64,000 bases of DNA, from contig OZ316892.1 of the NCBI GenBank assembly GCA_973895155.1, forward strand, positions 20,647,619 through 20,711,618, written 5' to 3'. A program made the translations under genes and the position numbers. Position 1 is the first letter of the stretch. Each line of letters begins with the position of its first letter. The notes beneath the pieces were generated by a model. That model worked only from the letters and a program-made list of their open reading frames with translations. It was not told where the DNA came from and did no database searches. Of the stretch, positions 1 through 64,000 are shown in pieces. The stretch is from Marsupella aquatica. Lineage: Eukaryota; Plantae; Marchantiophyta.

Positions 1-1547
1 GGGAGAGGAAGCTCTTCTAACTGTATAAACCCAACACCAAATTTTAAATGTATAGCATTTTGACTTCCTATCCTTATCTATTGGGGGTATTATCTTGGGA
101 AACTTGTATATGAGAATCAAAGTATGAATACTCTTGTAATAATTGTCTAAAATTAGACAATTAGAAATAATGAATTAGTAAAATGCCATGGTATTTTTGG
201 AGTCAATAGCGTTCTAGCGCAGCACAGAGCAATGATGCAACAACGTTTCATCGTAAACGACATTAATTTGCGTTTTAGAGTAAAGGCAGAATAACATAAT
301 TGCGCAACGATACTTCGACGTGTTTTGCCCAACCGCTTTTATATTCATGACTTTGACTTTTGCCTTGACTATGGCGGGGTATTTACATAAGACAGGAAAT
401 AGGAAACTAGGAAACCCAAAATAGGAACTGATGACAGGAAATAGGAAACCAAATACACAAAACTTCAATGAATAATGCGGGAATTTTTTTGGGGGTGAAC
501 CAAGATCTTGACATTCAAAACAGGTTTTTGAGAAGATTCGTGTCAAATTCCAAGAAAAATGGTTCAGAACAACATCAGACGCTCGTTTTATAAACTTTTG
601 GGAATTGTACATTTAATCCCGGGTATTCCCAAAAAGCATAGGCTTGCACCAGGCGCTACCAAAACTAGTCAATAACAACCAAATGTTCGCTATCTACTCT
701 ATAACAACCAAATCAATATATGATAGCGATTAGCAAATGTCAGTCTCTCATCCATTACCACAAATGAAAGGGTTAGTCCCGATCAGCAAAAACTAGGCTA
801 GTCACAAAAGACATTGTCGTCTTTGTGTATTGGGATATTCAAGAACATTGAGCACACTAGCGTCGGGCGCTAGTGCTCTTGGTCGTGGATGAATCGCACT
901 CATCATCGATGCCAGCCATAGATCGGGCTCTTTGACATTATGAATTGGCTTTGACAAGAAATCCAGAAGAAGAAGATTTGTCTTGCCCCGATATTGGCTA
1001 TCCCAACCCAGTAGTAGCTCTAGTCGCTCGAAACATAAAATCTAAAAATTATCCATGCAATGTGGGAATTAGGTAATCCAAAAAAAGAATATGGCAGAGC
1101 CGAGCACTTACCAAAGGACGTAAGAAATCTTGACATTGAAACAAACCAAATCCAACCAATTTGCACGTACATCCGACGCCACTCCACAATCCACAAAGTC
1201 TTGTGATGGATAATTCATTTAGCAAGATGGTAGAGCCAGGCGCTGATATAAGTTTAAAGTGATCCGGGGTGTCCACACTGACGGAAGGATTGAAAAATTC
1301 AAAATGCAACGCGCATCTGATATCTCTCACTTGATACGACTGGCCGGTATACTAGCGCTAGACACTTGTAAGAGTTTAAGACAAGCGATGCCAGAAATGG
1401 CTAAGAGATCCTCAAACTAATCAAAAACAAACTAATCAATTAAGCTATAGGCATCCGCCAGATCAGATCCAATCTCATCATTACATTTTGAAAATTACGC
1501 TAATAGTGTCCATTGTGAAGATGACCATACTAGCACTGGGCGCTAGT

Positions 1548-2010
1548 CTACTCATTCGTAGATGATCCACAATCATCCTCGATTCTAACTGCAGATTCGA
1601 CTCTATCAGGAATGAAACCATGCTCACGGGTCCTGATGTAAGCCAAAGATGGCTTTCGCTCAACACCTCTTTGGAGAAACTTACCAAGAATGGTGGTGTT
1701 TTGGAAATCAATACGGCCAAGTTCTTCCTGTTTCCTCATTTCATCCTCCCGAGTTGGACTATGGGGAGGAGGTGGTCAGTGAACCGTAAACCTTTCAACA
1801 AATATTTATGGTGGAGAATCCCTCAACCATGGGATAAGCATTTCACCGGGACTAATTGCTTCGTCTTGCGGAAGGTTGAAGCGGTTGCGGAAGTCACTTG
1901 TTTCCAACCAATTGAGCTGTTCAGTGACGGGAATCAAACCCTCTTCCAAGATGATAGAACTTGTTCTTCAAACGTACGCCGCAGAAATTCTCCTTAGACT
2001 ATCCATGGCG
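1548..2010 (-). pseudogene. Degenerate ~150-codon ORF of unknown function (MDSLRRISAAYV*RTSSIILEEG...RIEDDCGSSTNE)
   Basis: Single frame from an ATG near 2008, interrupted only by TGA/TAA codons compatible with CGA/CAA deamination; its end coincides with the ORF-track fragment 1548-1739. Confidence 0.35.
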
Positions 2011-2149
2011 GGTCAGGAAAAAAACTCGAACAAAATCAAAAGTGGGGAAGACCTAAAAGATTAAAATCAAGGTTCACCCAAAAAGTTGATGCAATACTAG
2101 ACACTCAGGACGCAATCACAAAAATGTTATAGGGAAAAGGGTGTAAGTT

Positions 2150-2238
2150 TGTTGCGGTCTCAACCAGCCGTTGCATCCTCAAACTCTCGTTGCGACCTCA
2201 AACGGCTATTGCAACCTCAAATGATTGTTGCGACTAAC
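2150..2238. repeat. ~19-20 bp tandem repeat GTTGCRnCCTCAA, about 5 copies
   Basis: gttgcggtctcaa, gttgcatcctcaa, gttgcgacctcaa, attgcaacctcaa and gttgcgactaa read directly. Confidence 0.7.
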
Positions 2239-2532
2239 TAGACGACCTTAGAATGGGACAAAAGTTCAATGGGAAAATTCCACTGACATCATCCAAAAAG
2301 AACGGGAATATCAATGTAATATTGTCTTGACCATCATACAATTATAGTAGCGCCTGTATACTATAGCAACAATGTAATATTACGCGCATAATAAAAGGAA
2401 GACACACCATAGTTGCAACTGACATGTTGAATATCTTTGATTATACAATATTTCCTACATACATTTGAGTAGCGCCTGGCGCTAGCATAGTTCCACTAAA
2501 AAATAAATCCAAGAATACAATTTCGAGCAAAT

Positions 2533-3660
2533 TTAATCTGAGCACTCTGATTCACTTGATTCAGACCTGTCGGTGGATTCTGCCTCTACGTCTAAAAATT
2601 TTCTCTTGGTCATATCATCCACAAATTGGTTACGAATAAATTTTCTATCAGATCCTCTCCTTAATCTCAAACCTTCATTCTCCCAGTGTAGGGTCCACAC
2701 ACTGTCAACTCTTCTAGCAAAATTTTCAGCATAGGAAGGTAAGACAAATGGTTTCTTGGGAGTTTCAATATATTGCCTAGCTACTTTCCTTCTGAGTGCG
2801 AAGATTCTAGTCTGACCTGAGGAGGGGAATATTGTATTTTATGCCCAATTTTATGTCAATGGCCACAATATTTGCAAAAAGGGAAATAAAGAAATGTGAC
2901 ATCAAAGAAAGAAGAAGGGAATTGACCGTAATAAAAAAACCGGGTTAGCTTATGAGCTTACTCGATAGTTTCTTACTCATAAGAGTCTCCGTTGTCACTC
3001 CCTCCATTAGATCCTGGATCTTCTCCGGTTAGAGACACTCTGGGAATGTTGGGATCCTCCTCTTCTTCCCCCTCTTCTGCCTCATCCTCATCTTTGGAGT
3101 CAAAATTTAAGACTGATTTAAGTTTGTCCCTCTTTCATTTTGCAATCGCAGGCTCTAGAGGGGCTTTGGACTCAGATACTTTGGGAGTTAGAAGGTCCAG
3201 AAATATCTTTGAAGCGGTTTCAACGAACTCCTACCTATTCTCGAGTCCAATTACAAATTGACCACAATAATCACCTGCCACAAATGTACTCCCGGAACCT
3301 ACAACCCAATCCAGAACAATATCTTCGGGACACGTGATTAGTTCCAGAACAGACTGCATAAATCCTGGATATAGTCTAGCATTCCCGGAAAATCCAAGCT
3401 CGGGAGTTGTATCCACCTTTGCAAATGGAAGTCCAATCAAATTTGTGATAGAGGGATCCTACGTTCTTGAAAGAGGTTTGAACTTAGGATCCTTTGGAAC
3501 TTTCACCTTGGATGATACCCGAGAAAATATATCCAAACATAAAGTGAATACCTGAAAAGGGAACATAAACCAGTAAGGACCTAATAATTCTAATAGCATC
3601 GGGCGCTAGCAAAGAATCCAGAGTACGATTAAGTGTACCTGGAATGACATTAAAATTTAT
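2533..3660 (-). pseudogene. N6-adenine/N4-cytosine DNA methyltransferase-like pseudogene (C-terminal SAM-binding half), intron-containing
   Basis: Translation RLYPGFMQSVLELITCPEDIVLDWVVGSGSTFVAGDYCGQFVIGLENR*EFVETASKIF follows the beta-class amino-MTase pattern (..S.PGD.VLDPFxGSGTT..AA...GR..IG.E...Y...A). GT-AG intron at 3638-3552, in-frame TAG/TGA stops, acidic tail, tentative last exon 2816-2533. Confidence 0.6.
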
Positions 3661-3899
3661 AATAAAGCACTGGATTTGACAAGACTTTTGCTTTCTCCCA
3701 CATCTTCACATTCTTCACACAACAAGCTTTTGCCCTTTGCCCTTTGCCCCTATTGATGTTGGAAGAATTAATTGAGCATCATGATTGTACCGTCAAAGAG
3801 CTCCCACATCGTCCGTTGCGATTGGCACTTTAGTCACTTGTATAAAAATAATAATCAACTCGAGTATTCTTGTATTTAAAAATTTCTCTTGAGAGAGTG

Positions 3900-5000
3900 T
3901 CCACTTTTGATCGTTATCAATGGACCAAACAGAACATTAGAGAAGAAATGTACAGAGGTAGATTGACAAGGATGAAGCTGATTGGGATGAGGATGATTGT
4001 TTTGGGGATCTCATACTGTTTGAAGGACCTTTTTCAATCCCAGTATTCTCTAGAGGCAGCAAAAAAAGAAGACATGAAGGATCCGGGCCTGGGAGGAGCA
4101 AAAATGTTGACAAAAAAAAAAGGCTCAAGATTTGTGGAATGATTATTTTCAGAATCTCCAACTTTTGGGGAGTTGACATTCAGGCAAAGGTTTCAAATGA
4201 GCTCCGGGTTGTTTAACAAAATCCTCCCTTTTGTGTGTGCTAATGACAGTTTTTTTGGTTTGAAGGTTGATGTTGCTGGGAAATTAGGGTTGAGTCCACA
4301 TCCAAAGATCACTACATGATCGCGACAATTAGCATATGAAATTGGGGTGGATGTCATGGATGAATACTGCATGATTGATGAGAGTACTGCTTTGGAATCA
4401 TTATACATATTTGTGGTAGCATTCAGGGAATTGTGTGAAGACCAATACTTGAGAAAACCAGATGTCAAGGATTTCAGACGAATTTAGAAATAAACTAGGA
4501 GATATGCTTTCTTGGACAATACTCAAACAAAGGCAAATGCAAATCTATCATTCTAGAAGCTATTGTAGATCAAGAATTGTGATTTTGGCATGCCTTTTTT
4601 GGGGTTCACTTGGCGGGGGAATAATGACTTGAATGTGTTGGGCAGGTCACCGATTATCAATGAGTGGATACTGAATGATTTTGCAATGTGTCTTACCATG
4701 TCAACGGTACAAAGTACCACATGACTTATTTGTTGGTAGATGAAATCTACCCAGAGTGTCAATGTTTGTGTCAAGTGTGCATCAACCACAAATAGAGAAA
4801 TTAAAACACTTTGCTAGATGTCAGGAGGGTGTGCAAAAGGATGTGGAGAGGGTCTTTGGTGTCTTGCAAGCTCAGTTTGAAATAGTAAAGAGATTGGCCA
4901 GATCTTGATTTGAGTCCAATATCACCAACATCCTCTTGGTTGTGTCATATTACACAACATGATCATAGAGGATTCATGAGCAAGGAGATAACTTTCCTCC
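3900..5000 (+). pseudogene. PIF/Harbinger DDE transposase, degenerate
   Basis: Fragments IILEAIVDQEL.FWHAFFG, NNDLNVLGRSP, YLLVDEIYP, QEGVQKDVERVFGVLQAQFEIV, CVILHNMIIED, with stops and frameshifts. Confidence 0.8.
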
Positions 5001-5649
5001 ATACTTAAGGGTGAGGGCACCAAGGGTGAGAAGAGGATTCAATCTGTCATAGCTAGATTTTCTAGATGCAACCAAAAGAGATCAACAATAAGGACAATCA
5101 TTTCAGGTTGAGAAATGATATAGTAGATCATTTGTGGACTAGAAAAGGGACAGGTTTTGCTCACCATTGATAAACTCATGATTGAAGAGCTCAGAGATTT
5201 TTTTCCAAGGAATTTAGGTACAACATCATTTTGAGATATGCCAATAAATTTATTCTTGGATCTTGTATACAAGCATTTTGCTTTTCTGTATATAAACACT
5301 TCAACTTTCAGCATCCTTTTGTCAGGAATGAGCTTTCAAAAATTTGTGGGCATGTTTGCCTTGTTGATTTGGTCTAAAATAGCCAGATTGTCAAATTGCT
5401 TGTTCAGATAAGTCATGGGCATTGGACTCAAGATTGAGAGCAATGAAGTGTCAACTTACATTCATTGCAACAATCAAAACTACATATCAGAATGATAAAG
5501 ACAATAAGCAATAGAATTGATTGGAACAAAAAAACTACTTCATCTCAATTCACATTCTTGGGAGTACAATCAAAATGTGGAGTTTTTTATCCTTGGAATC
5601 CCAGAACTAAACATAATTCTTTATTACAACTAATTTGCGTCTAATGCCA

Positions 5650-6700
5650 AGCAAGGAATTGGTTATCAAACTTGGGTATATCCTCTAGGTGATCCTCATG
5701 ACCCCAAACATTATGGTTTGTTCATGTGTCCTCCACCTAGGCCTCCTCAAGATTGTCTTGGCTTTCTTCACTGTTTGGCTCCTCAACATTGATATTGGGA
5801 GTCATAGTTGCTAGGACAGTTCTTTGGACAGCAAGCTACTATTTTACAAAGGTGGTAGATTTGTAACAATAGGGAGCCTCACCAATGGAAGTTGTTGTGG
5901 TGCCTATACCATCATGAGCTCTACCAATTTCCTTGCTACTTCTAATTTTGAATTTCTCATGACATCTTAAATATACCTTTGGCTCCATGTTATCAATTGG
6001 CATTGTGAGCAAATTCATGAGGGAGTTGTGCTTCATAATGGTCACCTGGTCTCAAATTGCAACAGCCATGTCCTTGCTAGCTAGAGCTATTATTTTTAAA
6101 GCATCCTCTTGTTGCTTTACCCTCTTCAATTCCTTTTTTTCCCTCTTGGCCCTTGGGATCTTTTTTTGCTAGCAGACATCTCATTGTCGCCTACAGATCC
6201 ATTGTCAGTAGTGCCTCCCCGTTGAGAGATGCGCCTTTTGTTTCTCTATGATGAGCTATTTTTTCTTCTTCCCCTTTGCCATCTTGTCAGCTAGATTGCC
6301 CCACCTCGGGCACTCCTTCAAAATCCAGAAGCAAAATTCAAATGCAAAATTTTTATTTTTGGGTGATTCTACTTGTACAACTCCTTGACTTTAGTCAATG
6401 AATCTTTAGCATTTGTCCCAGAAATCTGCAAGTCATCAACCTATTGGTAGCAACCAATAAATTTGGAAACATCGTGCTTGATGACTACCCACTTTCCCTC
6501 AAGAGACTTTCTTCCTCTCACCTCAACGCCCTTTGGCTTGTGATTCTCATAGTTTTAATTCAATCACCCTATCCAAGAATTTATTCGCTCTTTGTCCAGC
6601 ACCAACACATGGATCCCATGAAATGTGTAGCACACTATAGCATAGTTGTTTCAACTCCTAGTTCATGTAATTCTAGCCACGACTTGCTGCCATCTTGAAC
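5650..6700 (-). pseudogene. Harbinger Myb/SANT-like (NAM-associated) ORF remnant
   Basis: FAFEFCFWILKECPRWG near 6300-6350 and GTNAKDSLTKVKELYK, typical of the second Harbinger gene. Confidence 0.6.
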
Positions 6701-7129
6701 TGCAGCTATACGCAGAATTGAAAGGAGATTGGATTGGACAATAAAAAATCATGCAAAACTTGTGGGTTCATCCCCACCACTCGTGAACTATGTTGTGCTT
6801 GTCCTTCAGAGTTCTCTAGCAGGAAGGTTGAATCAATCACACAAATTCTGGCGCAATGCTTGCAATAGAAACCAATGGTCCCAGCCGACAAGAGATTTTG
6901 CCGTGTGGACTACCGCTGGCCATTGATGCATATGGGGGCCTTGACTAGAGCATACACAGCCAACCTCCTTCTAGGGAAAATCTAGCGATAGGCAAGGAAA
7001 AAATGGAGTCTCCAAACGTTTGGAGGTTGCAGAGTATGGTGGGAGAGTCCATCTCCAAAAAGCAGCCACTATGTGGATATTTGGCGGATGGGGGGCTAAA
7101 AAATGATACTGTTGGTGATGCACTTAGGG

Positions 7130-8925
7130 TTAATAATATTGCCTAAACTCAAGGATGCCAACTCCTCCTCCATGCAAAGCTTGAGAGCCCGCGGTCCAAG
7201 CTTCTTAGCCAACCCTTTCTCGGTTGGCAAGATTGGACATCCATGCTCTTGCTCCTACACTCAACAAAATTAATGCTCCTTTTGAACTCAATATTACCTC
7301 AAAAATGTAAACCCTTCATAACCCTTGATATTGGTTTAAAAAACATCCCCCCTTTACTTTCAAAACAAAAAATTCCTAAGCACTTGGCCAAAACCATGGC
7401 CCACTTGGCCAATACACCCATTCAAAATTTAAAATTTTGAATTTATCTGATCCTACCATATCGGACTCCTCTTTGGCGCATCAGAAGCTAGCTTGCCCGA
7501 TACCTAGGGTCCGATAAAACATCCAATTTCAAAGTAATTGGACCTAGATCAAACACAGCCCCACAACCAACCATAGCAAAGCATCCGATGTTTTTTTCAA
7601 CTAAGAAATTTTGGACATAAATTGAAAGTAGCAGAAAGAATTGAAAACTGAAAATTCGTGACAAGATGACGTACCTCAATTTCCACAATAGCATAAGAAG
7701 GGGAGTTGAGGGGGGGTTGTGTAGGTAATTACCTAGGATTGGTGCCTAAGGTGATCAAGAAGAGGAAGGACCTTGCAAGGAGGTAGAAATTGAAAGAGGA
7801 GGGGGACCCGAGGGGGACAAATAACTCACAAACTCTACTTTGAGATGAAGGGCCCACCTTACCCCATCCTTTAATTTGGTCTCTTCTCCACTATCAATTG
7901 CCTTCTAATTGCCATGGGAGGGTCTCCAAGCTGTCAAGGGTCTCCAAGCTGTCCTAATTTTCTCTCCCATTCAATTGCTTTGTACTACAAAGGGTGGATG
8001 TCAATAGTCTCTTCCGCAAGGGCCCTCTTATCTACATCAAAAACCTCAACTTGCCAAGCATGGACCTACAACTCAACCTCAATCCAAGCAAACCAGGCAT
8101 TAGCATCTTTGTCATTTTGGGGAATTTCCCTACTTTATCACCTCTTCCTCATCCTTACATTCAAGTAGGTACTTCCTCATCTTCTCCGGACTGATGTGAT
8201 TCCAATGTTCTGCAAGTGATAGAGAGATTTTCCTGTTCAGAAATTGATCATCTAAAAATGAGCCATTGCAGAATCGCTTGTTCACTTGCTCCCTAACCTG
8301 AAATTGCTCCTCTTATCTCTTCTTCCCCCAATAGTCTAAGGGGCCAAATGTGACCTTAATACCTGGCCCAACTGACTCCTCAAGAGCCTATAGCTCTTTG
8401 ATGTGGGAGCCCACTCGATCATAACAACTTAGTTTTACCATTTTGCCCTCTTCTCTACTCGTAGTCTCTCCTCAAAGCCTCTTTGTAGCTCGAGCCTCCT
8501 TGAGGCTCTTCTCTCTCTGTCGTGGTACGTGAGAGGGACTCCTATAGCCTCCCTCTACTCTCCTCCTTCCTGTTTCTTTTCTTCTCCTTCTCTAGCTTGA
8601 TCACATTTCTGTTGGAGGAATCAATGAGCCCTTGAGTCAATTGGACAACTCTCTATAACTTCAGTAGACAGCCCTTCTTGCATCTTGAAAACCTTTGCCA
8701 TTATGACACAAAAGTTTTGCAATGGACCAACTTCATCTCCCCTAGCCCCCCCCCACCATTGCCCTCCATAGCAATCACCTCTAGAGCTTGCGCAATTGAT
8801 CGATCAAGTCCACCCAACACTCTTTCGAAACAATTCTCGATTGAATGCACTTCAGTTGGACGACCTAATTAACAATCCGATGGTATGTCCAATTTCTAAA
8901 CAATCAAAATGTCTGATACTATAAG
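7130..8925 (-). mobile_element. Highly decayed LTR-retrotransposon gag/protease-region remnant
   Basis: Purine-rich minus-strand coding-like remnants and a degenerate reverse-complement iMet PBS (tctgatacta) at ~8912-8921. Confidence 0.35.
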
Positions 8926-10666
8926 CCAACGGGGTTTCTGATTGGATGGTCTGATTGTAGTGCGGCAATATATTCAATCCATCCAATTTTGGGATAACAT
9001 ATATATACTAGGCTGGTATGTTCTTTACCACATATTGTACTTCATTCCAACGTACATATGGTAGTCTATTTGTTATATGTGATGTGGGATATTTTGTGAG
9101 AGGCAAAACATAGGGTATTAACCTTGTGTGTGTATATTGTGCAATACTTGTTTGCATAGGGTTGGGTTGCTGATTTTGTATCTGTTTTTTTAGGGTCCAG
9201 TTTTGCAGTGCCATATGCATCGTGATAGCCCGTGCATCCAGAAGGTATGATGCACTCCCTAAATAGATTTGGAGGTGGACACTTAAAAAGTATTTTTGGC
9301 TCTATCCTTTTAATTTGGTCATTGTTGGACACAATAGTTATGTGGGAATACATCTCTAACTAAGTTTATCATGATATCTCCTTGTGCAGACATTTTGGAT
9401 ATTGTCTTAGGATATTTCCTAAGGCCAAGATCCTATTAGGCATTGTTGAAGATGTGTGTGTGTGTATTTACCTCTTACAAGCTTGCATACTTAGTTATTT
9501 AAATGTAATTGTTTGAATACTTACGAGGGAGCTAAAGTTTGTACATATGATGGGGCAGATGTGGACTTCTAAGAGTTTGGACTCAAACTCGTCATCTTTT
9601 GAGGGGGGCATTGCTCCTCCCCCTGCTAGGCCTCGACATAAGATGTAAGGGAATATGGTTGTTTGCCAAGCTTGGGAGACCATTGAGCATATTGAGAATC
9701 ATGGATGGCACCAGGATATTCAACTTGTGAGGTATGCTCCCTAGTACCTTTTAACCAGACTAATTTGTGGAGGAAACACAATTTTCCCCTTATTGCATGT
9801 CATCTCGTATACATGCAATAATTTTGGGTTTATTTGTGAATGAATAGGTGCCCCATAGGCCCCATTGTCCATTGGTCTCTAATGACCTATGGCTAGAGAC
9901 ACTTTTGGCTGGTGCAAAAGAGATGTTTGCATCAACTTCTACACCCGTTCCTCATAGTCCTCCCCCTATTGAGGCCCAAACTGCACCTATACCAAGGGTG
10001 GAGTACACGGGGTGAGTCACATGCACCTCCATGTAGTAGGGTTCTACGCACTAGAACCGCACTCCCATAGACATTGGAGACGTTATGAACCCTTGGCCAC
10101 TCGCGAGTCCCAAGGCTGGCCCGGGCTTGGTCCATGCTGCTTTGGTAGAGCGACGTGAGAATTACGTTGACCTAGTGGAGGGGAGGTTGGGGTTGTCATA
10201 TCTCACAAGAAAGTCAATGACTCTCTTGAAGGATTTATTGTTTGAGATATTTAAAATCACTCATGACATACCCACTAATGCCTCTGTAGAGATATGGGGG
10301 CGTCAATGAAAAGTCAAGCCGTCCTCCTTTGGTGTTGATGTAGGACTTGAGTTATTTGCTATGGAGGACATTGTGGTCCATCCAAAGCCGGGCGGAGAGG
10401 TTATGATGGGGAGCACTTATTTCCTTACCTTGGTGTCGTAGACACTACCAAAAACTGAAACATTATTGTTGATCCTATGCGATGTGATAACATTGCCGAT
10501 GGAGAGGGAGAGGACTTGAACCAAATGTAGAGTGGGTTCAAATTTTTGGAGCACCACTACCACCTTACTATGTCAAGCATATGGATTACCATGTATTATG
10601 ACTATAGCGATTGAGACTATTAGGGCTGATGAGAGATATTTTGTGACTATGATTGGGATGCGCCTA

Positions 10667-11035
10667 AGAGAGGTATTTACAAACGACAGCAAATAGCAAA
10701 AAGTAGAGCAAACTGGAAATGGTAACAGTAAACAAAAACACGTTTATTAGAAATATGAGTGGTAATTTTTTTTCATTTTTTTTCATTTTTTTTCTAAATA
10801 AGTTTTTTTTTTGCCAAAAACTTTTTTTTGCCAACGCCCGGCGCTGGCAATGCTAGCGCCCAAAGCTAGCCAAAAATATTTTAATTTAATTTTTTTTGGA
10901 AAATGTGACTTTTTGAAAATATTTTTTGATTGTCATTTTTCCTAGTAACAGTAACTTTTTGCTGGTAACAGGAAAATTTTTGTTGGTACCAGGAAACCTG
11001 TTTCTTGTTTTCTGTCACGGGTGTCATACCCCGCC
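10667..11035. mobile_element. MITE (~370 bp) with imperfect TIRs
   Basis: Left AGAGAGGTATTTACAAACGACAGCAAATAGCAAA versus reverse complement of right end GGCGGGGTATGACACCCGTGACAGAAAACAAGAAAC; TA on both flanks; internal GGTAACAG repeats. Confidence 0.55.
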
Positions 11036-11459
11036 TAAGATAAACATGCAATGTAATTCATAAGAATAACATTGTATGCAACCATCTTTATCACAAGAAT
11101 GACTTATGGATATAGAGATACATATAAATTTAATTTTCTAGACATAATATAAAATTTGAAATATATAGTCACACTTCCATGTGTTATTGGTAAAAAAAAT
11201 TGGATTTGTAATAATTGGCTAAGTTAATTAAACACCATGGCCTAATATAAATATTGTTGTTCTATGTATACAATACATTTGTTCAGCCAGATGTTGAGGT
11301 ATTAGCACGAGCTGTACGATAACATCTCCCTGAGTCTGGAATGAGGTCAAGCATTCCACATGAAGTACCTGAATCTCCCCAAGAAAGAGTGGATGAGGAG
11401 CGCACTATGGATCAATTGATGCTCCAATTCATGGATGTAGAGGAAGATGATCATGACAT

Positions 11460-14400
11460 GGGGGATTGGGAGGACATTGACTTGTCTTCTAGTAATATTC
11501 CTCCATGGGATTCACATTCCCAACAGTGGGAGGAGGCTTGAGAGCATGCAGAAATTTGCATATTTGAGGGGTCCAAATTATCTTGACTTTCAACAATCAT
11601 ATTATTACTGAACTTGCAACAAAGATACGGAGCAAGCACCTTGCTTCTTGATGATATTTTCAAGACATTTCATGAGCGTGTGTTGCCAAAGGGAACATCA
11701 TTGTGGAAAGAGGCAAAGAAAGTGTTAAAGTCCATAGGACTCAAGTATAAAATCATATATGCTTGTGAGAATGATTATGTTTTCTTCAAGAAATAACACA
11801 AGGATATATGCATTGACATGTCCCACTTGCAACGCGCCAAGATATCGTGGGAATATATATGTTGACAGGAAAAATACCTCAAAAAGTTATGAGGTACTTT
11901 CCCCTTATTCATCATTTGTGTCACTAGTTTTGATGTGGGGAGTATATGGTGTGGCATCCCCAACATCTTTCACACATGAGTTTGGATCCACCTACCATGC
12001 ACATGATGGTTGACTCCCGTACAGACAAATTTGTGGAGGATTGTTTGGGTGATTTCAAGACTGATCCTCCTCATGTCCAACTTGGTTTGGTGTTAGATGG
12101 TATATATAAGCCTATTTGCAATGGCTAGCAAGGCCCAACCATACTCAGTATGGTCAGTAGTCCTCACTAACTACAACATCCCACCATGGATGGCCATGAA
12201 GAATGGTCATTTGATCATGTCCATGATTCTCCCTGGTCCTAAAAAAGTGAAGAAGATTGATGTATACTTGCAACCATTGATTGAGGAGTTGAAAGAGCTA
12301 TGGAGAGGAGTGGATTGTTATGATGGCCGAGTGCATACAAGACGCTTACCCTGTGAGTTTAAGATGAAGGTCATCCTTTAAGTCATGATCTTTCAGATAT
12401 GAATATGGATTTTTGGCACTTTCTTTTAAATTAGATTTACATATGGCTTTGCATGGTCTAGCTTTAAATGTATGCCCATTTTTAAATAATATGTGTCCCT
12501 TAGCTAGTTAGGTTGGTTTTAGAATGAACTTATTTTGAAATATTTGTGGTGTTTTGTTATCATTCTTGTTCAAAGATTTGGATATGTTTCTAGCTTGCAA
12601 ACTTTTGGATATCGAGCTTGCCCGACCTATGGACCCGATTTAGAGGGAGTGGGACGCCCAAAGTCTATCACCCTACGAAAGATAGTTTACATTGGTCATA
12701 CAGAGTGTTTTCCAAAAGAGCATGAATGGAGGTACATGATCCAGTTTTGTATGACATGTACTTGAGTCAACCAGACACACGACCTCAATAACCTCAACAA
12801 AAAGACCCAACATATTGGAAGGAGATATGGAAGAGGGTCATTGACCCAAATGACCCATTACCCTTGGCCAGAATGATGTGGAATGACTCGATTGTCAGCA
12901 TTGTCACAACTTCCATATTGGGTCACATGCCCATTAACCATATATTGGACCCTATGCACATTGAGGGAAATGTTGGGAGGTCATTGATCCAACATCTATA
13001 CTAACGGGGATAAAAACTGTAATGTAGTACATTAGTTAGAAATGATAGAAATTTTATAAATTTTGAACTTTTTCTAACTCAAAGGTGCAATCTAGTTACC
13101 TTTTGTAGTAATTTAGATCAATTGAACACTTTACCTAATGTTATGCTTTATCGAAGGCTATTGCCTATATTGGACAAGGATCGACAATATAAATCTTTGC
13201 TCTTTACATGGTACCAAGAAAGAAGACTGGACATCATTGGAGAAGCAATGCAGACTAGAATTCAAGAACCAGACTCCAAAACACTTCTTCAACAAGAATG
13301 AGCGCTGTATACAATTATCAAGATCAACCGATCTCAACTATTTTAGTTAAATAGCTAAAGTAGTCAAAAATGTCTCATACTTTCTCAGGAGGTAGTAGTT
13401 ATGTAGTAGAATCATCCTTGAAAGTTTCATCTCAAACCGATATGTGGTTTGAAAGTTCGAATTATTTTAGTTTTACTATTTTTAGCCTAGTCGCGACTTT
13501 ACCGACGCTTTGAAAAGTGTCCACCCAAGACCACGACGCTTTGAGAATCGTCCACATGAGAAGCGACGCCTTGAGAAGCATCTGTCCGTGTTTGACCACA
13601 AAGAAGAGCCGACGCTTTGTGAAGCGTCCACCAAAATCTCGGTACTCTAAATTTTTTTTGGTTTTCCACTTTTTATAATATTGCGACACTTTTACCAATT
13701 TATTTGAAGTACTTAGAAGTCTCTAAAAAGTTTGAAACTTTGCTAGCGTAGAGATTATACTTAGATGAGTACCTTGAAAAGTTTCACCTCATTCTGACTT
13801 TTAGTTTAGAAATTAAAATTCCGACAAGATCACTATTTATTAGTTTTACCGCAAACACCGACGCTTTGCAAAGCATCCGCTCAAACCTTGACTCTTTGAG
13901 AAGCGTCCCCTGCATTTTTGACACTTTCAGCAGTGTCCATTCACTTTTCAAAGATGATCGTCATTAAGTTTATTCAAGACCCTTTAGATATGAAACGACA
14001 TATCCTTTCAGTATCTCAGTCTCCTTGGGTTCCCACTAGCCTATATGAAGTAGAATTTGTGTCATTCTCAAGTGTGAAGAAATAAAGTCAGTTCCTGTGA
14101 CATGTGTTGCAGCACTAAATCACCTTTGCAAAGCTTTTGTGTGTTTTCATATGGTATGGAGCTTGCAAATGCAAATGAATTCTAGCTTCTCCCTTCCTTG
14201 GTCTGAATGATTGAGAGTTTAGATCATTGAAGTAAAATTATTTGTATGAAGTTGAATCTCAGAAGTATGACGAAATAGATTCCTTAAGTGGTGACAACCC
14301 ATCTTCTTGAGTTCTTGATGCATAGTTTTTGGCGTGACACTACTTGTGTATGGGATGCAAGATTGTTACTCACCAATTACCTGTGACTTCAATTTGATCA

Positions 14401-15130
14401 TGATGATGTTTATGGTTCGTGATGCAAAGTACCGATTGGATACAGAAGTGATTGATTACTAGTTTCTTCTGAGTACCTTTGGAAGGAAAAGTTGAGACAT
14501 GTTGACAGCATTTTAGTAATCATCCTAGTATAGTAATCCATTCCAGAAATGTTCTTACGGATTTATCACCCAAATCATATCAAATGAAGTATTGATAGGA
14601 AGATACCTCAAGATTCCATTGTGTTTTGTTATTTGTTTCCATTTTATTAATTGCATTTACAATGTTAAGCAAATATTCAAATCTATGTCTTGCTGAGCAA
14701 CCATAGTAAAAGGCTCAAACCTGTGTTTTTGTTACCTTAGTCATTCATAAGTCTTAAATGATAGAAAATCATTCCTTTCTTGTTCTTCCATGGGATCGAA
14801 TACCGAGTTTTGGGCATTAAATGCTGATTTATGTTCATTGTGCAATACTACAAAAACAACAATTGAAAAGATAGTTGTGAGGAGGCAGGATGCCTGGACT
14901 TCATGGTTTTTGGCCATCTATGGACGATCTTGATAATCCCCTTACTATCCATCCCCCATGGATTTTGATGAGGAGTGAGCACATAGAGTTTTACAAACAT
15001 ATAGGGTCAATGCGATTTTCTATAGGGTATGGTGCCAATCTCCGCAAGGGATTTGGTGGAGATGACTCTCCAAAATGGCTAGCTTTCTTGAATGCCCATG
15101 ATTATCATCATCTATTACAACATGCAACAT
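11460..15130 (+). pseudogene. CACTA Tnp2-family (Transposase_21-like) transposase, fragmented
   Basis: IYACENDYV, TCPTCNAPRY, QLGLVLDG, YSVWSVVLTNYNIPPWMAMK..LIMSMILPGPK...DVYLQPLIEELKELW, GYRACP, LDPMHIEGNV, AHDYHHLLQ. Confidence 0.85.
13003..14861. mobile_element. ~1.85-kb non-coding insertion in the CACTA transposase, possibly a solo LTR
   Basis: Transposase homology stops at ~13000 and resumes at ~14865; ends ...TACTACAAAAACAACA; no clean TSD; contains spaced GACGCTTnnnnAAGCGTC palindromes. Confidence 0.4.
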
Positions 15131-16129
15131 GTTATTCTAGTTTATGAATATTTGGGCAATAGAAAGTGTACACCTTGGGCCCCAGCTCCTTTCTAAAATA
15201 GGGAGGACAATTTTATCCTTTTTGTAGTAATTTTTATAATTACTTTACAATTAAGTAACCTCCAAATATATTCTTGAACCTCCTTCTAATTTTGCAAGAC
15301 CCTTTTAAATGTTCTTATTTTTATTTTTATGGAAGGGGGGATCAAAAGGTAACAACACGTGATATTACATTAGTGGTACATGTGTCCATACATGTGTTTT
15401 GTCAATATATGTTTGCATATATCAAAATGTATTAAATGCCCAAGGGAATGCCCAAATGCATACTAAGCCAAAAGGTACATCTTAGCTTGGGGGGTCATTT
15501 ACACTAATTTTGACATTATGTTTGAATGAAGTAAAGGGTATTTTATTTGTTTTAGGGATATAGTATATAGTAAGCTAATATATACCTTCATATCTTCTTC
15601 TTTAAAGGATAAGAGCACACATAAGACCCAATATATTCTAATTTTGTCTTGTTCAAATATGATTAAATTTGAGATAGGTACACTCTGCATGTTGTTTATC
15701 ATTCATCAATTATAATTTCTCTTATAGAAATGAAGGCAATAAGATGTGAAATACTATATTCATGTTCTAATAGAAATAAATATTTTTCTATTATCTTGGG
15801 AAGTTTTAAAATTTGATTTAGATTGCAACCGATTCATGATGTTGGTCCATTTTTGGGTCAGATTTATTGGGGACCTCAATATGACTATGGTAAGGACAAC
15901 AATGATGAAGAAACTCTCTAGAGTGAGCAGATCTGGTACTGGACATTTGACACCTATGATAGGAATGATGGTTAATTCAAGAGTTAAAGAAAGTTAAAGA
16001 AAGTTCTAGTGGATGTGGTTTAAGAGTCATAGTTGGATGCTATGGTTCTTGGTGTAGAGGCAAGTGTGGAGATGTCGGATGCCGAATTAGGAAGTAGTAG
16101 TTAACTAGAGTTAAATTGGAGTAACCCAA

Positions 16130-19072
16130 GTATGGTGATCAAGAGCCGGAACCACCAGTGGAGATCCAGCAGGTCATCGATCCTTAGTGGCATGGAGGTT
16201 TGAGACTCGCCCAATTGGAAGAGACTCTTGATCTGACCCTCAGGAATCGCATGGAGGTAGTCAAGAAGGAACATTTCAGGAAAGTTCAGTTGGAAAATTC
16301 CAAGGAGTTCTACATTGGTAATGCCTTTGAACCAGATCAAGAGAAGGAAATCCAAGAACTCTTGAGTCAGTATACTGATATATTTGCTTGAAAACATACT
16401 GATATCATGGGCATAGATAAGAAGCTAGGAGAGTTACGCATTGATCTTCAACCCGAGGCTCAACCCACTCGTCAGCGACAATATAGGTTGAATCCCAAAT
16501 ACTCGTTGCTAGTGAAGGAGGAGATAGATAAATTGTTGGAGGTAGAATTCATCTACCCACTTGCTACTAGTGATTGGGTGTCTCCTATTGTGATAGTTCC
16601 AAAGAAAACAAGATTGGATGGACAGACTAAGATTCGGGTATATCAGGATTTCAAGAAATTGAATGATGCAACTAGGAAGGACTACTTTCCGATTCCCTTC
16701 ACTGACATGGTATTGGATATTGTGGCTGGCTGGGAAATTTATACTTTCCTAGATGGCCACTCTGGCTACAATGAGATTTGGATTCGACAAGAGGATCAAT
16801 TGAAGACTGCATTCATTACGGAGTGGGGCGTCTTTGCCTTCAGGCGGATACCGTTTGGACTATGTAATGCACCAGGGGCATTCCAAAGAATTATCATGAC
16901 TATCTTTCATGATTTTCTAAGGAAGTTCCTAGAGGTATTTATTGATGACTTTGCAGTCTATGGGAATAAGCAGGATCATGTGGAGAATCTGAGACTCACT
17001 TTTCAGAGATGTAGAGATCTCTGACTCAAGCTGCATCCAGGCAAGTGCATCTTTGGAGTACAAGGTACACTCCTTGGTCACAGAGTTTCAAAAAGGGGGA
17101 TTGAGGTAGATCCCGAGAAGGTGAGTGTTTGGCAAGCAATAAAGTTTCCAACTAACACCACGAGAGTGAAAGGTTTCCTCGGATGCCTTAATGACTACCG
17201 CAAATTCATCAAGGACTTTGCACAGATTGCTCTACCCATCACTTCAATGTTGAAAGCAGGAGCTGATTTTGAACCAACCGCGGAGAGGCTTGAGAGTTTT
17301 AATCAGCTAAAGAACAAGTTGTTGGAGACTCCAGTGCTGAAGGCACCTGATTGGAGCAAGGAATTTCCTGTATTTGCGGATGTATTAGGATTTTGCATTG
17401 GAGTAGTATTGAGTCAACTAGATGATCAAGCAAGAGATCATCCGATATATTTTGCTAGTAGACTACTCATGGTAGCGGAGAAAAATTACTCAGCTACTAA
17501 TAGGGTCCAAGCTTTGGGAATCATTTATGCATGTAAGAAGTTCAGGCACTATCTGTTGAGGTACAAGGTGATTTCCCATACAGACCATAATGCCATGAAG
17601 TATATGGTGAACAAGCCTGATTTGACTAGCCGGATAGCCAGGTGGGTTTTGTTGTTACAGGAGTTCAATTATGAGGTCCGAGTGAGACCAGGAAAGAAGC
17701 ATGCGAATGCCGATTTCTTCTCTCGCATCAACGGACAGCCCACAGATGAACCGATAACATATCAGTTCCCTGATGAAGCTGTGTTGTACCAGATTTCAAC
17801 TTTGGAGCAAACTTGGTATGTTGATATTTTCAGGTACCTCACAACCGGCAGGGTATCGGAGTCTTTGAATGCTGAGGAAGCTGCTATATTTCTAAGGAAG
17901 GCAGCACCATAGATGCTGCTCAACAATGTTCTTCACAAGCAAGGAGCGTACAACACCATCCGTAGATGCTTGGAGGAGAACCAGATCCATGTGGTGATGA
18001 GGGCACTACATGAGGAGGAAGCAGGAGGAAACTATGATGCCATTGTGATGTCAAGAAAAATCTTGGATACAGGGTACTGATGGCTGACACTGCACCGTGA
18101 TGTAGCGGTGTTCATTCGAGGCTGTGATGCGTGCCAGTGAGTCGGAAAGCCCAAGATGTTGCAGCATCACCCTTTGAATCCAATCTTGCCACTAGCACCA
18201 TTTGAAAAGTAGGGAATTAATCTCATGGGACCCATCACACCCTTGACCCAGAGGATAAGATGCAGGTACAGCATCCTGGCCACTAACTATGCTACCAGGT
18301 GGGTCGAGGCTCTACCAACTATGAAGAATGATGCTGCGACTACAGCAAAATTTTTGTATGAACAGATCTTCATTTGATTTGGATCACCATTGGAACTGGT
18401 CAGTGACAGAGGCACTCATTTTCTGAATGAGGTAATTGAGGAGATGACTGCCAATTACTTGGTGAAGCACCGAGAGACAACACCGTATCATCCGAAGGCC
18501 AATGGCCTGACTGAGCGAGCTAATGGTATCATTGGTCGCATCCTCAACACCACGGTAGTCAATCACAAGAGTGATTGGGACTACAAACTGTATTCTGTTG
18601 TGTATTCATACAACCTTGCCTTCAAGACTACAACAGGAAAAACCCCTATTATCTTGTTTTTGGCCATAATACAGTTGTACCAGTGGAATTTGTAGTACCA
18701 ACACGGACAACTCTATCCAAGGACAGAATGCCAGAAGGCAGCAGCCAGCAAGAGCAAGCCTATCAGTTGGAGCTACTGGAAGAGACGAGAGAAGAAGCAG
18801 CAGAGACATTGGCAAAGTAGCAGGATTGCAACAAGAAGTACCATGATAAGAAGGTGATGCCTGTGAACATTGTCAATGGTGATTTGGTGCTACTGTTTGA
18901 TAGTAGGATAAAGCATTTTCCAGGGAAGCTCCATACTCGCTGGTTGGGCCCATATGTGGTCAAGCAGATTTTTGACAATGGTTCAGTGGAAGTCATCACT
19001 ATTACTGGGGACGTATACCCGATCCGAGTACACTATGATCGGTTGAAGAAGTATTTTGAACAGGGAGACTGA
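16130..19072 (+). pseudogene. Gypsy pol (RT, RNase H, integrase) with stops and frameshifts
   Basis: ORFs 16407-17024 (RT, FIDD), 17121-17912 (RNase H), 18390-18695 and 18854-19072 (integrase, WLGPY); collinear with the 2132-aa polyprotein. Confidence 0.93.
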
Positions 19073-19110
19073 GTGTTTGCACAGACGCTGCACACTTGAG
19101 AGGGGAGCTA

Positions 19111-21059
19111 TGTCGGATGCCTAATTAGGAAGTAGTGGTTAACTAGAGTTAAACTGGAGTAACTATAGTTAGAAGTAATCGCAGTTAGAAGTAAAGTAGG
19201 GTTAAGCGGTGAAAACAGATGCATAGTAAGTGGTAGAAGGTTGAGACAACTTAGCATGGAGTGTCAAGCGGACTTAGGTACAATGAAGTTAGGTTAACAT
19301 TTATTAGGTTAGCATTGGTAGTTTTAGTAATTTGTCTACAATTGAACAGATGGCCTACTTAGCAGAATTATAGAAAAGTCTTAGAGTAGAATTAGACCTG
19401 GAAACCTGGCCAGTATGTAGTCTTAGGTTCACTAAACATACCAGCAAAATTTTGGAGGAAACAGAGGTTGGAGCACGACACTGGAGATTTACGAAACAAG
19501 GATTTTGTTAAAGGAACACTTAAATGGTGTACCGTAGAGGTAAATTGCGGGTTCTGAGTACAAACCGTGCTACGGAAGTTTCCCTGGAACCTAGGTGTCA
19601 CCATAGGGGTTCTCCTCATAAGGACACACAGTCCAGGGACACTCTACGTAACGGCCAAGGGAGGGCAATAGGATTTCAGCAACAATTCAGGAATGGCAGC
19701 CGAGTGCAATTAAGAGAAATTGAAATCTGCCATAAGGACAACAAATTTGACTCGTAAAAACTGGGGGAAACATAGGAATTTGTTGAAATTGAGGCATGAA
19801 GGGATAATGAACGGAAGCTTGCTAAGGGGGGGAAATCTATGGTGCTGAGGGAGATAAGGAAATCTAATCCTCTCAGGCAGTGTCGTTGCTGCAATGAGGA
19901 TTAGCTTTGCATTGTAGTGTAGAACAATTTTGGGCAGTGTGAATCGAGAGAATAGTTGCATGCCGCTGAGAGCTAGGGAATTAGGAATTGCTACATTGAG
20001 CTTCCTGCTTGCTGGCCTGACGTGAGGAGCTGCTACACTGGAGCTTGTCCTGCTACATCGAAGGCCGATGGTCTTAAGCTGTGGATGGAGATTGCTGCCA
20101 TGGGGGCTCAGGAAGGGGACTAGCAGACTAGTTTGTGCTGCTTGACTAAGTAGCAGCTTTGGGCCAATGAAGAGCACCAGGAGAAGAGCTCCTTGCTGCT
20201 TACTCAAGAGTTTATGTTGTGCTGCTGCTCCAACTTCTACTTGGAGCTTGTTGTTGATAAGAGCTATAGAGTTCATAGTTATGGAGGAATGTTGTTGCCT
20301 TCGCTGTTGCTAAGCTATGGGGATTGAAAGGGGAGAAGCTGAGAGCTGCCTCCTCACTTGTTCACTTGCACATTCTCTTGAAGGCTGAAGGCTTGGGGGT
20401 TGAGATCTCACTTAGACAGAGATAGCATTGGCTTGAGGCACTAGAGAGAGTGGATAGGGGACTAGTCCACTAGGTAGATAGCAAGGAGAGGATAGGGGGA
20501 AGTGTTGTGATCTAATCTTGTACCATTCCTTGTAGTAAAGGCTCATGCGAAAGCCTCAATCTTGAAGTGTCTATCCAATGATTATTTGAATCCAGTGAGT
20601 ATGTATGCAAGCTCTGGTGTGACTCAACCCAAGGGGGGTGAAACTTGAAGCCAGGGAACAATGGAGGAACCAAACACTTGCCTTGTTTAGATAGGATGTG
20701 ACGGTCCTAAAGTTCTTGGTGAAGTAAGCAGAGGAAACTCTTGCAGTGGCAGCCACATTGGGAGTTTGTGGGGACAGCTTGTGGGTCTGCACTTACCGTG
20801 TTGTGATTGGAAGTGGGAGGTGTAAGTATTTTCCAGTGGGAAAACAATGGAGTGATAGCCACCCCTCAAGGTTATCTTTCCAGCAGTGAAAAGAAAACTA
20901 TCTGGTTGGGTGTGTGGGTGAGTAAGAAGTAAATTCGAGAGTAGAAGACCTTCTGTCTTGCTATTTTCCCGTCCTAGGAACTCGGACAATAATAAGAAGG
21001 GGCATAAGTGGATGAATTAGCTCTAGTGGAGGGTTAAGCCCCATTGCAAGGTGTTGACA
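19111..21059 (+). repeat. 3' LTR (~1.95 kb) of the decayed Gypsy
   Basis: Follows the PPT and starts TGT; right end at GACA inferred from resumption of CACTA-like sequence. Confidence 0.65.
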
Positions 21060-21581
21060 AGAGGGAATATAGAGTGTGGTCTCAGTTCGGAAATCATATG
21101 ATTTGTTGGATGTCAGCCTCCAATTGTCCCATCACATTTGTACAATCATTTTTTTTGGCAATTCAAACACAATGGCCAATACTCTTAAGTGAGGCCATAA
21201 ATAAGGATGTACTTTTGATGGCAGAAATCATACTTGGGGGTTTTAGTTTCACAAAAATGACCCATCAGAAGATGTGGAAGATGATTGAATTTGTATTATC
21301 CAAATAGACAAAGTTTTTCATTAGTAGAACATAAATAAAAATATATCCTTGTTATCACCACTTATATTATATTTTCTCCATCGTTAAATCCGTTTGAATG
21401 CACTAAAATTTAAAATCTATAAAGTGTAAATATTATTGCCCAAAATTATTTATTATAACATACTCAAGACACATAAAAAATAGCAAAAATATAATTTTTA
21501 TAAAAAACAAGGTTAGGGTCTCAATGTGAGAAAAATAATAAGCAGGGGTACTAGGGGAAGGTAGGCTCATAGGTATATATG

Positions 21582-22700
21582 TGTCGGATGCCAAAGTTTA
21601 GTAGTAGTTGTCAACTAGAGTTAAAAAGTTACATAACTATAGTTAGAAATAATCACGATTAACAACAAAATAGAGTTAAAAGAAAAAATATGCATAATAA
21701 GTAATAGAAGGACAAGACAAATAGAAGACGACTAGGTAGGTAATGCCAATATAGGTGAGATAGGCCTTGATTAGGCTAAGAAAAAGTGGGTTAAGTTGAG
21801 TAACTTAAACACTTATAATGCAAGAGATAACAAATAACCCACTTTTCTCATTTATGAAAAAGTCTCAAGATAGAGTTAGGGTTTGAAGTTCAAAGCATGG
21901 ATAGTATTAGGTTTAGGTAACGCACTGGCAAATTTTTAGCCCAAATGAAGGTCTGAATAGTGAATAAGAAAATATGAGAAATTAGGGATTTGTGACAATA
22001 ATTCAAGTAAAGCAATGAAAAATATGCTATAAGGGTTAGTGAAGAAGGTCACCACTTGAACCCTTTATATAAAGACAAGATACAAATGGACTTACATAGT
22101 ATGTGAGATAGTGAATGGAAGTAAATTTGGAAGATCATATTCGGCATTTAAGGGGAAGAGAAACATGATCTTCCAAAATTTACATATCATTTAAGGGGAA
22201 GAGAAGTATCTAATAAGGATAAGTAAGGTTGACTCTTAAAAATTGAGATCTCATATGTAGCAGTTTAATTTCAGGCATGATTAGATAAGAAGGATTGAAA
22301 GATGGTTGGCAAGATTTTTGTGGTGCTGATGGCAAGGCTGCTTCAATTGAATTGAATGCTGTTGAATGTAGTTTGCTACTGTCATTCAATTGTTGTTGTT
22401 TAGTGTTATTCAATGTTGTGAGAAAAGCCAAAGTATTGCTTCACTATTGTTTTGATTGAATTTTGTGTTGCATTAGAGAAATTCTACTAGCTAGACGTAG
22501 TGTTATGCTGGGAGGTGAAACAATAGAATGTTACGCTACTATTTAGAGTTAGAATATTATTTGGAGAAGACGCTACTAATCGATATTGTCATGAGATTTC
22601 ATTTAGAAGGCTAAAATCTATATTGTATTATTTGAGCTTATGTGAAAAGGATTTTTACTTTAAAGCTTCACATTAGTACTATTAGAGTATATATATTATA
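21582..22700 (+). repeat. Older truncated or solo LTR related to the 19111 LTR
   Basis: Begins TGTCGGATGCC..GTAGTAGTTG..AACTAGAGTTAAA..TAACTATAGTTAGAA, similar to 19111 onward; right end approximate. Confidence 0.6.
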
Positions 22701-22736
22701 TTTGATATATGCATAGTGTTTATTCTATAATGATAC

Positions 22737-22932
22737 ACAATAATTTCACCAATTACTCATAGTAGTTTATCTAACTAAGCATAGTAATTTCATCAATTAT
22801 GCATAGTAGTTCCACCAATTATGCATAGTAGTTTGATCAACTACGTATAATAGTTCCCACCAACTACGTATAGTACTTTCACCAACTACGTATAGTGGTT
22901 CCATCAATTACGCACAATAGTTTCACCAATTG
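22737..22932. repeat. 22-bp minisatellite (ATAGTAGTTTCACCAATTACGC-like), about 9 copies
   Basis: Degenerate tandem units read directly. Confidence 0.8.
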
Positions 22933-25900
22933 TGAATTACTAGCACACTTGTAGGTACTTGATGTTTGCCACTTGGCTTCCATCCAAGAGCCTAGGCATT
23001 AATCAATGTCATCATGAAAAGCACAAAGGAACACTATAAATAAAGTAAAGAGAAGCACACTCTCATCATTTGCATTATTTGATCTATCATGTTGTCGCAA
23101 CATTGTAAGGAACTCTTTCTCTTTTGTGCACATATCTTGTTTGTTATTTATATCCATGTTTGGGTACTAATTTGATTATTGGTCTTAGAATTATTTTACA
23201 TTTTATATTTATTAGTCTTGAGATTAATTTAGAGTAATTATAATGAATCTCGGGAGTCTCACTACATGAGGACCTCCCCATCACCTGCGATGTTTTTAGG
23301 CCTTGGATCCCCCTAAAATGTAAGAATAAATAAATATTTTTAAACCCCTATTTTCTTGGAATATTCCAAAAATTGGATAAAAAGGCCCTAATATTCTTAT
23401 AAGTCTCAAAATTGAATTTAAAAGACATTATTGTTCTTCTACAAAAATTCTTAAGTCTTCCTTTACAACCAATAAAATGACCATATTCTTCATCGCACGT
23501 GATATACCATTTATGTGGAAGTGAAATCCCCGAGTAATGAATAATATGATAAATGGAGTACCTAGAGTTCATCATGCATCTATAATGCCATTTGTTAATC
23601 TTTTCTTAATTAAAATTCATTGTCTTAGCAAGCATACCATGAGAATACATCTTATTTATCATTTTGAGTTTGAGTTAATGAAAATTATTATGAATAACAA
23701 TACATCATTTGTATACCCGATTGTTATTTATGAAAATGAATGAAATGTAACTATTTTTATTTTATATTAGATGTATTTTAGTAGACAACCTATATATGTA
23801 CTAGAGTTAGATTTGAATAGGCTTCCTAGTAATATATCTGATTTTTTTTAATCTATTGACATTAAAGTTGTATGTCGCAAGAAAGTTAATTGTAGAAATA
23901 TTCTAGTTAGAAAATATGGAGATGAAAGATAGAATGTCATGCTTAGTATGTTGGAGCCTGTGATTATATCATCTATGATGAATTTTAAGATCATAGTCTT
24001 TGTTTTCTATAATTGACTTATCTAATTGTAGGATTCTTTGAGAATTGTAATCCATGACTTGATGTGAGAAATAAGTTATGTGGAAAGAAGATAGGCTAAT
24101 TCGAGGCTAAGTATGAAGAAGTTGCTCATCGTAGAATGGGACAAAGACTGTGAGATATTTTAGAGGATAATGATGAGAAAAATTAATCAAAATGGAGAAT
24201 CACAAGGATAATATGAAGTGAGAAAATACATACTTTGAAAAGGTTTCTTCCAAGATAGGAAAAACAAGAGCTCGATGTTTTCCAAGAACTAAAAATTCCC
24301 CCGATAATAGACTCAAAACGGGGTTTAAGGTTGGATCGCTTTGGGGGCCAAGGGCTTGGTTTGGCCGGGGTCAAGAATTAGGGTTAGAATTATACATTAG
24401 AAAATATTAGGGCAAATTAGGGTGAAAAATTACGGTTCCAAAGGCGAAGATGAGCTTGAAAGGGAGTATGGCCATTAGCATAAAAGGGAGAACTTTCACT
24501 AATCACCTTGATAGTTTCACACTTGCATTTTATAGAGAAGTTAAAAAACCGATAGATTTTGGTGTAAATTTGTGGTCTTATTTTGTGCATGTTATTCATA
24601 TTATTTGAATTATAAAAAAAGAAGATTTTTTAATTAATTACCTTAACAATTTCACATCAATTTTTGCTTCTTTGTCACTTTGTTAAAATTCCTTACATGC
24701 TCTATGAGTGTTTTGAGCACTCTTTAGTGCATTGAGAGCAACAAAATCTGGTTCATCTTCCTTGTTCAAATATTTTGTCATCACTTCTAACACTTGCATA
24801 TACTATACATTATAAGCAGTGATCATGTTTCCCTTCACTAGACTGATACGTGGGGAATGAATAAAAGCTCACAAACCTTTCAATGATAGAGGTTTCCATA
24901 ATTACCCTAAAAATCATTAGTCATTTTTGTTATTATTTATTTCACGATATTCGGGCTATGCGTTTTATATTTTTATTGTCTTTGAATATAACCAACAATA
25001 AAAGAGAAAAATAATATTTGTGGAATATTGCAGACCAAACTGAAGCTCCAAGCATCCACACAAAAATATTGTTTTCTTTTAAAGTTGATATATTCTTACT
25101 TTGACATATATGACATGGTCTAAGTTATGATTTAACAATCATTTATTGATCAAATAAAAATTTTCAATATGAACATATGGATTCCTCTATCATTACAAGT
25201 ATTTCACTCAATGGACAAAGGATACTAAATTATTAAAGAATTATCATATAAAATACTACAAACCAAACCGAGGCTCCAAATGTGCGCATACAAATATACT
25301 TTTATATCCCTCCATTTAACACTAGACTTATTAAAAAACAAACATGAAAATAATTTAAAATTTCAATTAAACAAACATATATAAAATACAAGTTTTTTTT
25401 AAAAGACCAAAAACACATATTAAAGCAAAATTATTCCAAGAACATGTCTGCAAAGCTTCTTCCTTGTCTCTGTAAAAATATCATCAAATCTCACAAAAAA
25501 AAATTTAGTCTCTCTCTCCATTGGAAATCTTCACAATGCACTTTTCATAGGGGACACATTCATTACATTACTTCTTGGAGAATCCTCTTCACCAGACTTG
25601 TCATCCCACTATCTATTTATCATGTTGGGATCTTTGTTTTTTGACAAAAATGTTCTCCATATTCTCTTTCTTAACATTACAAGAATCTAATATACATTTT
25701 TAGAGTAAAGTCATCCTAGAAAATTGCGTACCTTGCCCATTTAGAGGAATAATCCAATTTGCAGTAGACATAAAAATCTCAGACTTGATCATATAAGTAA
25801 GGGTGGATAAAAGAGTAGCAACAAGAGATCTGTCAAATTTATATTTATTTCACACATACATTCTTTCACCCATGTTTTTATTAGTTAAAGTTACCATGAT

Positions 25901-26249
25901 CTTCAAATAAGCTTTGATATAGATAGAATACAATATTTTATCTGCTGTCATTTTTGCATTATTCAATGATATTAAATATCATAAATTCAAAATACTATAT
26001 ATTTGTATCTTAAAAATACTAGTCAATCATCTCCAAAATACTTGGAAACCTCCAAGATACATGGAAAAAACTAGACAAAGAACTAGTAAAAGGAGGACCA
26101 AAAACCTCCACGATACATGGAAGTAAGTTTCATGCACAAGGGCCAGGGGCTAGGACCCTTGAGTTCCCCATCACCATGTTTGCTCTACCTGGACTCAAGA
26201 GTAGCTACTCAGGCATCTCACTCACACTCAGACTCAATCACCAAGTGAG

Positions 26250-27842
26250 AACTGCAAGAGTGAGCCTTGTTCCAAGTCCATTCTTGAAGGAAATTTGTGC
26301 ACGTGACAGAGCGTGCCATTAAATATTGCGTTTATCTTGAACCATCCTGTCAAAGTGGTGTCCCTGTTCGATTCCCTTTCAACCATGTCTACGATGTCTG
26401 CATCTTCATTGAACATCATTGCCTGCTCCCTTTCACAATGCACCTTGGAGACGCTGGACATAAGTACTACTCTTTGCCATTTTAAATTGGAAAATTCGCC
26501 ACGTCGCTTCCGCCGCAGACACGTAGCGTGCATCAAGATGTGTTTTGATTTCATCCAATGACTTTCTAACTTCCATTGTTGCCTGATCATGCCCCTTATA
26601 TACATACTTGTATAAGTACTTAATCGTCTTAATGGAAATACAAATCTTCACATTAATGTGAGCATTGTATTTCATGCTCAAGTATGGGCTATAGGGAACA
26701 ACCCATCTATTGTCAAACTTAAATCCATTATTGTCATTGTTGAATGATTGGTCATTATCTCGCCTCCGATACAAAAGATAGCCTTCGTCCCCAAATTGTG
26801 TCTCTAAGAAGAATTCACGAGGATAACATTTAGTGCACTTCCCATCTTCCATGCAGGGCGAATTCAAATAACCTATGCCACATGGGCCATGGACCATGCA
26901 CTTGGTTATTGTCTCATGAAGTCGAGGATATTTTACTCTATTAGGGATCAGGGGTGGGAATCTTGTGCTGCTCTACCAAAATGATCAACATGTGGGCATG
27001 GGGCAACCCACGCTTTTGGAACTCTATGACATACATAGAGGCAATGGGCCCTCCTAAGACCCCTTGGCAAACCTATGCCAACAGCGCCCTTAGCTTTAGT
27101 TTGAATACTCACGCCACAATCTTATCCCGATCGACTGGACTTTGAATCTCAAAGCACTCATTTTGATCTCCGGCCATTCTGCATTGCAAGTGAACGTGAT
27201 GAAGAGATCTGGGGGGCCGTATGTGCATACAATAGCCATGACATCCTAGTACGCCATAAGTTGAGAGCAGAATGAAAGTTTTGCCCAACTCACTTGCGCA
27301 TGCATCTCCCTTGTGCACGGCATCCTGAAGACTCGAATAAAGGTTAGTCCGCAATTTTTGCTAATTATTGCGGATATACGTCAAGCGTGTTTGATTGATG
27401 CATGCATAGACATCAACAATGTACTGCTTGAGGAGTCGTCCACCATGAAGGAGCCAATCATCATTACATCGTGCATGAAGATGGTACGCAAAGTATTGCA
27501 GTTGGTAACCTTCTTGGACCCGTTACGCCTACTCCTTGCCCCGGTAATAGCTCAATGAAGAACTTCGTCACTCATTTCAAAATCCGTCAACGAAATATCA
27601 TATGACCGTCCGTCTTGGCCTTGCAGGAAAAGAAGAACATAGTGGAGTGGCGCATAAGACCTATGCCACTCAGAGATCCTGCGCAAATGCCCATTTGTTT
27701 GTCTAAGGATGATGTCCCTATGGCATACCTCTATATCTTTGTCACCCACCATGACAACGCCAATCTCATCGGCCATGGGCTTGTTATAACGTCTTGGAGC
27801 ATTGTCGCGCTCGGCCAGGAGGCGTAAAGATACCTCTGGCAC
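26250..27842 (-). pseudogene. Helitron RepHel, Rep (HUH/Y2) region, frameshifted
   Basis: RRYNKP..DEIGVVMVG, YAPLHYVLLF, YVIEFQKRGLPHAHMLI, MVHGPCG, YRRRD, DNRWVVPYSPYL..KYNAHINV, KYLYKYVYKGHD, ARYVSAAEATWRIF. Confidence 0.92.
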
Positions 27843-28953
27843 TGTCACTTGCCTCTCCAACGGTTAATACGTGCAAACCGCACTTTTCTTCGCTTAAACC
27901 GTTGGTATCGTATTACGGGGTCGTGGAGGGACGCTATTTGGATTCTTTTCACACCAGGATGAGTATTTTGGTTTCCGCTCCCGGAAATGTAGGTTTTGAT
28001 CAAGTCTACCGACTACCCTCACCCCACAGCTTTTGATCAAGTCCTGCCGACTACCCCACTACACCTTCACTCGGAGTCACCCAAAGAGTGCTGTCACCAC
28101 CCCTACTCACAAGGCCGACTCAAACCAAGCAAGTTTCTTCAAATCATAGAACGGGAGAACACAATTCGGAAAGCGAAAAAGGGAGAAGGAACACACAACA
28201 AAAGCCCATCAAGTCAAATGTACAGATCCATATCTCTTGGGAAAAACGATACACATTGCATGAGTAACCCGGCCTCCTGCCGTCTACTCAACTCCTGCCT
28301 CTCCGGACAATGAGTATGGCTCCCCCTCACTACTCTGAACACGCTTTCAAACTCCTCAGGCTCCACTCTATCCCTCCTTGCTAACTTCACACTGAGTCCC
28401 CCTAACTACTTCGGGGCTATCCCCCTAAATACTGAAAAATCACACCAAAGCACCCCTCACAGGGTCACAACGGTGGCGGCTACCCTAGCGGCGCCGCTAA
28501 AACCTTGCACTAAGAGAAATCCTTAAACTGAAGAGGAGCATGCGGCACACACATGCTGCTAAAACCCTAAACCCAAAACAAGGGGGCCGACGGTGCCTTC
28601 GACGGCGCCCCAACAGTACACGTGAACCCTGAAAGTGAGAGGCACCCCAAAATGGCCGAAACTAGGTGCCCTTCCAAGTGCACACCTGAGCTCACCCCTG
28701 GATAGCTCTTCTTTTCCTGCTTCCGAATCACTAAGTCGCTCCCTCAACGGACTTCAGACGCCTGAGTTATGGCCGTTTCCGTACCGCAAAAACATAAGTT
28801 CTCCAGGCCATAACTTGCTCATCCTGGCTCCGTTTGAGGAGCGCCGCCTCTTGTTGGAATCAGCTCCGCGAGCTCATCCCAACAAGCCCATGAGTGACCC
28901 CCCACTAAAATGTTGGAAATCTGGAGGCCGTACACCCACGTCCGTACGCCTAT

Positions 28954-30810
28954 CTAATCCTCCTCTTCTTCTTCGCTCTCGGTGCCCGGACTTGTGCCCC
29001 GTGAGTGGTCCTCCTCCTCATCACTCACGGGAGTGAGTGCCACCGTACTTTTCTTCTTCTTCGACGGAGTACTCTTAGTGCTGCTGCTCCCGCGCTTCCT
29101 CAAAGCAGCCAAGGCCTGCCACGCCTTGATGTACCCCTCACCAATTGTGTCCTTCCAGAGGGTAGCCTCTTCTCCGGACCGCAACTCCAACGGTAGAACT
29201 TGCCCCGTGGCCATGGGAGTCCCGGGGGTGACAGACCTGGGTGGCATCCCCGTACTGACCTGAGCCTCCCGTAACGATTTCCGTACCTCCCGGAGCTTCT
29301 TCTCCAAGCTCTTACTCTTCTCCTGACTCTTCTTGGCTCCATCCAACAAGGGTCCATACTTCCCACTAACCTCCTTCACCACCATCTCGATAGCTTGGGA
29401 GATCACATCCGGGGAAAGTGTGGAGCCAGGTGTGCCGGGACTCTTCCGTTTCCCTAGACTCAGGGCCTCACTTCTCTTCGCTCGTGTCTCAAAGGCTGCC
29501 ACCTGACTCCGTAGTGCTCCCACCTGGTTCCTCCACTCCATCACTTCTCCAGAATTTTGCTTCTCTTTGGCCAATGCTTGCCTCAACGCTCCTACTTCTT
29601 CTGCTTCCTTGGCCTTGGTGGACAAAGCTCCCTTCAAGTTGGTGATCTCTACGTGAGCTGCATTGATGTGCCTGACCTTCTCATGAATGGTCTGCTCCTT
29701 GGTCTTGATCACCTCCTTCAGTGACAGGATGCTCTGCTCTAACGTCTCTACTTTGACTGTGGCGTGCTTGAGAGACTCCCTCAATGCGTGGACTAGCTTG
29801 AGTCCCTCGTGGACTCCCTCTCTGAAATCCCGTAGCTCTGCCAAGTAAACATCCGGAATGTTGTATTCCAGAGGCTGTTTCGGATCTCCCACGAGTGATT
29901 CAAGCCACTCCAATGTGCAATCATCCTCCTGGTTCTCTTCTTCTCTATTATCCTCCCCACCAGCAGACAATGATTCCTCCGTGAGCTTCCCTAAAACGGT
30001 AGTGGTAATACTCCGGATCTCCGTGGTGAGAGATGATCCCGTGTCTTCATGCCCCGGAGAACCAATCAACCCTTCTGCCCTGGCCAATACAAATGACCCC
30101 ATCAAATGTACAGCCCCACCTGGTTTCACACTCCCGGGCTCAGCGGCCAATAGCTTCTTCAATCCGTAGCACCACCATCCGTACACATGGGCTGGGTAGT
30201 TCTTGATGTCCATAGCTACCACGAAATGCTCCTCATTCAGCACTCCGGATTGCACGTTGCCAAGAACCCGTTGATGCACCTTGGCCAGGAAGCCCTTATA
30301 CTCAACATCCTTGACAGCAGAAAGAGGGATGGCGGTGGTGGAGGTAGGATTGGTCACCCAAGTGGCCACCATTTTCAACGTGAGTTCTCCCCTGATATTC
30401 CGAGGTGTGAATGAGAATTTCTGATTCTCAAGAAACAATAGCTTAGCCAACTCCACATGGGGCACTACACGTTTGAGACATTCAAAGTAGATTCCCTCCG
30501 TTCGGAACTCCATCCCGGCCTCAATGTCCCAGCTCTTCCCTGAAGGGATGGTAATCTCCACCTTCATGAATTCTGTAAGCCCGGTGGCTTGGAAAATGTT
30601 CCGACAATCCTCCATCACCTTGGTGGAGGTCTTGGGATAAATTCGACGAAAAATCTTCCTACCCACCGGTGAGGAACCCGCTGCCAATCCCGTGCTCATC
30701 ATAACTTCTCTCTCTTCCCTTTCCCGTGTAATCCGAGTCTCCACGTAGTCACGGTAAGCAGCCTTGTATCTCCGAATGCGTGACGCACTAAACTCTGGTT
30801 GATCTAGCAT
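28954..30810 (-). CDS. LTR-encoded 618-aa protein of unknown function (3' LTR copy): globular N-terminus, acidic linker, long coiled coil, basic NLS-like motifs, acidic tail
   Basis: 1857-bp uninterrupted ORF wholly inside the LTR, same sense as gag-pol; heptad-like E/K/L-rich run, KRK and KKKK motifs, EEEEED end. Confidence 0.88.
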   Translation of the reverse strand: MLDQPEFSASRIRRYKAAYRDYVETRITREREEREVMMSTGLAAGSSPVGRKIFRRIYPKTSTKVMEDCRNIFQATGLTEFMKVEITIPSGKSWDIEAGMEFRTEGIYFECLKRVVPHVELAKLLFLENQKFSFTPRNIRGELTLKMVATWVTNPTSTTAIPLSAVKDVEYKGFLAKVHQRVLGNVQSGVLNEEHFVVAMDIKNYPAHVYGWWCYGLKKLLAAEPGSVKPGGAVHLMGSFVLARAEGLIGSPGHEDTGSSLTTEIRSITTTVLGKLTEESLSAGGEDNREEENQEDDCTLEWLESLVGDPKQPLEYNIPDVYLAELRDFREGVHEGLKLVHALRESLKHATVKVETLEQSILSLKEVIKTKEQTIHEKVRHINAAHVEITNLKGALSTKAKEAEEVGALRQALAKEKQNSGEVMEWRNQVGALRSQVAAFETRAKRSEALSLGKRKSPGTPGSTLSPDVISQAIEMVVKEVSGKYGPLLDGAKKSQEKSKSLEKKLREVRKSLREAQVSTGMPPRSVTPGTPMATGQVLPLELRSGEEATLWKDTIGEGYIKAWQALAALRKRGSSSTKSTPSKKKKSTVALTPVSDEEEDHSRGTSPGTESEEEEED

Positions 30811-31241
30811 CCATGCATCCCGAAATCAATTTCTCAATCACCAATCCCGTCACCCGTGGCAATGTCAATTCCCTGGCCCGAAACAGCCCCCGTAGCCCGA
30901 TCACTTAAATTCTCTCAATTTCCCGTCACTACTCCGTGCGGCCGCCACTAATGCCTGGAAGAATGACGCCAGCAAGCCCCACTAATCCACCATGAAAGAG
31001 AGAGCTTCAAAAATAATTAGAATCTGGAGAGAGCTTCCGGCAAGAGAGAGAAGAACCCCGTTTTTGCTTTCGGCAATGAGAGGGTCGTGCAAAAGGAAGA
31101 GGGAAAGAAAAAGGAAGGAAAAAAAAATAGAACCGAAAAAACTCCTGGCGCCTTCGCCATGCGCCCCGGCCCATTTCTCGGGCCTTACCCTTGCGTCCTC
31201 CTGCGCGCGGCCCTATGCAGGGCGCGCGGCCATTCCTCCCG

Positions 31242-31604
31242 GCTCGCGGGAGGCCCTTCAACTCCCCCCCGCTCGCGTGATCCTCCCAGCTCGCGGGAGG
31301 CCCTTTAACTCCCCCCCGCTCGCGTGATCCTCCCAGCTCGCGGGAGGCCCTTTAACTCCCCCCCGCTCGCGTGATCCTCCCAGCTCGCGGGAGGCCCTTT
31401 AACTCCCCCCCGCTCGCGTGATCCTCCCAGCTCGCGGGAGGCCCTTTAACTCCCCCCCCCCGCTCGCTTGCGCTCCTTCAGCTCGCGGAGCCTCATTAAT
31501 TGCCCGGGCACGCAGCCCTATGGGCTCGCGAGGCAGCCCCTTCAGCTCGCGGAGCCCCATTAATCGCCCGGGCACGCAGCCCTATGGGCTCGCGAGGCAG
31601 CCCC
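31242..31604. repeat. CpG-rich tandem arrays in the LTR: 47-bp x ~4.7 and 64-bp x 2
   Basis: 47-bp units start at 31242, 31289, 31336, 31383, 31430; 64-bp units share GCTCGCGGAG at 31481 and 31545. Confidence 0.95.
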
Positions 31605-31932
31605 TCTTTCTCTCGGACGGCCACTAATGGGACTCGCCCTCCTGAGGAGGGATTTATTTAAAAAAAAACCCCCCCCCTCTCCTGACTTTGCAATGGGGGT
31701 CTCAACAATAGCTCTTGAAGCAAAACGGTAAGTCCTATGGGGCTGGTCCTGGCTAGTTTCAAGGTCCCAAAATATTTGCCCACTTAGGTCGCCGCAAATC
31801 TTAGAACTATTATGAGAGAAAGAATATAAAGTCACCTGGGGCATCATCAACCTATAATGACGGAATTAACTAAAAATTAAAAAATGGCTTATTTACATTG
31901 ACTATTAACAAGGTATCGGCCTTTGCAACCAG

Positions 31933-34900
31933 TTATGTGTGACTTCCCGTGACGGGGTACCCGTCACATAGCTCCTCTCTTAATTGCGAAGCGCCCCCGC
32001 GAGCACCATACTCTTCCTCCGTGTAGTACTTCTTTAGGCGCTCTTGATTGATCCGTGTGTTGAGTAGTTGCCCCTCCAATGTCTTGAGTTGAACCGAGCC
32101 GTTGGAGTAGACGGCATCCACTACGTAGGGTCCCATCCACCGTGTATGCAACTTCCCGGGGAAATGCATGAAGCGGCTATCGTAGAGGAGCACCAAATCT
32201 CCCTCCTCAATGGACACACGACGGAGACGGGAATCGTAATGTGACTTGCGTTTGCCTTGCTCCTGCTCCGTATGTGTCAAAGCCTCTTCTCGTGTCTCCG
32301 TGAGTTGCTCCAACTGTTGGATCCGTGAAGCGACACTTTCTTCTGCCCCTTCCCTTTCCCGTGTTAGGATTCGAATGGTTGGAACCTCAAATTCCACCGG
32401 CACAAGAGAGTGTTGTCCAAACACAAGGAAATAGGGGCTGTGGCCCGTGGTAGTCTTGTGAGCCAGGTTGTAAGCGTAAGTGGCAGCCAACAACTTCAAA
32501 TCCCAATCGGTCTTGTGAGCGGATACCGTTTTGTTGAGGATCTTGCCCATGATCCCGTTGGCTCTCTCAGTGAGCCCGTTGGCTCGAGGGTGGTACGGAG
32601 TGGTCTTCCTATGTGAGATCAAGTAGTTCTCCGTCAAACGTTCAATCGTATGATTGAGGAAGTGAGTACCCCTGTCACTTACCAACTCCAATGGTGGACC
32701 AAATCGTGTAAAAATCTGCTCATACAAAAAACGTGCCGTGGTGTTGGCATCATCCTTGGCAGTAGCTCGGGCCTCCACCCACTTGGTGGCATAGTCCGTT
32801 GCAAGAATGATGTAGCGCTTCCTCCCTCTTCGTGTGATGGGAGTGAAAGGGCCAATGAAGTCCACCCCCCACTTCTCAAAGGGTGCAAGAGGAAGTATGG
32901 GCACCAATGGGTGTCGTGAGGAGGGCCCTGGTTTGCCTTGACGCTGGCACGGATCACATCGCTGGATGTACCGGTGTACATCCCGAAAGAGAGTTGGCCA
33001 CCAATATCCAGCATCTAGTATTTTCCTTGCGGTGGTCTCCCGTGCAAAGTGGCCACCAGCTTCCTCCTCATGTAATGCTGCCATGACTGTACGTATCTCC
33101 GCTTCCTCCAAACAACGACGAAGTCGGCCATCCATGCCGTACTTGTGAAGTACTCCCTTCACAAGCAAGTAGGGACCTGTCTTACGCAAAAACACTGCTG
33201 CTCTCTCCGGGCCCAAACGTGAGGGAACTCTAGCCGTGCGGAGAAATTCCAAAATTTCTCCATACCAAGTAGTGGCCTCTGTATTCACGCTGAACACTTC
33301 CTCATCCGGGAACCGATCATCAATCTCCTGGGAGTCAGATGCTCCCTCAATACGGGAGAAGAAGTCTGCATTGCTATGACTCTTCCCCGATCTTACTCTC
33401 ACCTCATAGTTGAACTCTTGTAGCAACAAAACCCAACGTGCAATTCTCCCGGACAGATCTGGCTTGTTGACCATGTATTTCAAGCTGTTGTGATCCGTGT
33501 GGAACACAACCTTGTACCCCAACAAATAATGACGATACTTCTTACAAGCGTAGATGATACCAAGTGCCTCCCTATCGGTGGGTGAGTAGTTTTTCTCTGC
33601 CGGGGCCAACTGCCTACTGGCAAAGTAGATGGGATGGTCTCTTCCATCATCATCTAACTGACTCAAAACGGCACCGATGCAAAATCCTGATACGTCTACG
33701 TAAACATGGAATTCCTTATTCCAATTGGGCGTAATGAGCACGGGGGCCTCTAGCAATCGTTTCTTCAATTCATCAAAAGCAGCCTGACGGGAAGGAGTAG
33801 GTTCAAACTCACTTCCTTTTTTCAACATGGAAGTGAGTGGCATGGCTACCTTGGCAAAGTCTTTGATGAAGCGTCGGTAGTAGCCAACACACCCCAAGAA
33901 CCCTCTCACTTCCTTCACATTCTTGGGAAATGAGACTGCTACCCACACGGCGACCTTCTCACGATCAACTTCAATCCCTCGTGCAGACACTTTGTGGCCC
34001 AATAGGATTCCCTCCTCAATTCCAAAGAAACATTTCTCCGGATGCAGCTTCAGGCAAGTCTCCCGGCACCGCTGAAAAGTCAACCGTAAGTGTTCCGGAT
34101 GCTTGACTCGTTTGCCGTAGACAGCAAAGTCATCAATAAAGATCTCCAAGAACCTGCGTAAAAAGTCATGAAATATATTCATCATGAGCCGTTGGAACAT
34201 GCCAGGGGCATTGCACAACCCAAAAGGCATTCTCCGGAATGCAAAAATCCCCCACTCTGTTGTGAAAGCCGTCTTGAGTTGGTCCTCCTCCCGTATCCAG
34301 ATTTGGTTGTACCCAGAGTAGCCATCCAAGAAGCTGTATATCTCCCAACCTGCTACCATGTCCAACACGATATCCGTGAACGGTAGCGGGTAGTGATCCT
34401 TCTTGGTCGCATCATTCAACTTTCGAAAATCTTGGCACACCCGTATTTTCACCTTCCCGTCTGGCCCCTTTTTCTTGGGCACGATTACGATGGGTGACAC
34501 CCACTCACTATGCATGACCGGATAAATGAATCCTGCATCCAACAAACGGTCAATCTCCTCCTTCACCATGAGTGAGTATTTGGGGTTGAGGCGGTATTGG
34601 CGTTGCCTCACAGGTCGTGCTCCTGACATCAGGTCAATGCTGTGCTCACCAAACTCAGGTGGCACTCCTTTCAAATCTTGGTGGCTCCACGCAAATACGT
34701 CTTGGTACTCTTTCAACAATTCCTGAATCGTGCGTTGCTCCGTAGCATCCAACTTACTACCAATGTTGAGTGTCTTGCCCTCACCCACTTCCACCTTTGT
34801 GTACTGCTCCGGCCTGATCACGTCCAACTTGTTGCGTGTCTCCTCATCAAAGGTTTCTTCCAACAGTGCGAGCCTCATCCCTCCATACACCGGTGCATCA

Positions 34901-37900
34901 CTCTCCTCCTGGTCTGGTCGGGATGGAGGTGGATCCTTTGTCACATGGGCCATTATTTCTTCAACGTCAGATTCTTTGTAATGTGACAATAGCTCCTCTC
35001 TAAAGTCATCATCCAGGATGTCATTCAAAAACTGCTCTCTTTGCTCATCATCAAACATGATCGTGTGGGCTTGCATTTCCACCTCCTCGGGGTGATCCTC
35101 TGCCTCCCTATCATGAATCTCTAGAGGTTCAGCCTCCACAATTTTGCTTCGCTCGTCTTCCATCTCTTCTAGAACAGCGTGCACTTGGCTAACTGATTCC
35201 TCTACTGCATGCTCTTGAGTAGCAACTCCGGGGCCAAAAACATCTTCCTCCGTGAGGTGAGAAATCAGTTTCACCATGTATACTTCATCCTCGTCTTCAT
35301 CTGAGGTGACCTCTGAATCATATTCCTCCTCCATAGTCGTAGTCTCCCCGTGAGGTGACTCCGCTGACCATGGAATAGTGATAGTGGGGATACCAAACCG
35401 AAACTGCCGTTTGCCCCAATCACTTGTGACCTTGGCCACATACAACCATGGCCTGCCAATTAAAATGGGAAAACCGTACGGCCGAACGGGTCGCATCACC
35501 AAATAGTTGAGGGGGAAAGATTTTCCCCCAATCATTGTTGGAATCTTGGTGAGACACCCCAACGGCACCACCCGTGCACCATCAGCCAACCTCATGGCAC
35601 GTGCCGGTGGTTCTAACTCTGTATACCCCAACCGGTTTGCCGTCTCCTCAGTCATGATGTTGACTCCCGAGCCCCCGTCCACCGGTACAAACCGTATTGC
35701 ACATCCATTGATGTCCACCGTGAGTTCTGGGGCACCCAAATCCTCCGTGACCCAGTTGACTTGTATGGGGTCAGCCCCAACTTTGGGTAACCTTCTTCTA
35801 CGTCTCCTCCTCATGAGAATCTCCTTGACTTGGCGACGGTATAGGGAGCTATCCCGTAATAGTTGACCAATTGTGGCACTGACTGGGCAATCCAGAATGT
35901 CTTGAGCAATGTTGTACGCGGTTGCAGGAGGTATGGGTGGGATGACCTCTTCTCCCGGTTTCCAACGAACAACCCTCTCCTCCGCTTTCTTTCTGGCCTT
36001 TGCCTCCTCCATGTCTTTGTCAATGGCCGCTTGCATGGCTTGTGCTTCTAGCTCCTCCAACTGCTTACGTACCTCTTCTCCCACCTTCGGATAGAACAAC
36101 TTGGGGTTGTCCCGATCAAAGTCACTATCCTCCATGGGTGGCACCTCCGGTTCGTGTGAGGTACCCGATGTGGAAGCTTGATGCACCTCCTTGTACTTCT
36201 GCTTGAGCTCGGACTTGCCCTTCTTTTTGCCGGATCGAGTGGAGACTCGGTAACAAGAGTAATGCCTTCTCTCCTCGTCGCTGTCTTCCTCCGGTAGATT
36301 CTCAGCATGAGTCCACTCATGACTTGGGGGTGAGGGGTTAGCAACTTCAACTTCCGTAGATGTTGCAACAACAACCACCGGTATCTCAACAACTGGAGAT
36401 ACTACAACGACTAGCGGTACCACCTCCTCCGTTATGGTGGTCATCCTTTGCTTGGGAATGTTCACTACGGTTTCTTCTCTTCTAGTGATTAGAGGGGTGT
36501 CGACTGCTTCCGTGGTGAGAAAGTTGACGCTAGCTTCTTTCAGAGGAGGTGGCGGCCCCTTCTTCTCTTGTGCCCCAATCGGTTGAGCCTTGAACGCCTC
36601 CAAGGTTGGGCAGTGTGGTGCAAGATGACCCTCCCCCTTGCATAGTTGACACAGCCGGGCAAAATCTCCATTGCCTTGACGGGTGGGCTCTGGGCACACA
36701 TTAGCGTAGTGGCCCGCCACTCTACAATTGTAACAAATAGGGATCTTCCTCACTCCAGGGTACGGTGGTCGATTCCCTGGGTTAGCGTTGGGATAGTTGG
36801 AGTATGCGGGTGCTCCGGCGTTTGTTGAAACTCCATGAATGCTCCGTGGTCCCGGGTTGAGAGGTTGTACACTATACACGTTGGCCTCTGGTGGCTCCTC
36901 CATGAAGTACTCTATTGGCCCTTCCGCTGCATATGAAGGATTTGAGTAGCTTGCCCCCTCAACATCCTCCTCCCGTACTTGGAAAACCTTGGCTGGTTCT
37001 CCCGCTGGGCACTCCTTCGGGGCATGACCAAACTTCATGCACTTGGTGCACCACACATTGGCTCTCTCCACCGGAACTTTTCTCCTCTCAGGTTTGAGTC
37101 CGGCAAAATGTACTTTCAACGCTTTCATTTGCTCCGTCAGCTCATCATATCTGGCCTCTTGCTCCTTCAGGCGTCTTGCCGTAGACAATGGTGTAACGGC
37201 CACCGTGGGTAGTATCACTTCACGGTGAGAGGACTTCTTGACTTTCTTTGACAACTTCTTCTTCTTCCTCCTTCGTCTTTCAGCTTCTGACTCCGTAGTG
37301 TCTGACTCTGTAGTACTCTCAGAATCCTCAGATTCATCACTACTATCTGAATCAGATCCACTCGACTCCTCACTGGAGGAACTGTCAACCGGCTTCAGCT
37401 TCTTTCTTCGGCAACGCTTGCTTGTGGCATCAGCTGCGGTGTATGACTCCGCTGCTGCAATAGCTTCAGCCAATGTGGTTGGCTTGGCTTGACGTACAAA
37501 GAACCCCATCTTGCTTGGTAGGGCAGCCACAAACCAGGCTTGACGCATAGCATCATCGGTACGGGCTTGGATCCGACGTACCAGCTTTTGGAACCTTTGC
37601 AAAAACCTCCGTAATGACTCCTTCTTCTTCATCCTGAGTTGGCCCACCTTTAATAGTGAGGTGGCCTCCACTCCTATGGATCTGAACTCCTTCAAGAAGG
37701 CTTGCTTGAACAGAGCCCAATCAGCTTTCACGTTGGCCAACAACGAAATGAACCATGGACCTGCCTCCCCTCTCATCATTCCAGGAATGATAGTGAGCTT
37801 ATGTGCAGACTCCCCATTAGCTTCGGCAATCCCTTCAAACTCCTCAATCCATTCGTCTGGATCATCCTTTGGTCTCCCCTTGAAGGGTACGTACTGAACA

Positions 37901-38331
37901 CGGGTACGTTGTGCAGCTGCCATCGGTGCAGCCGGTGCCTGTATCAACACAGGTGGTAATGGCGCTTGTTGGGCCACCGGTAACAGCACCGATGATAGGT
38001 GTGAGATGATTTGTGGCAATGCAGTGAGCTCTGGGATCAGATTTTGTAACTCAGACTGCACCAACACAAAGGGCTCTCCTTCTTCTCGCTCGTGATCTAT
38101 GTCTGGCTCTTCGTCTGGGCATATGGCCTCATTACGTTGAGCCTCTTCCTGTTGCACACCAACTTGTTCTTCCAGCACCAGTGGCAACCTCCTCTCTTCT
38201 GCAAGCCGTAAGCGTTCTTCGGCAGCAACTCGTCGTCTGGTCCCAATCCAAGAGGGCCCCCCTTCTAGCTCTGATCTTGGGGTACGTGTGTGTTGGGGAC
38301 TTCCTCTACCTCCCCTTCTCCCTCTCGGCAT
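31933..38331 (-). CDS. Gag-Pol polyprotein, 2132 aa, single frame
   Basis: Retrotransposon gag, three CCHC knuckles, protease VDGGSG, RT FIDD, RNase H (YVD/DREAL/TDH), integrase HHCC + D,D,E and WMGPY. Confidence 0.98.
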   Translation of the reverse strand: MPRGRRGGRGSPQHTRTPRSELEGGPSWIGTRRRVAAEERLRLAEERRLPLVLEEQVGVQQEEAQRNEAICPDEEPDIDHEREEGEPFVLVQSELQNLIPELTALPQIISHLSSVLLPVAQQAPLPPVLIQAPAAPMAAAQRTRVQYVPFKGRPKDDPDEWIEEFEGIAEANGESAHKLTIIPGMMRGEAGPWFISLLANVKADWALFKQAFLKEFRSIGVEATSLLKVGQLRMKKKESLRRFLQRFQKLVRRIQARTDDAMRQAWFVAALPSKMGFFVRQAKPTTLAEAIAAAESYTAADATSKRCRRKKLKPVDSSSSEESSGSDSDSSDESEDSESTTESDTTESEAERRRRKKKKLSKKVKKSSHREVILPTVAVTPLSTARRLKEQEARYDELTEQMKALKVHFAGLKPERRKVPVERANVWCTKCMKFGHAPKECPAGEPAKVFQVREEDVEGASYSNPSYAAEGPIEYFMEEPPEANVYSVQPLNPGPRSIHGVSTNAGAPAYSNYPNANPGNRPPYPGVRKIPICYNCRVAGHYANVCPEPTRQGNGDFARLCQLCKGEGHLAPHCPTLEAFKAQPIGAQEKKGPPPPLKEASVNFLTTEAVDTPLITRREETVVNIPKQRMTTITEEVVPLVVVVSPVVEIPVVVVATSTEVEVANPSPPSHEWTHAENLPEEDSDEERRHYSCYRVSTRSGKKKGKSELKQKYKEVHQASTSGTSHEPEVPPMEDSDFDRDNPKLFYPKVGEEVRKQLEELEAQAMQAAIDKDMEEAKARKKAEERVVRWKPGEEVIPPIPPATAYNIAQDILDCPVSATIGQLLRDSSLYRRQVKEILMRRRRRRRLPKVGADPIQVNWVTEDLGAPELTVDINGCAIRFVPVDGGSGVNIMTEETANRLGYTELEPPARAMRLADGARVVPLGCLTKIPTMIGGKSFPLNYLVMRPVRPYGFPILIGRPWLYVAKVTSDWGKRQFRFGIPTITIPWSAESPHGETTTMEEEYDSEVTSDEDEDEVYMVKLISHLTEEDVFGPGVATQEHAVEESVSQVHAVLEEMEDERSKIVEAEPLEIHDREAEDHPEEVEMQAHTIMFDDEQREQFLNDILDDDFREELLSHYKESDVEEIMAHVTKDPPPSRPDQEESDAPVYGGMRLALLEETFDEETRNKLDVIRPEQYTKVEVGEGKTLNIGSKLDATEQRTIQELLKEYQDVFAWSHQDLKGVPPEFGEHSIDLMSGARPVRQRQYRLNPKYSLMVKEEIDRLLDAGFIYPVMHSEWVSPIVIVPKKKGPDGKVKIRVCQDFRKLNDATKKDHYPLPFTDIVLDMVAGWEIYSFLDGYSGYNQIWIREEDQLKTAFTTEWGIFAFRRMPFGLCNAPGMFQRLMMNIFHDFLRRFLEIFIDDFAVYGKRVKHPEHLRLTFQRCRETCLKLHPEKCFFGIEEGILLGHKVSARGIEVDREKVAVWVAVSFPKNVKEVRGFLGCVGYYRRFIKDFAKVAMPLTSMLKKGSEFEPTPSRQAAFDELKKRLLEAPVLITPNWNKEFHVYVDVSGFCIGAVLSQLDDDGRDHPIYFASRQLAPAEKNYSPTDREALGIIYACKKYRHYLLGYKVVFHTDHNSLKYMVNKPDLSGRIARWVLLLQEFNYEVRVRSGKSHSNADFFSRIEGASDSQEIDDRFPDEEVFSVNTEATTWYGEILEFLRTARVPSRLGPERAAVFLRKTGPYLLVKGVLHKYGMDGRLRRCLEEAEIRTVMAALHEEEAGGHFARETTARKILDAGYWWPTLFRDVHRYIQRCDPCQRQGKPGPSSRHPLVPILPLAPFEKWGVDFIGPFTPITRRGRKRYIILATDYATKWVEARATAKDDANTTARFLYEQIFTRFGPPLELVSDRGTHFLNHTIERLTENYLISHRKTTPYHPRANGLTERANGIMGKILNKTVSAHKTDWDLKLLAATYAYNLAHKTTTGHSPYFLVFGQHSLVPVEFEVPTIRILTREREGAEESVASRIQQLEQLTETREEALTHTEQEQGKRKSHYDSRLRRVSIEEGDLVLLYDSRFMHFPGKLHTRWMGPYVVDAVYSNGSVQLKTLEGQLLNTRINQERLKKYYTEEEYGARGGASQLREELCDGYPVTGSHT
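31969..31980 (-). promoter_or_regulatory. Polypurine tract AGAGAGGAGCTA
   Basis: Abuts the TG of the 3' LTR; resembles the sister element's PPT GAGAGGGGAGCTA. Confidence 0.85.
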
Positions 38332-38548
38332 CCCATTGAGACCTGCATTCCAAACTTACACCAATGTCTCAGAAAGCAATATTTGTAAACATCAACCGTC
38401 GCACGATGCGTTGTGGTTGACGTACAATAACAAAGTAACCAACAAACTTCTCACGTATCAACCGTCGCAAGTTGCGTTGTGGTTGATAGGTTTGAACTCC
38501 CAATAGACGTAGCTCCCCTCCTTCGTGTCGTCAAACAAGAAGAAGGAT

Positions 38549-38566
38549 TCCCCGGCAGCGGCGCCA
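38549..38566 (-). promoter_or_regulatory. Primer-binding site TGGCGCCGCTGCCGGGGA (tRNA-Asp type)
   Basis: One mismatch to the Athila-type PBS TGGCGCCGTTGCCGGGGA complementary to the plant tRNA-Asp 3' end; 20 nt from the 5' LTR. Confidence 0.85.
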
Positions 38567-39697
38567 AAAACAAAAGACCACACTTATGTCACTTGCCTCT
38601 CCAACGGTTAATACGTGCAAACCGCACTTTTCTTCGCTTAAACCGTTGGTATCGTATTACGGGGTCGTGGAGGGACGCTATTTGGATTCTTTTCACACCA
38701 GGATGAGTATTTTGGTTTCCGCTCCCGGAAATGTAGGTTTTGATCAAGTCTACCGACTACCCTCACCCCACAGCTTTTGATCAAGTCCTGCCGACTACCC
38801 CACTACACCTTCACTCGGAGTCACCCAAAGAGTGCTGTCACCACCCCTACTCACAAGGCCGACTCAAACCAAGCAAGTTTCTTCAAATCATAGAACGGGA
38901 GAACACAATTCGGAAAGCGAAAAAGGGAGAAGGAACACACAACAAAAGCCCATCAAGTCAAATGTACAGATCCATATCTCTTGGGAAAAACGATACACAT
39001 TGCATGAGTAACCCGGCCTCCTGCCGTCTACTCAACTCCTGCCTCTCCGGACAATGAGTATGGCTCCCCCTCACTACTCTGAACACGCTTTCAAACTCCT
39101 CAGGCTCCACTCTATCCCTCCTTGCTAACTTCACACTGAGTCCCCCTAACTACTTCGGGGCTATCCCCCTAAATACTGAAAAATCACACCAAAGCACCCC
39201 TCACAGGGTCACAACGGTGGCGGCTACCCTAGCGGCGCCGCTAAAACCTTGCACTAAGAGAAATCCTTAAACTGAAGAGGAGCATGCGGCACACACATGC
39301 TGCTAAAACCCTAAACCCAAAACAAGGGGGCCGACGGTGCCTTCGACGGCGCCCCAACAGTACACGTGAACCCTGAAAGTGAGAGGCACCCCAAAATGGC
39401 CGAAACTAGGTGCCCTTCCAAGTGCACACCTGAGCTCACCCCTGGATAGCTCTTCTTTTCCTGCTTCCGAATCACTAAGTCGCTCCCTCAACGGACTTCA
39501 GACGCCTGAGTTATGGCCGTTTCCGTACCGCAAAAACATAAGTTCTCCAGGCCATAACTTGCTCATCCTGGCTCCGTTTGAGGAGCGCCGCCTCTTGTTG
39601 GAATCAGCTCCGCGAGCTCATCCCAACAAGCCCATGAGTGACCCCCCACTAAAATGTTGGAAATCTGGAGGCCGTACACCCACGTCCGTACGCCTAT

Positions 39698-41554
39698 CTA
39701 ATCCTCCTCTTCTTCTTCGCTCTCGGTGCCCGGACTTGTGCCCCGTGAGTGGTCCTCCTCCTCATCACTCACGGGAGTGAGTGCCACCGTACTTTTCTTC
39801 TTCTTCGACGGAGTACTCTTAGTGCTGCTGCTCCCGCGCTTCCTCAAAGCAGCCAAGGCCTGCCACGCCTTGATGTACCCCTCACCAATTGTGTCCTTCC
39901 AGAGGGTAGCCTCTTCTCCGGACCGCAACTCCAACGGTAGAACTTGCCCCGTGGCCATGGGAGTCCCGGGGGTGACAGACCTGGGTGGCATCCCCGTACT
40001 GACCTGAGCCTCCCGTAACGATTTCCGTACCTCCCGGAGCTTCTTCTCCAAGCTCTTACTCTTCTCCTGACTCTTCTTGGCTCCATCCAACAAGGGTCCA
40101 TACTTCCCACTAACCTCCTTCACCACCATCTCGATAGCTTGGGAGATCACATCCGGGGAAAGTGTGGAGCCAGGTGTGCCGGGACTCTTCCGTTTCCCTA
40201 GACTCAGGGCCTCACTTCTCTTCGCTCGTGTCTCAAAGGCTGCCACCTGACTCCGTAGTGCTCCCACCTGGTTCCTCCACTCCATCACTTCTCCAGAATT
40301 TTGCTTCTCTTTGGCCAATGCTTGCCTCAACGCTCCTACTTCTTCTGCTTCCTTGGCCTTGGTGGACAAAGCTCCCTTCAAGTTGGTGATCTCTACGTGA
40401 GCTGCATTGATGTGCCTGACCTTCTCATGAATGGTCTGCTCCTTGGTCTTGATCACCTCCTTCAGTGACAGGATGCTCTGCTCTAACGTCTCTACTTTGA
40501 CTGTGGCGTGCTTGAGAGACTCCCTCAATGCGTGGACTAGCTTGAGTCCCTCGTGGACTCCCTCTCTGAAATCCCGTAGCTCTGCCAAGTAAACATCCGG
40601 AATGTTGTATTCCAGAGGCTGTTTCGGATCTCCCACGAGTGATTCAAGCCACTCCAATGTGCAATCATCCTCCTGGTTCTCTTCTTCTCTATTATCCTCC
40701 CCACCAGCAGACAATGATTCCTCCGTGAGCTTCCCTAAAACGGTAGTGGCAATACTCCGGATCTCCGTGGTGAGAGATGATCCCGTGTCTTCATGCCCCG
40801 GAGAACCAATCAACCCTTCTGCCCTGGCCAATACAAATGACCCCATCAAATGTACAGCCCCACCTGGTTTCACACTCCCGGGCTCAGCGGCCAATAGCTT
40901 CTTCAATCCGTAGCACCACCATCCGTACACATGGGCTGGGTAGTTCTTGATGTCCATAGCTACCACGAAATGCTCCTCATTCAGCACTCCGGATTGCACG
41001 TTGCCAAGAACCCGTTGATGCACCTTGGCCAGGAAGCCCTTATACTCAACATCCTTGACAGCAGAAAGAGGGATGGCGGTGGTGGAGGTAGGATTGGTCA
41101 CCCAAGTGGCCACCATTTTCAACGTGAGTTCTCCCCTGATATTCCGAGGTGTGAATGAGAATTTCTGATTCTCAAGAAACAATAGCTTAGCCAACTCCAC
41201 ATGGGGCACTACACGTTTGAGACATTCAAAGTAGATTCCCTCCGTTCGGAACTCCATCCCGGCCTCAATGTCCCAGCTCTTCCCTGAAGGGATGGTAATC
41301 TCCACCTTCATGAATTCTGTAAGCCCGGTGGCTTGGAAAATGTTCCGACAATCCTCCATCACCTTGGTGGAGGTCTTGGGATAAATTCGACGAAAAATCT
41401 TCCTACCCACCGGTGAGGAACCCGCTGCCAATCCCGTGCTCATCATAACTTCTCTCTCTTCCCTTTCCCGTGTAATCCGAGTCTCCACGTAGTCACGGTA
41501 AGCAGCCTTGTATCTCCGAATGCGTGACGCACTAAACTCTGGTTGATCTAGCAT
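39698..41554 (-). CDS. LTR-encoded 618-aa protein (5' LTR copy)
   Basis: Identical to 28954-30810 except one Thr/Ala change (30006 vs 40750). Confidence 0.88.
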   Translation of the reverse strand: MLDQPEFSASRIRRYKAAYRDYVETRITREREEREVMMSTGLAAGSSPVGRKIFRRIYPKTSTKVMEDCRNIFQATGLTEFMKVEITIPSGKSWDIEAGMEFRTEGIYFECLKRVVPHVELAKLLFLENQKFSFTPRNIRGELTLKMVATWVTNPTSTTAIPLSAVKDVEYKGFLAKVHQRVLGNVQSGVLNEEHFVVAMDIKNYPAHVYGWWCYGLKKLLAAEPGSVKPGGAVHLMGSFVLARAEGLIGSPGHEDTGSSLTTEIRSIATTVLGKLTEESLSAGGEDNREEENQEDDCTLEWLESLVGDPKQPLEYNIPDVYLAELRDFREGVHEGLKLVHALRESLKHATVKVETLEQSILSLKEVIKTKEQTIHEKVRHINAAHVEITNLKGALSTKAKEAEEVGALRQALAKEKQNSGEVMEWRNQVGALRSQVAAFETRAKRSEALSLGKRKSPGTPGSTLSPDVISQAIEMVVKEVSGKYGPLLDGAKKSQEKSKSLEKKLREVRKSLREAQVSTGMPPRSVTPGTPMATGQVLPLELRSGEEATLWKDTIGEGYIKAWQALAALRKRGSSSTKSTPSKKKKSTVALTPVSDEEEDHSRGTSPGTESEEEEED

Positions 41555-41985
41555 CCATGCATCCCGAAATCAATTTCTCAATCACCAATCCCGTCACCCG
41601 TGGCAATGTCAATTCCCTGGCCCGAAACAGCCCCCGTAGCCCGATCACTTAAATTCTCTCAATTTCCCGTCACTACTCCGTGCGGCCGCCACTAATGCCT
41701 GGAAGAATGACGCCAGCAAGCCCCACTAATCCACCATGAAAGAGAGAGCTTCAAAAATAATTAGAATCTGGAGAGAGCTTCCGGCAAGAGAGAGAAGAAC
41801 CCCATTTTTGCTTTCGGCAATGAGAGGGTCGTGCAAAAGGAAGAGGGAAAGAAAAAGGAAGGAAAAAAAAATAGAACCGAAAAAACTCCTGGCGCCTTCG
41901 CCATGCGCCCCGGCCCATTTCTCGGGCCTTACCCTTGCGTCCTCCTGCGCGCGGCCCTATGCAGGGCGCGCGGCCATTCCTCCCG

Positions 41986-42348
41986 GCTCGCGGGAGGCCC
42001 TTCAACTCCCCCCCGCTCGCGTGATCCTCCCAGCTCGCGGGAGGCCCTTTAACTCCCCCCCGCTCGCGTGATCCTCCCAGCTCGCGGGAGGCCCTTTAAC
42101 TCCCCCCCGCTCGCGTGATCCTCCCAGCTCGCGGGAGGCCCTTTAACTCCCCCCCGCTCGCGTGATCCTCCCAGCTCGCGGGAGGCCCTTTAACTCCCCC
42201 CCCCCGCTCGCTTGCGCTCCTTCAGCTCGCGGAGCCTCATTAATTGCCCGGGCACGCAGCCCTATGGGCTCGCGAGGCAGCCCCTTCAGCTCGCGGAGCC
42301 CCATTAATCGCCCGGGCACGCAGCCCTATGGGCTCGCGAGGCAGCCCC
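41986..42348. repeat. CpG-rich 47-bp and 64-bp tandem arrays (5' LTR copy)
   Basis: Same arrays as 31242-31604, shifted by 10744 bp. Confidence 0.95.
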
Positions 42349-42711
42349 TCTTTCTCTCGGACGGCCACTAATGGGACTCGCCCTCCTGAGGAGGGATTTA
42401 TTTAAAAAAAAACCCCCCCCTCTCCTGACTTTGCAATGGGGGTCTCAACAATAGCTCTTGAAGCAAAACGGTAAGTCCTATGGGGCTGGTCCTGGCTAGT
42501 TTCAAGGTCCCAAAATATTTGCCCACTTAGGTCGCCGCAAATCTTAGAACTATTATGAGAGAAAGAATATAAAGTCACCTGGGGCATCATCAACCTATAA
42601 TGACGGAATTAACTAAAAATTAAAAAATGGCTTATTTACATTGACTATTAACAAGGTATCGGCCTTTGCAACCAGTTATGTGTGACTTCCCGTGACGGGG
42701 TACCCGTCACA

Positions 42712-44204
42712 GGCACATCGCCCCCCTCGATCCAACTTCCCACATTCTTAAATAGATGAACATATCCATTATGTTTGTGCAACATGTCTTGCAGTTGAGC
42801 CAGTATCCTTGGATCCAAGTGCGGCATTCGGTTGAGCCTACAACAAAAGCAATTAGAACCACTCAGGTTGGAGATATATGAAAATGTACCTAAGCAAGAC
42901 GGGAGAGCAAGTGGTCATGGGATTGGGAAATGTACCTATTCCCCACTTCATTGGCGTTTTTATAAATGTATAATTGCGCAAATTTGGGCCCTTCTCCTAT
43001 AGGGGGCAAAAGGCAAGATGGTACAACTCTCCTTGGATACAAAAGGAATAAGGTCCCCGACTATTATTGGGCTCATACACTTTTTCATCAATGGAGGTAA
43101 ACGCCAAGGCATTGTTATAACCTTTTATGTTCTCGCGGAAATTCTTCGCAACATTGTCTTGCCTTGTAAGCAAGCTTTGTAGAGGCTCACGGGGGCACCA
43201 AAAGGAGGCAATTTCACCTTGCCGTTCGCACAACAGGCACTATAAAGGGGATTCTTTTCTTCAGTGCCCTTTTTGCATTCTTAAAGCCAATGAAGTGCCC
43301 CACATGTGCGGCAAACCATGTCCATGCCCCAAACAATGTCGGGCCAAGTGAGGATCCAACGGTCTTCGAGCCTTTGGAAGATGACTGATTAGTTGTGCCC
43401 TCCATCTTCGTCGCGCTATTTCTTCTTTGCTCCGCAGCGCATGTGTGACTGGTGCAGTTGCCAAACTCTCATGGACTTCAGACGAAACATCGGGCCCTAC
43501 ATCCAGTTCATTTTCTCCACTTGACAACTCCAAGGTCCCCTTGACAAAAGTGTCAAATTCACCATCCCCATCGTTGACATAATCTTCCTCTATATCATAT
43601 AATTCCCCCACCGCATGTTGATCAAAACTGCCATCCATTGCCCCATTGATGAGTCACTCCTCATCAAACAAATAAGTTTGAGTGTGAGCGTGCATCGATT
43701 CCTCCAACGGACAATCAATCCCCCCATCATCCAACGCCCCATTGATAAGCCACTCCTCATCATAGACGCCTCATAGGACGTGTTGGAGGCTAACTCCAAT
43801 GGAGGATGTTGAATCCCACTTTCATCCAAAGCACCTTGAATGAGCCATCCTTCATCAAATACATGTGGGTCACAGGGAACCATGGGTTGGTGGACCAATG
43901 TGCTTGGATCACCAACACTAATATTGGAAATGGCATGGGGTCTTTCCAATGCTTGCCCTTGGCCCTGAGTCTCGCGACGAAATTGTCTCCCACTATTCAT
44001 CCGTGTAACCAAGTTTGGTTGAGCGCTCGCTTCTGCCCAAACCCCTTCAATTGGAGCCCCAACAGCCTCTCCATTATTTCCAACCACCCCATTTTGTTGT
44101 TGCCGACGCTGCGTTTGGCTCTCCCGACGCCTTTCATTAATGGTGTCTTTGTCTTTGGCGTACCTCTCATGCCGAGCTGCCAATACCTGGTTGGGAGGAG
44201 GCAT
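42712..44204 (-). pseudogene. Helitron RepHel N-terminal part (Zn-finger-like region), frameshifted, with one intron
   Basis: PHMWG/CGALHW-like and SACC..GEI remnants, FRENIKGYNNALAFTSI, GPYSFCIQGELYH, LDPRILAQLQDMLHKHNGYV; joins in frame across the TSD (GGDVP|EVSLRL); GT-AG intron at 42935-42838. Confidence 0.85.
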
Positions 44205-44554
44205 ATTGGCTTCGGTACCCTCAACAAAATAAAGCCCTAATTACTTCATGCTCCCGCCCATAGGCCGTTGTCTACATCCAACGCACATATATTGTTTGTC
44301 ATTCAAATTTAAATTAGTCATTCAAATTTGCATGCCCCATTCCAAGCTTGACAGACCCTAAGTAAGTTGAACACCGATTGGAGGATAGCATTGCAAGAGA
44401 CATGGGATATTAAAAGCGGGATTAGAATTAAGGAGCCCAATATCCGTCAAAGATACATCCTATAAGGGCTCCCTCATCCCACCCACCCACCCAATCTTGG
44501 CGACGTTCATCCTGCTTCTAGGAGTTGTGCCTCTTGCCCCTAAATTAACCTTTG

Positions 44555-45115
44555 CTTACTTGGCTTTGGCCGCCCCTATGCCGAGACCCCTTGGGGCAAC
44601 GACACGGCTTGGTCGACTTTTCAACTAAACATTTTGTCACTCCTTGCATCCAGGAACCGGCTCTATTGGTAACCCCAAAGTTTTGGTGACGTAAAGTTGT
44701 TTAACTGAAAGTCACCATGGCTGCTGACTTGGCTTTGGCCGCCCCAATGCCAAGTCCCCTTGGGGCAATGGCACGGCTTGGCCAACTTTTCAACGGGCCT
44801 TTTCCTACTCCTTGCATCCTCCAACCCCATTGGTAACCCCAGATTTCTGGTTACTTTAAGTGTTTCACTTAAAGTCGTCGTGATCGCTTACTTGGCTTTG
44901 GCCGCCCCAGTGCCGACACCCCTTGGGGCAACGACACGGCTTGGCCAACTTTTCAACGGGCCTTTCTCCTACTCCTTGCATCCCCCAACCCCATTGGTAA
45001 CCCCAGATTTCTGGTTACTTTAAGTGTTTCACTTAAAGTCACCGCGACCGCTTACTTGGCTTTGCTGCCCCAATGCCAAGACCCCTTACGGTAACGGCAC
45101 GGCTTGGCCTTCAGC
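44555..45115. repeat. ~165-bp tandem repeat, about 3.5 copies, in the Helitron 5' region
   Basis: CTTACTTGGCTTTGGCCGCCCC..CCCCTTGGGGCAACGACACGGCTTGG recurs at ~44555, 44724, 44887, 45051. Confidence 0.85.
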
Positions 45116-45788
45116 GGCTTGGCCCCTTGCATGAAATCCCATTGGTAACCTCATCCATGTTTACTCGGCTCCTTACTCACCAACGTCATTCCCCCTTGGG
45201 GTGGTGGTGTGGTTTGTGTCACCTTCCAACTTGGATGCTTGAGAGGAGGTGGTCCCCTCATATATGCTTATGGGGACCTGCTACCCCCGGACCACCCTAA
45301 ACCCGATATTTTTGGCCCCCAACCCATGCATCTTTCAGTGCAAAACCCGGGTGCAAACCGGAGTGGCAACACATAACGGCAACCAAGTGCTTGCCTAGGA
45401 GTTTGATCCTGGGGAGCGCAAGAAGGTGAGTTAGAGCACATGTTGGGGCCTACACTCTCGGGTTTCATGTCCGAGGGATCTCTCATCCGAGGGATCTATT
45501 GGGTCCAAGCAAGGGCAACGCAAGGCTGAGCCGAGGTCTGAGTCGGGTGTGGAGTCGTCGTCGTCAGCCCAGGCCTGAGTTGGGAGCAGAGTCATCCTCG
45601 GCGACTGGAGGCTGAGGCAAGTCGGGCGTCAAGAGGCAATGGCGGAGTAGAGGTTTGGTCCAAGCGTCTTGGGAGTCAACCGTCGCGATGAGGGGAGGGA
45701 AGGCCATGGCGAGACTGTGGCGAGGGGGAGGGGAGGCAAGGTCGAGCGAGGGGAGGCAAAGTCGGGCAAGGGAAGGTCGCGACAAGGG

Positions 45789-48700
45789 TGTAGAGGTTAA
45801 CTCAGTCTTGGGTTGAACTATGGTTAGTATGTTAACTAGGGTTAGAGTAAACCCTATTTAAAGAGATTGGTCTTTATCTCTTCAACTTGTATGTGGTGTG
45901 AGAACACACAAGAGAGTTCTCAAGAGAGAACACAGTGATATAGCAAGATATAAGAGTTTGAAGAGATGAGAGCTATGGTGATGCTTGAGTAGACACATAA
46001 CCATTAATAAAGCTTAGTCTTCCCGTGGACGTAGCCAACCTTGAGGCGAACCACGTAACTATTGAGCACGTGTATGTTTGGAGTGTTTTTCCTGATCCGA
46101 TTTCTCCCCACAATTGGTATCAGAGCTCAGATTTTTTCAGTCGATTAGGAACTCCATAGAACTTGCTTCAAGCAAAGCGAACAGCGGATGATTTCCTCTT
46201 CGAAGCGGAGCTATTGAAAGAAGATCGGACTCAATCTTCTCACAAGTGTGGAGCACACAACCAGGGGCTCATTTCAGTGAAGCAATGAAGGCCTGAGGTC
46301 AGAAATGAAAACAATTGTAAGTGACGGTTTTCAATTTACGTTATCGGGCAAGAGATAAGGTCAATTTCTCAGATCAGTCTTTTTGATTGTTCTATCAGGA
46401 CTTGAAATTGAGATACGCTTGAGTGCCTTGTCTTTCTAGACGTTTCGATATCAACATCGTTGAATTCCGTCAAACGGTTGAGAAGCAATCTTAATTTCAA
46501 TTCTAGTTTTTTGAGCTCGAAATTTTGGCTATGGCGGATAACTTAATATCAGTCACTTTCACTGAATTGTTTCTCCCTCATTACTCTACCGTTTTGCAAG
46601 TTCTTTATATCAATCTTGATGCCCTCGAAGTCTAGTTTCTGAATCTGAAATCAGAATTGAATTTCGTCAAAAACTGGGACGGGAATTTGAGTGAATCCGC
46701 CGAGGGGTACTTTCTGCCGCGGGTAGTCGCGACTTCCACGGACGCGCGAGGAGGTCGAAAACTTCGAGGAGGCCTTTAAGGGCTCGACAAGGCTCGGGTA
46801 GGGGGAAATGCCCCCTGTGAAGTCCCCCACAGGGGCTGTACAAGGGCGGACGGAATTTCCCAAAAAGATTCTTTTCCAGAGGCTTAAATTTTTATCGAAG
46901 CTCAAAAATTCCGAGCGGCAAATAAAATCGGATCAACTTCAACTTTTGGAGAGGCGTACTTGGGGAAGCTAGGCAAGTATTGGTGCGTTCAATTCTGAAA
47001 AATTATACTAGTGGAATCTTTGGCATAAGAGATTCCCTCGAGGGGTAATTATTTCATCTTTTACCCCCCTCTGGTCGGAGTAAAAATTCTCGGCACTCGA
47101 AAGTCCATTTGACAAACCATTTTCAGAATTTGGAGCGTTACCTTGTGGGCTACACATAGGAGTGATCAGTTTCAAAATTCACCAACTTTCATTTTTGGCC
47201 TTATTTTCACACCCCACATCTGAGTATTCGACGTTTAATTCTTGTCGGAAGATGACTCCACACTATATTTGGCATTCCAGCGATGGCGACTACTAGGATT
47301 GGAGGTCAAAGGTTTGAGGTGGAAAAATTTGATGGTGGGATGGACTATACAATGTGGGAACGTAACGTGAGGGATGCACTTAGGACGATGGGCCTAGGCA
47401 AGGTACTAAGATCTCAACCCAAGGAGATGGAAGATGATGATTGGCATGATCTCCAGGATCAAGCGGTAAGTATTGTTGGCATGTACCTGAAAAACAATGT
47501 GAAGAAGCAGTTCGAGGAAAAAGCAACACAAACGGTGATGGACTTGTTTCAAGCATTGCGCAATAAGTACTACAAGAAGGAGATGTCAAACCGAATGTAT
47601 GCAAGTCTGAAACTCATGCAATTCAAAATGGCTGATGGAGTCAAGATTCAAGATCATATCGATCAGTTCAATGATCTTGTGGTTGACCTAGAGAATTTGG
47701 GGGAGCATTTGAGCGAAGAAAAGAAAGCCTTACAACTCTTGAGCTCACTATCACCTTCGTACCAATCTTTGTCTCGAGTTCTTCTATTCCGTGATAAGAC
47801 AACTATATCCTACAATGATGTGGTGAGTGCCCTGTTGACCGATGACATGCAGTCTAAGCTGATTTCTTCAGCTCATCCTACCTCAACCTCATCATCACCA
47901 GTACTGTTGGTAGAAAGAGGCAAATCAAGGGAGCCATCTCATGAAAACAAAAGGTTTAACCCACTTCCCATGGAGCGAGGAAGGTTCCACGACCGATCTT
48001 TTGGTAGGAGGAGGTTTAGATCTAGATCTAGATCTTGATCCAAATCACCATCTAGGTCTACTCGTGAGATAAAGTGTTGGAAGTGTGACAAAGTGGTCCA
48101 CATGAAGAAGGATTGTCGCATCAAAGACATATTCAAGGAAGTTGCCCAAGTAGTTGTTCGAGAAAAGGATAGTGAAGGATTTGCATTGTGTACCACTTCC
48201 CAAGTTGAGGATTGTCAATGGATCTTGGATTCCGTTTGCTCGTATCACATGTGTTATATGCGTGAACTTTTCTCATCCTACACTCCTATCAACGGATCTG
48301 TTTTGATGGGAAATAATCATTCTTGCAAAGTTTTAGGGATTGGATCCGTAAACATTCAACTACCCGATGGCAAGTACTGTACTCTATCAAATGTTAGACA
48401 TATTCCAGAAATGTGTAAGAATTTGATTTCTCTTGGCTACTTGGATGCAAAGGGTTATCAATGCAGTGCAACTGATGGGGTGTTAACAGTCACGCACGGA
48501 TCAAATGAAATTCTTATTGGCAAGAGGAAAAGAAACATCTGTCTTGGAAGACACCACCCTTCTTGTCGAAGTCAATTTGGTCACATCTCAGGAGGAAAAA
48601 ATCAATTTATGGCATGCTCGGCTTGGTCACATGAGTGAATTTTTTTTGGAAATCTTACACAAGCGACATCTCCTACCAGGATTGCAAGCATGCAAGTTGA

Positions 48701-51290
48701 GTTTTTGTGATCATTGCATTGTCGGCAAGAAAATAAGAACTCCATTTCCGACTGCCATTCATCACTCTAAAAAAAGTTATACTTGAGTATATTCATTCCG
48801 ATGTGTGGGGTCTTGCTCCGGTTTCCTCCCATTCAGGCAAACAATACTAACTATGTATCGTTTATTGATGATTACTCAAGATTTGTTTGGATTTATTTCA
48901 TTGCCCATAAGTTTGAAGTGTTTTCCATCTTCAAATAATGGGTAGCTCAAGTTGAGACACAGACTGCAAAGAATGTGAGATATCTACGATCAGATAATGG
49001 TGGTGAATACACCTCTGGCGAGTTCAACACGTATTGTGCAAATAAGGGAATTACTCACCATCTCACAACTGTGTACACTCCTGAGAAAAATGGTATTGCT
49101 GATTCAACCGCACATTGTTGGAGCGAGCAAGGAGCATGTTGAGCCACTCTAAATTGTCACAAATCTTTTGGGCGGAAGTTGTCAACATAGCTGCTTATCT
49201 AGTAAATCTCTCTCCTAGTCGGGCAATTACTTACAAAACCCCCTTTGAGCTATGGCACAATCGACCTGCTGATTATTCAAAGCTTAAGGTTTTTGGCTGT
49301 GAAGCATATGCACATGTTCCTAGCAACAATAGGACTAAGCTAGATCCTAGAGCCCAGAAATGCATTTTTCTTGGTTATCAGCGTGACATTAAAGGATATC
49401 GATTGTGGGATCCAGTTGATTGCAAGTTACTTGTTAGTCGGGATGTATCCTTCAATGAAGACAAATCATTGAAAGAGGAGGAGATAGATCAATTCCTTAC
49501 TACTAACAAAGTGCAATCTCCTCCTCTAGAGGATTTAAGAGGAGAGGATGTGTCAAATGAAGAATATGTTGACACTACTGTAAGACAAAGCACACAACAA
49601 TCAGATTAGCCAGAATCTTCAGTGCAAAGAGGAACTCGTAAATGTCAAGCCCGAGAAAGGTATGGAACTTGGCTTCCTTCTGATCATGTGGATTTGGATG
49701 AAGAATCTATTGATGCATTGGTGACAGAAGATGGAGATCCATCCTCATTTTGAGAGGTCCTAGCTTCTATGGAGAAGCAACAGTGGCAGGTGGCGATGCG
49801 CATGGAAATGAAATCACTTCATGATAACAAGACTTGGGAACTCACAAGTCTAAGCTTAAGGCCCAACTCAGTTCTGAGTTTAAGATGAAGGATTTGGGCA
49901 CAGCCAAGAGGATCCTAGGCATGGAGATTGTCAGGGATGTTAACAAAGCCAAACTTTGGCTGACACAGAAAAGATATATAGAGAAAGTACTCTCAAAATT
50001 CAACATGGCAGATGCTAAGGTTGTGAGTGTTCCTTTGGCAAGGCATTTCAATATTTTTGCAGCATTGTGTCCATCGGATGCGACAAAAAAAATTTTGATT
50101 TCCAAAATTCCTTATGAAAGTGCTGTGGATAGTTTAATGTATCTCATGGTATGCACCCAACCAGACATAGCTTATGCCGTTAGCAAGGTAAGCAGATACA
50201 TGGCAAATCCAGGAAAAGTTCATTGGGAAGCAGTGAAATGGATTTTGCGCTACATCAGAGGTTCTACTAAGAAGGGTTTATTGTTTGATGCAAGTTCAAA
50301 CAATATGAAAATGCTTCAAGGTTATGTGGATGCAGACTACGCAGGTGATTTGGATAAGAGGAGATCGACAACTGGATATGTATTTACACTTGCAGGTGGA
50401 TGCATTAGTTGGAAGTCTACTCTCCAAAAGTGTGTTGCAAAATCTACTATGGATGCCGAGTATGTAGCGGCAGCAGAAGCAGCATCAGAGACCATTTGGT
50501 TGAAAAAGCTTGTCACGGAGATGGACTTATCACAAGATTGTGTCTATCTTCATTGTGACAGTCAAAGTGCAATTTACACTGCCAAGAATCAGGTGATGGA
50601 TGGCAGGGTAAAGCACATTGATGTCCGCTATCATTTCATCCGACATGCATTATTGGATGATGAGTTTGAGCTTGTCAAGATTGATGGAAAGCTTAATCCA
50701 GCGGATGCTTTTACCAAAGTATTAGACTCCAATAGTTTTTCAAGGCATTGTAATTATTTACAAATATTGTAAATATAGAGTTAACCAAGAAAATGTCTCT
50801 ATATGAGTACTCAATCCGATGGCTTATCGACTACGGCTTAGTTCTAGTTAACCCTTGCATTAGGGGGAGGGTCTTTTGGCCCTACTGTCTTGAACTTCCC
50901 GCGGAGGAACTTGTAAGGAAAAGACAATGTTATGAACCCTCCCAAGACGTGAGTCAAGGGGGAGTTTGTAGAGGTTAACTCAGTCTTGGGTTGAACTATG
51001 GTTAGTATGTTAACTAGGGTTAGAGTAAACCCTAGTTGAAGAGATTGGTCCTTATCTCTTCAACTTGTATGTGGTGTGAGAACACACAAGAGAGATCTCA
51101 AGATAGAACACAGTGATATAGCAAGATATAAGAGTTTGAAGAGATGAGAGCTATGGTGATGCTTGAGTAGACACATAACCATTAATAAAGCTTGGTCTTC
51201 CCGTGGACGTAGCCAACCTTGAGGCGAACCACGTAACTATTGAGCACGTGTATGTTTGGAGTGTTTTTCCTGATCTGATTTCTCCCCACA
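45789..51290 (+). mobile_element. Ty1/Copia LTR retrotransposon, defective
   Basis: 324-bp LTRs at 45789-46112 and 50967-51290 (TGTA..CACA, about 7 mismatches), PBS TGGTATCAGAGC at 46115-46126 (tRNA-iMet), PPT AAGGGGGAG at 50956-50964, TSD AAGGG/GAGGG. Confidence 0.96.
47283..50772 (+). pseudogene. Copia gag-pol (gag, CCHC, protease, integrase, partial RT, RNase H)
   Basis: VEKFDG, CWKC..VHMKKDC, WILDS, LWHARLGHMS, LRSDNGGEY, GYVDADYAGD..RRSTTGY, KHIDVRYHFIR; stops, frameshifts and an RT-core deletion at ~49842. Confidence 0.93.
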
Positions 51291-53379
51291 GAGGGGGAGG
51301 GGGGGCTGAGGTCGCAGCGAGGGCAAGGTCGCTGGGGGGGAGGGGAGGTCGCGGCGAGGGGGAGGGGAGGCGAGGTCAGGCGAGGGGAGGCGAGGTCACG
51401 GCGAGGAGGAGGGGGTCGCGGCAAAGGGGAGGGGAGGTCCCGGCAAGGGGGGCTGAAGGGGCATGGCCGAGGGAGGGTTGAGGGGGCACGGCCGCGAGTC
51501 GACCGTGGTCCAGGCATTTTGGGCGGGGAGGCCGTCGCGGCAGGCACGACGGTGAGTTTGTCGGGCGCGGCGGGGTCGTCGGTGACCCTTGCTCGTTGCG
51601 CCTCAGGCCAGAGCGGCGATGGCTGCATGGCGAGCGCTCAGCAAGGGGCGTCAGTTGGGGGTCAGTCCTGACACAGGGACAGTAAAAAAGCTGCGATAGC
51701 GGATGGTAGTGGTGCGGGGCAGTGGAGGGGTAGGCTCGCGGCGCGGTAAGAACAGCATTTGGCGCAACGAGGGCACAACATAGCGCCGAGAGTAGTGAAG
51801 GGGGCCATCTATTTCCCTTTATTGCTTTCATTTTTCACCGTTTTGGTTTTTTTTACTCGCCAAATTCTAATGACGACCATGGCAAAAAAATGCACAACAT
51901 TGTATTATAGTTTTTAATATCTTCTATTTTTTTTGATATCTTCTACTTTTTGCTAGATGACAAAATAACTTGGCATGTTCCAAAATGAATATGCTATAAT
52001 TGTAATGTTTAGATATAGATATGCAGAAGTAAAGGGAAATACATACTCTTGCAGGAGTCTTGTGTGAGAGATCTTAATTCTTACATAACTTTGCAATTGA
52101 ATTGAAGAGGCACATGGCATGGCATGACGCTGTCTCACATAGCACTAAAGTACGTACTACAAGGTAATGATTGTGCACCCCAACACTGAAGTGCATTCAA
52201 CAGGGGAGGGGAGAAGTATTAATACCCACGAGTGTATTGTTCCCCCTCACTTATAACACTAATGAGCAGGTACGGGCCTCTTTATTTGAGATAATCATTT
52301 TGCATAATCTATTCCTCCTTACAGTGCCAATGAGGAGTCACACAGACTGAGCGTACTTTAATTTTAATATTTTCTTAGTGTGGCTATTCGCAAAAATAAA
52401 AAGACGCTACGTATATATTTATCAGCTAATTTACTAGATTGATCTCTGACCGTAGATCTCCCTCAATTTAAGGGTGATCATTACATCTCGGCTAGTAGGG
52501 TGCTATGGGAAAACTTGCTACGGGACAGTAGAAATCCTTGTGTGAAAGGAGAAAATCCTATGAATATATTTTTGTATCAAAGGTTTCGAAATGCATTTAT
52601 GACTGTCAGATCTCTTTGAAGGATGAGATGGCAATGGGTCGGCTAGGTGGAAATTTGCTCATAAGGATGAATACTGTAGTTAGTTTCTGCCTAATGGGGT
52701 TTGTGGATGGGTGAAAAGTTGTTTAATGGACAACAAAAAGAGAAGATACTATCAATATTTATTATCGTAGATTGACCGTAAAACCTCCCTAGATTTAAGG
52801 ATAAGGATTAGATTCTCGCTACTGGGGTCTGTGGCTTGGTGGACAACTACAGTCGTTATGGATGACGGAAAATCTTGTCAATTTTGCCAAAAGCAAAGAC
52901 TTCTGTTAGAGGGGTAGATTATCCTAAGTGAATAAAAGCGTGGTTAGATTTAAAGATGACCCCTACCTATGGGGTCTGTGTTAAGGGAAGATGGTAGCCA
53001 CAGACAAAAAGAAATTTTGGGGGTTCCATGATAGAAAAGACATTTTAACTGGAACACAGTCTATTTAACACCCACGCAGTTGTTGTGTTTGAGTTGGACA
53101 TCATGTTTGAGTCTTGATAATAAAAGGTTAAATATTGAGCACAAAAGTTACAAAATTCATGAATTTGAGCACAACACCAATATTACAACAAAAGGCAACA
53201 TTTGAACACAACACCCAATTTCAAACACAAACTCCCTGAAAATACAAAACATGAAAACAGATAGTGCAAACTCAAGTACAATGCGCAGGGCGCACTATTT
53301 GAATCAACATCCACGGCCCACTATTTGAATACAACCCCATCATTGCCCACTATTCGACACCATGGTGCTGTGGTCCGGG

Positions 53380-54570
53380 GTGACGCTAGTGGAACACTGG
53401 CTGGCTAATGAACGACAGAAAATTTGAGCCCAATGGTGGCAAATACTTTTGAGAGGGTAAAACTGGCTAATGAATGACAGAATATTTTAGTCCAAAAGCC
53501 ACAAATACTTTGTATATGGCTTAATTGAAAGTGGCTACTGCATGATACAAATCTAGTAAATTTTGCCAAAAGAGGAGAATACTTGTAGAGGGGTGCAATC
53601 CCCCTAGTGAATAAAAGCCTGGTTAGATTTAAAGGTCACCCTTAGCTCTGGGTAATGGGGTCTGTGGGTAGTGGAAAACTGGCAAATAAACATCAGAAAT
53701 TCAGCCTAAAAGTTGCAAATACTTCTTAGAGGGTTGAAATCTAACAAATGTTTGGCACTGAAGAAACGGTATTGTAAACTGGCTACTGAACTACAGAAAA
53801 TTTTAGAGGGGTGAAAAGTGACCAAAAGTGACAGATACATTCTAAAGGGGTGAAATCTAAAAATCTACGGTAATGTAAAACTGGCTACTGAACAACAGAA
53901 CATCTTAGCCCACAAAGGGGCGAATTCGTTTTAGGCGGGTGAAATCTAATGATTTTCTGGCACTTGCAAAAGGCTAGTGGAAAACTGGCTAATGAACAAC
54001 GGAACATCTTAGCCCAAAAAGGGGCGAATACTCTCTAGGGAGGCGAAATCTAATGAATTTCTGGCACAGGAGAAAGGCTAGTGAAAACTGGCTACTGAAC
54101 AACAGAAAGTCTTAGCCCAAAAAGTGGCTAATACTTTTTAGGGGGGTTGAATTGAGCAAGGCTAGTGGAAAACTGGCTACTTAACAACAGAACACCTAAG
54201 CCCAAAAAGTGGCGAATACGTTTTAGGGGGTTGAAATGAGCAAAGCTAGTGGAAAACTGGCTACTGAACAACAGAACACCCAAAAGTGGCGAATACGTTT
54301 TAGGGGGGTGAAATGAGTAAGGCTAGTGGAAAACTGGCTACTGAACAACATAACACCTTAGCCCAAAAAGTGGCGAATACGTTTTACGGGGGTGAAATGA
54401 GTAAGGCTAGTGGAAAATTGGCTACTGAACAACAGAACACCATAGGCCAAAAAGTGGCGAATACTTTTTCGGGGGGTGAAATGAGCAAGGCTAGTGGAAA
54501 ACTGGCTACTGAACAACAGAACATCTTAGCCCAAAAAGTGGCGAATACTCTTTAGAGGGGTGAAACATAA
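53380..54570. repeat. Tandem satellite with 84-bp and ~105-bp units; more diverged relics extend left to ~52400
   Basis: GCTAGTG(G)AAAACTGGCTA at 53973, 54077, 54161, 54245, 54322, 54406, 54490. Confidence 0.92.
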
Positions 54571-56855
54571 CGAAATTTTCGACACTGTCGAAGAGAAAAG
54601 GGTGCCGAGCAGTGAGGAGTGAGGAGTGAGCAGTGCTCTAAACGAAGCGGCAAGAATGGCGGCCTTCAACAAGACCAGAGCAGAGCTCCAGTCAGTGACG
54701 AGGACAGGCACGCACGGAACGCGAAGGACAAGCTTGTCCTCCCACTGATCACACTGATCACTGATGAGTGTCGTCGGTCTCAAACCGTTTCTTTTGGCGG
54801 GATCCAACCCATCTCCAGTTCTCCCCCTTCCTCAACTCCTGGAAACAATGAATGCCAGGACATGACATGATTTGCATCGCAATCGCGTCGTTTCTCGTTG
54901 CTCGAGCCCGCTGCTCAGGGCGTGGAAAAAAATTGCTCCCAGACGCTGGTTGGAAGGTTGTTTTGATCGGTGAGTCGGTTGACTGATTGACTGTCTTGTT
55001 CGTGTGGTCTTGTTCGTGTGGTTTCATTGAATTGAATTGAATTGAATTGGGACCAGTAGGTGCATTGTGCTGTTGTTGTTCACTGGTGTGCATTTTCTGG
55101 AATGCTGCATTACATAATTGGAAACACCCTGAAATCCCTCGGACACCCCAGTGGACGGATGTAAGGAGGAGCATTCGTCGTGGTCCATCTTGTTATCTAT
55201 CTGTGTGTCCGTTCATCCATCGGTGCGTGGTTTTGAATCGGTTCTTTATGTCAGCTGGTGTTGACAGTAGATAGTGAAACAATGAATACTGGGAAATGTG
55301 CATGGGTTTCTTTGCCATCCACGATGAGCAGGGCTGATGATTTTGAGCAACGCCTCTGGGTTTCATGGAGTAACTTCACTCTCTGTGTCGGCCTTCCGTC
55401 CTTCGCCTTAAGTACGGTAGCTCCCAGCTCGCGAATGACAGGCAAAGCGCACGCACCTAACTGCTAGTGTTGATGGTTTTTGTTGCTGAGGTTTATGGTT
55501 CTCGAGAATGGTGGAGCTCGGTAGTCGAACTTGGAGAACAAACAAAACAGACAAACAAACCAACTTTGTAGACAAATAGTTGTGCAGGTCTACTAGTGCA
55601 TAGACTGATGGATTGGGTCTGTATGCTCTTATATGGTTGTGCAGGGCATGGCATCCGGGTTTCAGCTTTGCACTGATACCGGAAAGCGATCTGTGGAGAA
55701 AATGCGTGTTGCTCCAGAAATGTAATGTACGAGAACTGGCTATGTGTACGGTTCATGTGAAGCTTGGAAGGACAGTTTTAGGTTGTCACACTGTCTACTG
55801 GGGAAGCATCCTGGCGATTCCGGCGTGCGGTTCTGCCAAGAAAGGGTGGCTCTGCATTGAGACCGGGGAAGAGTTTGAAGGCTTGGCGCACTATTACGGA
55901 GTTCGGGATGGACACGCGATGGTGCTCGTGGAAGGACTCTTAGCCTGAACAGAAGAGTGGCGAACTGGCATAGCCACCGGGCGCGTTGTGATCGTTGAGG
56001 GGAGGAGTCCATGGTAATATCTCTTCCTTTCCCCCCTTTTTTCATTCTGTGGGAAATTTCGCGTGTTCCATTCGGCCATTGGAGTTTACCTGGAAACTCA
56101 TCGAAATGTGCATTCCGCAATGCTGGTCAAAAGACACTTGCAGCATTAACTTGGAGGTCAGAATTCAATGGTTTCTTTGTCATATGGATCTAGTCCACAT
56201 TTCGGTGCTACGATCGTCTAATAGCAGTCTAGCTAGGGTTTGGTTCTTCGCTAAACAGGACTGTAGTAGTCAGATACTGTACGATCATTCTTGCGTTGAG
56301 ATGACCAGGGCGAGGCTCTTTTTTCCAACTCGGATATGGCAACTGGACATTCCTCTCACATTTCTCAGTCTCTCGCGGAACTCATAATTTGAAAGAAATC
56401 TAAATCCACACGGTCACAAGGGTATTGTCCATGGCTTAGAAAACACCTGCCAGGCTTTCAGGACTTGGAGGCATTGTCATCAGAGCGCAGTCTGTTTTTC
56501 AATCTTTGTCGATCAATGATTCGCCCTCAACTTCGCAGCGACAGCCCTTCTGACAACGTAACAAGCTTTCTTTTTCTACGTGAAAGGAATACAGTTGATA
56601 CTCCCATTGCCCAGACTCGAAACCCTCTCCCGTATACATGGCAGTTAGTGAACTCTTGCGGCTATGGTTGGCGTAGACTAGTCAAAGACAAGCAGCCAAG
56701 GATCTTGAAAATTGAGTAGGAACCTGACGCAATTTGAGGATTGGATAATGGTCTCATCGTTTTGCTGCGCTAGGCAGGGTGAAATTCAAACGCAATTTTT
56801 CAATTCGGTCTTTTGTGTGGACAGAGTTCTGCCTAGGCTTGCAGAAGGCGAGAAA

Positions 56856-58288
56856 ATGGCTCCAAAGATCCGGGGGGTCTCCCTCCCAATGAACAGATAT
56901 GCAAAGCCTGACCTTGGCGTTAAGACGCCGAAGAAGAAGATTTCGAAGGGCCACAAGGAACCTGACCTCAGTGCCGCGAAGCTTCAAAAGGGCGACACTG
57001 TGGACGTATGTCAATCATCAATTCACCCCTTCAATTTTTTGGCACGATTGTGTTCTATGATGTATCAGTTTGTGAATTCAGTATATACAGAATTGCTTCA
57101 GGTGTCTTGAATGTACTGTTAAGGTTTCCCTTGTGGTTGATCTACCCTTCGCTTTAAATTCTAACAATTATAGATGTCAACCATCAGAACGACAAACAAT
57201 TGAATGACGTGGAACTGTTTGATCAATTTCGTGGTCGATCTTTGCAGGTCCGATTAGAAGAGCAAGGATTGTACGGGTCCTGGCACCGGGCAGTCATCTG
57301 CGGTGTCAAGCCAGGATTGCGACAAGTCGAATTCAAGAACCTCTTTGACGACAAGGAAAAATGTGTAAAAGAGTGGGTGCGGTTTGGAAATGCGCCTCCC
57401 GGCTCCAAGCCGCCATTGGGAACTAGGAAAGAGACTGATGGCAAGCCTGTCCTTAGGCCAGGAGGGCCTGGATCTCCTCCAGCTGAGCCTTCTTTCCGGA
57501 AGACAGGAGGTTGGCCAAAGGATCTTTGGGTGGAAGTCTTCTCAGACGAGGCATGGTGGGAGGGAGTGTTGATGGAGGACATCTCAGCATCGCAGATGGA
57601 TGAGGAGGACTCGGTGGTGGATGTTGTATTCCCACATCTAGAAAATCTCATTGAACAAGTAGTTCTGAAGAACCTCAGAGAGTTGAAGGACTGGAACCAA
57701 GACACAGGGCTATGGAGTATAAGAGGACGGCTCGGGAAAGAGAATGATCTTTTGAGAACGATGCCTTCCGGGACTCTAGTGTGTCACGGGGAAGTTATCT
57801 TGGCAGACAATGGCAGAGGAGAAAGTAGACCGGATGAAGAAGACATCAACTTTGCGGAAATTGAGGACGATGGGATGGAAGGTCCAGGCGAGGAGAATGT
57901 TAAACCAGCTGCTCAAGATCATGATCTTCCCTCAACAGCGAGGGCAGTCAGTACCGTGTTGTCGAATAATCATGGGTCCAAGGATTATTTTGGGCATTTA
58001 GTTGATGTGATGGAGGAGGATACACGCCATCTTATCAGTGTCCAGACTTTGGAGTACGCTCTGGAGGAGATCCAAATTTCTGTCAAGGACTCCTTCATCA
58101 CTCTAGATGTCACTACACAAAACATCGAAACGGAAATTGGTAGCGTTGTCTCTAAAGTTCACAATGTCTGCTGCGCTTTGCTGGAGCTCCCCACTGACAG
58201 AGATATAGATTATGAGAAGGTCAGCTGGACATTGGATAATCAAGTTTTGACGATTATTGTACCTTGGTTGATTGAGGGCAAGGAGTGA
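56856..58288 (+). CDS. Tandem Agenet/Tudor + C-terminal alpha-crystallin (HSP20-like) domain protein, ~396 aa; exons 56856-57005 and 57248-58288
   Basis: A GTATGT..TTGCAG phase-0 intron joins KGDTVD|VRLEEQGLYGSWHRAVI (Agenet 1); VEVFSDEAWWEGVL (Agenet 2); LELPTDRDIDYEKVSWTLDNQVLTIIVPW (ACD-like C-terminal strands). Confidence 0.85.
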
Positions 58289-59618
58289 ACGATTTGCCGC
58301 AGTATCCACCGTCTGCCCTCCCTAGTAAAAGTCTGGAAAGGGAAAATCTTCCCACTAGTTCTCCACAATGCCCGTTTTTTTAAAGCAAACAGCATGTCAA
58401 ATACGAGTACTCATCTAAACCAATTGATCTTGCTTAAGAGCAGGTATAGGATAGGTACCGCAGAGGCCACGCTAGGTCTAAATTCAAATTTTCTTCTCTA
58501 CACAAAGTTGGACATGTCACATTCGTTAGAGATCATAGTAACTGTCTTGCACCTATACATTGGTTCCATTATATCTATAAGTGCAAGCGCAAGAGACTTG
58601 ACACTTTCTAGAGACTTTGTTATAAGTGCAGGCACACAATACTTGACATTTCTAGTTACTTTGTTACAAGCGCAAGGACAAAAGACTGCACTCTTGGTCG
58701 AGGTTTCTTGGTATCCCTGCCTGCCTAGAGGATGGCTTGTGCTGGACCATATTTCAAGATGTGCTGTACTTATCAATAAAGACCTCCTTTATCCCCGTGC
58801 ACTTGTGGGCAATTGCAAGTATACAAGTATCCTTTGCACTGACATATTTTTTGTCTTGTGAGACCCAACTTGCACATACAAGCTGCAAGAAAACTGCAAA
58901 ACCACGGAAAAAGGAGGAAATATTGGGGAAGAAGGCCCCGCCTTGCAATAAAGCTTGTGTTGCACTTATACAAGTTCGACTGTCTCACATTCTAAGGACA
59001 TCTACAAGTTCTTGTTAAACTTGGAAAATTGTCCAACAGTATTTTCAGGACTTGAAAACGTTTTCTGGAAGGGCGCTAAGGCCAGAAACTTTACTTTCAT
59101 GAGGCTGAAAAAGGTGAAGTCCAAACGATCACCCAGTGAAAATTGGAAAGGAGCGAAAGTGAGTGCTCTTAACCAGAGTAACCGCGGAAACCAAAGTAAG
59201 CTAAGCATAGTTCTATCAAACTAGAGGTCAAGAATAAGGAGAAACTTCTATGGATTGAACAGTGCATCACTAATGATTTGAGGTGTTTCACAGTTCAGTG
59301 TTGAGAATCTAAGGCTAAAGCAATCGGTGGGTTCCCCTCGAAAGTAGTGTCTACTGAAAAGGGGATGCAAACACCAAAAGACAAATAAACGGTCACGACT
59401 GCACAAAAAATTTAGCGCCAGGAAACTGGACTCCCAACAGCGCTTCTATTGATCTGGACGGAGTATGTTAGTAGTCCCTTGAAGATCTATTCTCGTATGT
59501 AGAGTAACCAATTGTAAGATCAATTGCAGATTCCAAGTCGGCTTCACAATGAACACCCTTGTCTTCACTCCTTGATTTTCACTCCACCTTTAGTTGCTCT
59601 CAGATTTGCAGAGGTGAT

Positions 59619-59866
59619 GTTTTAGATGATTCAGCTCATTCACTTATTGAAGCGCCAGTGTGAACGATTCAGCTCATTCACTTTATTGGAGGGCCAGGAT
59701 GCAAAGTTTTAGGCTCGGGAGATGGACCTCAGCCCCATATCCAGCTCATACTTTATTGAAGTGTCAGTGTGAAAGATTCAGCTCATTCACTTTATTGGAG
59801 CACCGGTGTGAAAAGTTTTAGGCTCGGGAGGTGGACTTCAGCCAGTGGGGCTGAGGTCATCTAAAA
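59619..59866. repeat. Small compound repeat (nested ~38-bp and ~110-bp direct repeats with inverted ends)
   Basis: CAGCTCATTCACTTTATTG-like x4; TTTTAGGCTCGGGAG x2; TTTTAGATGA / TCATCTAAAA inverted at the ends. Confidence 0.65.
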
Positions 59867-60589
59867 TTACAGAACTCAGAAGTTCGTGCCGTTCTAATGA
59901 CCCACTTTCCTTCCTTGACTTGTAATCCTTAAGGTCATTGATACCCGTCGGGATAAATCCAGATCGAAGAGCGATTCAGTTTAAGGAATCATTAACTTGA
60001 ATTTTGTTTGTCATGGGATAGATTGATAGTCCTAGATTAGAACTGCATTCTACTCAAGTTTCTCGCCTCGTACGTGCCAACATTAGCCAGTTTTGCAGAT
60101 TCATGCCCAGGCACTTGTCGTGACTTGCTATCTAATCCTCTGTCAAAGACGACAGATATTGCACTAAACTTCCCAAAATTCTGTCCTCTCGAACTGTACA
60201 ACTGACACAACGGCCATCATATTAATAAATTGCCTCCTACACAAGTCCACAGAAACAAGGAGTCACCCCACATGTCGTCTACCCACTGGGCCCAAAAAGG
60301 AGAAAGTTCTTCCGAACTACCCGGCATCTACTTCAGAATAAAACCCTAAGACCTGTAGCAACGTCCCCCACAAGGCTATGCACAAAACGAGGCAAGCTAC
60401 TTGAGTCTCGTATCAACAAAAAAGTGAAGTGGAGGTTTCGAGACTTGTTCCGAGCTCTCAAAACCACATTGCTCATCGGGGCACTGTGTGTCCAATTTTC
60501 CTTGTGCTCCTAAGAGCAAGCACTTAAAAAACCCACAGAGCTTGGCCTGTATCCTGCTTGATTATGAAGGACAACCATCGTCTGCAGGA

Positions 60590-62017
60590 CTAAGTATCTT
60601 TCTTACTAGTAGATCTTGAGTGTTGCCGATCAAAAGAGGAGACCTGCGTACGAAGATTCTCATTGTCTTCCAGTAAACGTTCATACTCTAGAGCCATTCC
60701 TTCTGATTGCTTTCGGATGGCCTGAGCATTCGCTTCAGCAGCCTTGGTCTCCTTGTCCTTCGTTTGGACTTCCTTCTGCAACTGCTCCACCTTCCCCCTT
60801 AAGTCTGCAATGACCTCCTTCAGAGATATGATCTCCCCTTCAGATCCATCTTTACTAGGTGATCGGTTCTTTTCTTCTTGAAGTCTTAGATACTCGGTTT
60901 CGGCATTCTTGCATTGTTTCTTCAGAACATCTAGTTGTACTGTTAGTCCACGTTTCCCTCGCAGATAGTAATGCACACGGTTGATCATCAAAGCCAGCAA
61001 CATGATAAAGCCTGAATCAAACCACAGATGGCTATAAGATTCACAATGAAGGAAGCAAAGCGAAGACAAAGGTCATGGCTATACCTACGATCACAAGGGG
61101 ACCCAAAATAGTCGATTCTTTGGCTACTGTGAGTACTGGGAGCACTAGTACCTTTTTGTAAAAGGCCACGGCAGATAGTGGGCAGGTTAAAGCTCGACGA
61201 GAAGACGGAGACAAAAGATGGAGCTGACTGATTGCAATTCCAAATTACATTTGAGTTCCAAAGCCTAACGGATTGCTGGCTCAGGACTATCATCCTCATC
61301 ATCCAGAACTTTATCTTGGTAAGCGGTTTGTAAAGAAGGCATTGAATTGATTGACTGGCAAAAACCACAGCTATACACACTTAGGCAACTAACACCAGAA
61401 GTAGATATTTCGATCAAGTCAAGTCTCTCTGCAGAGATCGCTTCCGCCAAGAAGGGAGGCAAACTCAGAACAAATTTCAAAAGTGCAGCATCCTACAAAC
61501 CGAAAGATTGCAAATTCTCGTCGTCTGATGGCTGTTAACTGATGGCTGTTAAATTCTGACTCGTCTGATGACTGTTGACTCAACATTCCAATGAGAACGT
61601 AGACAGCCAAGCCCGAATCCTTTTGACCACCTGTAAAACCGACTTCCTCCTCAAAGAGCACAGTCATCTACTACGAACAAGCGAGTGTAGCAGCAGGGGG
61701 AAGTACATACCACTAAGGGCCGATTCGAGCTCTGCAGTACGGAGGACAAACGTTTCCGATTGGTCAACAAAAGCCCCATGCCCTTCCTTGTGCTCCATTA
61801 TCACGTGTCTCTTAGCCGTCGTGTAGGTCGAGACAGAAGACGCCAAAAAAATAGCAAGTGTCACCGTGAGAGTCTTTGTTACTGCAGAGCCTCTGGTCGT
61901 CGTGCTCAGGTCGATCATCGCGCATGCCAGCTTCTCCAGAGGTGGCACTTTACTGATCAGCATAACTGCTAACGCCGTTTCGAGGAATAACACGGCCGTG
62001 AGCACCGGGAGCATCAT
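60590..62017 (-). CDS. BAP31/BAP29-like ER membrane protein, 242 aa; exons 62017-61711 and 61011-60590
   Basis: Three hydrophobic segments, LESALSG|FIMLLALMINRVHYY splice (phase 1, GTATGT..TTCAG), coiled coil with AIRKQSEGMALEYERLLEDNENLRTQ, C-terminal KKDT di-lysine ER motif. Confidence 0.92.
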
Positions 62018-62985
62018 GATGCCAAACTCAATCAGCTAGTCGACCTGCCTAGAGGCACTACAAATGCTCCTCAAGCGGAGAGAATTCACAAAATCTAGCT
62101 GTATCCAATTCTTTTGCTTCTTCGCCTCGTCTTCACACCTCCACTGCCCTAACTCCGTTCGTACCTGTACACAAACCTCTTTTCCGACAGTAGACAAACA
62201 ACACCCAGCTCTCAATTAACTACAATAGCTATTGACGAGAATCCCCCTCTTCTCCACCCAAAAAAACTGCTCCAACACCAGGACGACGACACGAAAGTCC
62301 GGTCTCCTGATCTTCTCGTGAACTACTTTCAACACCCACCTCGATCGACAGACGATTCCACACTCAAAAACAACAACCCACAATCTTATTCGTAGGGAAC
62401 AGAACACGTTTGACCGTCTCATGAGCTTCAGAGAAGCACCAGCTCAAGAGCACACTGGTCTTCTGGGATGCCAAATCATCAGGAAGCGAAAGGCAGGATG
62501 ATTCCCGCACCGCACCGCACCGCACCGCCCCGTCGTCACCACCACTCTACTACGGGCAAAGACCACAAAGATTTCTAAAGCCCCGTCGTCACCACTCTAC
62601 GCTACGGGAACAGACAGCGAAGATCCCTCTGGACACCTGACGACTCATCCTGTCTAATTGGAGTACTTAGGGGCGAAATGAGTTACATTAGCTGAAATTA
62701 GCGCGCGACGACGGGACTTATTAATTATTAGAGGTCGTTTGGCTTTTGATTAGATTAATTAAACGAACCACCGACCCCATACGAGATGAGACACGGAGAA
62801 TCTCTGATCCTCATTAGACGCGGGAGGTACAGTAGGTACTACTTATCGAAGCTTTCTTCTATGGAGAGGTTCTTGGATTGGAGGGAACGAGGAGGAAGTT
62901 GAACCACCGGAAGCATTTCTTCTATTATTGGAGGAGAGGAGCCAGCTTTTTTCTTCTTGTTTTTAAAGTTTAGCCAAGGTGGTTA

Positions 62986-63298
62986 CTAGTTCTTCTTTTC
63001 TTTTCCCTTGAAAAGCCCATCCAATATAAGATAGACGGCTCGGGAGCATGCAATTCTATCTAGGGTAGCCACAAGGGGACAATAACCAGGATCCGCAAGG
63101 ACCCAGACCAGGAGAGAGAGAAGATTAAACCAGGGCCCCAAAGCGAGCCAACCAGGGGCTGAGACGATAATCAATATTCCCACCATTACACCCCACCCAC
63201 ACAGACCACACATATACCCTCCACACCTGAGTATTGAACCTGGGACCTTGAACCTGTAGGTTCTAGGCTCATGCCAATTGACCAAAGCCAATTGGTTT
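62986..63298 (-). mobile_element. tRNA-derived SINE (~310 bp)
   Basis: A-box TGGTCAATTGG (63284-63274), B-box GGTTCAATACT (63240-63230), A-rich tail AAAAGAAAAGAAGAA, flanking direct repeat GGTGGTTA (62978 and 63299). Confidence 0.6.
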
Positions 63299-64000
63299 GG
63301 TGGTTATTGTTTTACCCTACACACAAGCAAAGGTCTGGTTTTGGAGTATTTTATTTCAATTATACACTACTTTCTGACTATTGTAGAGCACTCCCCCTGG
63401 CTAACACTCCCCCAAAACATTTAGGTGATGGCAAATGAAACATATTTTTTGGAATTTCAGTACTCCAAACTGTCTTGGGTGGGTTTCATGGTTTCAGGTG
63501 CTTGTAATATTGAAGAAACTATAAATTGAACAAAAGGTTATGCCTCAAAGGTGCTTGCAGTAGTTGTAGGAATTACAGAAAATACAAATATATGAACTAG
63601 GTCTTTTGAGCCTGCAAGACAATTTCCCCTTAAAACGAACAAACATGGAAAACAACAGTTCAAATTGAAGCCACACATTCCCAGTGTGCACTATTCAAGG
63701 CAAACACATCATTTAGTGAGACAAAAAGTGGGACTTCTTGTGATTTTTTCCCCTTTTTTAAGGGGAAATCTGTGAAATTACACAGATAAGAAACACTAAG
63801 TTACAACATTTGACCCCAAGATCTATGACACTCTACTCAAATGAGTTATTACACGACAATGCCTTTATGTGAACTCTAATGATTGTGACACCTGAAATAA
63901 TGTGACTCACATTATTTTATGTGAGACTAACACTAAATGTGGTGGAATATGTGAGACATAATTTAAAGGCTACACAATTAGTGAGATTAACACTAATTGT

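Follow-up and report, generated by a model that had tools for sequence, protein, structure and literature searches.

The 64,000-nt stretch of Marsupella aquatica DNA analysed here (the window) contains an intact, recently inserted retrotransposon which, judging from its domain set, TSD and reading frame, is an Athila-like non-chromovirus Ty3/gypsy element, and each of its two LTRs contains a complete 618-aa accessory ORF. We give about an even chance to the proposal that each LTR of this young element contains a gene for a nuclear protein of predicted PMD/VANC fold, which would bind the repeats of its own LTR and counter silencing. The accessory gene would then be of a kind known from plants but in an unusual place, likely U3, and would likely encode a VANC-like anti-silencing factor.

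The two LTRs (27843-31968, 4126 nt; 38587-42711, 4125 nt) both have TG..CA ends, differ by two substitutions (30006/40750 and 31060/41804) and a 1-nt indel (31669), and are flanked at the outer ends of the element by a 5-bp GGCAC TSD. As the element lies on the minus strand, the repeat at the higher coordinates is the 5' LTR (Table 1). A spacer of 20 nt, a detail absent from the original prediction, separates its end from a PBS-like motif that is putatively of the tRNA-Asp/Athila type. The LTR limits, TG..CA ends, purine tract, PBS and TSD that had been predicted from the letters were all borne out by the LTR comparison. Within the single gag-pol frame the Pfam domains follow the Ty3/gypsy order GAG-PR-RT-RH-INT, with neither a chromodomain nor an extra RNase H among the matches; the element's own RNase H retains the acidic catalytic residues in its four RH motifs, RH and INT are about 100 aa apart, and about 65 aa follow the GPY motif. 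The frame (38331-31933) overlaps the 3' LTR by 36 nt, so that pol ends inside the LTR and no internal 3' region is left. It is extremely improbable that the two long repeats arose by misassembly, or by segmental duplication around a smaller element: although no single contig of the sequencing runs examined spans the whole element, the TSD, the TG..CA ends, the PBS-like motif and the purine tract all sit at repeat boundaries, the two copies differ at three places, the end of one run contig coincides with the LTR edge (31968), and in two runs the LTR pieces have about 2.2 times the internal depth. With no shorter terminal repeat found inside the 4.1-kb LTR, a tandem of LTR-ORF-LTR sub-elements (small LTR elements) was also rejected.

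Table 1. Features of the Marsupella element (positions in the window)
Feature	Position	Strand	Basis
TSD GGCAC, left	27838..27842	.	
3' LTR, 4126 nt, 3 differences from 5' LTR	27843..31968	-	LTR comparison
618-aa accessory ORF, 3' LTR copy, one residue different	28954..30810	-	ATG-to-stop ORF
GC-rich tandem array upstream of ORF, 3' LTR copy	31234..31605	-	
gag-pol, single 2132-aa ORF: GAG, zinc knuckles, PR, RT, RH, INT	31933..38331	-	ORF and Pfam
Polypurine tract abutting 3' LTR, within end of pol	31969..31981	-	
PBS-like motif, 20 nt behind 5' LTR end	38550..38566	-	
5' LTR, 4125 nt, TG..CA	38587..42711	-	LTR comparison
Inverted pair of a 10-nt motif, downstream of ORF stop	39509..39559 (also 28765-28815)	.	
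618-aa accessory ORF, 5' LTR copy	39698..41554	-	ATG-to-stop ORF
Two basic clusters 10 residues apart, then acidic tail	39794..39844	-	
Predicted coiled coil (~aa 325-445)	40220..40582	-	Weak matches to many coiled-coil families, all under cut-offs
N-terminal globular domain (~aa 55-245), predicted Athila-ORF1/Transposase_32/PMD/DUF1985-type fold	40820..41392	-	Via Calypogeia homologue
GC-rich tandem array upstream of ORF, 5' LTR: 47-nt unit x4.8 and 64-nt unit x2, CGCGAG-rich	41978..42349	-	
TSD GGCAC, right	42712..42716	.	

The accessory ORF is very probably a functional gene. The original prediction of an intact ORF lying wholly inside each LTR, in the gag-pol sense and 1158 nt from the LTR start, was confirmed, with a start at nt 1159 in the other copy; 1111 nt of LTR remain after its end. 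As the whole ORF is inside both LTRs, the predicted copying of the gene into both of them at each replication is likewise supported. The longest stop-free frame measures 623 codons, compared to a maximum of 312 and a mean of 162 in 500 third-order Markov simulations of the LTR. In addition, the codon score of the ORF (0.077) exceeds the maximum of 1000 shuffles (0.030), the other five frames at this place score from -0.134 to 0.023, and its synonymous codon use correlates with that of gag-pol (r 0.72). The two protein copies are one residue apart (Ala/Thr 269), the sole substitution within the ORF between the two LTRs being non-synonymous. The element is very young (two substitutions in 4.1 kb), hence an intact frame in a single copy proves little, and the ORF could instead be a passenger that is copied along with the LTR and has had no time to decay, either a nested element or a host gene captured recently; the relatives that might speak to this are known here as sequence matches. 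We consider such a passenger improbable, because the codon use of the ORF tracks gag-pol, no TSD-flanked or terminal-repeat unit was seen within the LTR, relatives at 28-59% identity keep the domain order, extra ORFs of retrotransposons typically have folds of the predicted group (PMC6317226), and among the 12 best-supported of 95 indel rows the single one within the ORF is an in-frame 3-nt insertion.

Six relatives of the accessory protein, with 30-59% identity, were found among 1.84 billion representatives, and one of them starts at the same Met. Furthermore, a 596-aa protein of Calypogeia fissa (CAM6083533.1) is 28% identical over 189 aa (pairwise E 1e-19), with a second, weak match that extends into the coiled coil, and a second Calypogeia protein also matches; both were compared at the level of protein sequence. 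Neither the whole protein nor alignment A1 brought up a match in word-indexed homologue searches, a metagenome scan with the ORF gave no relative, and a PDB sequence search returned one match only (E 1.2). Scans with RT-INT recovered five distant or partial metagenome loci and no viral loci, and tblastn found no relative of the accessory ORF in those five.

The protein probably belongs to the PMD/Athila-ORF1/Transposase_32/DUF1985 (VANC) fold group, an assignment made through the 28%-identical Calypogeia homologue and predicted models. The Atlas model of the Calypogeia domain matched the clusters of PF20167 (TM 0.68, 186 residues aligned), PF03078 (0.69), PF10536 (0.65) and PF09331 (DUF1985, 0.59); 8 of the 10 Atlas rows for this domain reached a TM of at least 0.59, and the matches at 0.59-0.69 span 169-186 residues, with predicted models on both sides and every row marked as under the bar at which a family is named. 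The accessory protein's own N-terminal domain brought up the same families as weak leads (0.82-0.83). Neither in the protein nor in its relatives did any Pfam family match the N-terminal domain, and no profile of PF03078, PF20167, PF10536 or PF09331 matched them above its family cut-off. The Atlas model of the entire Calypogeia homologue has a pTM of 0.30. Two AlphaFold models of the accessory protein were searched against the viral, PDB and wide PDB fold libraries without a credible match, the best Z of 5.4 being helical noise, and as both models are poor (pLDDT 42 and 44) these null results say nothing about the fold. Beyond the domain, the two basic clusters near the C-terminus are presumably a bipartite NLS. 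An env identity was rejected because the protein lacks a transmembrane stretch (maximum 19-residue Kyte-Doolittle mean 1.09); its C-terminal cluster is basic. The protein would not be a retrovirus-like factor of unknown type but a predicted relative of the fold group of Athila, Ogre and Retand extra ORFs in plants; since this group is already common among plant extra ORFs, the novelty is in the position of the gene and not in its kind.

A position of the ORF in U3 is slightly more probable than not. Pol ends inside the 3' LTR with no internal 3' region. A transcript initiated before the ORF would have to pass the ORF itself and 15 more ATGs to reach gag, and no pyrimidine-rich acceptor turned up in a crude scan from 39272 to gag. 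Motif scans on the position of the ORF relative to the genomic-RNA start point both ways, and a TATA consensus was not seen close to either of the two promoters proposed below. A possible though less probable arrangement, with the gene and the fold as described, puts the ORF in R or U5: a single promoter close to the 5' end of the LTR would drive an RNA with the ORF in front of gag-pol, as in the 5' extra ORFs of Ogre and Tekay, and gag-pol would be reached by splicing. The sole AATAAA of the LTR (nt 310) precedes the ORF, which suits U5, and the first 330 nt of the LTR, where it lies, are AT-rich and could be the gag-pol 3' UTR; of all parts of the LTR, the repeat and CT-rich zone ahead of the ORF looks most like a promoter, a consensus-like splice donor occurs at 41933, and 5' extra ORFs are on record for Tekay, Ogre and TatII (PMC6317226 supplement). 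However, the acceptors nearest to this donor (41768-41699) precede the ORF, the scan found no suitable acceptor near gag, the 15 ATGs stand between the ORF stop and gag, and an R of about 3 kb would probably require very long strong-stop DNA. With the ORF in U5, a solo LTR would give no properly terminated message.

With the ORF in U3, the element could have originated when U3 absorbed the 3' accessory cassette that is usual in Athila-type elements (repeats, a promoter of its own and the ORF), through a shift of plus-strand priming to the purine tract at the end of pol, so that everything behind pol would now be duplicated. The ORF would be transcribed from its own promoter at the repeat/CT-rich zone and the genomic RNA from another promoter within the final 1.1 kb of the LTR, both sharing one poly(A) site, and any LTR, solo LTRs included, would form a full transcription unit. 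The N-terminal domain would bind a short motif multiplied in the array, the coiled coil would dimerise the protein, and family members would be kept free of repressive chromatin in cis and in trans. A candidate for the motif is CGCGAG, 15 of whose 17 copies in the LTR and internal region fall in the 430-nt repeat zone, across two unit types, though it was chosen after the repeats were seen and any tandem array multiplies its words.

An anti-silencing role of the accessory protein is a tentative assignment, with a little less than an even chance. VANC proteins bind short motifs amassed in the tandem repeats of their own transposon (PMC5735166), and PMD resembles the DUF1985 of VANC (bioRxiv 2024.09.27.615353; bioRxiv 2024.04.02.587720); a shared fold by itself shows no function, and that of retrotransposon-borne PMD/Athila ORFs is unproven (PMC5418596). 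The protein could instead be a real accessory factor with another role, such as tethering of the integration complex to chromatin, nuclear import or structural partnership in the particle, with the array as enhancer only, and we hold this possible without preferring it. Its NLS-like cluster and coiled coil and an integrase without chromodomain would fit such a role, nuclear import and regulatory roles have been proposed for the extra ORFs of Grande, Retand and PvRetro13 (PMC7264820), and host PMD proteins work via partner proteins, direct DNA binding being not yet shown (bioRxiv 2024.09.27.615353). On the other hand, the only transposon-encoded member of the fold group with a tested function in the literature searched, VANC, is a sequence-specific anti-silencing factor (PMC5735166), and the layout of an array beside the gene matches VANC.

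Sequencing depth bears on how widely the layout is shared. In run X2, three ORF-region contigs had 2.22 times the depth of three gag-pol contigs, a ratio from one run, and depth does not equal copy number; ORF contigs at about 2.2 times gag-pol depth suggest that the whole young family has the ORF-in-LTR layout and that solo LTRs are few. The LTR:internal depth ratio of near-identical contigs is only about 2.2 in two runs; at that value the young subfamily could have roughly one solo LTR for every five full elements, which weakens the earlier idea of a large solo-LTR pool supplying the protein in trans; older subfamilies may have a different share. Summed depth bins that include diverged relatives gave unreliable ORF:internal ratios of 3.1 (X1) and 1.56 (X2), and in runs X3 and X6 depth was uninformative.

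In its fullest form, the proposal makes the LTR a self-contained anti-silencing module (promoter, VANC/PMD-fold DNA-binding protein, target-motif array and terminator), doubled at each replication and intact in a solo LTR, which we regard as unlikely. If true, a retrotransposon deleted by the main host route would still leave a functional gene able to de-repress its family in trans. The literature searched has no earlier sequence-specific anti-silencing system from a plant retrotransposon, and the fold group of transposon proteins would be extended to liverworts. No LTR-internal protein gene of a plant retrotransposon was found in that literature; LTRs of plant retrotransposons are treated as non-coding and the reviews consulted put extra ORFs in the internal region, so that genes in LTRs would be masked or missed. 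A whole gene in the LTR also alters what a solo LTR is. Furthermore, a predicted PMD/VANC-type fold beside a motif-rich array offers a direct test of extra-ORF function in Athila, Ogre and Retand, and of whether retrotransposons carry sequence-specific anti-silencing factors; because the element is both intact and very young, a single 4-kb piece can supply the protein, the candidate target and the reporter. The PMD phylogeny of PMC5418596 covers angiosperms, and a member from a liverwort retrotransposon would bear on whether PMD arose in retrotransposons or host genes.

Among known systems, Phygy and Selgy have a 4-bp TSD and a tRNA-Trp or tRNA-Ala PBS (PMC6317226 supplement) and were rejected on the 5-bp TSD found here. 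Tat Z1/Z2, the aRH-less Tat of liverworts (PMC10508981), agrees in aRH absence and an intact RH, the traits on which it was compared. With Athila the element shares the 5-bp TSD and a single GAG-PROT-RT-RH-INT frame without extra RNase H or chromodomain (REXdb table, PMC6317226 supplement), and its accessory ORF has the sense orientation and predicted fold of Athila ORF1 (PF03078) and Transposase_32 (PF20167, 'env-like'); Athila 'env' ORFs are under purifying selection (PMC2410132). Whereas the extra ORF of Athila elements commonly lies between pol and the PPT, though the lineage is not strictly defined by this, the Marsupella ORF is inside the LTR and present twice, with no internal 3' region, and its protein lacks a transmembrane stretch, is below Pfam detection and comes from a liverwort. 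Ogre (PMD, pfam10536) and Retand/Grande/RIRE2 (Transposase_28) also have a related predicted domain, a coiled coil, likely nuclear location, adjoining tandem repeats and LTRs of up to ~5 kb (PMC6317226; PMC7264820), but their ORFs are internal and mostly antisense and they have an extra RNase H, in contrast to the sense ORF within the LTR here. The VANC of VANDAL MuDR elements (DUF1985) resembles the protein in predicted fold (TM 0.59 via the Calypogeia homologue) and in having a short motif multiplied in tandem repeats of non-coding DNA (PMC5735166), as with the candidate CGCGAG motif of the LTR array; VANDALs, however, are DNA transposons of eudicots with no detectable sequence similarity, and binding and activity in Marsupella are putative. 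MMTV sag (PMC12548423) is a whole protein gene in the LTR (U3) and thus in both LTRs, though of a vertebrate retrovirus and for an unrelated protein, with a U3 placement that is known there and inferred here. Lastly, the Cassandra TRIM (PMC12486564) is a plant retroelement with a 5S rRNA-derived unit and Pol III promoter boxes in both LTRs, the unit there being a non-coding RNA and the element short and non-autonomous.

The gene inside each LTR of the minus-strand gypsy element is real. The LTR boundaries of the original prediction, with TG..CA ends and a GGCAC duplication on both sides, proved exact, and the two LTRs differ by 2 substitutions and one 1-nt indel. An extra base at 31669 was missing from the X1 and X2 contigs (assembled from two public sequencing runs) at this place, and is therefore private to the present copy or an assembly slip. 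As had also been predicted, each LTR contains an ORF of 618 codons that shares the orientation of gag-pol and begins at LTR nt 1158. Its end lies 1111 nt short of the LTR end, and a single residue distinguishes the two encoded proteins. Gag-pol is one 2132-aa frame that terminates 36 nt inside the 3' LTR, in which Pfam recognized GAG, zinc knuckles, protease, RT, RNase H and integrase in gypsy order, while the same search found no chromodomain or second RNase H in the element. The predicted polypurine tract is present as a purine tract adjoining the 3' LTR, and a PBS-like motif, which we take to be of the tRNA-Asp type, lies behind the 5' LTR. This motif begins after a 20-nt spacer (38566-38587), so that either integrase would have to remove a long extension or the element is primed in an unusual way. 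Self-comparison of the 4.1-kb LTR showed no shorter terminal repeat within it, its only internal repeats being 47-nt and 64-nt tandem arrays upstream of the ORF. Additionally, a 10-nt motif present as an inverted pair (39509-39559) and an antisense telobox-like word (39313) were seen downstream of the ORF, and GTGACGGG occurs where the LTR begins and at two places in the leader of the ORF.

Several measures indicated that the LTR ORF is coding. Its stop-free frame spans 623 codons, compared with a maximum of 312 in 500 third-order Markov simulations. When scored with gag-pol codon frequencies, this frame reached 0.077, whereas 1000 shuffles gave at most 0.030; the remaining five frames scored from -0.134 to 0.023 and the non-coding stretches of the LTR from -0.035 to 0.035. 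Its choice of synonymous codons also correlated with that of gag-pol (r 0.72). Furthermore, a full HMMER scan queried with residues 1-255 retrieved six relatives (30-59% identity) among 1.84 billion representatives. Five are short fragments, one of which begins at the same Met, and the remaining relative is a Calypogeia fissa protein of 596 aa (CAM6083533.1), 28% identical over 189 aligned residues and with a second, weak match into the coiled coil. A search started from this homologue found a second C. fissa protein, CAM6092599.1. These relatives point to a liverwort as the probable host of the element.

The LTR was present in six public runs, none recorded as RNA, with at least half of its words in five of them. 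Contigs from four runs were compared over 31500-41830, a range that leaves out most of the upstream part of the 5' LTR. Among the best-supported 12 of 95 indel rows, only one fell inside the ORF, in frame, and eight of frame-breaking size were in the non-coding LTR tail. In X1, LTR pieces (n = 2, neither in the ORF) had 2.19 times the depth of gag-pol pieces (n = 5, internal); in X2 the ratio was 2.17 (n = 4 and n = 3), and 2.22 for three pieces in or overlapping the ORF. These ratios use only listed contigs with 0-1 substitutions, excluding one from X1 (87 differences) and one from X2 (45), and rest on 32 listed pieces of about 5700, depth not being equal to copy number. Summed depth bins gave 3.1 and 1.56, unlike the contig-based value of about 2.2, and the other two runs, X3 and X6, were uninformative. 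It had been proposed that the gene is copied with both LTRs and that solo LTRs could supply its protein; a depth of about 2.2 fits two ORFs per element throughout the young subfamily, as the first part holds, and few solo LTRs, which weakens the second. In addition, runs under three organism codes contained 74-93% of the LTR words, and each of the three that were compared included contigs with 0 differences. Such near-identity may mean that a single species carries several labels, that the species are close, or that the element was transferred.

From its sequence features, the element appears Athila-like: by the REXdb table (PMC6317226, supplement MOESM5), its TSD size, single frame and absence of extra domains match Athila and exclude Phygy/Selgy. 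The element may instead belong to the Tat Z1/Z2 lineages without aRH, which occur in liverworts (PMC10508981).

The gene could lie in U3, R or U5 of the LTR. U3 seems somewhat the better reading, since pol is followed by no internal region, an RNA begun upstream of the ORF would cross it and 15 further ATGs, and a sequence scan found no pyrimidine-rich acceptor near gag. R and U5 are each rather unlikely locations, favoured by the sole AATAAA of the LTR at nt 310, a donor-like site at 41933 and an LTR motif scan in which no TATA consensus marked a second promoter. The simplest origin of a U3 layout would be that plus-strand priming moved to a tract at the pol end, so that what is usually a 3' accessory cassette became U3.

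Pfam returned nothing for the N-terminal domain of the LTR ORF protein or its relatives, and only weak coiled-coil matches elsewhere in the protein. The acidic tail is preceded by two basic clusters, 10 residues apart, and no transmembrane stretch was found; these features make a nuclear protein likely and an env-like one unlikely. AlphaFold models were too poor for use, and fold searches with them gave no match. In the ESM Atlas, the N-terminal domain had weak leads to Athila ORF1 and Transposase_32 clusters (0.82-0.83). The predicted model of the Calypogeia homologue (residues 8-205) matched plant clusters with PF20167 (TM 0.68), PF03078 (0.69), PF10536 PMD (0.65) and PF09331 DUF1985 (0.59), with TM of at least 0.59 in eight of ten rows, every row being below the Atlas naming bar. 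The domain thus probably shares the predicted fold of this group, an assignment at the level of fold and not of family membership because both sides are predicted and all rows lie below that bar.

These domains are described in the available text of PMC6317226 as the commonest recognizable ones in extra ORFs of Ogre, Retand and Athila, and PMD has been reported, in the accessible parts of two preprints, as similar to the DUF1985 domain of VANC (bioRxiv 2024.09.27.615353; bioRxiv 2024.04.02.587720). VANC proteins bind short motifs multiplied by tandem repeats in their own transposons and remove silencing sequence-specifically, as far as the consulted portion of PMC5735166 describes. Of the 17 CGCGAG copies in LTR plus internal region, 15 fall in the array of 430 nt that immediately precedes the ORF, where both unit types carry the word; elsewhere in the window its density is 0.18 per kb. 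This clustering is no more than suggestive, because the motif was picked after the fact. By analogy, the product could act in the nucleus as an anti-silencing accessory factor, tentatively its most likely role, with some other nuclear role close behind.

Other features of the window are collected in the table. Stops break the coding frames of the Ty1/copia element, whose PBS motif is presumably Met-type, and the broken frames left of the insertion contain a putative Helitron Rep motif. A distant gypsy relative at locus L001:2-7153 (47% in the best segment) has a 2383-codon frame that, read by eye, seems to include two zinc-binding segments of integrase and, past the integrase, a second protease-like motif.

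Coordinates of the element and of other features in the window
Feature	Position	Strand	Description
3' LTR	27843-31968	-	
5' LTR	38587-42711	-	
LTR ORF, 3' LTR	28954-30810	-	
LTR ORF, 5' LTR	39698-41554	-	
Decayed second gypsy RT-RNase H	16392-17912	+	DNA 71-73% identical to the element's RT region
Broken frames left of insertion	26234-26972	-	resemble Helitron Rep remains; no supporting Pfam match
Tandem array	44554-45109		163-nt units
Ty1/copia element	45789-51286	+	LTRs about 300 nt, 98% identical over aligned 300 nt
Tandem array	53392-54609		84/104-nt units
ORF with Agenet domain	57158-58288	+	E 1.7e-07 (Pfam)
Coiled-coil ORF fragment	60590-61072	-	no tblastn match to LTR ORF protein or relatives

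A review of additional ORFs places them in the internal region (PMC7264820), and the literature covered, mostly abstracts and few subscription papers, did not mention a protein gene within the LTR of any plant LTR retrotransposon; the available parts of PMC2410132, PMC12885004, PMC5418596 and PMC11728184 gave background and no such precedent. An earlier one is possible in Steinbauerova et al. 2011 or in the large REXdb supplements. Known parallels to a gene-in-LTR layout, as the accessible texts present them, are MMTV sag (PMC12548423) and the 5S-derived unit of Cassandra (PMC12486564).
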